Shown here: positions 1 through 34,740 of the stretch, one piece after another | How positions within the stretch are numbered: the first letter of the stretch is position 1 | Layout of the letters: each line of letters starts with the position of its first letter | IMG/VR virus record: IMGVR_UViG_2915242197_000001 | Location: 1 to 34,740 of that record | From: a virus | Length of the DNA stretch: 34,740 bases | Direction: 5' to 3' (one strand) | The notes under the pieces: model-generated | The model's database searches: none | Seen by the model: the letters and a program-made list of their open reading frames with translations, nothing else | What the model was told of the DNA's origin: nothing | Program-made: the position numbers and the translations under genes

Positions 1-127
1 ATTGGGGACCGATCAAAGAATTTTTCGGCGGCATTTGGGACGGCGTGAAGGCCGCCTTTGCCGGCGGTATTAGCGGCATCGGCGCGCTTATCGTGAACTG
101 GTCCCCGCTCGGCCTGTTCTACCAGGG
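1..127. repeat. Terminal overlap, identical to 34614..34740 (circular-contig signature)
   Basis: Read base by base: 'attggggaccgatcaaagaattttt...ctgttctaccaggg' occurs at both ends. The reading frame of the tape measure gene is preserved across the join (45 corresponds to 34658, which is in frame with the ATG at 32708). Confidence 0.95.
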
Positions 128-1007
128 ATTCGCGGCCGTGATGTCCTGGTTTGGCGTGGAAATGCCGGCGAAGTTTTCGACCTTCGGCGCGAATATTCTT
201 ACTAGCCTGGGCAACGGAATTTCTAGCGGCCTGGACAGCGTTAAGGCATTCTTCGGCGGATTTTGGGACGGCGTAAAGGCGACCTTTGACGGCGGCATAG
301 GCAGTATCAACGCGCTTATCCTGAACTGGTCCCCGCTCGGCCTGTTCTACCAGGGCTTCGCGGCCGTGATGTCCTGGTTTGGCGTGGAAATGCCGGCGAA
401 GTTTTCGACCTTCGGCGCGAATATCTTGGATGGCCTGGTCAACGGCATCACTAGCCGCCTTGGCGCAGTCAAAGACGCGATCGTAGGCGCTGGCGAAAGC
501 GCCGTCGCCTGGTTCAAAGAGAAGCTGGGCATTCACTCGCCTAGCCGCGTATTTGGCGAGCTGGGCGGCTTTATCAGCCAGGGCGCGGCCATCGGCATCG
601 ACGACCAGAAAGCGGCGGTAGCCAAGGCGTCGTTGGCCCTTGCCGTGACGGCGGCCGGCGCGTTCAACTCGCCGGCGCTGGCCCAGGCCGCGCAGCTCGG
701 CACAAACCTGGCACAAGGCGTCCAGGTGCAGATGGCCACGGCCGGCCAGCTCGCCGCGCCGCTGGGCCAGGCCGCGCCACAGGTAGGCAACCAAGTTCCG
801 ATCGATCGCCGTAGTTCGGTACTGACGCCCCAGGCTTCGCCAGGCGCTGCCAGTGCTGCGCCGGCGGCGGCCGCACCTAACTACACGATCCAGATTACCG
901 CCGCACCTGGCATGGACCCGCAAGCGATCGCGCGCGCCGTTTCGGCCGAGCTGGACCGCCGCGAGCGGGCGAAGCAATCCCGCGCCATTTCGCGCCTGAC
1001 CGATTAA
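1..1007 (+). CDS. T: Tail tape measure protein, C-terminal part (continuation of 32708..34740 across the circular junction)
   Basis: It is in frame with the open frame that runs off the window end. It sits between E/E' and U as in P2. The product is Ala/Gly-rich with hydrophobic repeats, and the stop is at 1005-1007. Confidence 0.9.
   Translation, partial: WGPIKEFFGGIWDGVKAAFAGGISGIGALIVNWSPLGLFYQGFAAVMSWFGVEMPAKFSTFGANILTSLGNGISSGLDSVKAFFGGFWDGVKATFDGGIGSINALILNWSPLGLFYQGFAAVMSWFGVEMPAKFSTFGANILDGLVNGITSRLGAVKDAIVGAGESAVAWFKEKLGIHSPSRVFGELGGFISQGAAIGIDDQKAAVAKASLALAVTAAGAFNSPALAQAAQLGTNLAQGVQVQMATAGQLAAPLGQAAPQVGNQVPIDRRSSVLTPQASPGAASAAPAAAAPNYTIQITAAPGMDPQAIARAVSAELDRRERAKQSRAISRLTD
12..467 (+). 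repeat. In-frame tandem duplication (2 x 228 bp = 2 x 76 aa) inside the tape measure gene
   Basis: Copy 1 is 12-239 and copy 2 is 240-467. The cores 96-196 and 324-424 are identical except for one base (128 a vs 356 c), and the flanks are diverged. Protein: ...FFGG(I/F)WDGVKA.F.GGI....ALI.NWSPLGLFYQGFAAVMSWFGVEMPAKFSTFGANIL... appears twice. Confidence 0.95.
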
Positions 1008-1022
1008 CCGAGAAAGAAAAGC

Positions 1023-1445
1023 ATGTTGATGTCCCTGGATCAATTCGTATTCGGCCTGGATACCCTGGCCTACGACGCGCTGCAACGGCAAACCCGCTGG
1101 AAGCATCGCAACACGTCCCGCGTGGGCGCGCGCGATGCCTTCCAGTTTCTCGGCCCTGGCGACGAAACAATCAGCCTCACCGGCGTTGTGACGCCGGAAA
1201 TGACAGCAACGGGGGACTTGTCCGCGTTGCAGGACTTGCGCGATATGGCCGACGAGGGCGAGGCCTATGTCCTGGTTGACGGTGCGGGATATGTGTACGG
1301 CGCGTTCGTGGTTGAAATGATGGGCGAGAATCAGACCTACCACGACCAAGACGGCATTCCGCGCAAAGTCGAATTCACCATCGGCCTTACTCGCGTCCCT
1401 GATACGCAACTGAGCGAGCAGGAGCAAGGGGAGGCAGAGGAATGA
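1023..1445 (+). CDS. U: Tail protein U (P2 gpU family)
   Basis: The 140-aa product starts MLMSLDQFVFGLDTLAYDALQRQTRW, which is typical of gpU. It lies between T and D. Confidence 0.85.
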   Translation: MLMSLDQFVFGLDTLAYDALQRQTRWKHRNTSRVGARDAFQFLGPGDETISLTGVVTPEMTATGDLSALQDLRDMADEGEAYVLVDGAGYVYGAFVVEMMGENQTYHDQDGIPRKVEFTIGLTRVPDTQLSEQEQGEAEE

Positions 1446-2479
1446 AACAGCCGACCCCTGCATTTACCATTACCCTGGACGGGAAGGATTTAACGAGCAA
1501 GGTAGAGCCGCGCTTGATAAGCCTAACCATCACCGAATGCCGAGGCGGTGAGGCCGACACCCTGGACCTGGTGTTAGACGACGCAGACGGCAAGCTGTCC
1601 ATTCCGCCGCGCGGCGCGGTGCTGGCTGTCTCGATCGGATGGGATGGCGAAGGCCTGGTCGACAAGGGAACATTCACCGTTGACGAGACAGAACACAGCG
1701 GCGCACCAGACATCATCACCGTGCGCGGCCGCTCCGCCTCGATGACGAAGGAAATGGGCGAGCGCCAGGAGAAAAGCTGGCACCAAAAGACCGTGGGCGA
1801 CATCGTGAAAACTATCGCGGCAAAGCACAAGCTCAAGCCCGTTGTGGGCGACGCCCTGGCGAAAATCGCTATCCCGCACATCGACCAAACGCACGAGTCC
1901 GATATGTCGTTCTTGACGCGCCTAGCGAAGCGCTACGATGCGACGATGACCGTCAAGGAAAGCAATTTGCTGTTTATGCCGATCGGCAAGGGCGTGAGCG
2001 CCGGCGGCAAGGATTTGCCTGTCATCGAAATCACGCGGGCCGATGGCGACCAGCACCGCTACCACGTCGCAGAACGGGAAAGCTATGAAGGGGTGAAAGC
2101 CTTCTATCGCGGCACCGGGCGCGCGAAGCGCAAGGAGCTGGTAATGGGCGGCGAGAACAACCGCAATATCAAGGTGCTGCCGGAAGTCTACGCAACCGAA
2201 GCCGAGGCACGCGCGGCGGCAAAATCCGAGCTGACCAGGTGTAAGCGCGGCCAAGCCACCATGAATTATTCCCTGGCATTGGGGCGAGGCGAGATCCGGC
2301 CCGAGCTGCCGGCGTATGTGTCCGGGTTCAAGGACGAGATTGACGCCACGCCCTGGCTGGTGAAGCGCGCAACGCACACAATCAGCGACCAGGGTTTTCT
2401 TACCGGCCTGGAACTGGAAATGCGCGACGATCCGGCCAGCGCGCGGCACCGGACCAACTTCCGCCGGCCAGGTAAATGA
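1442..2479 (+). CDS. D: Late control / tail protein D (P2 gpD family)
   Basis: 345 aa. The ATGA start overlaps the U stop. The N-terminus PAFTITLDGKDLTSKVEPRLISLTITE...ADTLDLVLDD is characteristic of phage late control D proteins. Confidence 0.9.
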   Translation: MKQPTPAFTITLDGKDLTSKVEPRLISLTITECRGGEADTLDLVLDDADGKLSIPPRGAVLAVSIGWDGEGLVDKGTFTVDETEHSGAPDIITVRGRSASMTKEMGERQEKSWHQKTVGDIVKTIAAKHKLKPVVGDALAKIAIPHIDQTHESDMSFLTRLAKRYDATMTVKESNLLFMPIGKGVSAGGKDLPVIEITRADGDQHRYHVAERESYEGVKAFYRGTGRAKRKELVMGGENNRNIKVLPEVYATEAEARAAAKSELTRCKRGQATMNYSLALGRGEIRPELPAYVSGFKDEIDATPWLVKRATHTISDQGFLTGLELEMRDDPASARHRTNFRRPGK

Positions 2480-2514
2480 CCGTCTAAAAAACCTTGGCTT
2501 TATTGACACTCAAC

Positions 2515-2542
2515 AGAAAGGGGCGAAATCGCCCCTTTTCTT
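2515..2542 (+). terminator. Rho-independent terminator after D
   Basis: AGAAAGGGGCG-AAAT-CGCCCCTTTTCT hairpin followed by a T-rich run. It is nested inside an outer inverted repeat, GACACTCA (2505-2512) / TGAGTGTC (2548-2555). Confidence 0.7.
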
Positions 2543-2580
2543 CGTCCTGAGTGTCTAAAAACTATGTCTAGTTTTCTATG

Positions 2581-2586
2581 TATAAT
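2581..2586 (+). promoter_or_regulatory. Consensus TATAAT -10 hexamer upstream of 2631 gene (possible promoter)
   Basis: A perfect TATAAT lies 45 bp upstream of the ATG at 2631. No good -35 was seen. Confidence 0.35.
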
Positions 2587-2630
2587 AAACCTTGTTTTCA
2601 TTTGATTTTTATACAAAGGGAATTATCGTT

Positions 2631-3332
2631 ATGCGTAACGTCAAAATTCGCGGCCGCCATATCGTCGCATCCATGCGTGCGCCCACTTCGTCGCTGCGGC
2701 TCTGGCTCAACGAAAAGGCCAGAACCGCCACCGGAAAGGATGCCGAATTTATCGGGCAAGTGCGCCAGCTCCTGGACGATCCCGCCGGCCGTGATATAGG
2801 CGCTTGCGGCGCTTGTGACGTGCCGGTGCTACTACCCCAGCCACCCGAGCCTGGCGAGCGCCTGTGCGCCGCGTGCGAGGCCGTGTCGGGGCAAATGGAT
2901 GTGGAAGAAGCGGCCAAGGCCCAGCAGGGAAACAAAAAGCGCTTGATACGCCTATTCGTGGACGGCCAGGAGTTCCCCGGCGAGATAACCGAATTCACCG
3001 CGCCGGCACGGCTGCAGCCCGACTGGCCGCAATGGTTGAGCGTGGGCTATGCGGCCCCGATCGACGCCGCGCAGTTCTTTGGCGAATTCACGCCCGCGCC
3101 AGTGACACCGCTCGATGACCTGGCGCGCGAATACTACGAGCGCACCGAGGCCTACGACCGCACGGTATGTACCGGCCCAATACGCGACGGCAGCATCATG
3201 CCGGCGACCGCGCGCGAGCAAAGCCTTATCAACCGCCACGCCACCGACTTGCTGCGCGAGCTGCGCCAGCGCGCCGAACGCCTGGGCTACACCAGGAACG
3301 ACTTACGCCAGGCCATGAGGAACTACAAATGA
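2631..3332 (+). CDS. Hypothetical protein with C4 zinc-ribbon motif (CGAC-x16-CAAC)
   Basis: The ATG at 2631 is preceded by AAAGGGA. The product contains CGACDVPVLLPQPPEPGERLCAAC, a spacing like TraR/DksA-type fingers. Its stop overlaps the ATG of the recombinase (ATGA at 3329). Confidence 0.65.
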   Translation: MRNVKIRGRHIVASMRAPTSSLRLWLNEKARTATGKDAEFIGQVRQLLDDPAGRDIGACGACDVPVLLPQPPEPGERLCAACEAVSGQMDVEEAAKAQQGNKKRLIRLFVDGQEFPGEITEFTAPARLQPDWPQWLSVGYAAPIDAAQFFGEFTPAPVTPLDDLAREYYERTEAYDRTVCTGPIRDGSIMPATAREQSLINRHATDLLRELRQRAERLGYTRNDLRQAMRNYK

Positions 3333-3976
3333 ATCTCGATATCATCAGCGGCGGCATGCGCATAGGCTACGCCCGAGTTTCGACCGTAGACCAGAATTTA
3401 GACCTTCAACGCGACGCCCTGACGCGCTCGGGATGCGCGCAGATTTACCAGGACAAGGCCAGCAGCCGCACCACCAAGGCGCGCCCGGAGCTGGAGAACA
3501 TGCGCCGCGCGCTGCGGCCTGGCGACACCCTGGTTGTGTGGCGGCTCGATCGACTGGGCGGCAACGTCAACGACCTAATCACCATCGTCAACGAATTGAT
3601 GGCCGCCGGCATTGAGTTTGAAAGCCTGACCGAAAGCATAGACACCAAGACGCCGCACGGCCGCATGTTCTTTACCGTCATGGCGGCTATGAACCAGTAC
3701 CGGCTCGATGTCATCCATGAAAACACGATGGCCGGATTGAAGGCGGCCAGGGCGCGCGGCCGCGTCGGCGGGCGGCCGCCGGCGCTCGATGAAAAGGGCG
3801 TGAGCGACGCCAAGGCGATGATTTCCGGCGGCATGACGATGGCCGATGTTGCCGCGCGCCTGAACATCAGCCGCGCGACGCTGTACAACACGCTGAACCG
3901 GGCCGAGGCCGCAGACGCAAAAACGGCCGCGAGTGCGGCCGAGGTAAAGGGGACGAAGAAAAAGAAAGCTGGTTAG
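3329..3976 (+). CDS. Small serine recombinase (resolvase/invertase family)
   Basis: It has the N-terminal catalytic motif MRIGYARVSTVDQNLDLQ, then RLDRLGGN, and a C-terminal HTH (MTMADVAARLNISRATLYNTL). An alternative start is at 3356. The longer track ORF starting at 3167 is upstream read-through. Confidence 0.9.
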   Translation: MNLDIISGGMRIGYARVSTVDQNLDLQRDALTRSGCAQIYQDKASSRTTKARPELENMRRALRPGDTLVVWRLDRLGGNVNDLITIVNELMAAGIEFESLTESIDTKTPHGRMFFTVMAAMNQYRLDVIHENTMAGLKAARARGRVGGRPPALDEKGVSDAKAMISGGMTMADVAARLNISRATLYNTLNRAEAADAKTAASAAEVKGTKKKKAG

Positions 3977-4632
3977 AAGACGCGGGAAATTTTCGACTGG
4001 CAGAATCCGATAACCTCTATCGAATCGCCGCCTTCGGGCGGTATCACATCAACCGCGTAAGAGGTATTTTCATAGCTTACGCGGGTTGCCCCTCGTACCA
4101 TGCGCTGCAACCTGGCGACGCGCAGCACGTCACCAAAGCGCACCAGGTAGACGCCATCCGTGTTGCGCGGGCGGCGATCGATCACCATGTATTGACCGTC
4201 ATCGATCGTGCCAAGCATCGCGTCACCGCATGCGCGCACGATCATGGTTTCGCCGGCGGATAGCCCTTGTTCATCCATGAGCGCGCGCGGCACCGTGACG
4301 AACGAGGGCGCGCTCGCGCCGGCTACCAGGTACGTGCGCATATCGAACAGCGGCAAGGCAATGCCGCCGGAATCTATCCCTTCTGTAATGGTGTTTTCGA
4401 CATCCTCCGTTGTAAACCCACCACGCCCTAGTATCAGCCAGTCAAGGCTGCACGCCTTACGAATTGCAATCTTTATGCACTCCGCAATCGGCGTTGTTTC
4501 GCGCGACTTCCAAACGGCTGGCGCGCTCTTGGATATCTCCAAGTACGCAGCCAGCTCTATGTCTTTCTGGACGCCTACCGCCAGCTTCATTCTGTCCACC
4601 ACGGCGGCGACGTCGATCTTTTCGTTGTCCAT
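3973..4632 (-). CDS. CI-type prophage repressor: N-terminal HTH plus C-terminal LexA/S24-like domain with degenerate catalytic residues
   Basis: The ATG at 4632 is more likely than the track's TTG start at 4653. The C-terminal half aligns by eye to the S24 fold: GDAM where LexA and lambda CI have G(D/M)SM, and LRVARL where they have V(T)VKRL / FTFKKL. The gene is divergent from an RHH gene. Confidence 0.8.
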   Translation of the reverse strand: MDNEKIDVAAVVDRMKLAVGVQKDIELAAYLEISKSAPAVWKSRETTPIAECIKIAIRKACSLDWLILGRGGFTTEDVENTITEGIDSGGIALPLFDMRTYLVAGASAPSFVTVPRALMDEQGLSAGETMIVRACGDAMLGTIDDGQYMVIDRRPRNTDGVYLVRFGDVLRVARLQRMVRGATRVSYENTSYAVDVIPPEGGDSIEVIGFCQSKISRVF

Positions 4633-4692
4633 TGTTCTTAGAAAAAGTTTCAAAAAGTAATCTCAACCTAATGCTCGCCAGCAAATAACGGG

Positions 4693-4754
4693 TTACAATT
4701 TACATATTGCAACACAGTGACACACACTATTACATTATGCAAACGACAATGCAA
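4693..4754. promoter_or_regulatory. Immunity switch region with repeated operator-like motif TTACATWWTGCAA
   Basis: TTACATATTGCAA (4700-4712) and TTACATTATGCAA (4730-4742) lie 30 bp apart, with related TTACAA (4693-4698) and ACAATGCAA (4746-4754). The region sits between the divergent repressor and RHH genes. Confidence 0.5.
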
Positions 4755-4901
4755 TCGAAACCTACCCGCGTACCGATCCCGTTAAGCGAGAAAGAACGCA
4801 AGCAACTCAAGGGCATGGCGGCAAAGGAGATTCGTAGCGAATCTGCGATGGCGCGCATTATCTATCTCGCTGGCCTGAAGCAACTTTCCGAAAAGAAGTA
4901 G
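4737..4901 (+). CDS. Ribbon-helix-helix protein, Cro/Apl-equivalent by position
   Basis: RVPIPLSEKERKQLKGMAAKEIRSESAMARIIYLAGL fits a beta-strand/helix/helix RHH pattern. It is the first gene of the rightward early operon. The start (4737 or 4749) is uncertain and no clear SD was seen. Confidence 0.6.
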   Translation: MQTTMQSKPTRVPIPLSEKERKQLKGMAAKEIRSESAMARIIYLAGLKQLSEKK

Positions 4902-4980
4902 TTTTCCTATCTACATTTCCGTTTGACAACAAGTAGAAAGGGCTGGGGAGCGCCTTCTACATGACCAGGAAAAACACACT

Positions 4981-5250
4981 ATGAGCATGAGAATTTCTAT
5001 CCCCTGCCCCCATTGCGACGCCCGTGCAACCGCACGCAGCAGCCGGCAACTATCTAAAACCCTTCGGGAAATCTACTACCAATGCACCGACGTGGAATGC
5101 GGCCACACCTTCGTCGCCAGCCTGGAAGCCACGCGCACGCTGTCGCCATCCTCCAAGCCGCGAACCGAAGTGCGCTTGCCTCTGTCGCCGGCTGTCGTGC
5201 ACCGAGTAATGCACCAGCTCGAATTACAGGGATTAACCCCTAGCACATGA
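4981..5250 (+). CDS. ogr: Ogr/Delta-family zinc-finger late transcription activator
   Basis: CPHC-x22-CTDVEC matches the Ogr CX2CX22CX4C signature exactly. It is a small basic protein. Confidence 0.85.
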   Translation: MSMRISIPCPHCDARATARSSRQLSKTLREIYYQCTDVECGHTFVASLEATRTLSPSSKPRTEVRLPLSPAVVHRVMHQLELQGLTPST

Positions 5251-5273
5251 TACTAACTCAATACTGAATCAAT

Positions 5274-5597
5274 ATGAATACAATAGCACTCTCGCCCCTG
5301 GCGCTCGCGTTCCTGCAACAACACGAAGGCGAACACCTAGCGCACGAAACCGAGCGCCTGGTGGAGCGCTGCACCGCCCACCTGGTAGAAACCGGCATGT
5401 GCTCGGCCAGCTCGGCGCGCGATATCACCATGCAAGCGCTGGGCGAGCTGAGCGCGCGCCGCCGCATCGGGCATATCGATTGCACCAGGACCACCAGCTT
5501 TACTCTGTTCCTGATCGACTCCCAGGGCCAGCGCCGCGCCCTCACGATCGCCGCCCTTCTCGCCCTGATCGAAGCGCCGGTAGTCACCGCCGCCTAA
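5274..5597 (+). CDS. Hypothetical protein (107 aa)
   Basis: Third-codon positions are GC-rich, like the neighbouring genes. It lies in the early operon between ogr and the primase-helicase. Confidence 0.55.
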   Translation: MNTIALSPLALAFLQQHEGEHLAHETERLVERCTAHLVETGMCSASSARDITMQALGELSARRRIGHIDCTRTTSFTLFLIDSQGQRRALTIAALLALIEAPVVTAA

Positions 5598-5691
5598 ACC
5601 ACTTTCCACCAGTACCACCAGCATCGCCGCCACCAGGCGGCGATATGCCGTGCGCCTGGCAGTAAACCGAGCATCAAGGAATCACCGCAAC

Positions 5692-8436
5692 ATGGCAGAC
5701 ATAAACAAACTGAAACGCCTTATCGACTTGCACGACCTGGCCGACCGCCTGGGCCTCAAGCGCGGACCAGGTGGAGAAAAGGCGCTGTACCACTCACCGC
5801 AACACCCGGACAAAAGCCCATCCCTCTCGATCTTCGTTGACCATCCCAAGAACGGGACCGGCTGGAAGGACCACAGCCAGGAAGGCGTGGGCGGCTCTTG
5901 CATCGACCTGGTTATGCTCAAGTTCGGCATGTCGGCCAGCGAGGCAATGAAGTGGTTGCACGAGTCCTACGCCATTCCATTCGACAAACCAGAACAGCCC
6001 CAGGAGCAGCGCCCTAAAAGTACCCTCGATTTCATCGCTGAAAAATGCGTCAACGGCCGGGAGAAGGCGCGCGAGTATCTGAAAGGCCGAGGTATCAGCG
6101 ATGCCGCGATCGATGCCGGCATGAAGGCCAAGACGATCGGCTACAACGACTGGACCAGCACGGCTATCAGCGAGGGTAATGTGGGGTTCGGCGGTCCTGC
6201 TGCAGCCTTCCTCGTCCGCGATCCTGATACGCTGCAAGTGGTAGGCGTCGATATGCGTTTCTTCGATCCTGAGCGCAACGGGAAAGTAAAGACCCAAAGC
6301 CACGGCACGAAGGACGGCATAGGCTGGACCGTGGACTGGCGCAAGCTGCAACGCGCCGAGCGCGTCTACATCGTAGAAAGCTCGATCAACGCCCTATCGA
6401 TCGACTCTTGCAATATCCCGAAGGCGGCCAGCTTTGCTATTCGCGGAATCGGCAATGCTGAGCTGATCGACTTCGCTTTCCTCAAGGGTAAACAGGTCAT
6501 CATTTGCATGGACAATGACGAGCCATTCCCCGATGGCCACCACCAGGCCGGCCGCCGTCCTGGCCCCGAAGCCGCGTGGGCGCTTTACGACCGCCTTACA
6601 GCCATGAACATCAGCGCCGTGATCGTTGACCAGACTGAATGGAAGAACAGCGACGGCGAGAACATCAACGACGCCAACGACGTGCTGGACGAGCTGGGCG
6701 TCGACGCGCTGCGCAAGTTCCTGGACGTGTTTGAACCGTGGCTGATCGCCGGCCAGGTTGGCGACGCCACCAGGAAGGGCAAGCCGCGCGTCTACCTGCC
6801 GGCGCATGACTTCGCCCAATACTGGAAATTCCGCACCCGCCTGGATTTCACCAGTTACATCGGCCGCATGACCAAGAACGACGAAACCGGCGAAGAAACG
6901 CCGGTTCTGCAAGACCTGGCCGGCTTCCGCATCGCATCGCTGAGCCGGGTTTCCGTCGCCAGCGCTACGGCCACCATGACCGGCGACAAGGACCAATCCC
7001 CAAGCGTCTACTTTGCCGTGACGGTGCAGACCCCGCGCCACGGCGCGCAGCTCACCCGCAAGGTGCTGCTTGACGACCAGCTCCACAACACGCAGCAATG
7101 GTCGAAGTTCGGCCCGATCTGGAAGCCGGCCGAGTTCTCGCGTATGGTCAACATCCTGGAACGTACCGCGCACATCGGCGCGCGCAACGCGGCGAACTAC
7201 GTGGGCCTGGCCTGGCGCGATGGCGAGCTGATCGTCAACGAAGGGCCGGACTGCTATTTCACCGAGGGAGAGAAGCAATGCCCCTACTACAACCTCACAT
7301 TCCCGTCAGGACCGGTCCAGGACGCGGCGAAAGTGATCCGGGCATACCAGACCACCTTTACCAACAACGCCGCCTCTACGGCCCTCGTATGGGCCTTGGG
7401 CGGCCATATGAAAACGCTGCTTGGATTCTGGCCCCACATGACCCTCCAGGCTGACAAAAGCTCCGGTAAGTCCACCCTGATTAAGCGCCTGGAGCGCACC
7501 ATCAATTTCACGATGTTTTCCGGCCAGTCGCTGCAAACCGAATTCCGCCTGTTGACCAGCATCAGCCACACCAGCCACCCGGTAGGATGGGAAGAGCTGA
7601 GCGCCCGCCGGCAAGACGTGATCGACAAGGCCGTGGGCCTCCTGCAAGAAAATTACCAATACACCGTGACCAAGCGTGGCGCGGAAATGACCGAGTACCT
7701 GTTGTCCGCGCCGGTCATGCTCGCCGGCGAGGACGTGCCGGTGCGTAGCCTCCTGGGCAAGATCGTGCGTACCACCTTGACCGGGAAAAAAGGACCGCTG
7801 ATGCCGGAAGACCTGCCGCGCTTCCCTGTGCGCCAGTGGCTGCAATTCCTGGCCGGCCTGAACAAGATGGACGTGGTAGCGAAGTACGCCGAGCTGCGCG
7901 ACCACTGCCTGGCGAAAAGCCGCGCCGGCGGCAGCGACGAGGGCGCGAAGCGTATGGCCGGCAACTACGCGGCCGTCATGCTGGCTTGGCGCTACCTGGC
8001 CGAGTTCGCCGGCATGGACTACCGCGAGGGCGACTTCGGGCAAGACCTCCTGAAAGAGATGAATTCCCACCTGTCCGAGTCCAGCGCCGACCGCTCGCCG
8101 TGGGTTTGGATCATGGAAACCGTGCTGTCTGAGATCGACGCCGGCAGCTTCAAGCACCCGTACAAGTTCGACAATATCGATGGTAGCGATGTCCTGTTGA
8201 TCCGTACCGGCCACATCATGGACCACATCGCGCACTCAAGCCATTTGCGCGACAAGTGGAACAGCTTGCCAGTCAAGACGCCGGCCGTGTTCAAACGCCA
8301 GCTTGAGCAAGCCGAGGTGATCGTCGGCGGCGAGGTGGAGCGCACCATTTTGACCAGGCGCGTAGGCCACCTGACGGCGCTGTCCCTGGAAGTCCTGGGC
8401 AAGTTCGGCCTGTCCGTATCGATTCGCAAAGACTGA
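5692..8436 (+). CDS. Replicative primase-helicase fusion (DnaG-like N-terminus, Toprim, C-terminal Walker-A NTPase)
   Basis: The ATG at 5692 follows AAGGA. The N-terminus resembles the DnaG zinc-binding region (HSPQHPDKSPSLSIF ... GGSCIDLVM). A Toprim-like acidic motif is present (YIVESSINALS ... VIICMDNDEPFPDG). Walker A is ADKSSGKST. Confidence 0.8.
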   Translation: MADINKLKRLIDLHDLADRLGLKRGPGGEKALYHSPQHPDKSPSLSIFVDHPKNGTGWKDHSQEGVGGSCIDLVMLKFGMSASEAMKWLHESYAIPFDKPEQPQEQRPKSTLDFIAEKCVNGREKAREYLKGRGISDAAIDAGMKAKTIGYNDWTSTAISEGNVGFGGPAAAFLVRDPDTLQVVGVDMRFFDPERNGKVKTQSHGTKDGIGWTVDWRKLQRAERVYIVESSINALSIDSCNIPKAASFAIRGIGNAELIDFAFLKGKQVIICMDNDEPFPDGHHQAGRRPGPEAAWALYDRLTAMNISAVIVDQTEWKNSDGENINDANDVLDELGVDALRKFLDVFEPWLIAGQVGDATRKGKPRVYLPAHDFAQYWKFRTRLDFTSYIGRMTKNDETGEETPVLQDLAGFRIASLSRVSVASATATMTGDKDQSPSVYFAVTVQTPRHGAQLTRKVLLDDQLHNTQQWSKFGPIWKPAEFSRMVNILERTAHIGARNAANYVGLAWRDGELIVNEGPDCYFTEGEKQCPYYNLTFPSGPVQDAAKVIRAYQTTFTNNAASTALVWALGGHMKTLLGFWPHMTLQADKSSGKSTLIKRLERTINFTMFSGQSLQTEFRLLTSISHTSHPVGWEELSARRQDVIDKAVGLLQENYQYTVTKRGAEMTEYLLSAPVMLAGEDVPVRSLLGKIVRTTLTGKKGPLMPEDLPRFPVRQWLQFLAGLNKMDVVAKYAELRDHCLAKSRAGGSDEGAKRMAGNYAAVMLAWRYLAEFAGMDYREGDFGQDLLKEMNSHLSESSADRSPWVWIMETVLSEIDAGSFKHPYKFDNIDGSDVLLIRTGHIMDHIAHSSHLRDKWNSLPVKTPAVFKRQLEQAEVIVGGEVERTILTRRVGHLTALSLEVLGKFGLSVSIRKD

Positions 8437-8447
8437 GCGGGGAAACG

Positions 8448-8708
8448 ATGACCGAGCAAACCCGCTGCATCATGTGCAAACATTTCACCCTGCGGCCGCG
8501 CACCAGGACCGGCAGCAACGAGCCATTGCGCGAGCAGGACCGCCAGTACAGCAAAACGGGCCTGGGCCGCTGTGCGCACACCCAGGAAAGCTACCGCTGG
8601 CACTCGGCCGAGTGTCCCAGGGAATGCGCCAAGGCCGTGCCGATCGACGCCGACCAGGTACAGGCCCGCCGCGCCTACATCGCCAATATCGCATTGGTAT
8701 CAACATAG
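8448..8708 (+). CDS. Hypothetical Cys-rich small protein (86 aa)
   Basis: It starts 11 nt after the primase-helicase stop, following GGGGAAAC. It carries CIMC plus three further Cys. Confidence 0.5.
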   Translation: MTEQTRCIMCKHFTLRPRTRTGSNEPLREQDRQYSKTGLGRCAHTQESYRWHSAECPRECAKAVPIDADQVQARRAYIANIALVST

Positions 8709-8765
8709 TAGCGATTGCCGTTATCTTGATAGCGTGTTGATATCGAAGCGATAGCAGCATGATAG
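8687..8765. repeat. 11-bp-phased GATA/TATC repeat array (locus A), candidate centromere-like site
   Basis: GATA occurs at 8728, 8739, 8750 and 8761, an exact 11-bp period (tTGATAgcgtg tTGATAtcgaa gcGATAgcagc atGATAgaaaa). It is preceded by the inverse TATC at 8687 and 8698 (11 bp apart) and at 8722. Confidence 0.7.
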
Positions 8766-8770
8766 AAAAA

Positions 8771-8794
8771 GGGCCGTCCCGGAGGTGACGGCCC
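8771..8794. terminator. Bidirectional rho-independent terminator between convergent genes
   Basis: GGGCCGTC-CCGGAGGT-GACGGCCC is flanked by AAAAA (5') and TTTCATTT (3'). A second hairpin, CGCCGCA-CTCC-TGCGGCG, lies at about 8806-8823. Confidence 0.65.
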
Positions 8795-8833
8795 TTTCAT
8801 TTCCACGCCGCACTCCTGCGGCGCTGTCTCCTT

Positions 8834-9121
8834 CTAGGTATTGAGTTGGTCCAGTTTAGCGACTTCGTCCAGTACCCAATTTTGATATTCCTCAACCATA
8901 GCGCGGGTTTTGACCAGGCCTTCGTCGCTGCCATCATCGTGTATCGCTTGAAGCACCGTGGTCATGCCCAGCGCTTGCGATCGGAAGTTTTGTAGGATCG
9001 CGCGCCGGCGTTCCATAAAATGGATTTTCAAATCGTCACGCATCGGCACCTTCATATCCAGGATGTCGCGGTTGGTCTGGATCATAACGGCCAGCTCTTC
9101 CGGCTTGATCGATATTGCCAT
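8834..9121 (-). CDS. Hypothetical protein (95 aa), last gene of par operon, visibly lower GC
   Basis: A strong SD (AGGGGGAAG) lies 5' of the ATG at 9121. The start is 8 nt downstream of the RHH gene. The composition looks helical. Confidence 0.65.
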   Translation of the reverse strand: MAISIKPEELAVMIQTNRDILDMKVPMRDDLKIHFMERRRAILQNFRSQALGMTTVLQAIHDDGSDEGLVKTRAMVEEYQNWVLDEVAKLDQLNT

Positions 9122-9129
9122 GCTTCCCC

Positions 9130-9423
9130 CTATCGGTTTGCTTCGCGTTCTTCGGCCGCGACGAACCGCGACACCGCCAGGGCGAAGCCGGCCGCGCGGC
9201 TCAAGCCCAGCGCCTTCGCCTTCTTGTCCAGCTCGGCCAGCAGCTTCGCATCGATCGTCAGGCTGATAGGCTTCTTGCGGCCACCGTCCACCACTGGCGC
9301 CGTAGTGCGCGCATGCGCGCCGGCGTCAGGAGCGGCGGCGATCTTCGCTTGTACGTCCGCTTCGGTCACGCCTGGTTTCAAGGTAATGCCGCCGCCTGGT
9401 TTTGCCGTCATGTTTGATTTCAT
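9130..9423 (-). CDS. Ribbon-helix-helix DNA-binding protein, ParG-like centromere-binding/autoregulator candidate
   Basis: The C-terminal KPISLTIDAKLLAELDKKAKALGLSRAAGFALAVSRFV fits an RHH, and the N-terminal tail looks long and flexible. It lies immediately downstream of parA. Confidence 0.65.
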   Translation of the reverse strand: MKSNMTAKPGGGITLKPGVTEADVQAKIAAAPDAGAHARTTAPVVDGGRKKPISLTIDAKLLAELDKKAKALGLSRAAGFALAVSRFVAAEEREANR

Positions 9424-9446
9424 ATTAATACCTCTCTAATACTGTG

Positions 9447-9474
9447 TTGATCTTATCTTGATATCAAGGTGATG
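9447..9474. repeat. TTGAT array locus B with palindrome TTGATATCAA
   Basis: GAT occurs at 9449, 9460 and 9471 (11-bp phase). The palindrome is at 9458-9467 and is followed by ggTGATG. Confidence 0.7.
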
Positions 9475-9479
9475 TTAGG

Positions 9480-10238
9480 TTAATCGACGGCGACCACATC
9501 ACCCGGTTTCAGCTTGTCACTGGCAACGATGCGGCCGGCGGGGTGTTCCTCGTCAGGCACCAGGCGAACGTAAGCCGGCACATGCTCGCCGTTCGCTGTT
9601 GCCACCGCTTGCTCCACCAGCAGATCGATTTCTAACTTCGCCTCTGGCGGTGCGCCCTTGTATTCCGCGATGTAGCGGCCCTGGGCGCTGGCGTGAGAAA
9701 TCGCCTTGCGATCGCCCAGGCGGGCCGTGATGACCGGGAAACCAGATTCGTACACCGTCGCTATCGCGGCGTAGTTATCGCCCTCCTGGCCGGCCGGATC
9801 GGCTTTGTTCAGGAACGCAATGACCTTGAAATCTTTCACGCCCAGCATTTCACGCAGCAGCTTGACGGTGTTCTCAAAGGCCCAAACCTCATACGAGCGG
9901 GGAGCAAAAGGAAACAGTACAACATCGCAGAGCGTCAGCGCCGCACGCATGGCCCCGTTGTCATTCGCCGCCACGTCGATAACGACATCATCGAACTGGC
10001 CGGCTTTCAACAGGACTTGCGCACGCAGCGACGGACCATCCGGCAGCGGCGTAGCCTCGATGCCTGGCAAGCCGGCTTCAATGCGCGCGGTCAGGGACAA
10101 GAACAGGTGTTTCTGTTCATCGTCGCCATCGACGCCCCAGGCGCGGCGGCCCATGCGAGCCAGGCCGGTAATCAGTTGCGTGGACGTGGTGGACTTGCCA
10201 GCGCCGCCTTTTTTGTTCACTACCGCGTAAATTGCCAT
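9480..10238 (-). CDS. parA: ParA-family partition ATPase (deviant Walker A)
   Basis: It starts MAIYAVVNKKGGAGKSTT, carrying the KGGxGKS/T deviant Walker A. At 252 aa it is in the size range of type Ib ParA/ParF proteins. Confidence 0.9.
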   Translation of the reverse strand: MAIYAVVNKKGGAGKSTTSTQLITGLARMGRRAWGVDGDDEQKHLFLSLTARIEAGLPGIEATPLPDGPSLRAQVLLKAGQFDDVVIDVAANDNGAMRAALTLCDVVLFPFAPRSYEVWAFENTVKLLREMLGVKDFKVIAFLNKADPAGQEGDNYAAIATVYESGFPVITARLGDRKAISHASAQGRYIAEYKGAPPEAKLEIDLLVEQAVATANGEHVPAYVRLVPDEEHPAGRIVASDKLKPGDVVAVD

Positions 10239-10272
10239 GATATTTATTTCCTATTAAAAATATAGCTGTTCG

Positions 10273-10301
10273 ATTGTATGGTAATACTTATTTGATATCA
10301 A
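10273..10301 (-). promoter_or_regulatory. Sigma70-type promoter for parA: TTGATA-N17-TACAAT (minus strand), -35 embedded in palindrome TTGATATCAA
   Basis: On the minus strand, TTGATA (10301-10296) is followed by a 17-nt spacer and TACAAT (10278-10273). The palindrome is at 10292-10301 and is followed by ctTGATG (GAT at 10294 and 10305, 11 bp apart). Confidence 0.65.
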
Positions 10302-10321
10302 CTTGATGGTGTAACGCCGTG

Positions 10322-10684
10322 TTACTGCGACGCTTTCGGCGTATGGTCTTCTAGTGTTTTAAGCAACGCTTCTTGCTCAAGTATCGCATCAACGATCGCA
10401 TGACGGACGTGCATAACTTCGCCTGGCGTGCCGTTGCCATTCTTGACCAGGCGAGCCACATGCGCGGCGTTCTCCAGGTCGAACCGCGTAGCCTGGTGCG
10501 GATCGGCGGTGCGCGGGTTGATCGCCTCGCCGTCCTCGATGTCGAAGGCCAGCGGCAAGCCTTCAACCACCACCACATAGGCTTGCGCCAGCACCACGCC
10601 GCGCAGCGCCTCGCCGGCACGCTGATAGCGGGCGATTGCTTCGCGGGTTTCCTTGAGTACAGCGGTCCAGTCGTTCATGTTCAT
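10322..10684 (-). CDS. Hypothetical protein (120 aa)
   Basis: A good SD (GAGGGGG) precedes the ATG, and third-position GC is high. I do not recognise any motif. Confidence 0.65.
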   Translation of the reverse strand: MNMNDWTAVLKETREAIARYQRAGEALRGVVLAQAYVVVVEGLPLAFDIEDGEAINPRTADPHQATRFDLENAAHVARLVKNGNGTPGEVMHVRHAIVDAILEQEALLKTLEDHTPKASQ

Positions 10685-10757
10685 GTTTCCCCCTCATAGC
10701 GCCCGCTGTGGCGGGCTGGTTGATTCCGGTAAGCCCGCCACCTGGCGAGCTGGCGGG

Positions 10758-10976
10758 TTAGAAAAAGTAGTACGCGACGTTGCCGCATTCCTCGTCCTGG
10801 TCTTCGCTGTCGAAGCGCACACCAGGAACGGCGGCCATGATCGCCTTGGCCTTGGCAAAGGCCGCCGCACCGTCCACCAGTACCGAGAACATGCCGGCGT
10901 TGATGAACGTGATTTCAGCGGTCACACCGTCTTTTTTCAGCGCGGCGGCCATGCGTTCCTGGATGAGATTCAACAT
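10758..10976 (-). CDS. Hypothetical protein (72 aa)
   Basis: An SD (AAGGGA) precedes the ATG at 10976. It has its own TTGATA-N17-TACTAT promoter. Confidence 0.6.
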   Translation of the reverse strand: MLNLIQERMAAALKKDGVTAEITFINAGMFSVLVDGAAAFAKAKAIMAAVPGVRFDSEDQDEECGNVAYYFF

Positions 10977-11009
10977 TGTTTTCCCTTAAAAGTTCATGCG
11001 ACAGACTCA

Positions 11010-11038
11010 ATAGTATCTTAATCTCATGTTGATATCAA
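11010..11038 (-). promoter_or_regulatory. Sigma70-type promoter TTGATA-N17-TACTAT (minus strand), -35 inside palindrome TTGATATCAA
   Basis: On the minus strand, TTGATA (11038-11033) is followed by a 17-nt spacer and TACTAT (11015-11010). Confidence 0.6.
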
Positions 11039-11101
11039 CATGATGTATAAATAATTGTGGTTTGATTGCATCTTGATGTTAATACCAACTTGATATATAC
11101 G
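11029..11101. repeat. TTGAT array locus D (palindrome plus phased TGATG/TTGATT/TTGATG/TTGATA); possible rightward promoter TTGATG-N17-TATACG
   Basis: GAT occurs at 11031, 11042, 11064 and 11075, all on an 11-bp lattice, plus 11092 off-lattice. TTGATG (11073-11078) and TATACG (11096-11101) are separated by 17 nt and face the repeat-rich non-coding region. Confidence 0.6.
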
Positions 11102-11110
11102 GGTGCGCGA

Positions 11111-11287
11111 CGCCGGCGGCCGCAGACCTGGCCACCCGGATCTGCCCTCGATCGGCGCTCGATGCCGAGGCGGGCTGCAGGAAGCGCCGGCGGCCGCCGA
11201 CCTGGTGCGCGATCCAGGACACCGGCCGGCCTCGATCGGCGCTCGATGCCGAGGCCGGCTGCAGCGCCAGGCCGGCCGCTACCTGGT
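11111..11287. repeat. GC-rich interleaved direct repeats (modules A and B, roughly 74-84 bp register)
   Basis: Module B is 35 bp, CCTCGATCGGCGCTCGATGCCGAGGC(G/C)GGCTGCAG, at 11146-11180 and 11230-11264 with one mismatch. Module A, CGCCGGCGGCCGC(A/C)GACCTGG, is at 11111 and 11185, with a partial copy at about 11266-11287. CCTCGATCGG occurs again at 11356. Confidence 0.85.
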
Positions 11288-11469
11288 GCGCGTCATGCCG
11301 GCGGCCGCCGGCGCGATCGCGGCCGCCGAGCAGCTGGTCGACCAGGTGTTTGCGGGCCTCGATCGGGACCAGGCGACGCCGGCCAGGCCGGAAAAGCCGG
11401 CCGGAAAGAGCCAGGGTAGGGCGACAGTCCCGGCGCTGTCGATACGGCACAGGGAAAACCGTGCGGCCG

Positions 11470-11770
11470 TGGATTTGCTGCTGATTTTGAGCTAAGTATC
11501 TGATTTATATAGAAACAGCATCCCCGGATGACTGCCGTTTTTCCCCGGATCGGCCCACTTTGTCCACGCCGCCACTTTCCGCCCCTTTACCTCTCTCTCT
11601 CTCTAAATCATTGAAAAGAAAGAAGAAAAGACAAGCAGGGAAGAAAGGAAGTGCGCGCGCCCATCCACAGGCCAAAGGCGTTTTTCCCCCTGTTTTTCCC
11701 CCTGCCTATTTTTTAATCCCCCGATTCCAGGGCTTCCCCCGGATTTTTCCGGGGATCGTGGGGGATAAAT
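11470..11770. other. Origin-like non-coding block: AT-rich patch, (CT)7, polypurine tract, TCCCCGGAT-type repeats
   Basis: An AT-rich patch lies at 11470-11520. TCCCCGGAT is at 11521-11529 and 11542-11550 (21 bp apart). (CT)7 is at 11591-11604 and a purine run at 11613-11651. GTTTTTCCCCCT is in tandem at 11680-11703. TCCCCCGAT is at 11717 and TCCCCCGGAT at 11735-11744, with an inverted copy at 11748-11757 forming the hairpin CCCCGGA-TTTT-TCCGGGG. Confidence 0.5.
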
Positions 11771-12737
11771 TTTCTCGACAAATCAAGCAGTTACATGCTA
11801 AAGCGACCTCATTCCACCGATCCACGGCCCGCGCTGCCTATGGTCCCGCCACGGCGTAACGACTCTTTCTTTCCCGGCTCGCCTTTCTCGCCCCTCCAAA
11901 ACGCATCAAAACCGCCTCTAACGTGCGTCATGTTGCGTCGGGCATTTACCCCTGATTTCGGCCGAAAGCCGCACCAGGGGCCGCTATAGCCCTGCTGCTG
12001 GCTGCATCAAAAAGGGGGTATCAAGCACAAGAGGCTCGCGGGCGGGAGGGTTCGGCAACCGCAAGCTAACCGCGTCCCTGGTACGCCTCCCAGGCCATAG
12101 GAGGCCCGTAGCGCCGTTTTCAGCCTTGGGACGTGAAAAGGGGCGGCCGCACACCAAAAACGCGCCACAGGCCCGGAGAACGCGCCCCAGGGGCATCGCC
12201 GGCGGCCCGGAACATGAACAACTTGCGGCCCTGGCCGTAGGGTTGCGCCAACAAAGGAACCCGCCGGCCCTATCGGCCAGCGGGCGGCGCTGGTCTGCCG
12301 GCCTTCCTGGCCGCTGGCCGCAACCAGGCCGCCGGCCAGTCCTGGCGCGCGCCTTGGCCGGCGGCTTGCCGCCTGTCCAACTTCGCCGCCTTCGCGCCGA
12401 AGCCGGCCAGGATGCGTTAAACGAGTGAGCGGGGAGTACGGAAAGAATGAAGAAACCCCGGTGCGCTGACGGCCGCCGGCGCGAAGTCGGCCGCCGTCCT
12501 GCAAGCCTGGGGTTATGGGCGCGTGAATGACTAGCGCCGAGCTGGCCGCCGCGTCCCGAGAGGGCGCGGGGTTTCGGGCAGCGTGAACGGGGCGCAGGGT
12601 CCGCAGCCCGCGCGGGGTTTGCGCGGGTGAGCCGGTAGGAGCCGGCCCGGTAGGGCTTGGCCGCTTGCGGCCAACTCCGTAGCCCGGCGAAGACCTGTGC
12701 AACCGTGTGTTGGCGTAAGCGTCACCCTTGTTGAGTT

Positions 12738-12808
12738 TTCCTTGTGCGCGCAGCGCAGTCTGGTTTTGCTTTTCCCAGTCTTCCTTGTGCGCCCAAAGGG
12801 CGCAGTCT
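12738..12808. repeat. 43-bp direct repeat pair, each with a small hairpin
   Basis: TTCCTTGTGCGC is at 12738-12749 and 12781-12792. Each copy is followed by ...GCGCAGTCT (12753-12761 and 12800-12808). The second copy contains the hairpin TGCGCCC-AAA-GGGCGCA. Confidence 0.8.
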
Positions 12809-12919
12809 CGACTTGTCTACCCCGCGATCGTGGAACGTGAGGAACAATCTAATAGGGCAAATAAATTGCGAAATTGGGCGGGAACCCGCGCCAGCACTGG
12901 CTTTCTTCGTTGCGAGGGT

Positions 12920-13033
12920 TACGCACCGTGGTGCGTAGTGCTACGCACGGCGGTGCGTAGAGTCACGCACCTGGGCGGTAAAAGGTGCAGGTTTACCCGT
13001 TTTCGTCAAGAGTCTACGCACGGCGATGCGTAG
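12920..13033. promoter_or_regulatory. Three palindromic sites TACGCAC-N4-GTGCGTA (operator-like)
   Basis: The sites are TACGCACCGTGGTGCGTA (12920-12937), CTACGCACGGCGGTGCGTAG (12941-12960) and CTACGCACGGCGATGCGTAG (13014-13033), plus a half-site TCACGCAC (12963-12970). The centres of the first two are 22 bp apart. Confidence 0.7.
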
Positions 13034-13101
13034 TACCATGCACGTTAGCAGTAAACCTATGTCGTTGAATCGGTAAACCTATGTTCCCTGAGCGGCAAAC
13101 C
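12989..13101. repeat. Iterons GTAAACCT(ATGT) upstream of the RepL-like gene
   Basis: GTAAACCTATGT is at 13051-13062 and 13073-13084 (22 bp apart). GCAAACCT is at 13094-13101 (21 bp further). An inverted copy, AGGTTTAC, is at 12989-12996. A TATGAT -10-like hexamer lies at 13104-13109. Confidence 0.75.
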
Positions 13102-13142
13102 TGGTATGATGATGCCACCGAATCACTACAGGCGCAATCATC

Positions 13143-13691
13143 ATGGTTAGCAAAGCAAAGAACATCACCCTACCCGCCGACACCGAGGAAACGCGGGGCA
13201 ATAAAACCCAGGGCTGGTTGCAAACTGAGAAGTCAGCACACCAGGCCATGTGGAAGCTGGGCATTAAGCACCCGATGGCGTTGGCGGTTCTGCATTTCAT
13301 GGTTTCCAAGCTGTCGAAGGGAACAAACGGCGTTGTCATCAGTGCTGCCGCCCTGGCGCGGCAAATGGGCCTTGCGCCTCGCACAGTGCAAAATACGATC
13401 ACCGTTTTGCGAGACTGCAAATTCGTCCAGGTACTCAAATCCGGCAACTGCAACGTGTACATCATCAACTCGCGCGTGGCATGGCAGGGCGAGCGTGGGA
13501 TGCGTTTCTCTGTCTTCAACACCGCGATGGTGATTGACGAGCAAGAGCAGACGCAAACCATTGAGGAACTGGAAGCCGAGGCAGACGAACAAATGCACGT
13601 GCCGGTTATGACCTTCAACGAAGAAATCCAACTCGACGCGATCGACGCGCCGCCGGCGCTGCCGTCCCAGGGAAGCTTGTTGCCGGAATAA
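13143..13691 (+). CDS. RepL-like winged-helix replication/maintenance protein
   Basis: The pattern ...ALAVLHFMVSKLSKGTNGVVISAAALARQMGLAPRTVQNTITVLRDCKFVQVLKSGNCNVYIINSRVAWQG resembles RepL-family proteins, which have an HTH, then a wing, then 'vY.iNp'. It has an acidic C-terminal tail and is preceded by iterons. Confidence 0.6.
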   Translation: MVSKAKNITLPADTEETRGNKTQGWLQTEKSAHQAMWKLGIKHPMALAVLHFMVSKLSKGTNGVVISAAALARQMGLAPRTVQNTITVLRDCKFVQVLKSGNCNVYIINSRVAWQGERGMRFSVFNTAMVIDEQEQTQTIEELEAEADEQMHVPVMTFNEEIQLDAIDAPPALPSQGSLLPE

Positions 13692-13698
13692 GCGATAC

Positions 13699-13719
13699 GC
13701 GCCGGTACACCGCCGGCGC
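13699..13719. terminator. Hairpin between convergent RepL-like gene and portal gene
   Basis: GCGCCGG-TACACCG-CCGGCGC. There is no U-tract on either side. Confidence 0.35.
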
Positions 13720-13727
13720 TAACCTGG

Positions 13728-14780
13728 TCACTCCTGCGGCGTCGCTTCGATCGTGTAAGGCTTGAAGCGCACCACCTCCTCCCCAATCCACTCGTTCAGC
13801 TCCAGGAACCGCGCTTGTAGCGGTTCCACCTCATTGCGCCCGAACACCTTGGCCGCCGTGTCGGCCGCGCCAAAGCCGCCCGTATTGCTCGGCACCACGC
13901 CCAGGAGCTGCGGCGGTACGCGGTGCGCCGCCAGCATGTCGTCGCGCGTGATGTTCTTGATGTTGAAAAACTCGTCCTTGGCCGTGACCTCCGAAACCGG
14001 GATAAGCTGGATACCGTCTTTCTTGCCGTTCGGCGCGTACATGAACAGGTTGCGGAAATTGCCCGGTCCCTTGCTGTCCTTGAGCGCCTGGCGCATGGCT
14101 TTAACATCGTCCTCGTTCTGCGCCGCGTCCGTCATGTACAGGATGAAGCCGGCGTGGCTACCGTTCTCGTAATACTTCCGGCGGAACAGCGTCGCGCTTT
14201 CGTTCAACCAGGCGGAATGCAGGGAACCCAGGTACTCCGGCAAGCCGTACACTTCCTGGTTGATGTCCGGTTCCATCAAGTGAAAAACCGAATCGGGCGC
14301 AAACTCGTATGCGTCTTTCAGGTTGTCGCGGTCCACGAAATAGTAGCGGTCCAGATCGACGCCGCGCCGCGTGTATTTCGATAGGGCTGGGACGAGTTTT
14401 AAGGGGCCGCCAAGGCGCGAACTGCGCTTCTCCAGGTAGCCATTGCCGAAGGTCAGGAAATTGAGCGCCCAGGAGCTAAACGCCTGGCGCGTCAGCAGCT
14501 TGTGAGGAATGAAGGTGGACGCCAACACATTGCGCTTGAAGAACATGGCCGAGCTGTGGTGCGTGCCGGCGTGGAAAGTCTTTGCCAGGCCGTCAAAGCT
14601 GACCGGCGGTTCGTACCAATCGTTATAGGCTGTGCATTGCACGTAATCGAGAATGCTCGATCGGTCCATGACTGGCACCGGATCGCCAAACGTGAAGGCC
14701 TCCGCGCGGCTTTGCGTCACTACGGCCGGCGCTGCTGCAGCCGCGCTCGCCTGGTCCTGGTTGTTGTGGTGTTCGGTCAT
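13728..14780 (-). CDS. Q: Portal protein (P2 gpQ family)
   Basis: 350 aa, containing FTFGDP...YEPP.SF.GLAK...HHSSA..FKRN. It sits downstream of the terminase gene on the minus strand with an overlapping start/stop, as in P2 Q-P. Confidence 0.9.
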   Translation of the reverse strand: MTEHHNNQDQASAAAAAPAVVTQSRAEAFTFGDPVPVMDRSSILDYVQCTAYNDWYEPPVSFDGLAKTFHAGTHHSSAMFFKRNVLASTFIPHKLLTRQAFSSWALNFLTFGNGYLEKRSSRLGGPLKLVPALSKYTRRGVDLDRYYFVDRDNLKDAYEFAPDSVFHLMEPDINQEVYGLPEYLGSLHSAWLNESATLFRRKYYENGSHAGFILYMTDAAQNEDDVKAMRQALKDSKGPGNFRNLFMYAPNGKKDGIQLIPVSEVTAKDEFFNIKNITRDDMLAAHRVPPQLLGVVPSNTGGFGAADTAAKVFGRNEVEPLQARFLELNEWIGEEVVRFKPYTIEATPQE

Positions 14781-16549
14781 CCTGTGAAAATCTCCATAAA
14801 GCTGCTGTTGTTTGCTGTGGTTCCTTCCAACGGTTCATTGGAAAGGGCATTGAGTACCGCCCAGGCCAGATCCGCGTGGCCTGTCTCGGCCGAATGGCCG
14901 GCGGTGTATGTGACCTGGCGGCCGCTGGGCGTCATGGTCTTTTTGATCGCCATGAACGATTGCGCTACATCGGTCCAGCCGGCGTCGAACTGCAAGCGCG
15001 CCTTGCTGATGACGGAAAGGCCTTTCAGCACCAGGCGGCCTTTCAGCTCTGCCGTGTAGTCCAGACCGACCACGGCCGGGAAGAACTGCTTTACGAGCTG
15101 GTGGACGCCGTGCCCCAGGCCTGTGCGGTCGATCGCTATGTACGAGACGTTGTAGCGCTCTGTAATTTTTTTGATGAAGGCCGCTTGTCCTTCAAAGTCC
15201 ATCCCCCGGAACTGGTGTTTTTCCAGCATGCGGAACTTGCCGCCAGGGACCGCCGGCGGCGCGATCACCACGCAGCCGGCCGAGTCGCCGGATAGCGCCG
15301 GATCGTAGCCAACCCATACCTGCTTATAGCCAAAGGGGCGCTCTGCAAACGGCTTGAAATCGTCCGCCCATTCAACCCAGGAATCGACCATGCAGCGCTG
15401 TAGATCGGCCAGCGGGAAAATGGACGCGCTGTCGTCAATGAAGTGGCACATGTAGAGCTGTGCGTACTCGGCTGGGCTGTTCTCCAGCTTCAATTCGTCC
15501 AGGTCGAACAGGTTGCAGCCGCCGGCCGCCGCGTCCTCCACCGTGACGATTTGCCGCCACTGGCGATCCGCGCCAAACGCGCCGCCGGCCAGCGCCTTGT
15601 GCGTGGTATCGATCGTCACTTTGTCGGCCGTCGCGCGGCCCTTGTTGGCGCTGTCGCCGGACCAGAAGGCGTGCGCCTCATGCGTCAGACTGGAAGGCGT
15701 AGAAAAGTAAGTCTTGCGCCAGTTCTTGTGCGACGCCATCGCCGCCGCTACCTTGTTCAGCTTCGTAAAGCCAGGCACCCAAAAATATTCATCGAAGTAG
15801 AAATTGCCGTGATAGCTCTGTGCCGTGTTGGCGTTCGTGCTCAAGAAAATCAGCTCGGCACCGTTCGGCAACAGGATGGTTTCGCCGGTCAGCTCCATAT
15901 CGATCGTCTGCCGCACGAAGGCGCAGATATAGGCCCGGAAAACATGCACCTGGGCCTTGCTGGCGGATAGGAAAATCTGGTTGCGGCCGGTCAGCAGCGC
16001 ATCAATCAGCGCCTCGCGCGCGAAGTACCAGGTAGCGCCGATCTGGCGCGACTTGAGGACGTTGCGCGTGCGCTTGTCGCCGTTCCTGTACCACGTCTTC
16101 TGGTAGTCGAATAGCGATTCCTCAAACGCGGCCAGCAGCTTCGCGGTTTGTTCTTCCGTGATGGCATTGCGCGCCGGCTTCTTTTTCGGCTCGGCATTGC
16201 GCGCCAGGATGTTCGGATTTAGGTCTGACTCTTTCCCCGTTTCGCGGTACTTGACGATGCGCTCGCCGCGCTCCAACTGGCGCATGAGCAAATCAATTTC
16301 TTTGAAGTCGCCAGGAGTTTTTGCGTCCTTCGATATCAGCGATATGAGGCGCTGTTCTAGCGACAGCTCGACCTTTTGCAAAGGCGTGAACTTGTCCCAC
16401 TCGTCGCGCGCATGCCAGGCCTGTACGGTGCTGCGCTTCTCGTCCAGATGGCGAGCAATGGACGATATGCGCCAGCCCTGCCAGTACAGGTCGCGCGCGA
16501 TTCTGCGGGGGTCTTTTTCCAGTAGTTGAGCGGTGAAATTTTCAATCAT
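14777..16549 (-). CDS. P: Terminase large (ATPase) subunit (P2 gpP family)
   Basis: It contains ...LKSRQIGATWYFAREALIDAL..GRNQIFLSASKAQ.... The ATG at 16549 (MIENFTAQLL) is preferred over the track's TTG at 16615. Confidence 0.9.
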   Translation of the reverse strand: MIENFTAQLLEKDPRRIARDLYWQGWRISSIARHLDEKRSTVQAWHARDEWDKFTPLQKVELSLEQRLISLISKDAKTPGDFKEIDLLMRQLERGERIVKYRETGKESDLNPNILARNAEPKKKPARNAITEEQTAKLLAAFEESLFDYQKTWYRNGDKRTRNVLKSRQIGATWYFAREALIDALLTGRNQIFLSASKAQVHVFRAYICAFVRQTIDMELTGETILLPNGAELIFLSTNANTAQSYHGNFYFDEYFWVPGFTKLNKVAAAMASHKNWRKTYFSTPSSLTHEAHAFWSGDSANKGRATADKVTIDTTHKALAGGAFGADRQWRQIVTVEDAAAGGCNLFDLDELKLENSPAEYAQLYMCHFIDDSASIFPLADLQRCMVDSWVEWADDFKPFAERPFGYKQVWVGYDPALSGDSAGCVVIAPPAVPGGKFRMLEKHQFRGMDFEGQAAFIKKITERYNVSYIAIDRTGLGHGVHQLVKQFFPAVVGLDYTAELKGRLVLKGLSVISKARLQFDAGWTDVAQSFMAIKKTMTPSGRQVTYTAGHSAETGHADLAWAVLNALSNEPLEGTTANNSSFMEIFTG

Positions 16550-16595
16550 GCGGCCAGTGTGACGGCCTCGCGTGCGCGCGAAAATCACCAACGAA

Positions 16596-16614
16596 TGTGC
16601 TGGCAACCAGCACA
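16596..16614. promoter_or_regulatory. Perfect dyad TGTGCTGG-CAA-CCAGCACA (TGT-N13-ACA) in the P/O divergent region; candidate Ogr-dependent late promoter element
   Basis: The 8-bp arms were seen directly. The centre is about 94 bp upstream of the O start codon. P2 late promoters carry a TGT-N12-ACA dyad near -55. Confidence 0.5.
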
Positions 16615-16698
16615 AACTCTAATCATTGAGAGAACGATTCCGAACGCGCACCATGCAATCCGTCACACCACTTATCACCTGACGGAGAACACAACCCA

Positions 16699-17562
16699 AT
16701 GAGCAAAGCAGCAGACACCAGCAAAGCGAAATCGAAAAAATTCCGCGTTGCAGTAGAAGGCGCGACCACCGACGGCCGCGAAATCACCCGCGAATGGATT
16801 ACGCAGATGGCGGCGAACTACAGCGCCACCAAGTACGGCGCGCGCGTCAACCTGGAACACATTCGCGGCATCCTGCCCGACAGCCAGTTCAAGGCCTACG
16901 GCGACGTGCTGGAACTGGAAGCGCAAGAGCTGAGCGGCGAGTTTTCCGGCAAGCTGGGCCTGTTCGCCACCATCGCGCCTCTGCCCGACCTGGTAGCCAT
17001 GACCAACGCCGGCCAAAAGATTTACACCTCGATCGAAGTTGATCCGAACTTCGCCAAGACCGGCGAGGCGTACATGGTAGGCCTGGCCGTCACCGACAGC
17101 CCCGCCAGCCTGGGTACCGAGATTCTGGCTTTCGCAGCTCAAAACCCGGCAGCCTCGCCATTCGCGCACAAAAAGCAAAGCCCGCAAAACCTGTTCACGG
17201 CGGCAGTGGAAACCGTCATCGAAATGGAAGCAGCGGCCGCGCCTGGCGCAGTCGCCAAGCTGTTCAGCACCGTGCAAGAGCTGCTGGCCGGCGGCGCGAA
17301 GAAAACCGCATCCGATGAAGCACGCTTCGCCGACATCGGCCAGGCCGTGAACCTGTTGGCGACGCACACCCAGGAACAAGCCACGCAGTTCGCCGCGACC
17401 ATCGACAAGCAGAACAAGGAAATCGCGGACCTGAAAGCCCAGGGCGAGAAGGACCGCAAGGAAGTGGCCGACCTGACCGCGAAGCTGTCGAAGCAGGACG
17501 CCAACCCGGCGAGCCGTCCACCAGCCACCGGCGGCGGCAGCGCCAATCTGGCCGAGTTCTAA
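16699..17562 (+). CDS. O: Capsid scaffolding protein (P2 gpO family)
   Basis: KFRVAVEGATTDGREITREWITQMAANY...GARVNLEHIRG is a typical gpO N-terminus. The gene is divergent from P. Confidence 0.9.
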   Translation: MSKAADTSKAKSKKFRVAVEGATTDGREITREWITQMAANYSATKYGARVNLEHIRGILPDSQFKAYGDVLELEAQELSGEFSGKLGLFATIAPLPDLVAMTNAGQKIYTSIEVDPNFAKTGEAYMVGLAVTDSPASLGTEILAFAAQNPAASPFAHKKQSPQNLFTAAVETVIEMEAAAAPGAVAKLFSTVQELLAGGAKKTASDEARFADIGQAVNLLATHTQEQATQFAATIDKQNKEIADLKAQGEKDRKEVADLTAKLSKQDANPASRPPATGGGSANLAEF

Positions 17563-17603
17563 CCAGTAACACAACCACCAAACGATTTAGGAGATTTACC
17601 CAG

Positions 17604-18629
17604 ATGTTGAACGATACCCGTGTGAAGTTTGAAGGCTACCTGGCGCAAGTTGCAAAGCTGAACGCCGTAGCCTCCGCGCTGCAAAAATTCAGCGTGGCCC
17701 CCGCTGTGCAACAAAAGCTGGAAAAGAAAATTCAGCAATCCAGCGCCTTCCTGTCCTCGATTAACGTTATCGGCGTTACCAACCAGGAAGGCGAAAAGCT
17801 GGGCCTGGGCGTAGGCAGCACCGTAGCCAGCACCACCGACACCAGCAAGAACAAGCGCAACACCACCGATATTTCCAATATCGAACTGGTCAACAAATAC
17901 CGCTGCGAGCAAACGAACTTCGACTGGCACATCGGCTACGGCAAGCTGGACGCCTGGGCCGAACAGCCGGAATTCCAAACCATGCTGGCCGAGGCGATCG
18001 CGCAGCGCCAAGCGCTCGACCGCGTAATGATCGGCTGGAACGGCATCGCCCGCGCGGCCACCTCCGACCGCGCAGCACATCCGCTGCTGCAAGACGTGAA
18101 CAAAGGCTGGTTGCAGCAAATCCGCGAGAACGCACCGCAGCGCGTTATGTCCCACGGCAGCCTGGCGGCCGACAAGATCAAGGTAGGCGCGGGCGGCGAC
18201 TACGAGAACCTGGACGCCCTGGTGTTCGACCTGGTAAACGAATTCCTGGACGAATGGCACCAGGAAGACACCGGCCTGGTTGTTATCTGCGGCCGCCGTC
18301 TGCTGGCTGACAAATACTTCCCGATCATCAACCAGCAACAGGCGAACACCGAAAAGCTGGCCGCCGATATGATCGTCAGCCAAAAGCGTATCGGCAACCT
18401 GCCAGCGGTACGTGTTCCTAACTTCCCGGCTAACGGTCTGCTGGTCACGCGCCTGGACAACCTGTCGGTCTACTTCCAGAAGGGCGCGCGCCGTCGCCAG
18501 GTGAAAGAGGCGTCCGAGTGGGACCGCGTGGAAAACTACGAGTCGTCCAACGAAGCGTATGTCGTGGAAGACTACGGCATGACCGCGCTGGCCGAAAACA
18601 TCGAACTGCTGCCAGTACCGAAGGCGTAA
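17604..18629 (+). CDS. N: Major capsid protein (P2 gpN family)
   Basis: 341 aa, starting MLNDTRVKFEGYLAQVAKLN, with conserved gpN-like blocks. It follows O. Confidence 0.9.
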   Translation: MLNDTRVKFEGYLAQVAKLNAVASALQKFSVAPAVQQKLEKKIQQSSAFLSSINVIGVTNQEGEKLGLGVGSTVASTTDTSKNKRNTTDISNIELVNKYRCEQTNFDWHIGYGKLDAWAEQPEFQTMLAEAIAQRQALDRVMIGWNGIARAATSDRAAHPLLQDVNKGWLQQIRENAPQRVMSHGSLAADKIKVGAGGDYENLDALVFDLVNEFLDEWHQEDTGLVVICGRRLLADKYFPIINQQQANTEKLAADMIVSQKRIGNLPAVRVPNFPANGLLVTRLDNLSVYFQKGARRRQVKEASEWDRVENYESSNEAYVVEDYGMTALAENIELLPVPKA

Positions 18630-18631
18630 CG

Positions 18632-19309
18632 ATGACCAGCCCCGCACGAGCCCACTTCCAGCGCGTGATTGCTGCCCGCACGGCAGCAGCCGCGCCGCAC
18701 GGCGGCACGCTGGCCGGCGCAAGCAACTACGAGCTGATGCTCGCAAAGCTGGCGACCGACCGCGCGCGACTGCACCAGGTCAAGTCCAACGAGCGCAAGG
18801 CCGCCGTAAAGCGCGAACTGCTGCCGGAGTACGAGAACTATGTAACCGGCTCGCTGGAAGGCGGGCGCGGGGCGCAAGACGACGTACTCACCACAATCAT
18901 GCTGTGGCGCATCGACGCCGGCGACTATGCCGGCGCGCTGCCAATCGCTGAATACGCGCTGACTCACCGGCTGACGCTGCCCGATGAATTCAGCCGCTCC
19001 ACGGCAACCGTGGTGGCGGAAGAATTCGCGGAACAGGCAATCATCGCCTTGCGCGCCGGCCAGCCTTTCGACGTTGAGCAGTTGAAGCACGTAGCCGACC
19101 TGACCGAGCCGCATGATATGCCCGACCAGGTGCGCGCCAAGCTGTACAAGGCGATCGGCCTGACGGTGCAGGACAAGCCCGAAGTGGCTTTGCTGTACCT
19201 GAATCGCGCCTTGAAGCTGCATGACCGATCGGGCGTGAAACAAGACATTGACCGGCTGCAAAAGCAGCTCGGCAACTCCGCCGCCGGCAGCAATGCCAGC
19301 GGCACGTAA
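18632..19309 (+). CDS. M: Terminase small/endonuclease subunit (P2 gpM family)
   Basis: The ATG at 18632 lies 2 nt after the N stop. The product begins MTSPARAHFQRV...YELMLAKLATDRARL. Confidence 0.85.
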   Translation: MTSPARAHFQRVIAARTAAAAPHGGTLAGASNYELMLAKLATDRARLHQVKSNERKAAVKRELLPEYENYVTGSLEGGRGAQDDVLTTIMLWRIDAGDYAGALPIAEYALTHRLTLPDEFSRSTATVVAEEFAEQAIIALRAGQPFDVEQLKHVADLTEPHDMPDQVRAKLYKAIGLTVQDKPEVALLYLNRALKLHDRSGVKQDIDRLQKQLGNSAAGSNASGT

Positions 19310-19411
19310 AGAGCCTCCCCGGCCTGGCGGCGCTGGCTGACGATAGCAAAGCCCTTGCGGCTCCACGCTGTCCGAAGCCAGCCCACCGCCTCTAACCGAA
19401 AGCAACACCGT

Positions 19412-19903
19412 ATGTCTTCCTTTATCGCAAACGAACCAGTCAGCACGCCGACCAGCGCACCAGGCGAAACCCCGCCGGCCGGCATCATCACCAATGACGG
19501 CTTTTTCCCCGATATCGACCTGGCGCACCTGCGCGCAGCCGTGCGCCTCAACGGCACCGTGACCGACGAGCGCCTGGTCGACGCCCTGGTCAGCGCAATG
19601 ATTAACGTCAACGGCGAGCTGGCGGCCTGGAAAGTGGCGAGCATCGCTGCAGGAGCCGTCAACCTGGAAGCCATGCCGCCACAGCTCGGCGGCAAGAGCA
19701 TCAAGGCCACGCTGTACCGCACGGCGGTGTACCGCAGCACGAAAGCGGATCTCACCGAGCGATACCGCGACTACGACAGCACGAAGGCCGGCGATCGCGC
19801 CGCCGACGAGCTGGAACCCTCGATCGATGACGACCGCCGCGCCGCTCGCTGGGCTATCCGCGATCTGCTGGGCGTAGCGCGTACCACGGTAGAGCTGATC
19901 TGA
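19412..19903 (+). CDS. L: Head completion/stabilisation protein (P2 gpL family)
   Basis: It contains ...GFFPDIDLAHLRAAVRLNGTVTDERL.... The ATG at 19412 is preferred over the track start at 19355. Confidence 0.85.
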   Translation: MSSFIANEPVSTPTSAPGETPPAGIITNDGFFPDIDLAHLRAAVRLNGTVTDERLVDALVSAMINVNGELAAWKVASIAAGAVNLEAMPPQLGGKSIKATLYRTAVYRSTKADLTERYRDYDSTKAGDRAADELEPSIDDDRRAARWAIRDLLGVARTTVELI

Positions 19904-20109
19904 TGCGCGTCACCACGCAACAGGGCGACACCGTAGACCTTCTGTGCTGGCGGCACCGGAAGCAAACGGCCGGCATCGTTGAAGCCACGCTAGAGCTAAA
20001 CCCAGGCCTGGCCGATTACGGCCCGGTCCTACCACATGGCCTGGTTGTTGAGCTACCAGACCCGCAAACCGCAAAACCAAAAACCAACCTCATCAACCTG
20101 TGGGACTAA
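19903..20109 (+). CDS. X: Tail protein X (P2 gpX family)
   Basis: 68 aa, starting MRVTTQQGDTVDLLCWR. A TGATG overlap links it to L. Confidence 0.85.
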   Translation: MRVTTQQGDTVDLLCWRHRKQTAGIVEATLELNPGLADYGPVLPHGLVVELPDPQTAKPKTNLINLWD

Positions 20110-20122
20110 TTTAGGACTCAAG

Positions 20123-20482
20123 ATGGCAGAACCAAGCACCACAACTATCGCCGTAGCCTCTGCGGCCGGCGTCGGCTTCGCAAGCCTGTTCCCAGGCGTT
20201 GACGGTAACGCCCTGATCGGCGCTTTCGCCGGCGCGTCGCTCCTGGTAGTGAACTCCAAAGACATCAATATCCCCCAGCGCATCACCTACCTGGTGATTT
20301 CGCTGATCGTGGGCTACCTGGGCGCGCCCGATGTCGTCAACAACGTCACGGTTATCCGATCGACAGGCGTAGCCGCTTTCCTGGTTTCCGCCTCCGCGAT
20401 CACCGTCACGCTGCAACTGCTGGAGCGTTTGAAAAACATTGATCTGCTGTCGTTCTTCGGCAAGAAAGGCAAGGACGAATGA
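20123..20482 (+). CDS. Holin-like membrane protein
   Basis: The ATG is at 20123. There are three hydrophobic segments and a charged C-terminus (KKGKDE). It is the first gene of the lysis cassette. Confidence 0.65.
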   Translation: MAEPSTTTIAVASAAGVGFASLFPGVDGNALIGAFAGASLLVVNSKDINIPQRITYLVISLIVGYLGAPDVVNNVTVIRSTGVAAFLVSASAITVTLQLLERLKNIDLLSFFGKKGKDE

Positions 20483-20751
20483 ACACTGAATTCATCGGCG
20501 CGCACATCGCCATGACTTTCTATTTCCTCGCTTGCGGCCGCGTGCTGCTGTACCGGAAAGAGGGCGCGCGCCACCGCCGCCACGTTTCCTGGATTGCCTG
20601 GGCAATCCTGGTTGTCCTGGCCGCCTCTGGCATCGACCTGCTGGTCAACCCGCGCGAGCTGGGCGTCATCGAAACCGCGCGCGCAATCCTCATCGACGTT
20701 TTTGTATTTGGCGCACGCGGCAACGTGGCGCGCTTACTCTGGAGAGAATGA
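20479..20751 (+). CDS. Second small membrane protein (holin/antiholin candidate)
   Basis: 90 aa with hydrophobic helices, overlapping both neighbours by ATGA. Confidence 0.6.
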   Translation: MNTEFIGAHIAMTFYFLACGRVLLYRKEGARHRRHVSWIAWAILVVLAASGIDLLVNPRELGVIETARAILIDVFVFGARGNVARLLWRE

Positions 20752-21554
20752 ACATGCTGTATAAATTTGGCGATCACGGCGCGGAAGTGGAAAACCTGCA
20801 AAAGCGGCTGACCAGCAGCGGCCACCCGGTCCCTGTGACCGGCTACTTTGACCACGGCACCGAGGCGGCCGTCATGGCGGTGCAGAAAGCGAAAGGCCTG
20901 GTAGTGGACGGCATCGCCGGCCCGAAAACCTTTATCGCGCTGCGCGGCGTGACGCTGCCGCACCACCTGACCGACGCCGACCTGGTGAACGCTGCCGAGC
21001 TGCTGGGCGTGCAAGTGGCGGCCGTGCGCGCCGTCAACGAGGTGGAATCTGTCGGCCAGGGCATGTTGCCGGATGGCCGCCCCAAAATCCTGTTTGAGCG
21101 CCACGTCTTCTGGAAGCGCCTGGAAGCGCACGGCATCGACCCGGCGCCGATCGCGGCCCACAAGCCGGCCCTGGTATCCCAGGAGCGCGGCGGCTACCAG
21201 GGCGGCGCGGCCGAGTACATGCGCCTGGCCGGCGCTATGCTGATCTGCGAGGCGGCGGCCTATGAGGCATGCTCCTGGGGCGCGTTCCAAATCATGGGCT
21301 ATCACTGGAAAGACCTTGGCTACGAGAGCCTGGCGGAATTCGTCGCCGCGATGGAAGAAAGCGAAGCCGAGCAGCTCGGCGCGTTCGTTCGTTTCATCGC
21401 TCAAGACGCCGCGCTCCTGGCGGCGTTGAAGGCCCGCAAGTGGTCCACCTTCGCCAAGCTCTACAACGGCCCGGACTACGCCCGCAACCTCTACGACGCC
21501 AAACTGGCCCAGGCATACACCAAGTACAGCCAGGCCGAGAAGGCGGCCGCATGA
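20748..21554 (+). CDS. Endolysin: peptidoglycan-binding domain plus N-acetylmuramidase-type catalytic domain
   Basis: The N-terminal GDHGAEVENLQKRL...VDGIAGPKT looks like PG_binding_1. The C-terminal ...ILFERHVFWK...CSWGAFQIMGYHW...YNGP.Y looks like a phage muramidase (DUF3380-like). Confidence 0.85.
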   Translation: MNMLYKFGDHGAEVENLQKRLTSSGHPVPVTGYFDHGTEAAVMAVQKAKGLVVDGIAGPKTFIALRGVTLPHHLTDADLVNAAELLGVQVAAVRAVNEVESVGQGMLPDGRPKILFERHVFWKRLEAHGIDPAPIAAHKPALVSQERGGYQGGAAEYMRLAGAMLICEAAAYEACSWGAFQIMGYHWKDLGYESLAEFVAAMEESEAEQLGAFVRFIAQDAALLAALKARKWSTFAKLYNGPDYARNLYDAKLAQAYTKYSQAEKAAA

Positions 21555-22129
21555 CGGCCCTTGCTGCGCGCCTGGCGGGCCTCAAGGGCGTCACCCTTCC
21601 GGCCTACGCGAAGTGGGCTGCAGCGGCCGCACTGATGGCCGCAGCCTACGGCGTCGGCCGACTGCACGAAGCGCGGCGCGGCGCTGACGCCATGATCGCC
21701 TACCAGGCGAAGCAAACCGCCCAGGGCGTCCGCATCGTTGAGCGCCAGGGCAAGGTGGTGACGGTCACGGAAACCAAATACCGCGACCGCATCCAAACCG
21801 TGTATGTGAAGGGAGAAGAAATTGAGAAAAGCATTCCTGTGTACGTCCAGCCGGCCGATGTTGGCCGCTTTGCTGTCAACGCTGGTTTTGTCCGCGTGCT
21901 CGCCGCCGGCTGGACTGGTGAAGCTGTCGGACCCGCCCGCGATTCTGACCGAGAACCCGCCGGCGTTCCGCTCGATGACATCGCCGCAACGGAAGTCCAC
22001 AACGCCACAAGCTGCCGCGCCTGGCGCAAACAAGTCATCGGCTGGCGTGAGTTCTACGCCGGCCAGCAAGTAGCGATCAACGGCCAGGCCGGCACCTGGG
22101 CCGACTCCCTGGAGGATGACGATGAATAA
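21551..22129 (+). CDS. i-spanin (Rz / LysB-like)
   Basis: It has an N-terminal TM segment (WAAAAALMAAAYGV) and a coiled periplasmic part, follows the endolysin, and contains an embedded lipoprotein ORF. Confidence 0.75.
   Translation: MTALAARLAGLKGVTLPAYAKWAAAAALMAAAYGVGRLHEARRGADAMIAYQAKQTAQGVRIVERQGKVVTVTETKYRDRIQTVYVKGEEIEKSIPVYVQPADVGRFAVNAGFVRVLAAGWTGEAVGPARDSDREPAGVPLDDIAATEVHNATSCRAWRKQVIGWREFYAGQQVAINGQAGTWADSLEDDDE
21822..22073 (+). CDS. o-spanin (Rz1 / LysC-like lipoprotein) embedded in +1 frame of i-spanin
   Basis: The signal peptide ends in the lipobox LSAC and is followed by a Pro-rich mature part. The start is either TTG at 21822 (MRK...) or ATG at 21858. Confidence 0.7.
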   Translation: MRKAFLCTSSRPMLAALLSTLVLSACSPPAGLVKLSDPPAILTENPPAFRSMTSPQRKSTTPQAAAPGANKSSAGVSSTPASK

Positions 22130-22559
22130 GCCAGGTAGCCTACGCGCCGCGATCGCGGCGGCCGCGCCGGAATTGAAGACCTCACCGGACAAGTTCAACG
22201 TGTTCATCGACGGCGGCACCATCGTTTCTATTTCCACGTCCATGCCATCGTTTGAATATCGATGCACTATCAACCTGATATTGCTCGACTTCGCCGGCGA
22301 CGCCGACCAGGTGTTTATTGCGCTGCTGGCCTGGGTTCGCACCAATCAGCCCGACTTGATGGACAACGACACGCTGCGGCAGTCGGCAATCAAGTTTGAG
22401 GTGGACCACCTCAACAACGAGACGTGCGACATTTCCATAACGCTGCCGCTCACAGAGTCGGTGCGCGTCACCAGGGACGCCGCCGGCGCGTACCAGGTGC
22501 AGCACCTCCAGGAGCCGGTACCGGACTGGCGCACCACTGGTTCCCTGGTAGCGTTGTAA
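22116..22559 (+). CDS. R: Tail completion protein R (P2 gpR family)
   Basis: MNKPGSLRAAIAAAAPELKTSPDKFNVFIDGG resembles the gpR N-terminus. An alternative start is at 22122. Confidence 0.8.
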   Translation: MTMNKPGSLRAAIAAAAPELKTSPDKFNVFIDGGTIVSISTSMPSFEYRCTINLILLDFAGDADQVFIALLAWVRTNQPDLMDNDTLRQSAIKFEVDHLNNETCDISITLPLTESVRVTRDAAGAYQVQHLQEPVPDWRTTGSLVAL

Positions 22560-23008
22560 TGGACGACCTGACCGCGATAGAGGAATGGGCCGGCGGCTTG
22601 CTGGCCCAGCTCCAACCAGGCCAGCGCCGCGCCGTGGCCACGGACATTGCGCGCAAGCTGCGCCGCAGCCAGCAAAGCCGCATCAAAGACCAGCTCAACC
22701 CGGACGGCAGCAAATACGAGCCGCGAAAGCAGAAGCTGCGCGGCAAATCGGGCCGTATCAAGCGCAAGGCCATGTTCGCCAAGCTGCGCACCGTCAAGTA
22801 CCTGAAAATCGATTCCGACGCCAACGGCCTGGCCGTGGGGTTCGCCGGCCGCGTCGCCGCCCTGGCGCGAGTCCACCAGGAGGGCGAAACGTCGCCGCTG
22901 CGCCCTGGCGGCCCCCGCTACAAGTACCCGGTGCGCCAGCTACTCGGTTTTACGGCCTCTGAACGCGAAATGATCCAAGACACTATCTTGGCCCACCTGA
23001 CCCTATAA
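22559..23008 (+). CDS. S: Tail completion / virion morphogenesis protein S (P2 gpS family)
   Basis: A TAATG overlap links it to R. The product begins MDDLTAIEEWAGGLLAQL...RIKDQLNPDGSKYEPRK. Confidence 0.85.
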   Translation: MDDLTAIEEWAGGLLAQLQPGQRRAVATDIARKLRRSQQSRIKDQLNPDGSKYEPRKQKLRGKSGRIKRKAMFAKLRTVKYLKIDSDANGLAVGFAGRVAALARVHQEGETSPLRPGGPRYKYPVRQLLGFTASEREMIQDTILAHLTL

Positions 23009-23010
23009 AA

Positions 23011-23043
23011 CCCGCCAGCGGCCCGATTTCTGGCCCTGGCGGG
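23011..23043. terminator. Bidirectional terminator between S and the antisense methyltransferase
   Basis: CCCGCCAGCGGCC-CGATTTCT-GGCCCTGGCGGG is flanked by AAAA (5') and CCTTTT (3'). Confidence 0.65.
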
Positions 23044-23047
23044 CCTT

Positions 23048-23797
23048 TTAATGCAGCCGGCCCGCCGCAACCTTGTGGATTCGGGCGTTTTCTTCGCAAC
23101 CTACCCATTTCAAGCCTGCTTCCTGGGCCGCTACCAGGTGCGTGCCGCAGCCGGCGAACAGGTCCAGCACCGTGCCGCCTTCCGGCACCAGGCGAACGAC
23201 CTGGCGCGCTACCTCGATCGGCTTCTCGGTCAAATGCTTTTTCGGGAAGTCCAGCGCCGTGCTGAAAACGCCAGGCAAGTACACCGAGGCGTCTTTGTCC
23301 ATATCCCCCTTGCTGGCCCACAGGATGAATTCGGCCTGTTGCTTGAAACCGCCCTTGCGTGGACGCGAGCGGCCGGTGGTCTTGTCCCACACTGCGATAC
23401 CGCGCAGCGTAAAGCCGGCGGCCTGGATCACGTCCGTCAGCGTCGCCATTTGCCGCCAGTCGATATAGCAGACCAGGAGGCCGCCCGGTTTCATTGCGCG
23501 CTGTGCGGCGATCAACCAGGAGTGACACCAGAACGACCAGGAGCGCTGGTCCATGTTGTCGAAGTTGAAGTCCTCGTATTCCATCGCCGTAGCGTTGTTG
23601 ATGTACTTCTGTCCGGTGGACTGCTTGCGCGTGCCGGAATGCAGACCGCCCGAAGAATACGGCGGATCGGTGAAAAGCATATCGATCGAATTGCGCGGCA
23701 GCGTGCGCACGAATTCCAGCGCGTCTACGTTGTGCAACTTGTTCAGATAATCGGTGGCGTCCTGCTTTGCTTTCTTCGTTGCTGCGATCTTTTTCAC
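23048..23797 (-). CDS. DNA methyltransferase, beta-class (motif IV DPPY before motif I FAGCGT); probable N6-adenine
   Basis: It contains MLFTDPPYSSGG ... TEKPIEV ... VLDLFAGCGT. It is the only minus-strand gene inside the tail operons. Confidence 0.85.
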   Translation of the reverse strand: MKKIAATKKAKQDATDYLNKLHNVDALEFVRTLPRNSIDMLFTDPPYSSGGLHSGTRKQSTGQKYINNATAMEYEDFNFDNMDQRSWSFWCHSWLIAAQRAMKPGGLLVCYIDWRQMATLTDVIQAAGFTLRGIAVWDKTTGRSRPRKGGFKQQAEFILWASKGDMDKDASVYLPGVFSTALDFPKKHLTEKPIEVARQVVRLVPEGGTVLDLFAGCGTHLVAAQEAGLKWVGCEENARIHKVAAGRLH

Positions 23798-23882
23798 TTC
23801 CTGAATTTCCTATAAATGGTGAGGGAACGCCCGCAGCCAAAGGCCGCGATAGCGCATACCTGCCATTCTCGGAAATGTTTTG

Positions 23883-23893
23883 TGTCAGCACAC
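23883..23893. promoter_or_regulatory. Motif TGTCAGCACAC upstream of V, shared with FI upstream region (30418-30428)
   Basis: An identical 11-mer lies in two late-operon leaders. Its CAGCACA core is also the right arm of the P/O dyad. Confidence 0.4.
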
Positions 23894-23969
23894 CACCGAG
23901 CGAGTGTGGCCGCAGCGGGTACAAACGCATGTTGCTGACTCGCGCGCACGCGAGCGGCACCATGCAGAC

Positions 23970-24710
23970 ATGGACACTAACGAACTCTACCGGCTGATTT
24001 TGAACCTTGTACGCAAGGGCACGATTCTGGCCGTCGATCACGACAAAGAGGTATGCCGCGTGCAAAGCGGCGACCTGGAAACCAACTGGATCAACTGGCT
24101 TGCGCTGGCCGCCGGCGAAACGACCGACTGGAACCCGCCGACCGTGGGCGAACTGGTCTTGCTGTTCTGCCCTGGCGGCGATCCCACCGAGGGCGTAGCG
24201 CTGCGCGGCATCAACACCGACGAGGTGAAAGCGCCGAGCCACAAGCCGACCACGCATACCCGGCGCTATCCCGATGGCGCGGTCATTGAATACGACCACG
24301 AAGCGCACGCGCTCACCGTGACCATGCCGGAAGGTGGCACCGCTGTTTTCACCGTTCCCGCTTCGGTCACGATCAACACGAAGGCCGCGACTATCAACGC
24401 CAGCGACAGCGCGACGGTCAACACGAAGGCCGCGACCATCAACGCCGACGACAGCGCAACGATCAAATCGAAAAAGGTAACGATAGACGCACCTGACACC
24501 CTCTGCACAGGAAACCTGACCGTTCAAAAAACGCTGGCCTACCTGGGCGGTATGACCGGCAGCGGCAGCGCGCCAGGATCTGGCGGCAAGGCGGCCAAGA
24601 TCAACGGCGGCATCGATGCCACCGACGACATTACGGCGAAAGGTATCAGCCTGGTCAAGCACGTCCACCAGGAGCAGGGTGACGGTAAAGACGTGGGGCC
24701 GGCGAAATGA
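23970..24710 (+). CDS. V: Baseplate spike/assembly protein V (P2 gpV family)
   Basis: It contains MDTNELYRLILNLVRKGTILAVDHDK..CRVQSGDLETNWI.W. The ATG at 23970 is preferred over the track's TTG at 23880. Confidence 0.9.
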   Translation: MDTNELYRLILNLVRKGTILAVDHDKEVCRVQSGDLETNWINWLALAAGETTDWNPPTVGELVLLFCPGGDPTEGVALRGINTDEVKAPSHKPTTHTRRYPDGAVIEYDHEAHALTVTMPEGGTAVFTVPASVTINTKAATINASDSATVNTKAATINADDSATIKSKKVTIDAPDTLCTGNLTVQKTLAYLGGMTGSGSAPGSGGKAAKINGGIDATDDITAKGISLVKHVHQEQGDGKDVGPAK

Positions 24711-25063
24711 TCGGCATGGACGCAAAAACCGGCCGCAGCCTGCAAGGCCTGGCGCACCTGTACCAGTCAATCGGAAAAGTCCTCACGACGCCCGAAGGCT
24801 CTTGCGTCGCGCGCCGTACTTTCGGATCAAAGATTTTTTCACTGATCGACGCGCCGAACAATCCGGCCACGCGCGTGCGGCTGTATGCCGCCGCCGCCAC
24901 GGCGTTGATGAAGTGGGAACCGCGCCTCAAGCTGACGCGCGTGTCCATTTCCGGCGCGCCGAGCATGGACGGCAAACAATCCCTGGACATCGAAGGCACC
25001 ACCCGGATTTCCGGCGAACTGGTCAACACGTCCGTTTCTCTCTCCGCTGAAAGGACTGTATGA
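24707..25063 (+). CDS. W: Baseplate wedge protein W (gp25-like)
   Basis: 118 aa containing ...LTTP.GS.V.RR.FGS....LID.P.N.... An ATGA overlap links it to V. Confidence 0.85.
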   Translation: MIGMDAKTGRSLQGLAHLYQSIGKVLTTPEGSCVARRTFGSKIFSLIDAPNNPATRVRLYAAAATALMKWEPRLKLTRVSISGAPSMDGKQSLDIEGTTRISGELVNTSVSLSAERTV

Positions 25064-25968
25064 GCACGCCGATTGATTTAACGCTGCTGGCCGCGCCCGC
25101 CGTTGTCGAAGTCATCGACTATGAAACCCTGTACGCCAGCCGCAAGGCGCGCATGATTGCGCTGTGGCCGGCCGACCAGCAAGCCGAGGTGGCCGCCACC
25201 CTGGCGCTGGAGTCGGAACCGCTGGCCCGCAGCTTGCAGGAGAACACCTTTATCGAAATGGTGCTGCGCCAGCGCATCAACGACGCCGCGCGCGCCGTGA
25301 TGCTCGCCTATGCGCAAGGCACCGACCTGGACCAGCTCGCCGCCGGCAAGAACCTGCAACGCCAGGTGTTGACGCCCGCCGACGAAGAGAACGGCATTCC
25401 CGCCGTGATGGAAAGCGATAGCGACTTGCGCTATCGAATCCAGATCGCACCGGAAAGCCTGTCTGTGGCCGGCCCCGAAGGCGCTTACGAGTCGCTGGCG
25501 CGCAACGCGGACGCGCGGGTACTCGATGCGTCCGTTGACAGCCCTACGCCTGGTCAAGTCCGCGTCACGATCCTGGCGCGCGACGGCGCGGGCGAAGCCA
25601 GCGGCGAGCTGACGGCGGCCGTCGCCGCCGCGCTGAACAGCAAGACCGCGCGCCCCCTGACGGATGAAGTTATTGTGGAGAGCGCCGAGATTCTCGGCTA
25701 CATGGTGCGCGGCATCCTGTACACCTTTCCCGGCCCGGATTCCAGCGTGGTGCTGGCGACGGCGCGCAAGAACCTGGACACCTACATACAGACCTGTCAC
25801 CGCCTGGGCCGCCGCGCCACGCGCGCCGGCATCGAAGCGGCCCTGATGGTCCCAGGGATGGAAAACGTGGTGCTGGAGCTGCCACAGGCCGACATCGTGA
25901 CGACGAAGCGGCAAGCGCCTAACTGCACCCTGGTTGACCTGGCTTACGGCGGCGTCTATGGCGCTTAA
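25060..25968 (+). CDS. J: Baseplate protein J
   Basis: 302 aa, identified by its position after W and by Baseplate_J-like blocks. Confidence 0.85.
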   Translation: MSTPIDLTLLAAPAVVEVIDYETLYASRKARMIALWPADQQAEVAATLALESEPLARSLQENTFIEMVLRQRINDAARAVMLAYAQGTDLDQLAAGKNLQRQVLTPADEENGIPAVMESDSDLRYRIQIAPESLSVAGPEGAYESLARNADARVLDASVDSPTPGQVRVTILARDGAGEASGELTAAVAAALNSKTARPLTDEVIVESAEILGYMVRGILYTFPGPDSSVVLATARKNLDTYIQTCHRLGRRATRAGIEAALMVPGMENVVLELPQADIVTTKRQAPNCTLVDLAYGGVYGA

Positions 25969-26494
25969 CCTGCTGCCACCGAACGCCACGCGGCTAGAGC
26001 GCGTCCTGGCCGAAGTCTGCGGCGTCATCGGCGATTTGCCGGTGACGATCCGCGAGATTATGGACCCGGACAAATGCCCCGTAGCGCTGCTGCCGTGGCT
26101 GGCCTGGGCCGTCCATGTGGACGCCTGGGACGATGCCTGGAGCGAAGCGCAAAAGCGCGCCGTCATCAAATCGGCCTACCAGGTCCATGTACAGAAAGGC
26201 ACCGTGGCGTCCGTCGAATCCGCCCTGGCGGCCCTGGGCGTGACTGCTGATGTCGTTGAGTGGTGGCAGCAATCGCCGCGCGGCGTGCCTTACACCTTCC
26301 GCCTCGACGTGGACACGGAAAACGTGGGCATGACGGAAGTTTTCGCGCAGTCGATCGAACGCCAGGTGGCGGCCGTCAAGCCAGCCCGTTCACATTTCAC
26401 CGTCCAGTTTATCGCCAAGACCCGCCCCGCAATCAGCGTAGGCGTGGCGGTACAGGACGTAATCATTACCAGCGTCTACCCAAAACAGAAATGA
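25958..26494 (+). CDS. I: Tail/baseplate protein I
   Basis: MALNLLPPNATRLERVLAEV...LLPWLAWAVHVDAWDD.W is characteristic of gpI. Confidence 0.85.
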   Translation: MALNLLPPNATRLERVLAEVCGVIGDLPVTIREIMDPDKCPVALLPWLAWAVHVDAWDDAWSEAQKRAVIKSAYQVHVQKGTVASVESALAALGVTADVVEWWQQSPRGVPYTFRLDVDTENVGMTEVFAQSIERQVAAVKPARSHFTVQFIAKTRPAISVGVAVQDVIITSVYPKQK

Positions 26495-27192
26495 GCCAAA
26501 CCTACTATTCCCTAATAACCGCCGCCGGCCTGGCCGAGCTGGCGGACGCGCAAGTAGCGCGCGAAGTTGTCCCGTTCACCCATATCGCTATCGGGGACGG
26601 CAACGGCCATGCAACCGCCCCGGACGAGAACACCGCCGGCCTGGTAAACAAGGTCTACCAGGTGGAAATCAGCAGCATCAAGAAAGACCCGACGCACCCC
26701 ACCTGGTTCATTTTTGAAGCGGCCGTACCGGAAGACGTGGGCGGCTGGACCGCGCGCGAGCTGGCCCTGATCGGTGGCCGCGTACCAGGCAAGGTCATGG
26801 CCGTCAGCAACTACCCGGCGGTGGAGAAGGTGGCGGCCGCCGACGGCAGCGCCCGCGCAATGATCGTGCGTTTTTACATGGAATACGTCAACGGGGCCGT
26901 TATCAGCCTCTCGGTCAATCCCCAGGCCTACGCCACGGCGCAATCGGTGTTGCAGTCGATCGCGGACCACATGGCGGCGCTGGACCCTCACCCGCAGTAT
27001 TTGACCAAGGCCGAGGCCGACGCCTTCTACGACACGATCGGCCTGGCCGCTGACGCGATCCAGCAGGACGCGGCCCGCCTGTCCAGTCACATCGCGGCGG
27101 CCGATCCGCACCCGCAGTACGTCAACGGCGCCAGGGCGGCTGCAGCAAATGCCAACCGCTGGGCCGAAGAATTTTTTAACGCAGCAGGATAG
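26491..27192 (+). CDS. Short tail-fibre protein carrying only the gpH-type N-terminal baseplate-anchor domain
   Basis: MSQTYYSLITAAGLAELADAQ...IAIGDGNG...PDENTAGL...EVGGWTARELALIG parallels the N-terminus of P2 gpH as I recall it. It is only 233 aa long. The C-terminus has two DPHPQY motifs. Confidence 0.75.
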   Translation: MSQTYYSLITAAGLAELADAQVAREVVPFTHIAIGDGNGHATAPDENTAGLVNKVYQVEISSIKKDPTHPTWFIFEAAVPEDVGGWTARELALIGGRVPGKVMAVSNYPAVEKVAAADGSARAMIVRFYMEYVNGAVISLSVNPQAYATAQSVLQSIADHMAALDPHPQYLTKAEADAFYDTIGLAADAIQQDAARLSSHIAAADPHPQYVNGARAAAANANRWAEEFFNAAG

Positions 27193-27207
27193 AAAGGAAA
27201 CACATCA

Positions 27208-27531
27208 ATGGCAGTGAAAAGCGGCGATTTGGGCGGCGGCACCCTGGAAGCCGGGAAAGAAAAGATCGGCTATGCGTGCGCCGCGCCGGCCGTGGCGGCA
27301 ACGATCACCGTCTCGTTTTGCAACAAGTCCCTGGGGCCGGTGAAAGTCCGCCTGGCGCTCGGCCCTGGCGCGGACAGCAAGGCGGCCGGAACGCGGTTCT
27401 TGGAATTCGATTCCGAGGTAGGAAAGACACTGGAGCGCACCGGCATCGCCGTTTCTGCGGGAACCAACGTGTTCGTGCAATGCGACCAGGCAAACACAGA
27501 TTACGCCATCTACGGCTATGAAAAACAGTAA
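27208..27531 (+). CDS. Hypothetical small protein (107 aa) in fibre module
   Basis: A good SD (AAAGGA) is present and the composition is beta-rich. Confidence 0.6.
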   Translation: MAVKSGDLGGGTLEAGKEKIGYACAAPAVAATITVSFCNKSLGPVKVRLALGPGADSKAAGTRFLEFDSEVGKTLERTGIAVSAGTNVFVQCDQANTDYAIYGYEKQ

Positions 27532-27541
27532 GGAGTAAGCA

Positions 27542-29236
27542 ATGGGACGTAATGTAAGCGCTGCATCTAGCGCCAGTTCTTCGCAGCCGGTCTACTACAC
27601 GACCGTCACCGTAGGCGAGGACGTACAGCAAGGGCAAATCGCCGTGCTGGGCGAGGACAATCTCGCCTACTACGGCGCGGACCCAGCCGTGCCGGCAAAT
27701 TCGGTTCGGCCAATCGTCAACCTGACGCCGATCATCAACGCTATCTTGATGCCGGCACCGGCGCGGCCGACCGATACGAACGGCATCAACAGCACCAACC
27801 AGTCCAGCTCCTGGGGGGGCTTGAACTGTATCGCCGGCGCGGCCCTCTCAAATGGCAACTACGTAGTCGCGTGGCAGCTCAACAGCGGCAATTTCCCGGT
27901 ACAGTTCGCCATCTTCAACAACGCCGGCCAGCAGCAGGGCGCGGTGGTTACTGTGGACGGTGCAGCCGCAACTGGTACCACGGCTTTCTGTGTTTCCATC
28001 GCGGCACTGACCGGCGGTGGCTTCGCCCTCGCCTTCGGTCGAACCGTGGCCCCCTGGGTGCAATACGGCGTCTACGACAACAACGGGGCCGTGGTGAAAG
28101 CGCTTACAGCCGTCAACGCCGCCATTACCGGAGTGGGCGGTGGTGGCACGCAAATTTACGCGCTCGCCTTGAGCAACGGCGGATTCGCCTTGGCATACAT
28201 GAATACGTCTGTTCCAGTGACGGCCTACGCGGTGTATGACGCCACCGGCACCGTAGTCAAAGCCAATACGGCCTTGGCCGGCGGCGGCAACGGCTTTGTG
28301 CAAGGCGCTGCTTTCTCCGCTGCCCAGGGAGGCGGCTTTGTCATCGCTTACAGCACGCAAACCAATGGCACGATGGTGCAGAAATTCAAGAATGACGGAA
28401 CCGCCGTAGCGGCAGCAGCGGCCACCGGCGGCGGCAACAGCAACTACAGCGCAGTAACGCCGAACGGTAATGCTGGCGGCTTCGCCGTCGCATCGCTGGT
28501 ATCAGCAAATTTGACGGTCACGCTCTACAACACGAACGGCATCCAAGCAGCCGCCCCGGCAAGTGCGGGAGCCGTATCCACCGGCGCGACCTACCCGCGT
28601 ATCGTCGGCCTGGCGAATGGCGATGTTGCCGTTGCCATGATGGGCAGCGGCACCAACATTACGCTTGCCTTCCACAGCGGCACCACTGGCAAAGTCTTAA
28701 AGTCCTACACCTACGCCCAAATTCCGCTTACCTACAACAGCAACGCCGACGTGTCTTTGTACGCGACCAAGGCGGGCGGCCTGTCCCTGATCGGCATGCT
28801 TTCCGGTGGCTCGCTGCAATGTGCTTTCGACGCAAACTACAACCTGGCGGCCCCCTATGTGGCGCTGCCTACGCCCTATGTCCCATATGGGAACACGCCG
28901 CCTGTGTTCTTCCCACTGGTGAACCCGGTAAAGGCAAGCGCCGACCTCGCCGTGCTGGCGGGGCAGACCAACACCGGCGGCCTGTTTGTCGGCCAGATCA
29001 TGCCCTACATGCCTCGATTTATCCCTCTCGGCGTCTACACGAATAACGCGGCCAAGGGACAAACAGCCCAGGTCCAGTACACCGGATCGATAAGCCTGGC
29101 CGTTGGCTTCCAGGCTCCTTACAACGTCGACGCGCAATCGCAAACGCCGCCAGGTCAGCGTATGAGCATCGTCGGCAATAGCGTAATCATGAACGGTATG
29201 CAGTCTTCGTCGCGCGTGCGCCGAAACATCAACTAA
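27542..29236 (+). CDS. Putative receptor-binding protein with seven ~48-aa propeller-like repeats
   Basis: An SD (AAGGAG) precedes the start. Seven repeat cores were read: LSNGNYVVAWQ, LTGGGFALAFG, LSNGGFALAYM, AQGGGFVIAYS, NAGGFAVASL, LANGDVAVAMM and KAGGLSLIGM. Each is followed by ...(Y/F).(Y/F/L).(N/D).(N/D/T)G.... A C-terminal domain of about 120 aa follows the repeats. Confidence 0.7.
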   Translation: MGRNVSAASSASSSQPVYYTTVTVGEDVQQGQIAVLGEDNLAYYGADPAVPANSVRPIVNLTPIINAILMPAPARPTDTNGINSTNQSSSWGGLNCIAGAALSNGNYVVAWQLNSGNFPVQFAIFNNAGQQQGAVVTVDGAAATGTTAFCVSIAALTGGGFALAFGRTVAPWVQYGVYDNNGAVVKALTAVNAAITGVGGGGTQIYALALSNGGFALAYMNTSVPVTAYAVYDATGTVVKANTALAGGGNGFVQGAAFSAAQGGGFVIAYSTQTNGTMVQKFKNDGTAVAAAAATGGGNSNYSAVTPNGNAGGFAVASLVSANLTVTLYNTNGIQAAAPASAGAVSTGATYPRIVGLANGDVAVAMMGSGTNITLAFHSGTTGKVLKSYTYAQIPLTYNSNADVSLYATKAGGLSLIGMLSGGSLQCAFDANYNLAAPYVALPTPYVPYGNTPPVFFPLVNPVKASADLAVLAGQTNTGGLFVGQIMPYMPRFIPLGVYTNNAAKGQTAQVQYTGSISLAVGFQAPYNVDAQSQTPPGQRMSIVGNSVIMNGMQSSSRVRRNIN

Positions 29237-29248
29237 GAAAGGAAGGAA

Positions 29249-29500
29249 ATGGCATCCGGTATTCTCGGAATTCTTAACGGCGTGGGGAGTCTCTCCTACA
29301 CCCCGACAGTAAATTCGCAAGTCCTATTAACCGCCTCTGGCAGTAGCGTTCCCGCAATCAGCATCAATGGCGTCAGCGGCTTGATAGCCTCGCAAGGAGT
29401 GACGTTGAAGTTGTTTGTCGGAGCAAATCAAACCCTGACAGTCGGTACCGTAGCAAGTACTACCGTACTCGTTTCTTGCCTGGAGGAAGAAGCACAATGA
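29249..29500 (+). CDS. Hypothetical small Ser/Thr/Val-rich protein (83 aa)
   Basis: An SD (AAGGAAGGA) precedes the start. A lower-GC stretch begins here. Confidence 0.55.
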   Translation: MASGILGILNGVGSLSYTPTVNSQVLLTASGSSVPAISINGVSGLIASQGVTLKLFVGANQTLTVGTVASTTVLVSCLEEEAQ

Positions 29501-29952
29501 AAATCGTTTTTGTTACTGATGGCCGCGTAGTCGGCACAGCCTTGCCTACCTCCCCGCTTGTGGTTGTTGAATGCCCTTCTCAAGACGTGGTGAAAATTTT
29601 AGTCGCGACCGAAACCCAGGTGGAAGAAGGCTGGACCCATGATGTAGTTGATGGCGTCGATGTATTCAGCAAACCTACGCCAAAACCGCCGACTGTTGGC
29701 CCGAATGAATTCCATTTTCTGTGGACAATTCAAGAGCAGATGGTTATTGAAGAACTTCGCGCCGATGACGTGGGCGTGAATCTGTTCATGCGCCGGCTGG
29801 ACGATCCGCGTACTACCGAGGTAGTACTGTCGGCGTCCGCTGTTCAAGCGGCGATCGCACACACCATTGACGCTTTGGTAGCGGCCGGCGTCATCGCACC
29901 AGAAAACCGCGACAAGCGGCTGGCGGCAATTATCAGCGGGAAGCCGGTATGA
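29497..29952 (+). CDS. Hypothetical protein (151 aa), possible fibre assembly/chaperone by position
   Basis: An ATGA overlap links it to the previous ORF. GC is visibly lower. I do not recognise any gpG-like motif. Confidence 0.55.
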   Translation: MKIVFVTDGRVVGTALPTSPLVVVECPSQDVVKILVATETQVEEGWTHDVVDGVDVFSKPTPKPPTVGPNEFHFLWTIQEQMVIEELRADDVGVNLFMRRLDDPRTTEVVLSASAVQAAIAHTIDALVAAGVIAPENRDKRLAAIISGKPV

Positions 29953-30284
29953 GCGCGGCGGTAATCGGGAAGCTGTTAGCTGAACTGGCCGAATCTCTGC
30001 GCGAGCGCGCGGCCAAGTTCGCTATCTTCCTGGTTTGTCAGCTCGCGCATGCCCTGGCGTCCCTGTGGATGCTTGCCGCGATCGTCACAGGAAGCGACCG
30101 CTACTGGCGGATTGCGCGCGGCTACGATCGCGTAGGCAACGCCGCCACCGGCGGCCTGGACACTGAAACGGTAAGCAGCCGCGCAAGCCGAGCCAGGAAA
30201 GAGGGGCGGCGCTGGGGCTGCATCTTATGTCGCATCCTTGACCGAATCGACCCCGACCATTGCAGCAAATCCGAAGGCGTATAA
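29949..30284 (+). CDS. Hypothetical membrane protein (111 aa)
   Basis: It has a hydrophobic helix pair (FAIFLVCQLAHALASLWMLAAIV) and a Cys-containing basic C-terminus. It occupies the P2 Z/fun-equivalent position just before FI. Confidence 0.55.
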   Translation: MSAAVIGKLLAELAESLRERAAKFAIFLVCQLAHALASLWMLAAIVTGSDRYWRIARGYDRVGNAATGGLDTETVSSRASRARKEGRRWGCILCRILDRIDPDHCSKSEGV

Positions 30285-30316
30285 CGCGCCGCGGCCTCCG
30301 TAAATCCCTCCCTTTT

Positions 30317-30343
30317 CGGCCGGTTTCTGACAAAAACCGGCCG
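30317..30343 (+). terminator. Stem-loop after fibre/cargo module (possible terminator)
   Basis: CGGCCGGTTT-CTGACAA-AAACCGGCCG. There is no clear U-tract. Confidence 0.35.
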
Positions 30344-30350
30344 AGTCATT

Positions 30351-30369
30351 TGTACCCGCTTCCACCACA
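30351..30369. promoter_or_regulatory. TGT-N13-ACA element upstream of FI (candidate late promoter activator site)
   Basis: TGTACCCGCTTCCACCACA has the same TGT/ACA spacing as the P/O dyad. It lies about 128 bp upstream of the FI ATG. Confidence 0.4.
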
Positions 30370-30487
30370 TTCGCAAGTTGATGCGCTTCCCGCACGCGCG
30401 CGGCAAGCTGTCGCCACTGTCAGCACACACAGCACCACGACCGCACCCGCGATCGCGGTTTATCACCACCACCAGGAGTAATTTTTT

Positions 30488-31666
30488 ATGGCAAACGACG
30501 ACTACCACCACGGTATCCGCGTCACCGAAGTCAACCAGGGTACGCGCCCTATCCGCACCGTATCGTCCTCGATCGTGGGCATGGTCTGCACCGCCGAGGA
30601 TGCAGACCCGGCAGTATTCCCGCTGGATACGCCCGTACTGCTGACCAACGTTGTAACCGCGCTGGGCAGCGCTGGCACCAAAGGCACCTTGCGCGCGGCG
30701 CTGGTAGCCATCGGCGCGCAGACCAAGCCGCTCACTGTGGTTGTGCGCGTGGCCGAAGGCGCGACGCCGGCGGAAACCGCCGCCAACGTCATCGGCACCG
30801 TAACGCCCCAGGGCAAATATACGGGCCTCAAGGCGCTGCTTGGCGCGCAAGGCCGCCTGAAGGTCAAGCCGCGCATCATCGGCGCGCCTTGGCTCGATAC
30901 GCAAGCCGTGGCGGCCGAAGTTGTAGCGACCGCGCAGAAGCTGCGCGCCTTCTCCTACGTTTCGGCCAATGGCTGCGCCACCAAGGAAGACGCGGCCGCC
31001 TACCGCGCGCTGTTCGCCGCCCGCGAAGTCATGGTCATTTGGCCTGAGTTCCTGGCGCTGGACACCGTAACCAAGAAAGAAACGGTAGTCCCGGCCGTGG
31101 CCTACGCCCTGGGCCTGCGCGCCAAGATCGACAACGATACTGGCTGGCATAAGACACTTTCTAACGTCGCGGTCAACGGCGTCACCGGCATTTCCAAAGA
31201 CGTGTTTTGGGACTTGCAAGACCCGAACACCGACGCGGGCTACCTGAACAGCAAGGAAATCACGACCCTGATTTGCGTGGATGGCTTCCGCTTCTGGGGT
31301 AGCCGCACCTGTTCCGATGATCCGCTGTTCGCCTTCGAGAACTACACCCGCACGGCGCAAATCCTGGCCGACACGATGGCCGAGGCGCATATGTGGGCCG
31401 TGGACAAGGATATGTACGCATCCCTGGTCAAAGACATCCTGAACGGCATCAACGCCAAGCTGGCGGCGCTGAAAGCCGGCGGCTACATCATCGACGGTAG
31501 CGCCTGGTATGACGACACGCTCAACAGTGTTGACGACCTCAAGGCCGGCAAGCTGCGCATCTCCTACGACTACACCCCGGTGCCGCCGCTGGAAGATTTG
31601 GAGCTGATCCAGCGCATTACGGATACCTACCTGATGGACTTCGCCGCCAGCATCGCGGCGTCCTGA
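30488..31666 (+). CDS. FI: Contractile tail sheath protein (P2 gpFI family)
   Basis: 392 aa, starting MANDDYHHGIRVTEVNQGTRPI... Confidence 0.9.
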   Translation: MANDDYHHGIRVTEVNQGTRPIRTVSSSIVGMVCTAEDADPAVFPLDTPVLLTNVVTALGSAGTKGTLRAALVAIGAQTKPLTVVVRVAEGATPAETAANVIGTVTPQGKYTGLKALLGAQGRLKVKPRIIGAPWLDTQAVAAEVVATAQKLRAFSYVSANGCATKEDAAAYRALFAAREVMVIWPEFLALDTVTKKETVVPAVAYALGLRAKIDNDTGWHKTLSNVAVNGVTGISKDVFWDLQDPNTDAGYLNSKEITTLICVDGFRFWGSRTCSDDPLFAFENYTRTAQILADTMAEAHMWAVDKDMYASLVKDILNGINAKLAALKAGGYIIDGSAWYDDTLNSVDDLKAGKLRISYDYTPVPPLEDLELIQRITDTYLMDFAASIAAS

Positions 31667-31699
31667 CCAATCACCAAACCATAGCAAGGAAAAGAGAGC

Positions 31700-32209
31700 A
31701 TGGGTTTACCTACCACCCTGAAAAACTTCGCTGTCTTCAATGACGGTAACAACTACCAGGGCCAAGTGTCGGAAGTCACTTTGCCGAAGCTGACCCGAAA
31801 GCTGGAAGACTGGCGCGGCGGCGGCATGAACGGCCCTATCAAACTGGACTACGGCCAGGAAGGTATGTCTATCGAATGCACCTACGGCGGCATCATGCGC
31901 ACGGTGCTGGAGCAATGGGGCTCGCTGACCCATGACGGCGTGCAAATGCGTTTCGCCGGCGCATACCAGGCCGAGGACAACGCAACCCCGGACGCGGTGG
32001 AAGTCGTCATGCGCGGCCGCCACGGCGAATTCGATTTCGGCAATGCCAAGCCAGGCGACGCCAGCCCGTTCAAAGTCAAGACCGAGCTGAGCTACTACAA
32101 GCTGACCATCAACGGCCAAGACATCATCGAAATCGACCTGGTGAACATGATCGAAAAAATCAACGGCGTGGACAACCTGGCGAAAGTCCGTACCGCGATC
32201 GGCCTGTAA
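31700..32209 (+). CDS. FII: Tail tube protein (P2 gpFII family)
   Basis: 169 aa, starting MGLPTTLKNFAVFNDGNNYQGQVSEVTLPKLTRK... Confidence 0.9.
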   Translation: MGLPTTLKNFAVFNDGNNYQGQVSEVTLPKLTRKLEDWRGGGMNGPIKLDYGQEGMSIECTYGGIMRTVLEQWGSLTHDGVQMRFAGAYQAEDNATPDAVEVVMRGRHGEFDFGNAKPGDASPFKVKTELSYYKLTINGQDIIEIDLVNMIEKINGVDNLAKVRTAIGL

Positions 32210-32222
32210 TTCAAACCCAATC

Positions 32223-32240
32223 CCCGCCCGATCGGGCGGG
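32223..32240. other. Perfect GC palindrome CCCGCCCGATCGGGCGGG between FII and E
   Basis: The 8-bp arms were read directly. There is no U-tract. It may be an mRNA stability or attenuation element. Confidence 0.4.
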
Positions 32241-32270
32241 ACACCCAACATAGAAAACTGAGGAATCACC

Positions 32271-32585
32271 ATGACCACCACCACCGTTAAAGACCCGAAC
32301 ACCTACACCCTGACCTCGCCTCTGCAACGCGGCAACCAGACCATCACCGACGTGACCTTGCGCCGCCCGCTGGCCGGCGAGCTGCGCGGCACCAAGCTGA
32401 CCGCCATCGTCGACCTGGATATCGACTCGATGGCAAAGGTGTTCCCGCGCATCACCACGCCGATGCTGACCGAGCAGGACGTGTACCGCCTGGACCCGGC
32501 CGACATTCTGCAATTGGGCGGGCTGTTCAACGCTTTTTTCTTGCCGAAGGAGCAGCCAGCGAACACGGAATCCCCGACCGAGTAG
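32271..32585 (+). CDS. E: Tail assembly chaperone E
   Basis: 104 aa, positioned between FII and T. It contains a slippery heptamer near its 3' end. Confidence 0.85.
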   Translation: MTTTTVKDPNTYTLTSPLQRGNQTITDVTLRRPLAGELRGTKLTAIVDLDIDSMAKVFPRITTPMLTEQDVYRLDPADILQLGGLFNAFFLPKEQPANTESPTE

Positions 32586-32707
32586 AAAACGCGATGGCCG
32601 ATATCGCCGTGGTGTTCCATTGGACGCCACAGGCGATGGACGGCATGAGCCTGGCTGAACTGATGGACTGGCGCGAGCAAGCGCGCATACGAAGTGGGAA
32701 CGAGTAA
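32271..32707 (+). CDS. Tail assembly chaperone E+E' (programmed -1 frameshift product)
   Basis: The heptamer T TTT TTC at 32534-32540 is in the E frame (GCT TTT TTC). The -1 frame is open from 32540 to the TAA at 32705-32707 and encodes ...MADIAVVFHWTPQAMDGMSLAELMDWREQARIRSGNE. It ends directly before the T start. Confidence 0.8.
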
Positions 32708-34740
32708 ATGTCAAACGAACTGAAATTGCGCGTGCTGTTCGATATGGTGGACCGCGTAACGCGGCCGCTGCGCAATGTCCTGGAAGGGAACAAGGGCGCG
32801 GCTAAAGCACTGAGCGAAACCCGCAACCGGCTCAAAGAGCTGGGAAAGACGCAACAGGACGTGGGCGCGTTCCGCGAGCTGCGCACCGGATTGCGCGACA
32901 CCGACGCCCAGCTCGCCGCCGCGCAGCAGCGCGTTAGAACCCTGGCCGGCGAGATGGGGCGATCCGGCCCGCCGACCAGGGCGATGGCGCGGGATTTTGA
33001 AAGCGCGAAGCGGGCTGCAGCAGAATTGACCGCCACCCAGGCGCGGCAGCAAAACGAGCTGCGCGAGCTGCGCGGCCGCCTGGCCGGCGCGGGCATCGAC
33101 ACCCGCAGCCTGGCGCAGCACGAACGCAACTTGCGCGGCGAGATCGAATCAACCACGGCGGCGATGCGCCAGCAGCAAGCCCGCCTGGCTGAGCTGGCCG
33201 CGCGCGAGCGGCGCGTAGCCGAGGCGCGTAGCCGCATGGAACGCACCCAGGCAACCGCCGGCCGCCTGGCCGGTAGCGGCGCTGGCGCGCTGGCCGCCGG
33301 CGCTGTCACCGGCGCGGCATTGAAAGCACCTGTCACCGAGTACGCCAAGGCCGAGGATTCCGCTACCCAGCTCAAGGTTGCCTTGATGCGCGCCGGCGCG
33401 GTAGTTCCTCCCGAATTCCAGAAAATCAACGACCTGGCGATGAAGCTGGGCGACAAGCTGCCAGGCACCACCGCCGACTTCCAAGACATGATGACCATGT
33501 TGAGTCGCCAGGGCATCGGTGCGCAAACCATCCTGGGCGGCGTGGGAGAGGCCACCGCCTACCTGGGCGTCCAGCTCAAGAAAGCGCCGGCAGAGGCGGC
33601 CGAGTTCGCGGCGAAATTGCAGGACGCCACGCGCTCCACCGACAAGGAAATGATGGGCCTGATGGACGTTATCCAAAAGACGTTCTATCTCGGCGTGGAT
33701 GACAGCAACATGCTGCAAGGCTTCGCCAAGCTGTCGCCGGCAATGGACACGCTCAAGGTAAAAGGCCTGGAAGGGGCGAAAGCCCTGGCACCGTTGCTGG
33801 TCATGGCAGACCAGGCGGGCATGGCCGGCGAATCCGCCGGCAACGCATACCGCAAGATTTTCCAGATGTCGATGGACAAAGCGAAGATCGACAAGGCAAA
33901 CAAGCAGCTCGGCCCAGGTAACAAGCTGGAATTCACGAACGGTAAAGGCGAGTTCGGCGGCTTCGATCAAATGTTCAAGCAGTTCAAAAAGCTTGAAGGC
34001 CTCACCACGCAAAAGCGCCTGGGCGTGCTGAAAGAGGTATTCGGGGACGATGCGGAAACGCTGCAAGTCGTCGCGCTACTGATCGAAAAGGGCGCGAATG
34101 GCTACGGCGAAGTGCAAGCCAAGATGAACGCCCAGGCGTCCTTGCAGCAGCGCGTAAATACCCAGCTCGGCACCCTTAAGAATCTGTGGGAAGCTGCCGG
34201 CGGCACATTTACAAACGGCCTGGTAGCGATGGGCGATTCTATCTCGCCAGAACTGAAAGCCACCACCGAATGGCTGGGCGATATGGCGCAAAGCGTGGGA
34301 CAGTGGGCGCGCGAAAATCCGAAGCTGGCCGGCGGCCTGATGAAGACTGCCGCCGCCCTGGCCCTGGTGCTGACCGTGGGCGGCGGCCTCATGCTCACCG
34401 TGGCGTCCATTCTCGGCCCTATGGCGGTCCTGCGGTTCAGCATGACCACGCTGGGAATGCAGGGCGGGTTGCTGGCAAACGTGTTCCGCATGGCCGCCTC
34501 ACCGCTTCGCCTGGTTGGCTCGGCCATCATGTTCATCGGCCGCGCGCTACTGATGAACCCTATAGGCCTGACGATTACCGCTATTGGCCTGGCCGCGTAT
34601 GGCATCTACAAGTATTGGGGACCGATCAAAGAATTTTTCGGCGGCATTTGGGACGGCGTGAAGGCCGCCTTTGCCGGCGGTATTAGCGGCATCGGCGCGC
34701 TTATCGTGAACTGGTCCCCGCTCGGCCTGTTCTACCAGGG
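32708..34740 (+). CDS. T: Tail tape measure protein, N-terminal part (runs off the window end and continues at 128..1007)
   Basis: The ATG at 32708 immediately follows the E' stop. The frame is open to the end of the window. It has a coiled N-terminus and hydrophobic segments near 34330-34600. It is absent from the ORF track because no stop codon occurs before the end. Confidence 0.9.
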   Translation, partial: MSNELKLRVLFDMVDRVTRPLRNVLEGNKGAAKALSETRNRLKELGKTQQDVGAFRELRTGLRDTDAQLAAAQQRVRTLAGEMGRSGPPTRAMARDFESAKRAAAELTATQARQQNELRELRGRLAGAGIDTRSLAQHERNLRGEIESTTAAMRQQQARLAELAARERRVAEARSRMERTQATAGRLAGSGAGALAAGAVTGAALKAPVTEYAKAEDSATQLKVALMRAGAVVPPEFQKINDLAMKLGDKLPGTTADFQDMMTMLSRQGIGAQTILGGVGEATAYLGVQLKKAPAEAAEFAAKLQDATRSTDKEMMGLMDVIQKTFYLGVDDSNMLQGFAKLSPAMDTLKVKGLEGAKALAPLLVMADQAGMAGESAGNAYRKIFQMSMDKAKIDKANKQLGPGNKLEFTNGKGEFGGFDQMFKQFKKLEGLTTQKRLGVLKEVFGDDAETLQVVALLIEKGANGYGEVQAKMNAQASLQQRVNTQLGTLKNLWEAAGGTFTNGLVAMGDSISPELKATTEWLGDMAQSVGQWARENPKLAGGLMKTAAALALVLTVGGGLMLTVASILGPMAVLRFSMTTLGMQGGLLANVFRMAASPLRLVGSAIMFIGRALLMNPIGLTITAIGLAAYGIYKYWGPIKEFFGGIWDGVKAAFAGGISGIGALIVNWSPLGLFYQ
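34614..34740. repeat. Terminal overlap, identical to 1..127
   Basis: See the first feature. Confidence 0.95.

Follow-up and report, generated by a model that had tools for sequence, protein, structure and literature searches.

The DNA analyzed here (the window) is a 34,740-nucleotide stretch that makes up one entire contig of the FT55W isolate genome (Duganella rivi / Pseudoduganella sp. FT55W). The contig closes on itself, as had been claimed: its termini form an exact 127-bp overlap located in the tape-measure gene, whose reading frame is kept across the junction. The circular genome is 34,613 bp (~34.6 kb) once the overlap is removed. Because the overlap lies in the tape-measure gene, the cos-like site (Table 1) was spanned by reads.

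In tblastn searches, P2 proteins Q, P, O, N, M, L, X, R, S, V, W, J, I, H, FI, FII, E, T, U, D, and Ogr matched the window, and Int, C, Cox, B, A, Old, and Tin did not (all E > 0.1). This agrees with the original prediction of a genome having every P2 late function without an integrase, Cox, or gpA. All five of the non-P2 elements that had been placed in the early region were also located at the stated positions: a serine recombinase, a primase fusion, a ParA with an adjacent RHH protein, a RepL-like protein preceded by repeats, and repeat-dense noncoding DNA.

Table 1. Features of the early region and its borders (positions in the window).
Feature	Position	Strand	Evidence
Candidate crossover site (res subsite I), 28-bp palindrome CGTCTAAAAAACC-TT-GGCTTTATTGACA	2481..2508		Directly after gpD stop codon
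Accessory half-sites TGTCTAAAAAC, TAGTTTTCTA, TGTATAATAAACC, GATTTTTATACA	2553..2615		Invariant layout (11-genome alignment)
Protein without assigned function; stop codon overlaps recombinase start codon	2634..3332	+	C-terminal 80 aa resemble KS14 gp7 (phrog_27964)
Small serine recombinase, Gin/invertase-like subfamily, 215 aa	3329..3976	+	Pfam Resolvase E 1.3e-42; HTH_7
CI-type repressor, S24 (LexA-like) self-cleavage domain	3973..4653	-	Phage_CI_repr E 1e-13; Peptidase_S24 E 9e-7
Arc-like small regulator, Cro/Cox position, divergent from CI	4707..4901	+	KS14/FLC5 Arc-like repressors, 47-57% identity
Ogr/Delta late-gene activator	4981..5250	+	PF04606, E 1e-22
DnaG-type primase (zinc finger + Toprim) fused to P-loop C-terminal half	5692..8436 (alternative start 5650)	+	Toprim_3
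TTGATATCAA palindromes, candidate parS/operator sites	8694, 8737, 9458, 10292, 11029 (span 8694..11038)		Clustering and conservation
RHH (ParG-like) centromere/operator binding protein, predicted	9130..9423	-	RHH_1 E 2.5e-5; phrog_18157
Small ParA partition ATPase (type Ib), deviant Walker A KGGAGKST	9480..10238	-	NCBIfam ParA_partition, E 5e-29
Block A, candidate origin for primase protein	11445..11846		Polypyrimidine/polypurine AT-rich core CTCTCTCT..TTGAAAAGAAAGAAGAAA
Cos-like G-rich motif GGGCGGGAGGGTTCGGCAAC	12030..12055, approximate		Weak alignment to the cos end of FLC5 (position 1 of its record)
Element B, structured single-strand element, ~165 nt, 9 helices	12538..12705	+	Covariation
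Origin-repeat region: palindromes, degenerate units, three direct repeats	12919..13106		Kept in relatives
20-bp palindromes CTACGCACnnnnGTGCGTAG, origin repeats	12919, 12941, 13014		22-bp period
Direct repeats G(T/C)AAACCT..GT	13051, 13073, 13095		5' of repL
RepL-family winged-helix replication initiator	13143..13691	+	PF05732, 27.2 bits (cut-off 20.3)

The gene content next to the recombinase is that of a lysogeny switch, probably under the control of the CI/S24 repressor, which is encoded divergently from the Arc-like regulator and Ogr. The primase/P-loop protein that follows is 914-928 aa in length, depending on the start codon used. Its N-terminal 350 amino acids match the folds of the DnaG and T7 primases, and its Walker A motif (GKS) is unchanged across 24 homologues. 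The Toprim primase and Walker A parts of the predicted primase/helicase fusion stand, but its helicase part is only putative: a helicase fold has no Pfam or PDB hit behind it, and AlphaFold2 pLDDT is below 50 at residues 350-710. The same protein is encoded by integrated Burkholderia and Ralstonia prophages, and it is presumed to be a phage replication protein.

Plasmid-type and integrative relatives

The gene order of the window (D, serine recombinase, CI, Arc, Ogr, primase, RHH, ParA, Rep, portal) is shared by the Burkholderia phages KS14 and FLC5 (genus Kisquattuordecimvirus), with amino acid identities of 61% for the recombinase (to KS14 gp6), 67% for the primase, 43% for ParA, and 72% for the portal protein. 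Like the window, KS14 (NC_015273) has P2-type virion genes and lacks a tyrosine integrase; it also carries TTGATATCAA at par, contains block A, and encodes a Rep, associated with 22-bp iterons, adjoining the portal gene. However, KS14 proteins are only 38-72% identical to those of the window, DNA similarity is ~73% over 12% of the late region, and the host is Burkholderia rather than Duganella/Pseudoduganella. As to whether the whole combination occurs in KS14, a point left for checking, the recombinase, primase, and ParA/RHH have equivalents there; RepL does not, because KS14 gp37 is an unrelated RepB-type initiator with its own iterons. FLC5 (NC_055722), a distant relative having the same backbone, encodes a RepL homologue next to its portal gene (ORF44, annotated as hypothetical; 39% identity). 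Comparison of these genomes shows that lineages swap the plasmid-origin/Rep cassette.

Lysogens of KS14 have yielded the phage in plasmid form, and it lacks an integration site (PMC3091744); a list of phage-plasmids includes KS-14 (PMC7969092). The precedent that had been put forward for a P2-like plasmid phage encoding a serine recombinase is therefore real. A relative in Massilia sp. YIM B02763 likewise constitutes an entire 35,079-bp scaffold without host flanks and encodes an MqsR/MqsA toxin-antitoxin pair. Temperate tailed phages P1 and N15 are also maintained as plasmids by means of a partition system and a plasmid replicon, and P1 has dedicated site-specific dimer resolution and separate plasmid and lytic replicons. 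Their virion modules, however, are unrelated to those of the window; P1 relies on type Ia ParAB and on Cre, a tyrosine recombinase, and N15 has a linear genome with telomeres.

Integrative P2-like prophages of Burkholderia/Ralstonia (such as B. gladioli CP104214 and phage RsoM1USA) share with the window the primase/P-loop protein (~74% identical, with the C-terminal 548 aa as query), Ogr, tail genes, and block A. In the integrated B. gladioli prophage (CP104214), the same primase is followed by Xis (HTH_17) and a tyrosine integrase (Phage_integrase) at the place that par, ori, and rep occupy in the window. Within the stretch seen in these relatives, in which Xis and integrase come after block A, genes for par, rep, and a serine recombinase are absent.

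Predicted partition locus and replication region

The prediction of a ParA with an adjacent RHH protein was borne out by the profile matches in Table 1. All five copies of TTGATATCAA having at most one mismatch in the window fall within the 8694..11038 span of this locus, and matches with two mismatches number 16, as compared to 5.7 expected. KS14, FLC5, and two further genomes (L006 and L008) have the motif at their par loci as well, and variant palindromes are found in L009 and L005. This clustering and conservation suggest that copies of the genome are segregated by ParA and the RHH protein through the TTGATATCAA sites. Promoter-like hexamers on the minus strand overlap positions 11010-11082.

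Positions 10977-13142 contain no conserved reading frame; translated matches in relatives are scattered over both strands and several frames, with a flat GC1/2/3 profile. The claim of ~2.1 kb of noncoding DNA holds to this extent, with the exception that an unconserved ORF (11103-11495), the sole possible coding frame in this stretch, may be coding. Within the stretch lie a cos-like site and what are probably an origin for phage replication and one for plasmid replication. The core of block A is bordered by the lineage-specific repeats TTTTCCnCGG and ATCCnCGGA. Block A is kept in KS14, FLC5, and Oxalobacteraceae relatives, and lies directly 3' of the primase gene in the integrated B. gladioli prophage. 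The phage replicon would consist of the primase/P-loop protein, common to the integrative relatives, probably acting at block A; alternatively, block A could be a terminase-binding region.

The cos end of FLC5 has been mapped experimentally (PMC7815583), so that cos of this phage lies between block A and rep. The FLC5 cos 19-mer resembles P2 cos and has an exact copy in KS14, ~310 bp from block A. In the window, weak similarity points to a cos position near 12.04 kb, from which a P2-type terminase would package the genome.

Element B probably extends over ~12450-12775. Its covariation is strong: among 54 distinct copies from metagenomes, pairing holds in 97% of pair cells, and compensatory changes occur in 37 of the 48 pairs. 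The element matches no Rfam family. It is also carried by Betaproteobacterial plasmids, and is absent from KS14 and FLC5.

The original prediction of a RepL-like protein behind 21-22-bp iterons is right as to the protein family and the 22-bp repeats; the repeats, however, are palindromic units and not classic asymmetric iterons. Three matches to the 20-bp palindrome occur in the window, as compared to 0.19 expected by chance. RepL homologues are found on 188 PLSDB plasmids, including a 1.3-kb plasmid on which the homologue is the only annotated CDS; the homologues also include genes on additional plasmids of 2-3 kb, the 'Rep protein' of a Rahnella plasmid, and rep genes of the IncP type. The REP module of pHW126-family plasmids is composed of an ssi-like element, a conserved region, 20-bp repeats spaced 2 bp apart, short direct repeats, and rep (PMC6854812; bioRxiv 10.1101/2022.12.05.519187). 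Plasmids pHW126, pIGRK, and pIGMS31 have a RepL-related winged-helix Rep and the same layout as window positions 12538-13691, but these are 2-3-kb enterobacterial plasmids whose Rep is ~30-35% identical to that of the window, and whose ssi is a simple palindrome rather than a 165-nt multi-helix element. Whether they replicate by rolling circle, theta, or both is debated. The plasmid replicon of the window would similarly be a RepL/pHW126-type cassette, made up of element B, an AT-rich conserved stretch, the 22-bp repeats, the short direct repeats, and repL.

Candidate recombinase site and probable mode of maintenance

The ~215-aa serine recombinase carries the predicted GYARVSTVDQ motif and matches both Resolvase and HTH_7 domains. 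The 28-bp palindrome after gpD is found at the same place in 12 IMG/VR relatives carrying gpD and the recombinase (13 genomes in all), with a central dinucleotide that differs among genomes. Comparison shows it to be conserved and present as a single copy per genome, and no second copy was found in the window. The half-site cluster, 3' of the D-operon terminator hairpin and 5' of the recombinase operon, resembles a multi-subsite res and probably overlaps the recombinase-operon promoter. A single conserved res-like site, with no second site for crossover, fits dimer resolution better than inversion, consistent with the proposal that the enzyme is a multimer resolvase and not an integrase. The Gin-like recombinase would resolve dimers at this single site (2481-2615), between the tail-operon terminator and its own operon. 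Such resolution is not universal in the clade, because the Massilia relative lacks a recombinase of any kind.

That the enzyme is instead a DNA invertase, as the KS14 and FLC5 annotations have it, flipping a short switch such as the ~70-bp terminator-bearing segment from site I to the half-sites, is unlikely. Its top PDB match is Gin (170 bits, versus 96 bits for gamma-delta resolvase), its PHROG family is labeled 'DNA invertase', and the half-sites of site I resemble those of gix/hix (AAACC nn GGTTT). However, just one complete palindrome resembling a crossover site occurs in the window, and neither the tail-fibre genes nor any other part of it was found to be flanked by inverted repeats. The distance from site I to the next half-site cluster (~45-70 bp) would be very short for synapsis, and the inverted isoform was seen in none of the 13 genomes, all of which have the same architecture.

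We give still less weight to an integrating prophage, in which the recombinase is an integrase and the circular contig derives from excised or induced copies. Serine recombinases do integrate some phages (discussed in PMC3091744), the contig could derive from phage DNA that had been excised or was replicating, and a circular assembly alone does not separate a plasmid from an excised phage. Against integration, the 215-aa enzyme is of the resolvase/invertase type and lacks the large C-terminal domain that serine integrases have, its site has accessory half-sites typical of res, and the KS14 enzyme, 61% identical, belongs to a phage that is a plasmid in lysogens (PMC3091744). The integrative relatives use a tyrosine integrase, the window has ParA/RHH and a plasmid Rep with iterons, and both isolate assemblies (FT55W and Massilia) are self-contained contigs without host flanks.

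It is highly improbable that the RepL cassette and ParA/RHH serve only lytic or early replication, with pseudolysogeny or a carrier state in place of stable maintenance. A protein named RepL does serve lytic replication in P1. The authors of the FLC5 study were unsure whether that phage forms lysogens (PMC7815583). But the window encodes a CI/S24 repressor, lytic replication in the integrative relatives requires neither Rep nor Par, the element occurs in two isolate genome assemblies, and the Massilia relative has a toxin-antitoxin pair. Partition systems are not known to have a lytic role.

The proposed extrachromosomal, partitioned prophage is largely supported by the shared gene order with KS14, a plasmid in lysogens, and by the self-closing isolate contig. 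The window is most likely (probability of about 0.8) the complete circular genome of a temperate P2-type myophage of Duganella/Pseudoduganella whose lysogen is a low-copy plasmid, like that of KS14. A P2-type phage in which integration genes are replaced by plasmid maintenance genes is of a rare kind, already described in KS14.

Gene content and relatives

The P2-type late gene set is complete and in P2 order: tblastn with all P2 proteins located Q, P, O, N, M, L, X, R, S, V, W, J, I, H, FI, FII, E, T, U, D, and Ogr in the window. The same searches gave only chance matches (E > 0.1) for P2 Int, C, Cox, B, A, Old, and Tin, and neither a Phage_integrase domain (window ORFs scanned) nor a tRNA gene (whole window) was found. 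With no match to P2 Int, Cox, or A, the plasmid-style backbone that the original prediction placed in their stead is real, and profile searches bear out its five named proteins, of the Resolvase, ParA, RHH, RepL, and Toprim families.

Features of the window, and copies of element B in comparison sequences
Feature	Coordinates	Strand	Remarks
28-bp palindrome CGTCTAAAAAACC-TT-GGCTTTATTGACA	2481–2508		Directly after the gpD stop codon
Cluster of half-sites related to the palindrome	2553–2615		Just ahead of the operon ending in the recombinase gene
Small serine recombinase	3329–3976	+	Resolvase PF00239, E 1.3e-42; HTH_7 PF02796, E 1e-9; GYARVSTVDQ
CI/S24 repressor	3973–4653	−	Profile search
Ogr/Delta activator	4981–5250	+	Profile search
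Toprim protein (Toprim_3)	5692–8436	+	Profile search
RHH protein	9130–9423	−	Profile search
ParA with KGGAGKST	9480–10238	−	Profile search
par-type palindromes and promoter-like site	10998–11099		
G+C-rich hairpin repeats	11100–11440		Not conserved in relatives
Block A	11445–11846		Pyrimidine/purine AT-rich core flanked by repeats
cos-like site	near 12030–12055		G-rich motif at the place equivalent to the FLC5/KS14 cos
Element B	12538–12705		
AT-rich conserved stretch	~12838–12880		Followed by origin repeats, then repL
RepL-family protein	13143–13691	+	PF05732, 27.2 bits (cut-off 20.3)
Element B copies in L004	2693–2857, 3999–4161, 7896–8057		
Element B copy in L018	5919–6078		
Element B copy in L016	3936–4084		

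The Toprim protein had been taken for a primase/helicase fusion, of which the primase part stands. Its N-terminal 350 residues are modeled confidently as a DnaG/T7-type primase (AlphaFold2, Foldseek), with the zinc-binding and Toprim domains of the DnaG type; Foldseek matched the Aquifex, E. coli, and T7 primases (E 8e-11 to 1e-4), and a profile search matched PDB 2au3 (E 3.6e-6). In the C-terminal half, the Walker A and acidic motifs are invariant. A helicase fold was found there neither in Pfam (E up to 5) nor by PDB profile search; residues 350–710 have an AlphaFold2 pLDDT below 50, and by fold only the Cch helicase was matched, weakly (E 8e-3, Foldseek). This half may act as a helicase.

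The window is a whole contig of an isolate genome assembly (Duganella rivi / Pseudoduganella sp. FT55W). Its ends share an exact 127-bp overlap, from which the true unit is a 34,613-bp circle. The junction lies inside the tape-measure gene, and the reading frame is continuous across it. The contig break falls within gene T, at a tandem repeat of 228 bp, and not at cos, so that reads span the cos-like region, as for circular or concatemeric intracellular DNA. This tape-measure repeat (1.9 copies, 87% identical; 20–460 and 34614–34740) is the exact assembler break point, and the repeat number, hence the tail length, may be mis-estimated.

Two other places in the late region stand out. A 254-amino acid ORF (23051–23815, + strand) lies between gpS and gpV, where P2 has orf30, at a cargo spot that is empty in KS14. 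It had no significant Pfam, NCBIfam, or PADLOC match (the best was a weak one to Mrr_cat, E 0.12) and may be a defense or cargo gene; the other small window ORFs gave nothing with Pfam and PADLOC. The tail-fiber region (26260–30284, + strand) is unusual, with a 310-amino acid protein having only the N-terminal collar domain of P2 gpH, then ORFs of 107, 564, 83, 158, and 111 amino acids without family matches. No gpG-like assembly protein was recognized in this region.

The proposed precedent, a plasmid prophage in Burkholderia phage KS14, is confirmed by Lynch et al., who recovered KS14 DNA from lysogens in plasmid form and made a case against its serine recombinase being an integrase (PMC3091744); KS-14 also figures in the phage-plasmid list of Pfeifer et al. 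(PMC7969092). The order of genes between gpD and portal is identical in KS14 and FLC5, another Burkholderia phage of the genus Kisquattuordecimvirus, with synteny over recombinase, CI, Arc, Ogr, primase, RHH, ParA, Rep, and portal. Identities of the KS14 and FLC5 proteins to those of the window are 61% for recombinase, 38–40% for CI, 62–66% for Ogr, 67–68% for primase, 43% for ParA, 72–74% for portal, and 69% for TerL. Of the combination to be checked against KS14, recombinase, primase, and ParA/RHH match and occur in the same order, but RepL does not: KS14 has no counterpart, and its gp37 is RepB-type with its own 22-bp iterons, while FLC5 ORF44 matches the window RepL at 39% identity. The occurrence of RepL and RepB in the same backbone indicates that the Rep-plus-iteron unit is an exchangeable cassette. 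KS14 (L001) also carries an unannotated Ogr/Delta homologue at 3551–3790.

Whole-genome alignment upheld the relatedness to KS14 but not membership in its genus, for which genome-wide nucleotide similarity is about 70%: megablast covered 12–23% of the query at ~73% identity. Closer relatives are ten IMG/VR contigs, mostly of 20–39 kb, and Massilia sp. YIM B02763 Scaffold34 (35,079 bp), all with the same synteny and RepL proteins 59–77% identical. Both ends of Scaffold34 are within phage DNA and join as a circle. In its slot between gpD and CI (L043, 4859–5564), it lacks a serine recombinase but has an MqsR/MqsA toxin-antitoxin pair, so that the slot appears to be open to different stability functions.

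Integrated prophages, on megabase contigs of Burkholderia, Paraburkholderia, and Ralstonia, also carry this primase. In the B. gladioli prophage, the primase gene is followed by HTH_17 and Phage_integrase genes and then host genes, showing that plasmid functions stand where sister phages carry integration functions. Sequence comparison thus supports the predicted phage-plasmid reading, with the window as a new, divergent member of the KS14-type phage-plasmids, outside the genus by nucleotide similarity. Indirect signs that its prophage may be kept physically as a plasmid are the self-closing contig in an isolate assembly, the Massilia relative that fills a whole scaffold, and the KS14 experiment.

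Candidate recombination and partition sites

The recombinase has the N-terminal catalytic domain with serine motif and the C-terminal HTH of small serine recombinases, and by sequence it scores higher against Gin (170 bits) than against gamma-delta resolvase (96 bits). Its candidate crossover palindrome is followed by the terminator hairpin of the D operon and then by the half-site cluster. This layout is kept in 12 further genomes with recombinases 60–83% identical, the central dinucleotide of the palindrome varying from genome to genome; in KS14 and FLC5 the arrangement is analogous, although the half-site has diverged. We found no second crossover-like site in the window. A Gin/Hin-type invertase function is unlikely, as the window has neither two inverted crossover sites nor inverted repeats able to bound an invertible segment. 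The pattern seen, in single copy in 13 genomes, resembles that of resolvases, with one res per replicon and putative crossover and accessory sites by the gene. Because a res characteristically shows as a single multi-part site in each replicon, dimer resolution at this res-like site is the favored role of the recombinase, in line with the multimer resolvase originally proposed. A pairing of functions as in this phage-plasmid is seen in plasmid pWW0 (L020, IncP-9), in which a serine recombinase gene (638–1273) and a RepL-family gene (1730–2284) lie together at 638–2284.

The partition locus appears to be of type Ib: the ATPase has a deviant Walker A motif and no HTH at its N terminus, an RHH protein is encoded downstream, and candidate centromere/operator sites recur. 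These sites are copies of TTGATATCAA (at most one mismatch). The window has five of them, all confined to 8694–11038, where they mark either end of the operon, the gap that separates parA from the RHH gene, and the DNA upstream of parA. The copy at 11029 is overlapped by promoter-like hexamers. The palindrome recurs at equivalent places in KS14, FLC5, and the comparison sequences L006 and L008; L009 and L005 carry other palindromes at those positions. Such a pattern is what sites read by a co-evolving RHH protein would be expected to show.

Candidate origins in the non-coding region

The 2.1 kb from 10977 to 13142 has no conserved reading frames, and hidden protein genes were rejected, save that an unconserved ORF (130 amino acids, 11103–11495) with coding-like GC3 may be one. 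The G+C-rich stretch 11100–11440 includes two 35-nt hairpin-forming repeats, 97% identical and 84 bp apart (11146–11180 and 11230–11264).

Block A is conserved even in KS14 and FLC5, with flanking repeats that differ by lineage (CCCCGG, CCTCGG, CCACGG, and CCATGG). In the integrated B. gladioli prophage, it comes right after the primase gene and ahead of xis/int. We consider it about an even chance that block A is the origin used by the primase protein. It might instead be the terminase-binding region (cosB), but its location between the primase gene and xis/int in the integrated relative makes this less likely. The cos site itself was approached through FLC5, whose record begins at the cos end (PMC7815583). 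The mapped FLC5 cos 19-mer, GGCGCGGAGGGGTGACTGC, resembles P2 cos, GGCGAGGCGGGGAAAGCAC, and is found exactly in KS14 at 29431–29449, ~310 bp from block A. As it lies within annotated gp39, KS14 gp39 is probably not a gene. In the window, a direct search for similarity to P2 cos gave chance matches only, and the FLC5/KS14 19-mer was not recognizable (up to 6 mismatches; window and close relatives) beyond the G-rich motif, so the coordinate of the cos-like site in the window is approximate.

The prediction of a RepL-like initiator preceded by iterons is sustained by a PF05732 score above cut-off and by palindromes in excess of chance. Three 20-bp palindromes, CTACGCACnnnnGTGCGTAG, with a 22-bp period precede repL (chance expectation, 0.19) and are followed by three phased direct repeats; RepL-type replicons have such iteron-like repeats at ~22-bp period and short direct repeats upstream of rep. 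The RepL-type origin is also present, unannotated, in FLC5. Homologues of RepL occur on 188 PLSDB plasmids. One, 63% identical, is named 'replication/maintenance protein RepL' by NCBI; another is the sole annotated gene of a 1.3-kb plasmid, and others are on further 2–3-kb plasmids. They also include a 'Rep protein' of a Rahnella plasmid and one annotated 'rep' on Pseudomonas IncP-type plasmids. The Rep proteins of pHW126, pIGRK, and pIGMS31 are related to RepL, and the REP module of the pHW126 type has, in order, an ssi-like element, a conserved region, four 20-bp repeats with 2-bp spacers, short direct repeats, and rep (PMC6854812; bioRxiv 10.1101/2022.12.05.519187). Element B, the AT-rich stretch, the repeats, and repL of the window reproduce this module.

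Element B and the biology of the clade

Element B, of about 165 nt, is 78–90% identical among relatives, a conservation above that of neighboring proteins, and its true extent is probably ~12450–12775. By covariance model, it occurs at the equivalent place in the RepL-bearing comparison sequences L005–L013 and L015 and was not found in L014, KS14, FLC5, pWW0, or the integrated prophage. Its core pattern was found in at least 120 metagenome contigs and in 10 IMG/VR contigs, almost all of which belong to this phage family; element B also matches non-coding plasmid DNA of Herbaspirillum (three copies), Massilia, Burkholderia glumae, Paracidovorax, and Eleftheria. Judged by these sequence matches, the family is widespread on Betaproteobacteria plasmids. 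Searches of Rfam 15 with the whole window (E up to 1) and with 12380–12820 (E up to 10) gave chance matches only.

The consensus fold has 48 pairs and is supported on the + strand. Among 54 distinct copies from metagenomes, pairing holds in 97% of pair cells, as against 73% when shuffled and 27–49% when partners are slid, and 37 of the 48 pairs show compensatory changes. Invariant G-T/G-U pairs mean that only the + strand folds; the DNA fold z-score is −2.9 on this strand and −1.25 on the other.

What element B does was weighed from its contexts. On plasmid-like sequences, it lies in short gaps with flanking genes mostly on the opposite strand, typically in the order parA-like gene, small membrane protein, element B, and a TraX-like gene starting 22–26 bp away. 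By the broad features of ssi sites, element B is a candidate, with structure on one strand and a location adjoining an origin or on the template strand of neighbors. Such sites are reportedly found near plasmid origins and in leading regions (attributed to Nomura in 1991 and to Masai and Arai in 1997). Sites in such locations are also treated in PMC11541004, and the placement of element B on the template strand of neighbors and by an origin resembles theirs. In the phage context, hairpins and a T-run lie 3' of the element on the same strand, and an additional covarying helix lies 5'; element B could instead be a small structured RNA of a new kind that carries a terminator of its own, a reading we hold somewhat less likely. 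We lean towards a role as single-stranded DNA, and suggest tentatively, at somewhat below even odds, that the family, undescribed in the literature we searched (non-exhaustively), acts on the template strand, whether transferred or displaced, as a single-strand promoter or a site for priming and was recruited in the phage-plasmid clade as the ssi of the RepL origin. A single-strand promoter of the Frpo type was rejected: 12538–12705 has no sigma-70-like hexamers, and the fold is multi-helix and G+C-rich, without a −35/−10 hairpin.

P2-like phages are textbook integrating temperate phages, and plasmid-borne members have been documented mainly through KS14. The novelty in lifestyle is modest; further work would best turn to the conserved res-like site, the layout with two origins, and element B. 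The KS14 solution belongs to a sizeable clade reaching Oxalobacteraceae (relatives in two isolate genomes and at least 20 IMG/VR contigs), with exchangeable cassettes for a RepL-type or RepB-type Rep and for a recombinase or toxin-antitoxin pair. The main difference in integrative sister phages is the presence of Xis and Int in their stead, which makes the clade a clean natural system for the switch of a phage between integration and plasmid maintenance. The analysis yields candidate cis sites for this system, namely res, parS, two origins, and cos, and the covarying element B, common to conjugative-type plasmids, may bear on ssDNA priming or early expression.

Follow-up and report, generated by a model that had tools for sequence, protein, structure and literature searches.

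Genes and features of the par region

The window, a 34,740-nt stretch of DNA from Pseudoduganella sp. FT55W, is a 34.6-kb circular phage-plasmid that is P2-like and of the KS14 type. Its ends share a 127-bp overlap, indicating that the contig is circular, and its phage genes include those for tail, portal, terminase, sheath, and baseplate proteins, a Ser-recombinase, a CI-like repressor, and Ogr. Relatives of the element include KS14, FLC5, FLC10, and phiE12-2. The phage probably lives as a plasmid; the KS14 prophage has been demonstrated experimentally to be one (PMC3091744). ParA is 43 to 69% identical between the window and more than 20 distinct related elements. KS14 (gp40/gp41), FLC5, FLC10, and phiE12-2 (gp12/gp11) carry true homologues of the window ParA-RHH pair, with ParA 43 to 47% identical and a homologous RHH domain. 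The KS14 paper gives gp41 as unknown and nowhere mentions a centromere (PMC3091744).

Table 1. Coordinates of genes, arrays, and the terminator in the par region of the window
Feature	Position	Strand	Description
Array A	8687..8769		Near-perfect palindromes and four 11-bp-phased half-sites
Bidirectional hairpin terminator	8766..8802		GGGCCGTC-N8-GACGGCCC, A-run before, T-rich run after
95-aa protein gene	8834..9121	-	Last in par operon; orphan
RHH protein gene	9130..9423	-	97 aa; candidate centromere-binding protein and repressor
Array B	9425..9484		Spacer between parA and RHH gene; exact palindrome at 9458-9467
parA	9480..10238	-	252 aa; small Walker-type ATPase
Array C, parA promoter/operator	10270..10313	Promoter on -	Palindrome at 10292-10301
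120-aa protein gene	10322..10684	-	Immediately upstream of parA; phrog_23407, unknown function
72-aa protein gene	10758..10976	-	First downstream of promoter D
Array D	11008..11099	Promoter on -	~92 bp; conserved

The par operon (Table 1) encodes a ParA with a deviant Walker A motif (KGGAGKST), no N-terminal HTH domain, and a C-terminal extension of ~35 aa that is absent in relatives (216 to 230 aa). It matches Pfam CbiA, AAA_31, and MipZ, phrog_164, and positions 1 to 202 of 203 of the NF041546 ParA_partition model, and the Pfam and NF041546 matches bear out its earlier naming as ParA and make it a small Walker-type one; no significant relative was found in the PDB by sequence. The protein encoded downstream had been called an RHH protein, and this holds up: it matches Pfam RHH_1 (E = 2.5e-5) and the phrog_18157 family labeled "transcriptional repressor" (E = 2.8e-17), its profile matches in the PDB include CopG (2cpg, 1.8e-4) and the antitoxin Rv0298, and AlphaFold2 predicts helices at residues 59-72 and 76-95 with pLDDT of ~90. 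The RHH domain spans residues 51-97 with the beta-strand KKPISLTID, whereas the N-terminal tail (~residues 1-50), modeled with low confidence, is variable except for conserved [KR]P and APDA motifs.

The neighboring genes differ in their distribution. Homologues of the 120-aa protein (114 to 123 aa) occupy the same position in relatives L003 to L010, and the gene is lacking in KS14 and phiE12-2, both of which have arrays. At the position of the 72-aa gene, relatives have other small genes, a PAPS-reductase gene, or both. The 95-aa protein has no family match, and its sole match among 5.8 billion proteins is itself; relatives have different genes or none at this position.

Phased repeats at four loci

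The intergenic spaces of this block carry a 10-bp palindrome, TTGATATCAA, with the core GATATC, together with TTGAT-like half-sites on an 11-bp period, and within the 34.7-kb element the palindrome and phased half-sites are confined to the par block. Exact matches to TTGATATCAA occur three times in the window, at 9458, 10292, and 11029 (expected from 100 dinucleotide shuffles, 0.00). The threefold palindrome of the preliminary description is an exact 17-mer, TTGATATCAANNTGATG, at 9458-9474, 10292-10308, and 11029-11045; with up to three mismatches allowed, it has 10 matches against 0.24 expected, 9 of them within 8687-11095. TTGAT-N7-TGAT matches six times (0.05 expected), always on the plus strand and only in the four loci. 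Same-strand TTGAT pairs at a distance of 11 number four (0.03 expected), compared with two at 33 (three turns), one at 14, and one at 17 among the other distances tested, and there are six GATA pairs at distance 11 (0.2 expected). The motif frequency is thus above the shuffled background, and the individual repeats, whose positions in array A and locus D had been counted from the G of GAT, are present: GATA at 8728, 8739, 8750, and 8761 and TTGAT at 11062, 11073, and 11090. We also trained a site model on relatives alone and then scanned it over the window and 100 shuffles. The 14 top-scoring window matches all lie in the four loci, with a top score of 40.3 versus 15.4 for the best match elsewhere.

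At arrays C and D, the palindrome had been read as the -35 element of leftward promoters, and a promoter scan independently called both on the minus strand as near-consensus sigma-70 promoters: TTGATA-17-TACAAT for parA (-35 at 10301..10296, -10 at 10278..10273; 10/12) and TTGATA-N17-TACTAT for the 72-aa gene (11038..11010, from the proximal palindrome at 11029-11038; 9/12). Array C has phased half-sites TCGAT (10270), GTAAT (10281), TTGAT (10292), and TTGAT (10303), and TTGATA-N17-TACAAT upstream of parA is kept across L003 to L010, with an 18-nt spacer in L004. Array B has TTGAT at 9447 and 9458, GTGAT at 9469, and weaker TTAAT/CTAAT units at 9425, 9436, and 9480. The scan returned no sigma-70-like promoter at B, where the best -10 candidate, CAGTAT, has 3/6 matches; among relatives, the palindrome lies anywhere from ~12 to 45 nt from the start codon. 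A promoter here is therefore doubtful, and of the three RHH-controlled promoters proposed earlier, those at C and D were called.

Array D is a conserved array of ~92 bp, with phased TTGAT-like units from 11007 to 11073 and a distal palindrome pair (11079-11088 and 11090-11099) 50 and 61 bp upstream of the proximal palindrome in gene orientation. Units lie at exactly -61 and -50 in all 11 elements checked, the 61-bp spacing between the second palindrome and the proximal one is fixed in 21 distinct elements, and conservation drops sharply upstream of the -61 unit. Unrelated GC-rich repeats start just upstream of D, at ~11111, and the array adjoins a ~2-kb noncoding, repeat-rich region.

Conservation of the arrays and the likely binder

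The TTGATATCAA palindrome is unchanged in sequence and position in more than 20 distinct relatives, while its flanks drift; for the 25 exact palindromes in nine relatives, flanking information content is mostly below 1 bit. Because of this invariance, the sites are, judging by the alignments, under strong selection. In relatives, as in the window, TTGATA-N17-TACAAT promoters take their -35 from the palindrome, which usually recurs in the parA-RHH spacer, and the position of array B is kept in most of them, including KS14 and phiE12-2. The conserved TTGATA is also a good -35 in its own right, but that alone leaves the invariant TCAA half, the distal units without promoters, and B unaccounted for. 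Conservation of the arrays as first described is accordingly found for B, C, and D and not for A: none of the 21 other distinct elements in the TTGATATCAA operator class has it downstream of its RHH operon.

Operator type tracks the beta-strand of the RHH protein. A Thr beta-strand class goes with TTGATATCAA in 21/21 cases and an Asp/Gly class with TCGATATCGA, the phiE12-2 operator, in 16/16, counts that ignore shared phylogeny, and a QITLTI beta-strand goes with TTAATATTAA in one case. This covariation may reflect two or three switches, with protein and sites inherited as one module. It points to the RHH protein as the predicted binder of the palindromes. KS14 and phiE12-2 are also informative here: they are without the 120-aa, 72-aa, and 95-aa genes, yet GATATC palindromes in 11-bp phase persist upstream of their parA and in the parA-RHH spacer, which places the binder in the ParA-RHH module.

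The same observations bear on whether another regulator binds the arrays and so links the par genes to the choice between lysis and lysogeny. Candidates encoded in the window are the CI-like repressor (3973-4653), the product of a small Arc/Cro-like open reading frame (ORF) (4737-4901), and the 120-aa protein, whose gene is conserved beside parA in the closest clade. We nevertheless regard this as very unlikely, given that the CI/Cro intergenic region has no palindrome in the window or in relatives, KS14 has the same palindrome and no 120-aa homologue, the analogous arrays of phiE12-2 have Ogr genes upstream instead, and site type follows the par RHH beta-strand.

Phased AT-rich intergenic repeats in a plasmid-like element, one array of which borders the long noncoding region, could also be iterons of a replication origin, serving the Toprim primase/helicase or some other initiator. 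This is highly improbable: the sites coincide with the -35 of par promoters or occupy the spacer that separates parA from the RHH gene, and the arrays travel with ParA-RHH in phages whose replication proteins vary (RepB-like in KS14, a P2 A-like nickase in phiE12-2, and RepL in L008). An origin is more plausibly sought in the repeat families at 11111-11366 and 12919-13055.

Array A downstream of the operon

Array A contains two near-perfect palindromes, TTGGTATCAA at 8694-8703 and TTGATATCGA at 8737-8746, and half-sites in 11-bp phase (TTGAT at 8726 and 8737, GCGAT at 8748, ATGAT at 8759). Its site-model scores are 24.8 and 24.2, compared with a maximum of 21.8 in 100 shuffles. The promoter scan called none here, as had been expected. 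The array had also been placed in terminator-flanked DNA, which is correct on one side: the hairpin separates the convergent par (minus) and primase (plus) operons, and its 81-nt fold (8755-8835) has a free energy of -40.3 kcal/mol (z = -4.24), with none of 200 shuffles as stable. Opposite the hairpin, the array takes in the last codons of a conserved 86-aa ORF (8448-8708), whose 3′ end forms that side.

As far as the compared sequences tell, array A is real but specific to the window element, and its role lacks conservation support. It may be a recently gained extra cluster, probably bound, that would act as an accessory centromere or protein sink. Somewhat less than an even chance should be given to array A being a nonfunctional or hitchhiking remnant with no selected role, brought in with the orphan 95-aa gene or by recombination between operator-bearing modules; this would leave the other arrays, and the main explanation below, unaffected. 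Its presence in one of 22 distinct elements of the same operator class, its orphan neighbor, the mismatch in each of its palindromes, their 43-bp spacing versus the conserved 61/50-bp geometry, the missing promoter, and the way it overlaps and extends the 3′ end of the 86-aa ORF all fit such an origin. Against it, both sites score higher than every shuffle on the relatives-only model, the four half-sites are exactly phased with the same polarity as in B, C, and D, and the cluster would be bound if the protein binds those arrays.

In addition, pB171 par2, a type Ib system with parC1 upstream and parC2 downstream of parAB, shows that an operon of this kind can have a second, downstream centromere. 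Both are given as parts of par2 (PMC4270457). The window likewise has arrays on both sides of a ParA/small-ParB operon (D or C, plus A); it differs in that the downstream array occurs in one element only and that repeats and proteins are unrelated.

A putative partition and autoregulation module

Taken from sequence, the four loci are likely to be binding arrays for the 97-aa RHH protein, which with ParA would form a type Ib-like partition and autoregulation module. RHH dimers would read each unit via the beta-ribbon on successive helical turns, forming a cooperative coat over three to eight turns of DNA. At C and D, this coat would cover the -35, spacer, and -10 and repress transcription, giving negative autoregulation along with coregulation of the leader genes, with promoter D serving the 72-aa and 120-aa genes. 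The bound arrays would double as partition complexes, in which the flexible N-terminal tails, which bear the conserved [KR]P and APDA motifs, touch ParA on the nucleoid and stimulate it, and ParA in turn would segregate plasmid-prophage copies. Array D could be the ancestral centromere plus operator, like TP228 parH+OF, and B an internal operator or additional loading site. In KS14, FLC5, and FLC10, this same ~92-bp array lies directly upstream of parA, which makes D the best centromere candidate; of the earlier suggestion that A and/or D serves as centromere, the part concerning D finds a conserved array, and the part concerning A does not.

An unrelated plasmid, L011, has an RHH homologue lacking the N-terminal tail upstream of trfA, suggesting that some family members are plain repressors. 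The RHH protein of the window could similarly be purely a transcriptional repressor of par and early genes, with the arrays as operators and partition proceeding via a different site or adaptor, or ParA having another function. The PHROG label, the repressors and antitoxins among the nearest solved relatives (CopG, Rv0298), the L011 homologue, and the coincidence of exact palindromes with promoters at C and D speak for this. We consider it unlikely, however, because the distal units of D (-61/-50), B, and array A are promoterless, and D-distal and B are nonetheless conserved; a small ParA gene invariably precedes the RHH gene; the par block itself has no other repeat family; and the RHH protein carries an N-terminal tail of 50 residues with conserved motifs, as type Ib centromere-binding proteins typically do (PMC3074162). 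CopG (pMV158) and Arc/MetJ-type RHH repressors, the closest solved relatives in sequence and fold, also read a short (pseudo)palindrome via the beta-ribbon with adjacent dimers on the same DNA face, but they are pure repressors without an N-terminal tail or a ParA partner.

In plasmid R1, the RHH protein ParR recognizes 11-bp repeats located over and on either side of the par promoter. Likeness to both R1 ParR/parC and TP228 ParG/parH had been proposed; for R1 it is limited to the 11-bp phasing, as that system is type II with an actin-like ParM motor and the window has a Walker-type ParA. The comparison with TP228, a type Ib system (defined in PMC3074162), stands. There, ParG binds cooperatively to a ~100-bp upstream array whose boxes are short and degenerate, with a proximal OF operator on the promoter and a distal parH centromere (PMC3130281). 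The window shares with parFGH a small Walker ParA and a downstream RHH protein with a flexible N-terminal tail, and array D has the distal-plus-proximal layout of parH+OF over ~92 bp. TP228 differs in its ACTC tetramers with 4-bp spacers (here a 10-bp palindrome/5-bp half-site and 11-bp period), and the window adds arrays in the parA-RHH spacer and downstream of the operon, as well as genes inserted between the main array and parA. ParG was not returned by a profile search of the PDB (E ≤ 1), so there is no detectable homology.

In pSM19035, the RHH ParB omega, which is paired with the ParA delta and is also a global regulator, binds repeat arrays over the copS, delta, and omega promoters that are the centromeres (PMC9499535). 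The window similarly offers no centromere candidates other than its arrays, and these cover at least two promoters in a small regulon. Omega, however, reads contiguous nonpalindromic 7-bp heptads, whereas the window units are palindromic and 11-bp-phased; omega comes from a Firmicute plasmid and the window from a betaproteobacterial P2-like phage-plasmid, and the profile search detected no sequence similarity. KS14, FLC5, FLC10, and phiE12-2 have GATATC-core palindromes at the same positions and period; the KS14-type phages differ in having no 72-aa, 120-aa, or 95-aa genes and no array A. By analogy with TP228 ParG/parH-OF and pSM19035 omega, autoregulation by the RHH protein with the arrays as centromere is the best reading of the locus. 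Such a partition layout is standard for plasmids; here it would occur in a phage family in which it has had no prior study.

Operator-like sites in the par region

A preliminary description had proposed that repeats on an 11-bp period bracket the gene blocks of the par region, and the site statistics bear this out. The 10-bp palindrome TTGATATCAA occurs exactly three times in the window, where none is expected, and its 17-mer form with up to three mismatches gives 10 matches against 0.24 expected, nine of them within positions 8687 to 11095. TTGAT-N7-TGAT occurs six times (0.05 expected), always on the plus strand and always inside four loci, here called arrays A to D, and same-strand TTGAT pairs are found four times at a distance of 11 (0.03 expected), twice at 33, and once each at 14 and 17. 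In an 11-bp frame, every locus resolves into a single complete or nearly complete palindrome with TTGAT-like half-sites around it, all in one polarity. There are about four units in A, three strong and three weak units in B, four in C, and seven in D, where a distal pair of palindromes, offset by 6 bp, is added. The -35 role assigned earlier to the palindrome was recovered by a promoter scan, which independently calls TTGATA-17-TACAAT for parA and TTGATA-17-TACTAT for the 72-aa gene.

We also scored the window with a position matrix derived from the sites of relatives only (shuffle 95th percentile, 12.9). The 14 best matches all fall in loci A to D, and the best match elsewhere scores 15.4, versus 40.3. 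That match (5261-5284) lies just upstream of the 107-aa gene preceding the primase gene, and three 11-bp-phased ATC/GAT units inside a coding region (22247-22281) score 10 to 13.4; both regions are at or just above the shuffle percentile and were therefore not counted as sites, and their matches are probably due to chance. No palindrome was found near the CI/Cro region. The operator core GATATC is also the EcoRV recognition sequence, present 11 times in the window (3.9 expected), with four of the 11 in the four arrays.

Features of the par block and adjoining DNA
Feature	Position	Strand	Remark
86-aa ORF	8448-8708	+	Cys-rich, conserved
Array A	8687-8769		
Hairpin terminator	8766-8802		common to par block and convergent primase operon
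95-aa orphan gene	9121-8834	-	last gene
RHH gene	9423-9130	-	directly after parA
Array B	9425-9484		
parA	10238-9480	-	third in par block gene order
Array C	10270-10313		
120-aa gene	10684-10322	-	second in order
Leader hairpin	10690-10757	-	in leader of 120-aa gene
72-aa gene	10976-10758	-	first in order
Array D	11008-11099		
GC-rich block	11105-11366		77% G+C
Copies of CTACGCACGGCGGTGCGTAG	12919-13055		three to four copies

A circular KS14-type phage-plasmid

The two ends of the contig share an exact 127-bp overlap (1-127 and 34614-34740), and the window is thus a closed circle of ~34.6 kb, consistent with an episomal phage-plasmid; one source gives its host as Pseudoduganella sp. FT55W. It encodes P2-type virion proteins (baseplate hub GPD, portal, large terminase, tail sheath, baseplate J, and muramidase) along with a serine recombinase (resolvase), a CI-like S24 repressor, an Ogr/Delta activator, and a Toprim primase of 928 aa. 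The window contains neither tRNAs nor matches to Rfam families. Its ParA and its ribbon-helix-helix (RHH) protein are homologous to gp40 and gp41 of phage KS14, ParA being 47% identical to phiE12-2 gp12 and 43% identical to KS14 gp40. KS14 is a P2-like phage that is experimentally a plasmid prophage, and its description lists gp41 as unknown and nowhere mentions a centromere (PMC3091744). The P2-type module and KS14-homologous ParA, among other genes, identify the element as a KS14-type phage-plasmid, with the structural module, serine recombinase, ParA-RHH pair, and circular episome that characterize KS14-like plasmid-prophage Peduoviridae. A non-exhaustive check of the window found no tyrosine integrase, as in the KS14-like group. 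A small plus-strand ORF opposite the CI-like repressor (4737-4901; VPIPLSEKERKQLKGMAAKEIRSESAMARIIYLAGLK) has no Pfam match; its sequence resembles that of an Arc/Mnt-type RHH protein, which would be the second in the window and a possible Cro equivalent.

ParA (252 aa) carries the deviant Walker A motif KGGAGKST at residues 10 to 17, matches Pfam CbiA, AAA_31, and MipZ, and contains neither an HTH domain nor another specific DNA-binding domain. Its alignment to the NF041546 ParA_partition model covers model positions 1-202/203 at 101 bits, under the curated cut-off of 180 bits, and a sequence search of the PDB gave no match at E ≤ 1e-5. A C-terminal extension of about 35 residues (...NGEHVPAYVRLVPDEEHPAGRIVASDKLKPGDVVAVD; 9480-9590, minus strand), present in no relative (216 to 230 aa), places the stop codon no more than 12 nt from the palindrome of array B. 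Public annotation begins the RHH protein at the second methionine (93 aa, P0001; 9411-9423); we place its start at the first ATG, at 9423, giving 97 aa, in agreement with the alignment of homologues and with a Shine-Dalgarno sequence (GAGAGG) that precedes it by 7 nt. The hairpin AGCCCGCCACAGCGGGC before the 120-aa gene has a near-identical counterpart before the homologous gene of a relative (L003, ~3530-3550), downstream of that gene's operator-bearing promoter, and may be a conserved 5'-UTR element.

Conservation of the sites and a candidate centromere

A DNA-level search of the 3-kb region against PLSDB plasmids and INPHARED phages returned no match, and relatives were therefore reached through the RHH protein, ParA, and annotated phages. 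Scanning with a ParA protein pattern identified no relative in GTDB genomes and one viral relative. The exact 20-mer TCATGTTGATATCAACATGA has four matches in GTDB genomes, none with ParA or RHH nearby, which marks them as chance or unrelated palindromes. All relatives belonging to the window's clade carry the exact 10-mer, as do KS14, FLC5, and FLC10. In these elements it forms the -35 of the TTGATA-N17-TACAAT promoters that precede parA and the first small gene or genes, and in most cases the parA-RHH spacer contains a copy too; the remaining intergenic DNA has diverged past blastn detection. The consensus of 25 exact sites from nine relatives, atcatgTTGATATCAAcayGATATagagaTACAATC, has an invariant core and flanks mostly below 1 bit, with GATAT(CA) units at 11-bp intervals between about -11 and +30, a stretch that takes in the -35, the spacer, and the -10.

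Array D has a fixed geometry. In 11 of the 11 elements first checked, a further palindrome is found upstream of the proximal operator at a distance of exactly 61 bp, together with a unit at -50. An anchored alignment of 21 distinct elements shows conservation between -61 and about +30, with a sharp end on the upstream side. In KS14-type phages this array of ~92 bp is directly upstream of parA, the classical place of a type Ib centromere/operator. In the clade of the window, one to three genes (a small variable gene, sometimes a PAPS reductase, and a conserved 115- to 123-aa gene) are inserted between the array and parA, and parA has its own promoter/operator copy, locus C.

The DNA beside array D contains further repeats. 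The GC-rich block immediately upstream has direct repeats 74 to 84 bp apart, such as CCTCGATCGGCGCTCGATGCCGAGGC(G/C)GGCTGCAG at 11146 and 11230, and is a possible origin or packaging signal; GCGGCGGCCGCCGGCG, also beside D, recurs in three relatives (L003, L007, and L009). The palindromic ~20-mer CTACGCACGGCGGTGCGTAG, with copies spaced by 22 and 73 bp, lies in a ~2-kb stretch (11100-13080) that adjoins the portal gene and is without convincing genes, and may be an origin or cos-region element.

The RHH protein as predicted binder and its co-variation with the sites

The RHH protein matches Pfam RHH_1 (24.5 bits; cut-off, 20.5) and phrog_18157, and its profile matches in the PDB are CopG (2cpg and 1b01) and an RHH antitoxin. 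In its AlphaFold2 model the strand region and two helices have pLDDT values of ~90 and the N-terminal tail (residues 1 to 50) has values of 51 to 67. A Foldseek search with this model ranks RHH proteins (CopG, MazE6, Arc, and FitA) at the top, with E-values that are non-significant because the domain is so small. Two motifs recur in the N-terminal tails of the family: [KR]P at about residue 9, which is near-invariant, and APDA at about residue 32. The RHH gene of the window, annotated as "CopG family," most likely encodes the ParB equivalent. The product of the 120-aa gene was also considered as the binder and rejected: phiE12-2 and KS14 lack the 72-aa, 120-aa, and 95-aa genes, yet both keep, ahead of parA and again in the parA-RHH spacer, palindromes with the GATATC core phased at 11 bp.

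phiE12-2 has TCGATATCGA as its palindrome, and its RHH beta-strand reads KKKISMDID, versus KKPISLTID in the window. We compared 65 loci, which encode 58 different RHH proteins. Where the counterpart of residue 56 is Thr, the site is TTGATATCAA in 21 of 21 cases, and where it is Asp or Gly, the site is TCGATATCGA in 16 of 16 (Fisher p = 8e-11, uncorrected for phylogeny; independent specificity switches may number as few as two or three). By alignment to CopG, residue 56 is on the DNA-facing side of the ribbon. This co-variation shows that sites and RHH protein co-evolve as a unit, irrespective of which genes lie beside them, and it lends indirect support to specific, cooperative binding of the repeats by the protein, as predicted from sequence.

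Two more distant ParA-RHH phage loci carry other palindromes at the same positions, suggesting a recognition code across the family: L055 has TTAATATTAA at equivalent positions (2960-3000 and 3640-3680) with the beta-strand QITLTI (one protein), and L056 has repeated CATGTACATG (2880-2940) with PLSLTM. An unrelated plasmid-like contig (L011, 4001-4198) encodes, upstream of trfA, an RHH homologue that is 60% identical over the domain and has neither the N-terminal tail nor a co-oriented ParA partner; it looks like a repressor-only relative.

Arrays A and B

Three promoters had been suggested as targets of autoregulation, and the one at B is doubtful. It has no convincing -10, and the distance of its palindrome from the RHH start codon varies between ~12 and 45 nt among relatives; B is probably a conserved site and not a conserved promoter.

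Array A, which had been put forward as a fourth array and possible centromere downstream of the operon, is statistically real, with two sites scoring 24 to 25, above all shuffles, and four phased GATA units. The conservation seen at the other loci does not extend to it: nothing similar lies downstream of the RHH operon in 21 other distinct elements of the operator class. The Cys-rich ORF that follows the primase gene has homologues in two relatives (L003 and L004); array A overlaps and extends its C-terminus, which is longer than and different from that in relatives. A search for homologues of the neighbouring 95-aa protein, which might have pointed to the origin of array A, found none among 5.8 billion proteins. 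Its absence from the 21 elements, the orphan neighbour, and the overlap with the 86-aa ORF together point to array A as a recent acquisition. As a promoter it was ruled out by a promoter scan, 11-bp frames, and inspection, which gave no acceptable -10 on either strand. If the protein binds the other loci, it probably binds array A as well; a centromere role for A is speculation, and a relic is about as likely.

Partition class and proposed mechanism

The locus has the makeup of type Ib partition systems, namely a small ParA of the Walker type (deviant Walker A motif, N-terminal HTH domain absent) with an RHH partner, and arrays C and D that, at the level of sequence, overlap their promoters from -35 to -10. 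A type Ia (P1/F-like) assignment does not fit: ParA lacks the N-terminal HTH domain of the large type Ia ParA, with SopA and RepA models matching the P-loop only; the partner protein is RHH rather than HTH; and, whereas a type Ia centromere lies downstream of the operon, the only downstream array here is the nonconserved A. The likeness to R1 ParR/parC noted earlier holds for the 11-bp phasing but not for the system as a whole, which in R1 is of the actin-type class; the ATPase of the window is a Walker-type P-loop protein and not an actin-like ParM as in type II, and the par block contains no actin-like gene.

Closer parallels are TP228 and pSM19035. Array D resembles the distal-plus-proximal layout of TP228 parH+OF, in which parH and OF both bind ParG and are both able to act as a centromere (PMC3130281), and arrays embedded in several promoters are shared with pSM19035 omega (PMC9499535). 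Omega sites are contiguous WATCACW heptads, in contrast to 10-bp palindromes on an 11-bp period, and omega was not returned by an RHH profile search of the PDB at E ≤ 1. By analogy, the system would work like omega from outside the omega family. The literature searched contains no description of the motif or of a KS14-type par locus; hits to the palindrome were only primers and unrelated sequences, and in a 2023 KS14 paper "ParA" matched solely in words such as "paradigm" and "parameters."

We regard the 2.4-kb par block as one regulatory unit, and the mechanism we propose for it is the established type Ib/omega one. RHH dimers are predicted to bind consecutive 11-bp units along a single DNA face, where occlusion would repress P_D and P_parA, and the RHH-array partition complexes would activate ParA through the N-terminal tails. 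RHH arrays serving as partition complexes and operators, with tails that activate ParA, are an established way of working in type Ib systems (PMC3074162).

Implications for P2-like phage-plasmids

P2-like plasmid prophages such as KS14 are known to be kept as plasmids, and their partition loci are not known to have been dissected. Our analysis supplies concrete candidate cis sites: operators at promoters, a site internal to parA-RHH, and a ~92-bp putative centromere in which the 61-bp spacing is fixed. The fixed array geometry, the conserved site between the parA and RHH genes, and the apparent one-residue specificity switch are its noteworthy features, the last predicting that Thr versus Asp/Gly in the beta-strand corresponds to TTGAT versus TCGAT in the sites. 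These features bear on how phage-plasmids avoid partition incompatibility and on the rewiring of a par module whose centromere and parA become separated by inserted genes.

A wider reading, which we put forward tentatively and consider possible but on balance doubtful, is that the par RHH protein is an omega-like master regulator and centromere protein of the whole P2-like phage-plasmid family, with a single residue of the beta-strand largely determining its specificity (Thr for TTGATATCAA, Asp/Gly for TCGATATCGA) and with array A as an incipient second centromere, still at an early stage, beside an orphan gene. If this were true, one substitution together with matching site changes would retarget all operators and the centromere at once, and such retargeting would create new partition-incompatibility groups among co-resident phage-plasmids.

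Follow-up and report, generated by a model that had tools for sequence, protein, structure and literature searches.

A probable multi-protein device for host recognition on a P2-type phage tail that lacks the full gpH fibre

In phage P2 (Peduoviridae), the tail fibre gene H comes after V, W, J, and I in its operon, encodes a protein of 669 aa and is followed by G; the related Ralstonia phage RSY1 has an H of 554 aa. The long tail fibre of T4 (gp34-gp35-gp36-gp37) is assembled end to end from several products with small joint proteins and dedicated chaperones, and has a fibrous trimer instead of a propeller at its distal tip. Modular and swappable receptor-binding proteins have been described in the branched or anchored systems of the Klebsiella phages KP32, K11, and KP34 and the coliphages K1-5, G7C, and CBA120 (PMC13352976). 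In systems of the KP32/K1-5/G7C type, the separately encoded receptor-binding protein has a short conserved N-terminal docking peptide, and the primary receptor-binding protein contains the docking site, a T4gp10-like branching domain. Beta-propellers likewise serve as host-recognition modules in Staphylococcus phage phi11 Gp45, the K1F endosialidase, and predicted depolymerases of Klebsiella phages and prophages, several of these being enzymes. Both propeller receptor-binding proteins and systems with docking peptides have precedents in other phages, and of the propeller receptor-binding proteins that a literature search found, none is carried by a P2-type gpH anchor.

The window considered here is a viral DNA stretch of 34,740 nucleotides (IMG/VR record IMGVR_UViG_2915242197_000001, positions 1 to 34,740). 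The region compiled in Table 1 probably encodes a multi-protein, modular host-recognition device that replaces the single gpH fibre; membership of the virion, receptor binding, and the geometry and stoichiometry of the joint are predictions made by computation. The three open reading frames that a first-pass annotation had described as a split tail fibre are present on the + strand at the positions it gave (233, 107, and 564 aa, the last spanning 27542-29236 behind an AAGGAG ribosome-binding site), but the end it had set for the unit, 29236, falls short: three more co-oriented and tightly spaced genes of 83, 151, and 111 aa extend the cassette to 30284. Across this six-gene unit (26491-30284), genes overlap or lie 10-16 nt apart, and the unit closes at one terminator-like hairpin, the only strong one, which ends a V-W-J-I-anchor-cassette operon. 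No promoter-like site or terminator was found ahead of 30315 within the late operon. In P2, a terminator follows G at the corresponding point, likewise before the sheath gene.

Table 1. Coordinates of the features in the window.
Feature	Positions	Strand	Basis
gpH-type anchor, 233 aa	26491-27192	+	PF12571 match, PHROG tail-fibre matches
First DPHPQY motif, anchor aa 165-170	26983-27000	+	Sequence
Second DPHPQY motif, anchor aa 205-210	27103-27120	+	Sequence
Anchor C-terminal tail WAEEFFNAAG, proposed plug into the joint	27160-27189	+	Tail similarity by jelly-roll subtype
Jelly-roll protein, 107 aa, proposed joint/adaptor	27208-27531	+	AF2, phrog_11338, gene position
N-terminal domain of 564-aa protein, aa 1-95, including MGRNVS start (proposed docking peptide and attachment domain)	27542-27826	+	Conserved charged residues
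Predicted beta-propeller with seven blades, aa 96-443; the seven repeats are 40-54 aa long	27827-28870	+	Repeat test, AF2, Foldseek
C-terminal beta-sandwich, aa 444-564	28871-29236	+	Eight predicted strands between 455 and 551
Small protein, 83 aa	29249-29500	+	Homologues directly after propeller gene
Candidate fibre-assembly chaperone, 151 aa, in gpG's position	29497-29952	+	Position, synteny
Membrane protein, 111 aa, last gene of the operon	29949-30284	+	phrog_34710, E = 2.1e-27
Terminator-like hairpin	30315-30345	+	12-bp stem, 7 G-C pairs; precedes sheath gene

The ATG of the anchor overlaps the gpI stop codon, and the Pfam domain Phage_tail_fib, N-terminal (PF12571) begins at residue 1 and extends to residue 147 (nt 26491-26931; E = 5.7e-36, scoring 124 bits where the cut-off is 23). 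The matched PHROG tail-fibre profiles are 570-1,060 positions long, and only their first ~160-190 positions align. These N-terminal matches, with DPHPQY at two places in the short linker that follows, bear out the earlier reading of the H-like gene as a baseplate-binding domain plus two DPHPQY motifs, a motif that also occurs in the anchors of six other loci. In the 86 residues that follow PF12571, neither a T4gp10-like domain nor any other Pfam match above the gathering threshold was found. The shaft and C-terminal receptor-binding region of gpH are absent from the anchor, which stops at 233 aa; set against the lengths of H in P2 and RSY1, this agrees with the proposed splitting of the fibre.

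The most conserved part of the 564-aa protein is its N-terminal domain, where the strongly conserved charged residues E26, D39, D47, and R56 cluster, together with Y43 and P48. The seven repeats that follow (residues 96-149, 150-202, 203-251, 252-302, 303-352, 353-403, and 404-443) have a mean pairwise local-alignment score of 39.0 versus 24.9 +/- 1.2 in 300 composition-matched shuffles (z = 11.7), and their number is thus as first proposed. The motifs that had been assigned to them hold in part: the core L-S/T-N/G-G-G-F-A/V-L/V-A-W/F/Y is clear in blades 1-5 but degenerate in blades 6-7. Blades 1-5 also have the second motif, aromatic-x-aromatic-x-N-x-G, which weakens in blade 6 and is degenerate in blade 7. 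A C-terminal domain of ~120 aa, also anticipated, is recovered with eight predicted strands. Its end (..GNSV.M.G.Q....RR.IN) is conserved across the 564-aa family, and the distal proteins of loci L101 and L110, which are not propellers, end similarly in ..GN....L.G(I/V/M). The AF2 model of the protein (pLDDT 77.5, pTM 0.78) has 7 x 4 strands over residues 97-441, and each of the 50 top-listed Foldseek matches in the PDB is a beta-propeller domain or a protein that contains a propeller. By TM-score, seven-bladed PLL/PHL lectins come closest (TM 0.64-0.68). Matches in BFVD include uncharacterised phage proteins (E = 1e-13 to 1e-10). The predicted fold is therefore the propeller that had been suspected from the repeats, with Foldseek matching propellers only. 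No Pfam model of a named propeller repeat family (WD40, Kelch, NHL, FG-GAP, YVTN, BNR/Asp-box, and others) was matched at E <= 1, and a profile search of PDB sequences yielded nothing beyond marginal WD40/NHL matches (E = 0.07-0.12).

Some of the PDB matches to the predicted model are glycoside hydrolases (GH145) and putative neuraminidases or pseudaminidase, sialidase-like proteins, and N-bladed propellers make up 18% of the predicted depolymerases in Klebsiella prophages (PMC12491483). Both observations would fit a depolymerase of tailspike type acting on capsule or O-antigen, be it a glycosidase, a sialidase-like enzyme, or a lyase. Such a role is nevertheless improbable for this propeller, which contains no Glu, one His, and seven Asp, and in which no conserved acidic or basic residues of catalytic type were found, K186 and D430 being the only charged positions to reach 75% conservation across 14 homologues. 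Further, no Pfam BNR, sialidase, or GH match was obtained even at E <= 1, the TM-scores of the lectins equal or exceed those of the enzymes, and the sequence homologues are repeated modules of giant, largely RTX-type secreted proteins, not enzymes. Because conserved catalytic-type residues are lacking, the propeller is most likely a binder, not a degrader, and enzymatic activity is unlikely.

An exhaustive profile search with the 564-aa family returned 9,126 matches, with E <= 1e-30 for 443. Proteins of giant size, 1,000-7,900 aa, match profile positions ~80-380 only, in up to 21 stretches per protein, with E-values (summed over stretches) down to 1e-176 and a motif of the type L-x-(D/N)-G-G-F-V-V-x-W. 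Many of these giants carry tens of GGxGxD motifs, up to 87; two that were scanned (P0058 and P0115) gave partial matches to RTX families, and a further one (P0056) has a T9SS sorting domain. The blades are thus homologous to repeated modules of giant secreted proteins, many of RTX type, in keeping with the adhesin-type repeats of the first-pass annotation. The other traits of that family, namely giant size and RTX nonapeptides or a secretion signal, are absent from the phage protein, which has 564 aa and 0 GGxGxD motifs. A propeller in this place had also been called unusual. This stands for deposited phage genomes, where 0 of 50,697 records hold a protein of the 564-aa type, but not for metagenomes, where 46 of the 144 top-ranked representatives inspected (of 50%-identity clusters) are of phage-type length, ~520-700 aa.

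The AF2 model of the 107-aa protein (pLDDT 84.5) is all-beta with eight strands, and its Foldseek matches are weak, to jelly-roll and C1q/CBM-type sandwiches (E >= 1.7e-3). Since there is no significant structural neighbour (best E = 1.7e-3), calling it a 'trimeric knob' would be an analogy only. In its family, 10 of 17 members match phrog_11338 'tail fiber protein' (best E = 4.9e-12), homologues lie directly 3' of tail-fibre genes in the cyanophages P-SSM2 and S-CAM3 and in phage AcaML1, and conservation is strong across unrelated hosts (Betaproteobacteria, Cyanobacteria, and Acidithiobacillus). The tblastn matches do not include S-SM1, S-PM2, or Syn9, the cyanophages with published virion proteomes.

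A joint of three parts, consisting of an anchor with an aromatic C-terminal tail, a jelly-roll of ~105 aa, and a distal protein starting with MGR, was found in 22 loci (anchor tail readable in 21), including T4-like cyanophages and the Acidithiobacillus phage AcaML1. When scored with terminal-motif patterns that were defined post hoc, after the data had been seen, 17 tabulated loci on at least six backbones have the aromatic anchor tail in 15 cases and a distal start of M-[GAS]-[RF] in 16; five further loci fit the joint, four of them with this distal start. The anchor tail covaries with the jelly-roll subtype: tails found with the subtype of the window read WAERFFYMAG, WAEQFFSAAGF, WAERFFYAAGI, and RATRFFHANF, and those with the other subtype ..YFMGQL. 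The tail of the window itself, FFNAAG, is the most divergent of the set. In loci that lack the jelly-roll, the anchor end (..DWRLA/V) and the propeller start (M.LSDF) are both different, and the fibre that precedes the propeller protein carries a C-terminal domain of its own. The jelly-roll invariably stands between two conserved ends, the C-terminal tail of the anchor and the N-terminus of the distal protein; this placement, together with the covariation, supports the adaptor role that had been proposed for the 107-aa protein.

The same protein could instead be the tip, or receptor-binding knob, of a very short fibre, with the 564-aa protein a side-mounted accessory adhesin or a protein off the fibre axis. 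The weak structural matches are to C1q/TNF-like and CBM-like sandwiches, folds that are common at fibre tips, and in cyanophages the jelly-roll is followed by a protein of just 91-108 aa, so that it need not bear a large distal protein. Additionally, the separate C-terminal domain of the fibre in loci without a jelly-roll suggests the propeller as an add-on. A tip is still an unlikely role for the jelly-roll, since conservation across unrelated hosts is atypical of a receptor-binding tip and typical of a structural connector, and since it is the anchor tail with which the jelly-roll subtype covaries, the MGR protein being the variable partner.

As read from the sequences, the distal protein is exchanged exactly at the joint: behind one and the same P2 anchor and jelly-roll, locus L108 has a 375-aa protein that is not a propeller, and L110 a 510-aa protein. 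Phages of very different kinds have similar joints, and the joint is therefore apparently a general plug-in point for host-recognition proteins. More tentatively, it may be a widespread, so far undescribed universal connector by which unrelated tails plug in interchangeable distal receptor-binding proteins, the propeller being one cartridge of several, captured from or donated to giant RTX-type adhesins. The tails that might use such a connector would be P2-like, Mu-like, AcaML1-like, T4-like cyanophage, and marine podovirus-like.

Homologues of the 83-aa protein lie directly 3' of the propeller gene in twelve loci, and the protein accompanies most propeller proteins. It has no Pfam, PHROG, or NCBIfam match, its paralogy to the 107-aa protein is undetectable (hhalign probability 0.6%), and it may be an assembly factor or a small structural partner. 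The 151-aa protein has 26 homologues, including some in Duganella and Massilia. It comes after propeller and non-propeller distal proteins alike (four loci and AcaML1 gp53), and it has no Pfam, PHROG, NCBIfam, or PDB match. By sequence, it is true that no gpG-like chaperone is recognisable: none of the downstream open reading frames (83, 151, and 111 aa) belongs to gpG/Caudo_TAP, and hhalign of the 151-aa protein against P2 gpG gave a probability of 0.5%. A gene in gpG's position exists all the same, the 151-aa gene, which the first-pass annotation had missed. The 111-aa protein has one transmembrane helix, where hydropathy peaks (aa 24-46), and, C-terminally, an RRWGC-x-LC..HC cluster; homologues stand at the same position in seven loci and AcaML1 (gp54). 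GC3 deviates in both the 83-aa and the 151-aa genes; it is 0.52 in the former versus 0.72-0.82 in its neighbours.

The cassette recurs with P2-like, Mu-like, and other tails. In at least five tail types its gene order is kept behind the anchor, and the terminal motifs are conserved where the parts meet. This conservation argues against reading the 564-aa protein and the small genes as lysogenic-conversion or 'moron' cargo, in which a secreted adhesin-like protein and its helpers would occupy the place of P2 fun(Z). In favour of cargo, P2 has a conversion gene between G and FI that is not essential, modules of bacterial secreted proteins are homologous to the propeller, and two small genes deviate in GC3. 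The genes are, however, embedded in the late operon, where neither a promoter-like site nor a terminator lies ahead of 30315, and the 564-aa protein lacks RTX repeats. Because the anchor ends after 233 aa, cargo would also leave the phage without any receptor-binding domain, and this reading is very improbable.

Under the preferred reading of a modular device, the gpH N-terminal domain of the anchor would attach the fibre to the baseplate, as in P2-type tails. Synteny and covariation suggest that the joint would be formed by the anchor tail, the 107-aa jelly-roll, and, from the 564-aa protein, the N-domain with its MGR start. The 564-aa protein would itself be the distal receptor-binding protein. 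The propeller would bind a surface ligand, probably a glycan, rather than degrade it; the C-terminal sandwich might provide extra binding or a handle for assembly factors; and the 151-aa protein, perhaps with the 83-aa protein, may take over the assembly-factor role of gpG, the 111-aa membrane protein travelling with the cassette. The six genes would then constitute a mobile cassette grafted onto P2-like, Mu-like, and other contractile tails, with the tail type changing the N-terminal part of the anchor only, and host range could be changed by swapping the gene that begins at the MGR codon.

Among known systems, the locus shares with P2 gpH/gpG the operon position, PF12571, a small gene at gpG's place, and the terminator before the sheath, and differs in that two separate proteins replace shaft and tip and in that no Caudo_TAP-type chaperone is detectable. 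The conserved start of the distal proteins resembles the docking peptide of the KP32/K1-5/G7C type by analogy, not homology, no sequence relationship to branched receptor-binding systems having been found; here, unlike there, a separate jelly-roll sits at the junction, the anchor lacks a receptor-binding part, and the tail is contractile and P2-type. The T4 long tail fibre is alike in its multi-product layout, with no sequence similarity. The propellers of phi11 Gp45, the K1F endosialidase, and the Klebsiella depolymerases belong to other blade families with no detectable sequence similarity to that of the window. Blade homology is clear to the repeated modules of the giant secreted proteins, which have no Pfam or NCBIfam name; unlike these, the phage protein has a single propeller with phage-specific N- and C-terminal domains. 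The best structural neighbours, the PLL/PHL lectins of Photorhabdus and CV39L of Chromobacterium (TM 0.56-0.68, E ~1e-8 to 1e-6), are sugar-binding, non-enzymatic seven-bladed propellers like the predicted fold, but share only 10-14% identity, lack the extra terminal domains, and are not phage proteins. In the deposited AcaML1 genome, gp51 is annotated 'phage tail fiber-like protein' and the rest of gp50-gp54 hypothetical. Its anchor is not gpH-type and its distal protein is no detectable homologue of the 564-aa protein, but gp50-gp54 have the same layout: the anchor has the end ..AFFYAQM, and behind it come a 103-aa jelly-roll, which is the product annotated as tail fiber-like, a 470-aa protein with an MGRYLS start, a chaperone-like protein of 150 aa, and a 110-aa membrane protein, followed by the sheath.

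The window represents a P2-like phage genome that was assembled as a circle. Its bases 1-127 are identical to bases 34614-34740, the signature of a circular-assembly overlap, so that the true genome length is about 34,613 bp. The tape-measure gene, in which a 218-nt direct repeat was also noted (15-232 versus 243-460, 87% identical), crosses the assembly junction, and ORF 45-1007 represents its C-terminal part. The six cassette genes are part of one late operon, the coordinates of which are compiled below together with those of homologues of its last cassette gene. The first-pass annotation had described a split tail fiber comprising the first three of these genes; the split was confirmed but its extent was not, as three more genes belong to the unit beyond the end it was given.

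Late tail operon with the fiber cassette, and homologues of the 111-aa protein in other phages and contigs
Feature	Positions	Strand	Remark
V	23880-24710	+	late tail operon
W	24707-25063	+	late tail operon
J	25060-25968	+	late tail operon
I	25934-26494	+	late tail operon
233-aa gene (anchor)	26491-27192	+	PF12571 at residues 1-147
107-aa gene (jelly-roll)	27208-27531	+	AF2 model
564-aa gene (propeller)	27542-29236	+	repeats, AF2, Foldseek
83-aa gene	29249-29500	+	late tail operon
151-aa gene	29497-29952	+	in gpG position
111-aa gene	29949-30284	+	phrog_34710
Terminator-like hairpin, 12-bp stem	30315-30345		after 111-aa gene
Sheath gene	30488-31666		after hairpin
111-aa homologue, AcaML1 gp54 (L111)	6092-6424
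111-aa homologue, contig L107	7325-7672
111-aa homologue, contig L109	3125-3412
111-aa homologue, contig L110	2370-2684

The first protein of the cassette is a truncated gpH. As had been read from the sequence, it consists of the N-terminal baseplate-binding domain (PF12571, E = 5.7e-36) followed by two DPHPQY motifs, at aa 165 and aa 205, and it matches long PHROG fiber profiles over the first ~160-190 positions only. In P2, by contrast, H has 669 aa and is followed by a 175-aa G, and the H protein of Ralstonia phage RSY1 has 554 aa. Upstream, the gpV spike gene carries a perfect-register 45-nt tandem duplication (24369-24458, 89% identical), the product of which repeats TINTKAATINA(S/D)DSA.

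The seven propeller-like repeats that had been proposed for the 564-aa protein are borne out statistically, with a mean pair score of 39.0 for residues 96-443 versus 24.9 +/- 1.2 in composition-matched shuffles (z = 11.7). Searches of Pfam, PHROG, NCBIfam and PDB sequences returned no family match, nor did tblastn against 50,697 deposited phage records. About a dozen full-length relatives (31-57% identity) were recovered when 5.8 billion proteins were searched with a word index. An AF2 model built on the alignment of these relatives (pLDDT 77.5, pTM 0.78) is all-beta, with three N-terminal strands (18-46), seven sets of four strands (97-441), and an eight-strand C-terminal domain (455-551). 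When compared to the PDB with Foldseek, the matches listed included propellers only; the top TM-scores (0.64-0.68) were to seven-bladed PLL/PHL lectins, with further matches to GH145 enzymes, the CV39L lectin, and six-bladed fucose lectins at 10-14% identity. In BFVD, the best matches were uncharacterized phage proteins that are comparable in length (E = 1e-13 to 1e-10). The protein is thus predicted to adopt a seven-bladed propeller fold, the blade count being derived from the DSSP string together with the Foldseek matches.

An exhaustive search of 1.84 billion representatives with the profile of this family yielded 9,126 matches, 443 of them at E <= 1e-30. Two classes were apparent among the 144 top-ranked representatives inspected: 46 proteins of ~520-700 aa that align end to end, and 98 larger proteins, for the most part giants of 1,000-7,900 aa, in which the matches are confined to profile positions ~80-380 and form up to 21 stretches. 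Tens of GGxGxD motifs are present in many of the giants; two (P0058 and P0115) have partial RTX-family matches and a third (P0056) has a T9SS sorting domain. The 564-aa protein itself carries no RTX motif. Its blades nevertheless share sequence homology with modules found in giant secreted proteins, of which many are RTX-type, and at this level the comparison in the first-pass annotation with propellers of large secreted adhesins was correct.

Since several of the structural neighbors are enzymes, a catalytic propeller was also considered. Counting against this, the propeller contains no Glu and one His, and among its charged residues only K186 and D430 are conserved at >= 75%. Conserved charged residues are found instead in the N-terminal domain (E26, D39, D47, and R56), and this distribution speaks for a binding module that has a conserved domain for attachment, and against an enzyme.

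The 107-aa protein that separates the anchor from the propeller gene was modeled by AF2 as an eight-stranded sandwich (pLDDT 84.5), with weak structural neighbors among CBMs, viral jelly-rolls, and C1q heads (E >= 1.7e-3). Ten of 17 members of its family match phrog_11338, annotated as "tail fiber protein", and lengths across loci range from 102 to 113 aa, with a tandem duplicate in one locus (L003). A sub-alignment survey for the jelly-roll recovered 4 viral loci only, and the full alignment lacks a sufficiently conserved stretch. In total, 22 jelly-roll loci were compared (17 tabulated and 5 read later), with the anchor tail readable in 21. Anchors preceding the jelly-roll end in aromatic C-terminal tails (..YFMGQL, ..YFVGQM, ..YFYGQL, ..FFVGQI, ..AFFYAQM, and, in the subgroup of the window, WAE.FF.AAG), and the protein that follows starts with MGR(F/Y/N/S)(I/V/L)(S/T). 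Permissive versions of these patterns, defined post hoc, fit 15 of 17 anchors and 16 of 17 distal proteins in the table. Among loci read subsequently, L108, L109, L110, and the Acidithiobacillus phage AcaML1 fit at both ends of the joint; in L103, for which no anchor was seen, the jelly-roll is present and the distal protein starts with MAR.

Subtypes of the jelly-roll pair with types of tail: the "VSFCNK" subtype with WAE.FF.AAG-type tails (five loci) and the "VRLAICPSGY" subtype with YFMGQL-type tails. In loci without a jelly-roll (L009 and the Duganella sp. OV510 prophage L070), the fiber ends in ..DWRLA/V and the propeller protein starts with M.L(S/T)DF. Further, the same P2 anchor and jelly-roll are followed in L108 by a 375-aa non-propeller protein and in L110 by a 510-aa protein. 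Comparison of the loci places the point at which distal genes are exchanged exactly at the MGR start, indicating swapping at the joint. The covariation of tail and subtype, the altered ends in loci without a jelly-roll, and exchange at the MGR start together argue that the anchor tail, jelly-roll, and distal MGR start are physically coupled.

The cassette is mobile. Homologues of the 564-aa protein recur on various tails with the gene order conserved, as six genes or in some cases five, including P2-like prophages or phages (L001, from a Sterolibacterium MAG; L104; and L011, partial), a Mu-like baseplate with Gp45/46/47/48 (L107), and a backbone without Pfam-recognizable tail genes (L003 and L105). 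The short contig L109 has an anchor fragment with the same DPHPQY and tail but no backbone that could be seen, and other cassettes were found in L006, L010, L030, L031, and L106. Relatives are present in Sterolibacterium, Duganella, Massilia, and other Oxalobacteraceae. The joint itself extends beyond Betaproteobacteria. In the T4-like cyanophage P-SSM2, a 1,326-aa fiber ending in ..EFFVGQI is followed by the 106-aa gp302 and then by a 91-aa protein starting with MGRFVG; further examples are cyanophage S-CAM3, a marine podovirus-like contig (L017), and AcaML1 gp50-gp54. Published cyanophage virion proteomes are from phages with no detected jelly-roll homologue. That the joint is a universal connector, hitherto undescribed and shared by phage groups that differ widely, is a tentative proposal, somewhat on the doubtful side.

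Several of these loci have other features of note. The Duganella sp. OV510 prophage (L070 / L025 4558-6177), from a cultured isolate, is a jelly-roll-less variant in which a 391-aa fiber with the end ..DWRLA precedes a propeller protein (~534 aa) with the start MQLSDFV; next come a chaperone-like protein of 142 aa and then lysis genes. It could be used as an experimental system. Just downstream of the joint, P-SSM2 gp304 and gp306 (L095 6604-7674 and 8403-9470) and S-CAM3 gp158 (L102 5708-6697) are unannotated paralogues of 329-356 aa of extreme Cys/Gly richness (CGCCCG, CCCGG, CCYQACYC), unusual for genes of the virion region. A few kb downstream of the cassette, the non-P2 backbone of L003 (14158-17686) and L105 (10162-11677) encodes a giant protein (>1,100-1,590 aa) with InPase, DarA_N, and LPD3 domains that resembles P1 Dar anti-restriction proteins.

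As had been noted from the sequence, no gpG-like chaperone is recognizable. The 151-aa protein occupies the gpG position, downstream of propeller and non-propeller distal proteins alike, and by gene position only it is the best chaperone candidate. Homology to gpG, of which it might have been a divergent form, is unsupported (hhalign probability 0.5%), and its family of 26 members has no Pfam, PHROG, NCBIfam, or PDB match. The 83-aa protein follows most propeller proteins, is absent after non-propeller distal proteins, and has no match in family database searches. Despite a common MA(S/T)G(I/L)(L/V)G start and a similar ..LEE end, its identity as a short jelly-roll paralogue was rejected (hhalign probability 0.6%, 7 residues aligned). 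The GC3 of these two genes (29249-29952) is 0.52-0.55 versus 0.72-0.82 in neighboring tail genes, and so sharp an island inside an operon suggests a separate and recent arrival from a lower-GC source. The 111-aa protein combines a single transmembrane helix with a C-terminal RRWGC-x-LC-x2-LD-x4-5-HC cluster that is conserved; its family (~100-115 aa) forms the last cassette gene in many unrelated phages, whichever distal protein is present.

Encoded in the early region are a small serine recombinase/DNA invertase (3167-3976, +; phrog_125, E = 1.7e-68), a CI-like repressor (3973-4653, -), a 928-aa primase (5650-8436, +; phrog_5629), and a ParA-like partition ATPase (9480-10238, -). Fiber switching by the invertase-like recombinase was considered and rejected, as all cassette genes lie on one strand. 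The operon from V to the 111-aa gene is bracketed by a 39-nt inverted repeat (23887-23925 / 30349-30387), the arms of which are 77% complementary around an exact core of 11 nt. No other inverted repeat brackets the operon, but with 138 such pairs in all, this one is probably due to chance. Among the window ORFs scanned, no tyrosine integrase was seen, and the phage may integrate via the serine recombinase or persist as a plasmid prophage. Short intergenic repeats (9414-9474, 10270-10308, and 11007-11045), with copies of TTGATATCAA-type palindromes on both sides of the ParA-like gene, could be partition or operator sites, and units of the CTACGCAC..GTGCGTAG type, present in three intergenic copies at 12919-13055, are reminiscent of iterons or operators.

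A mechanism can be proposed for the cassette. Fibers of the gpH type are trimeric, and the anchor, presumably a trimer, would be plugged into the J/I wedge. The joint would be made up of its C-terminal tails together with the jelly-roll and the N-terminal peptides and N-domains of the 564-aa protein. A surface glycan or protein of a betaproteobacterial host would be bound by the propeller, to which the C-terminal sandwich may contribute. Help with folding or assembly may come from the 151-aa protein and perhaps also from the 83-aa protein. This overall scheme is considered fairly probable, its stoichiometry less so.

Receptor-binding proteins set the host range of tailed phages, and to engineer them one needs attachment points that are defined and portable. 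Should the joint function as proposed, it would be a natural plug and socket common to phages that infect Betaproteobacteria, Acidithiobacillus, and marine cyanobacteria, applicable to contractile tails and tailocins; the socket systems validated to date are mainly those of Klebsiella and E. coli podoviruses. The joint also gives a name and a putative role to several "hypothetical" genes adjoining tail-fiber genes in cyanophages. Moreover, sequence homology connects a phage receptor-binding module with the propellers that recur in giant secreted proteins, many of them RTX-type, modules unnamed in Pfam and NCBIfam; for both sides, binding to glycans or surfaces becomes a hypothesis that can be tested.

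Receptor-binding proteins with propellers are already known (phi11 Gp45, the K1F endosialidase, and predicted Klebsiella prophage depolymerases), and a literature search found no paper that links P2-like fibers with propellers. Architectures of anchors and docking peptides have been established by experiment in Klebsiella and E. coli podoviruses and some myoviruses (PMC13352976). The locus in the window differs from the latter in having a separate jelly-roll protein where they have a T4gp10-like branching domain, and in being built on a gpH-type anchor without a receptor-binding part of its own. It further differs from known systems in that its propeller belongs to a family that occurs in giant, largely RTX-type secreted proteins and in that it is accompanied by its own set of accessory genes.
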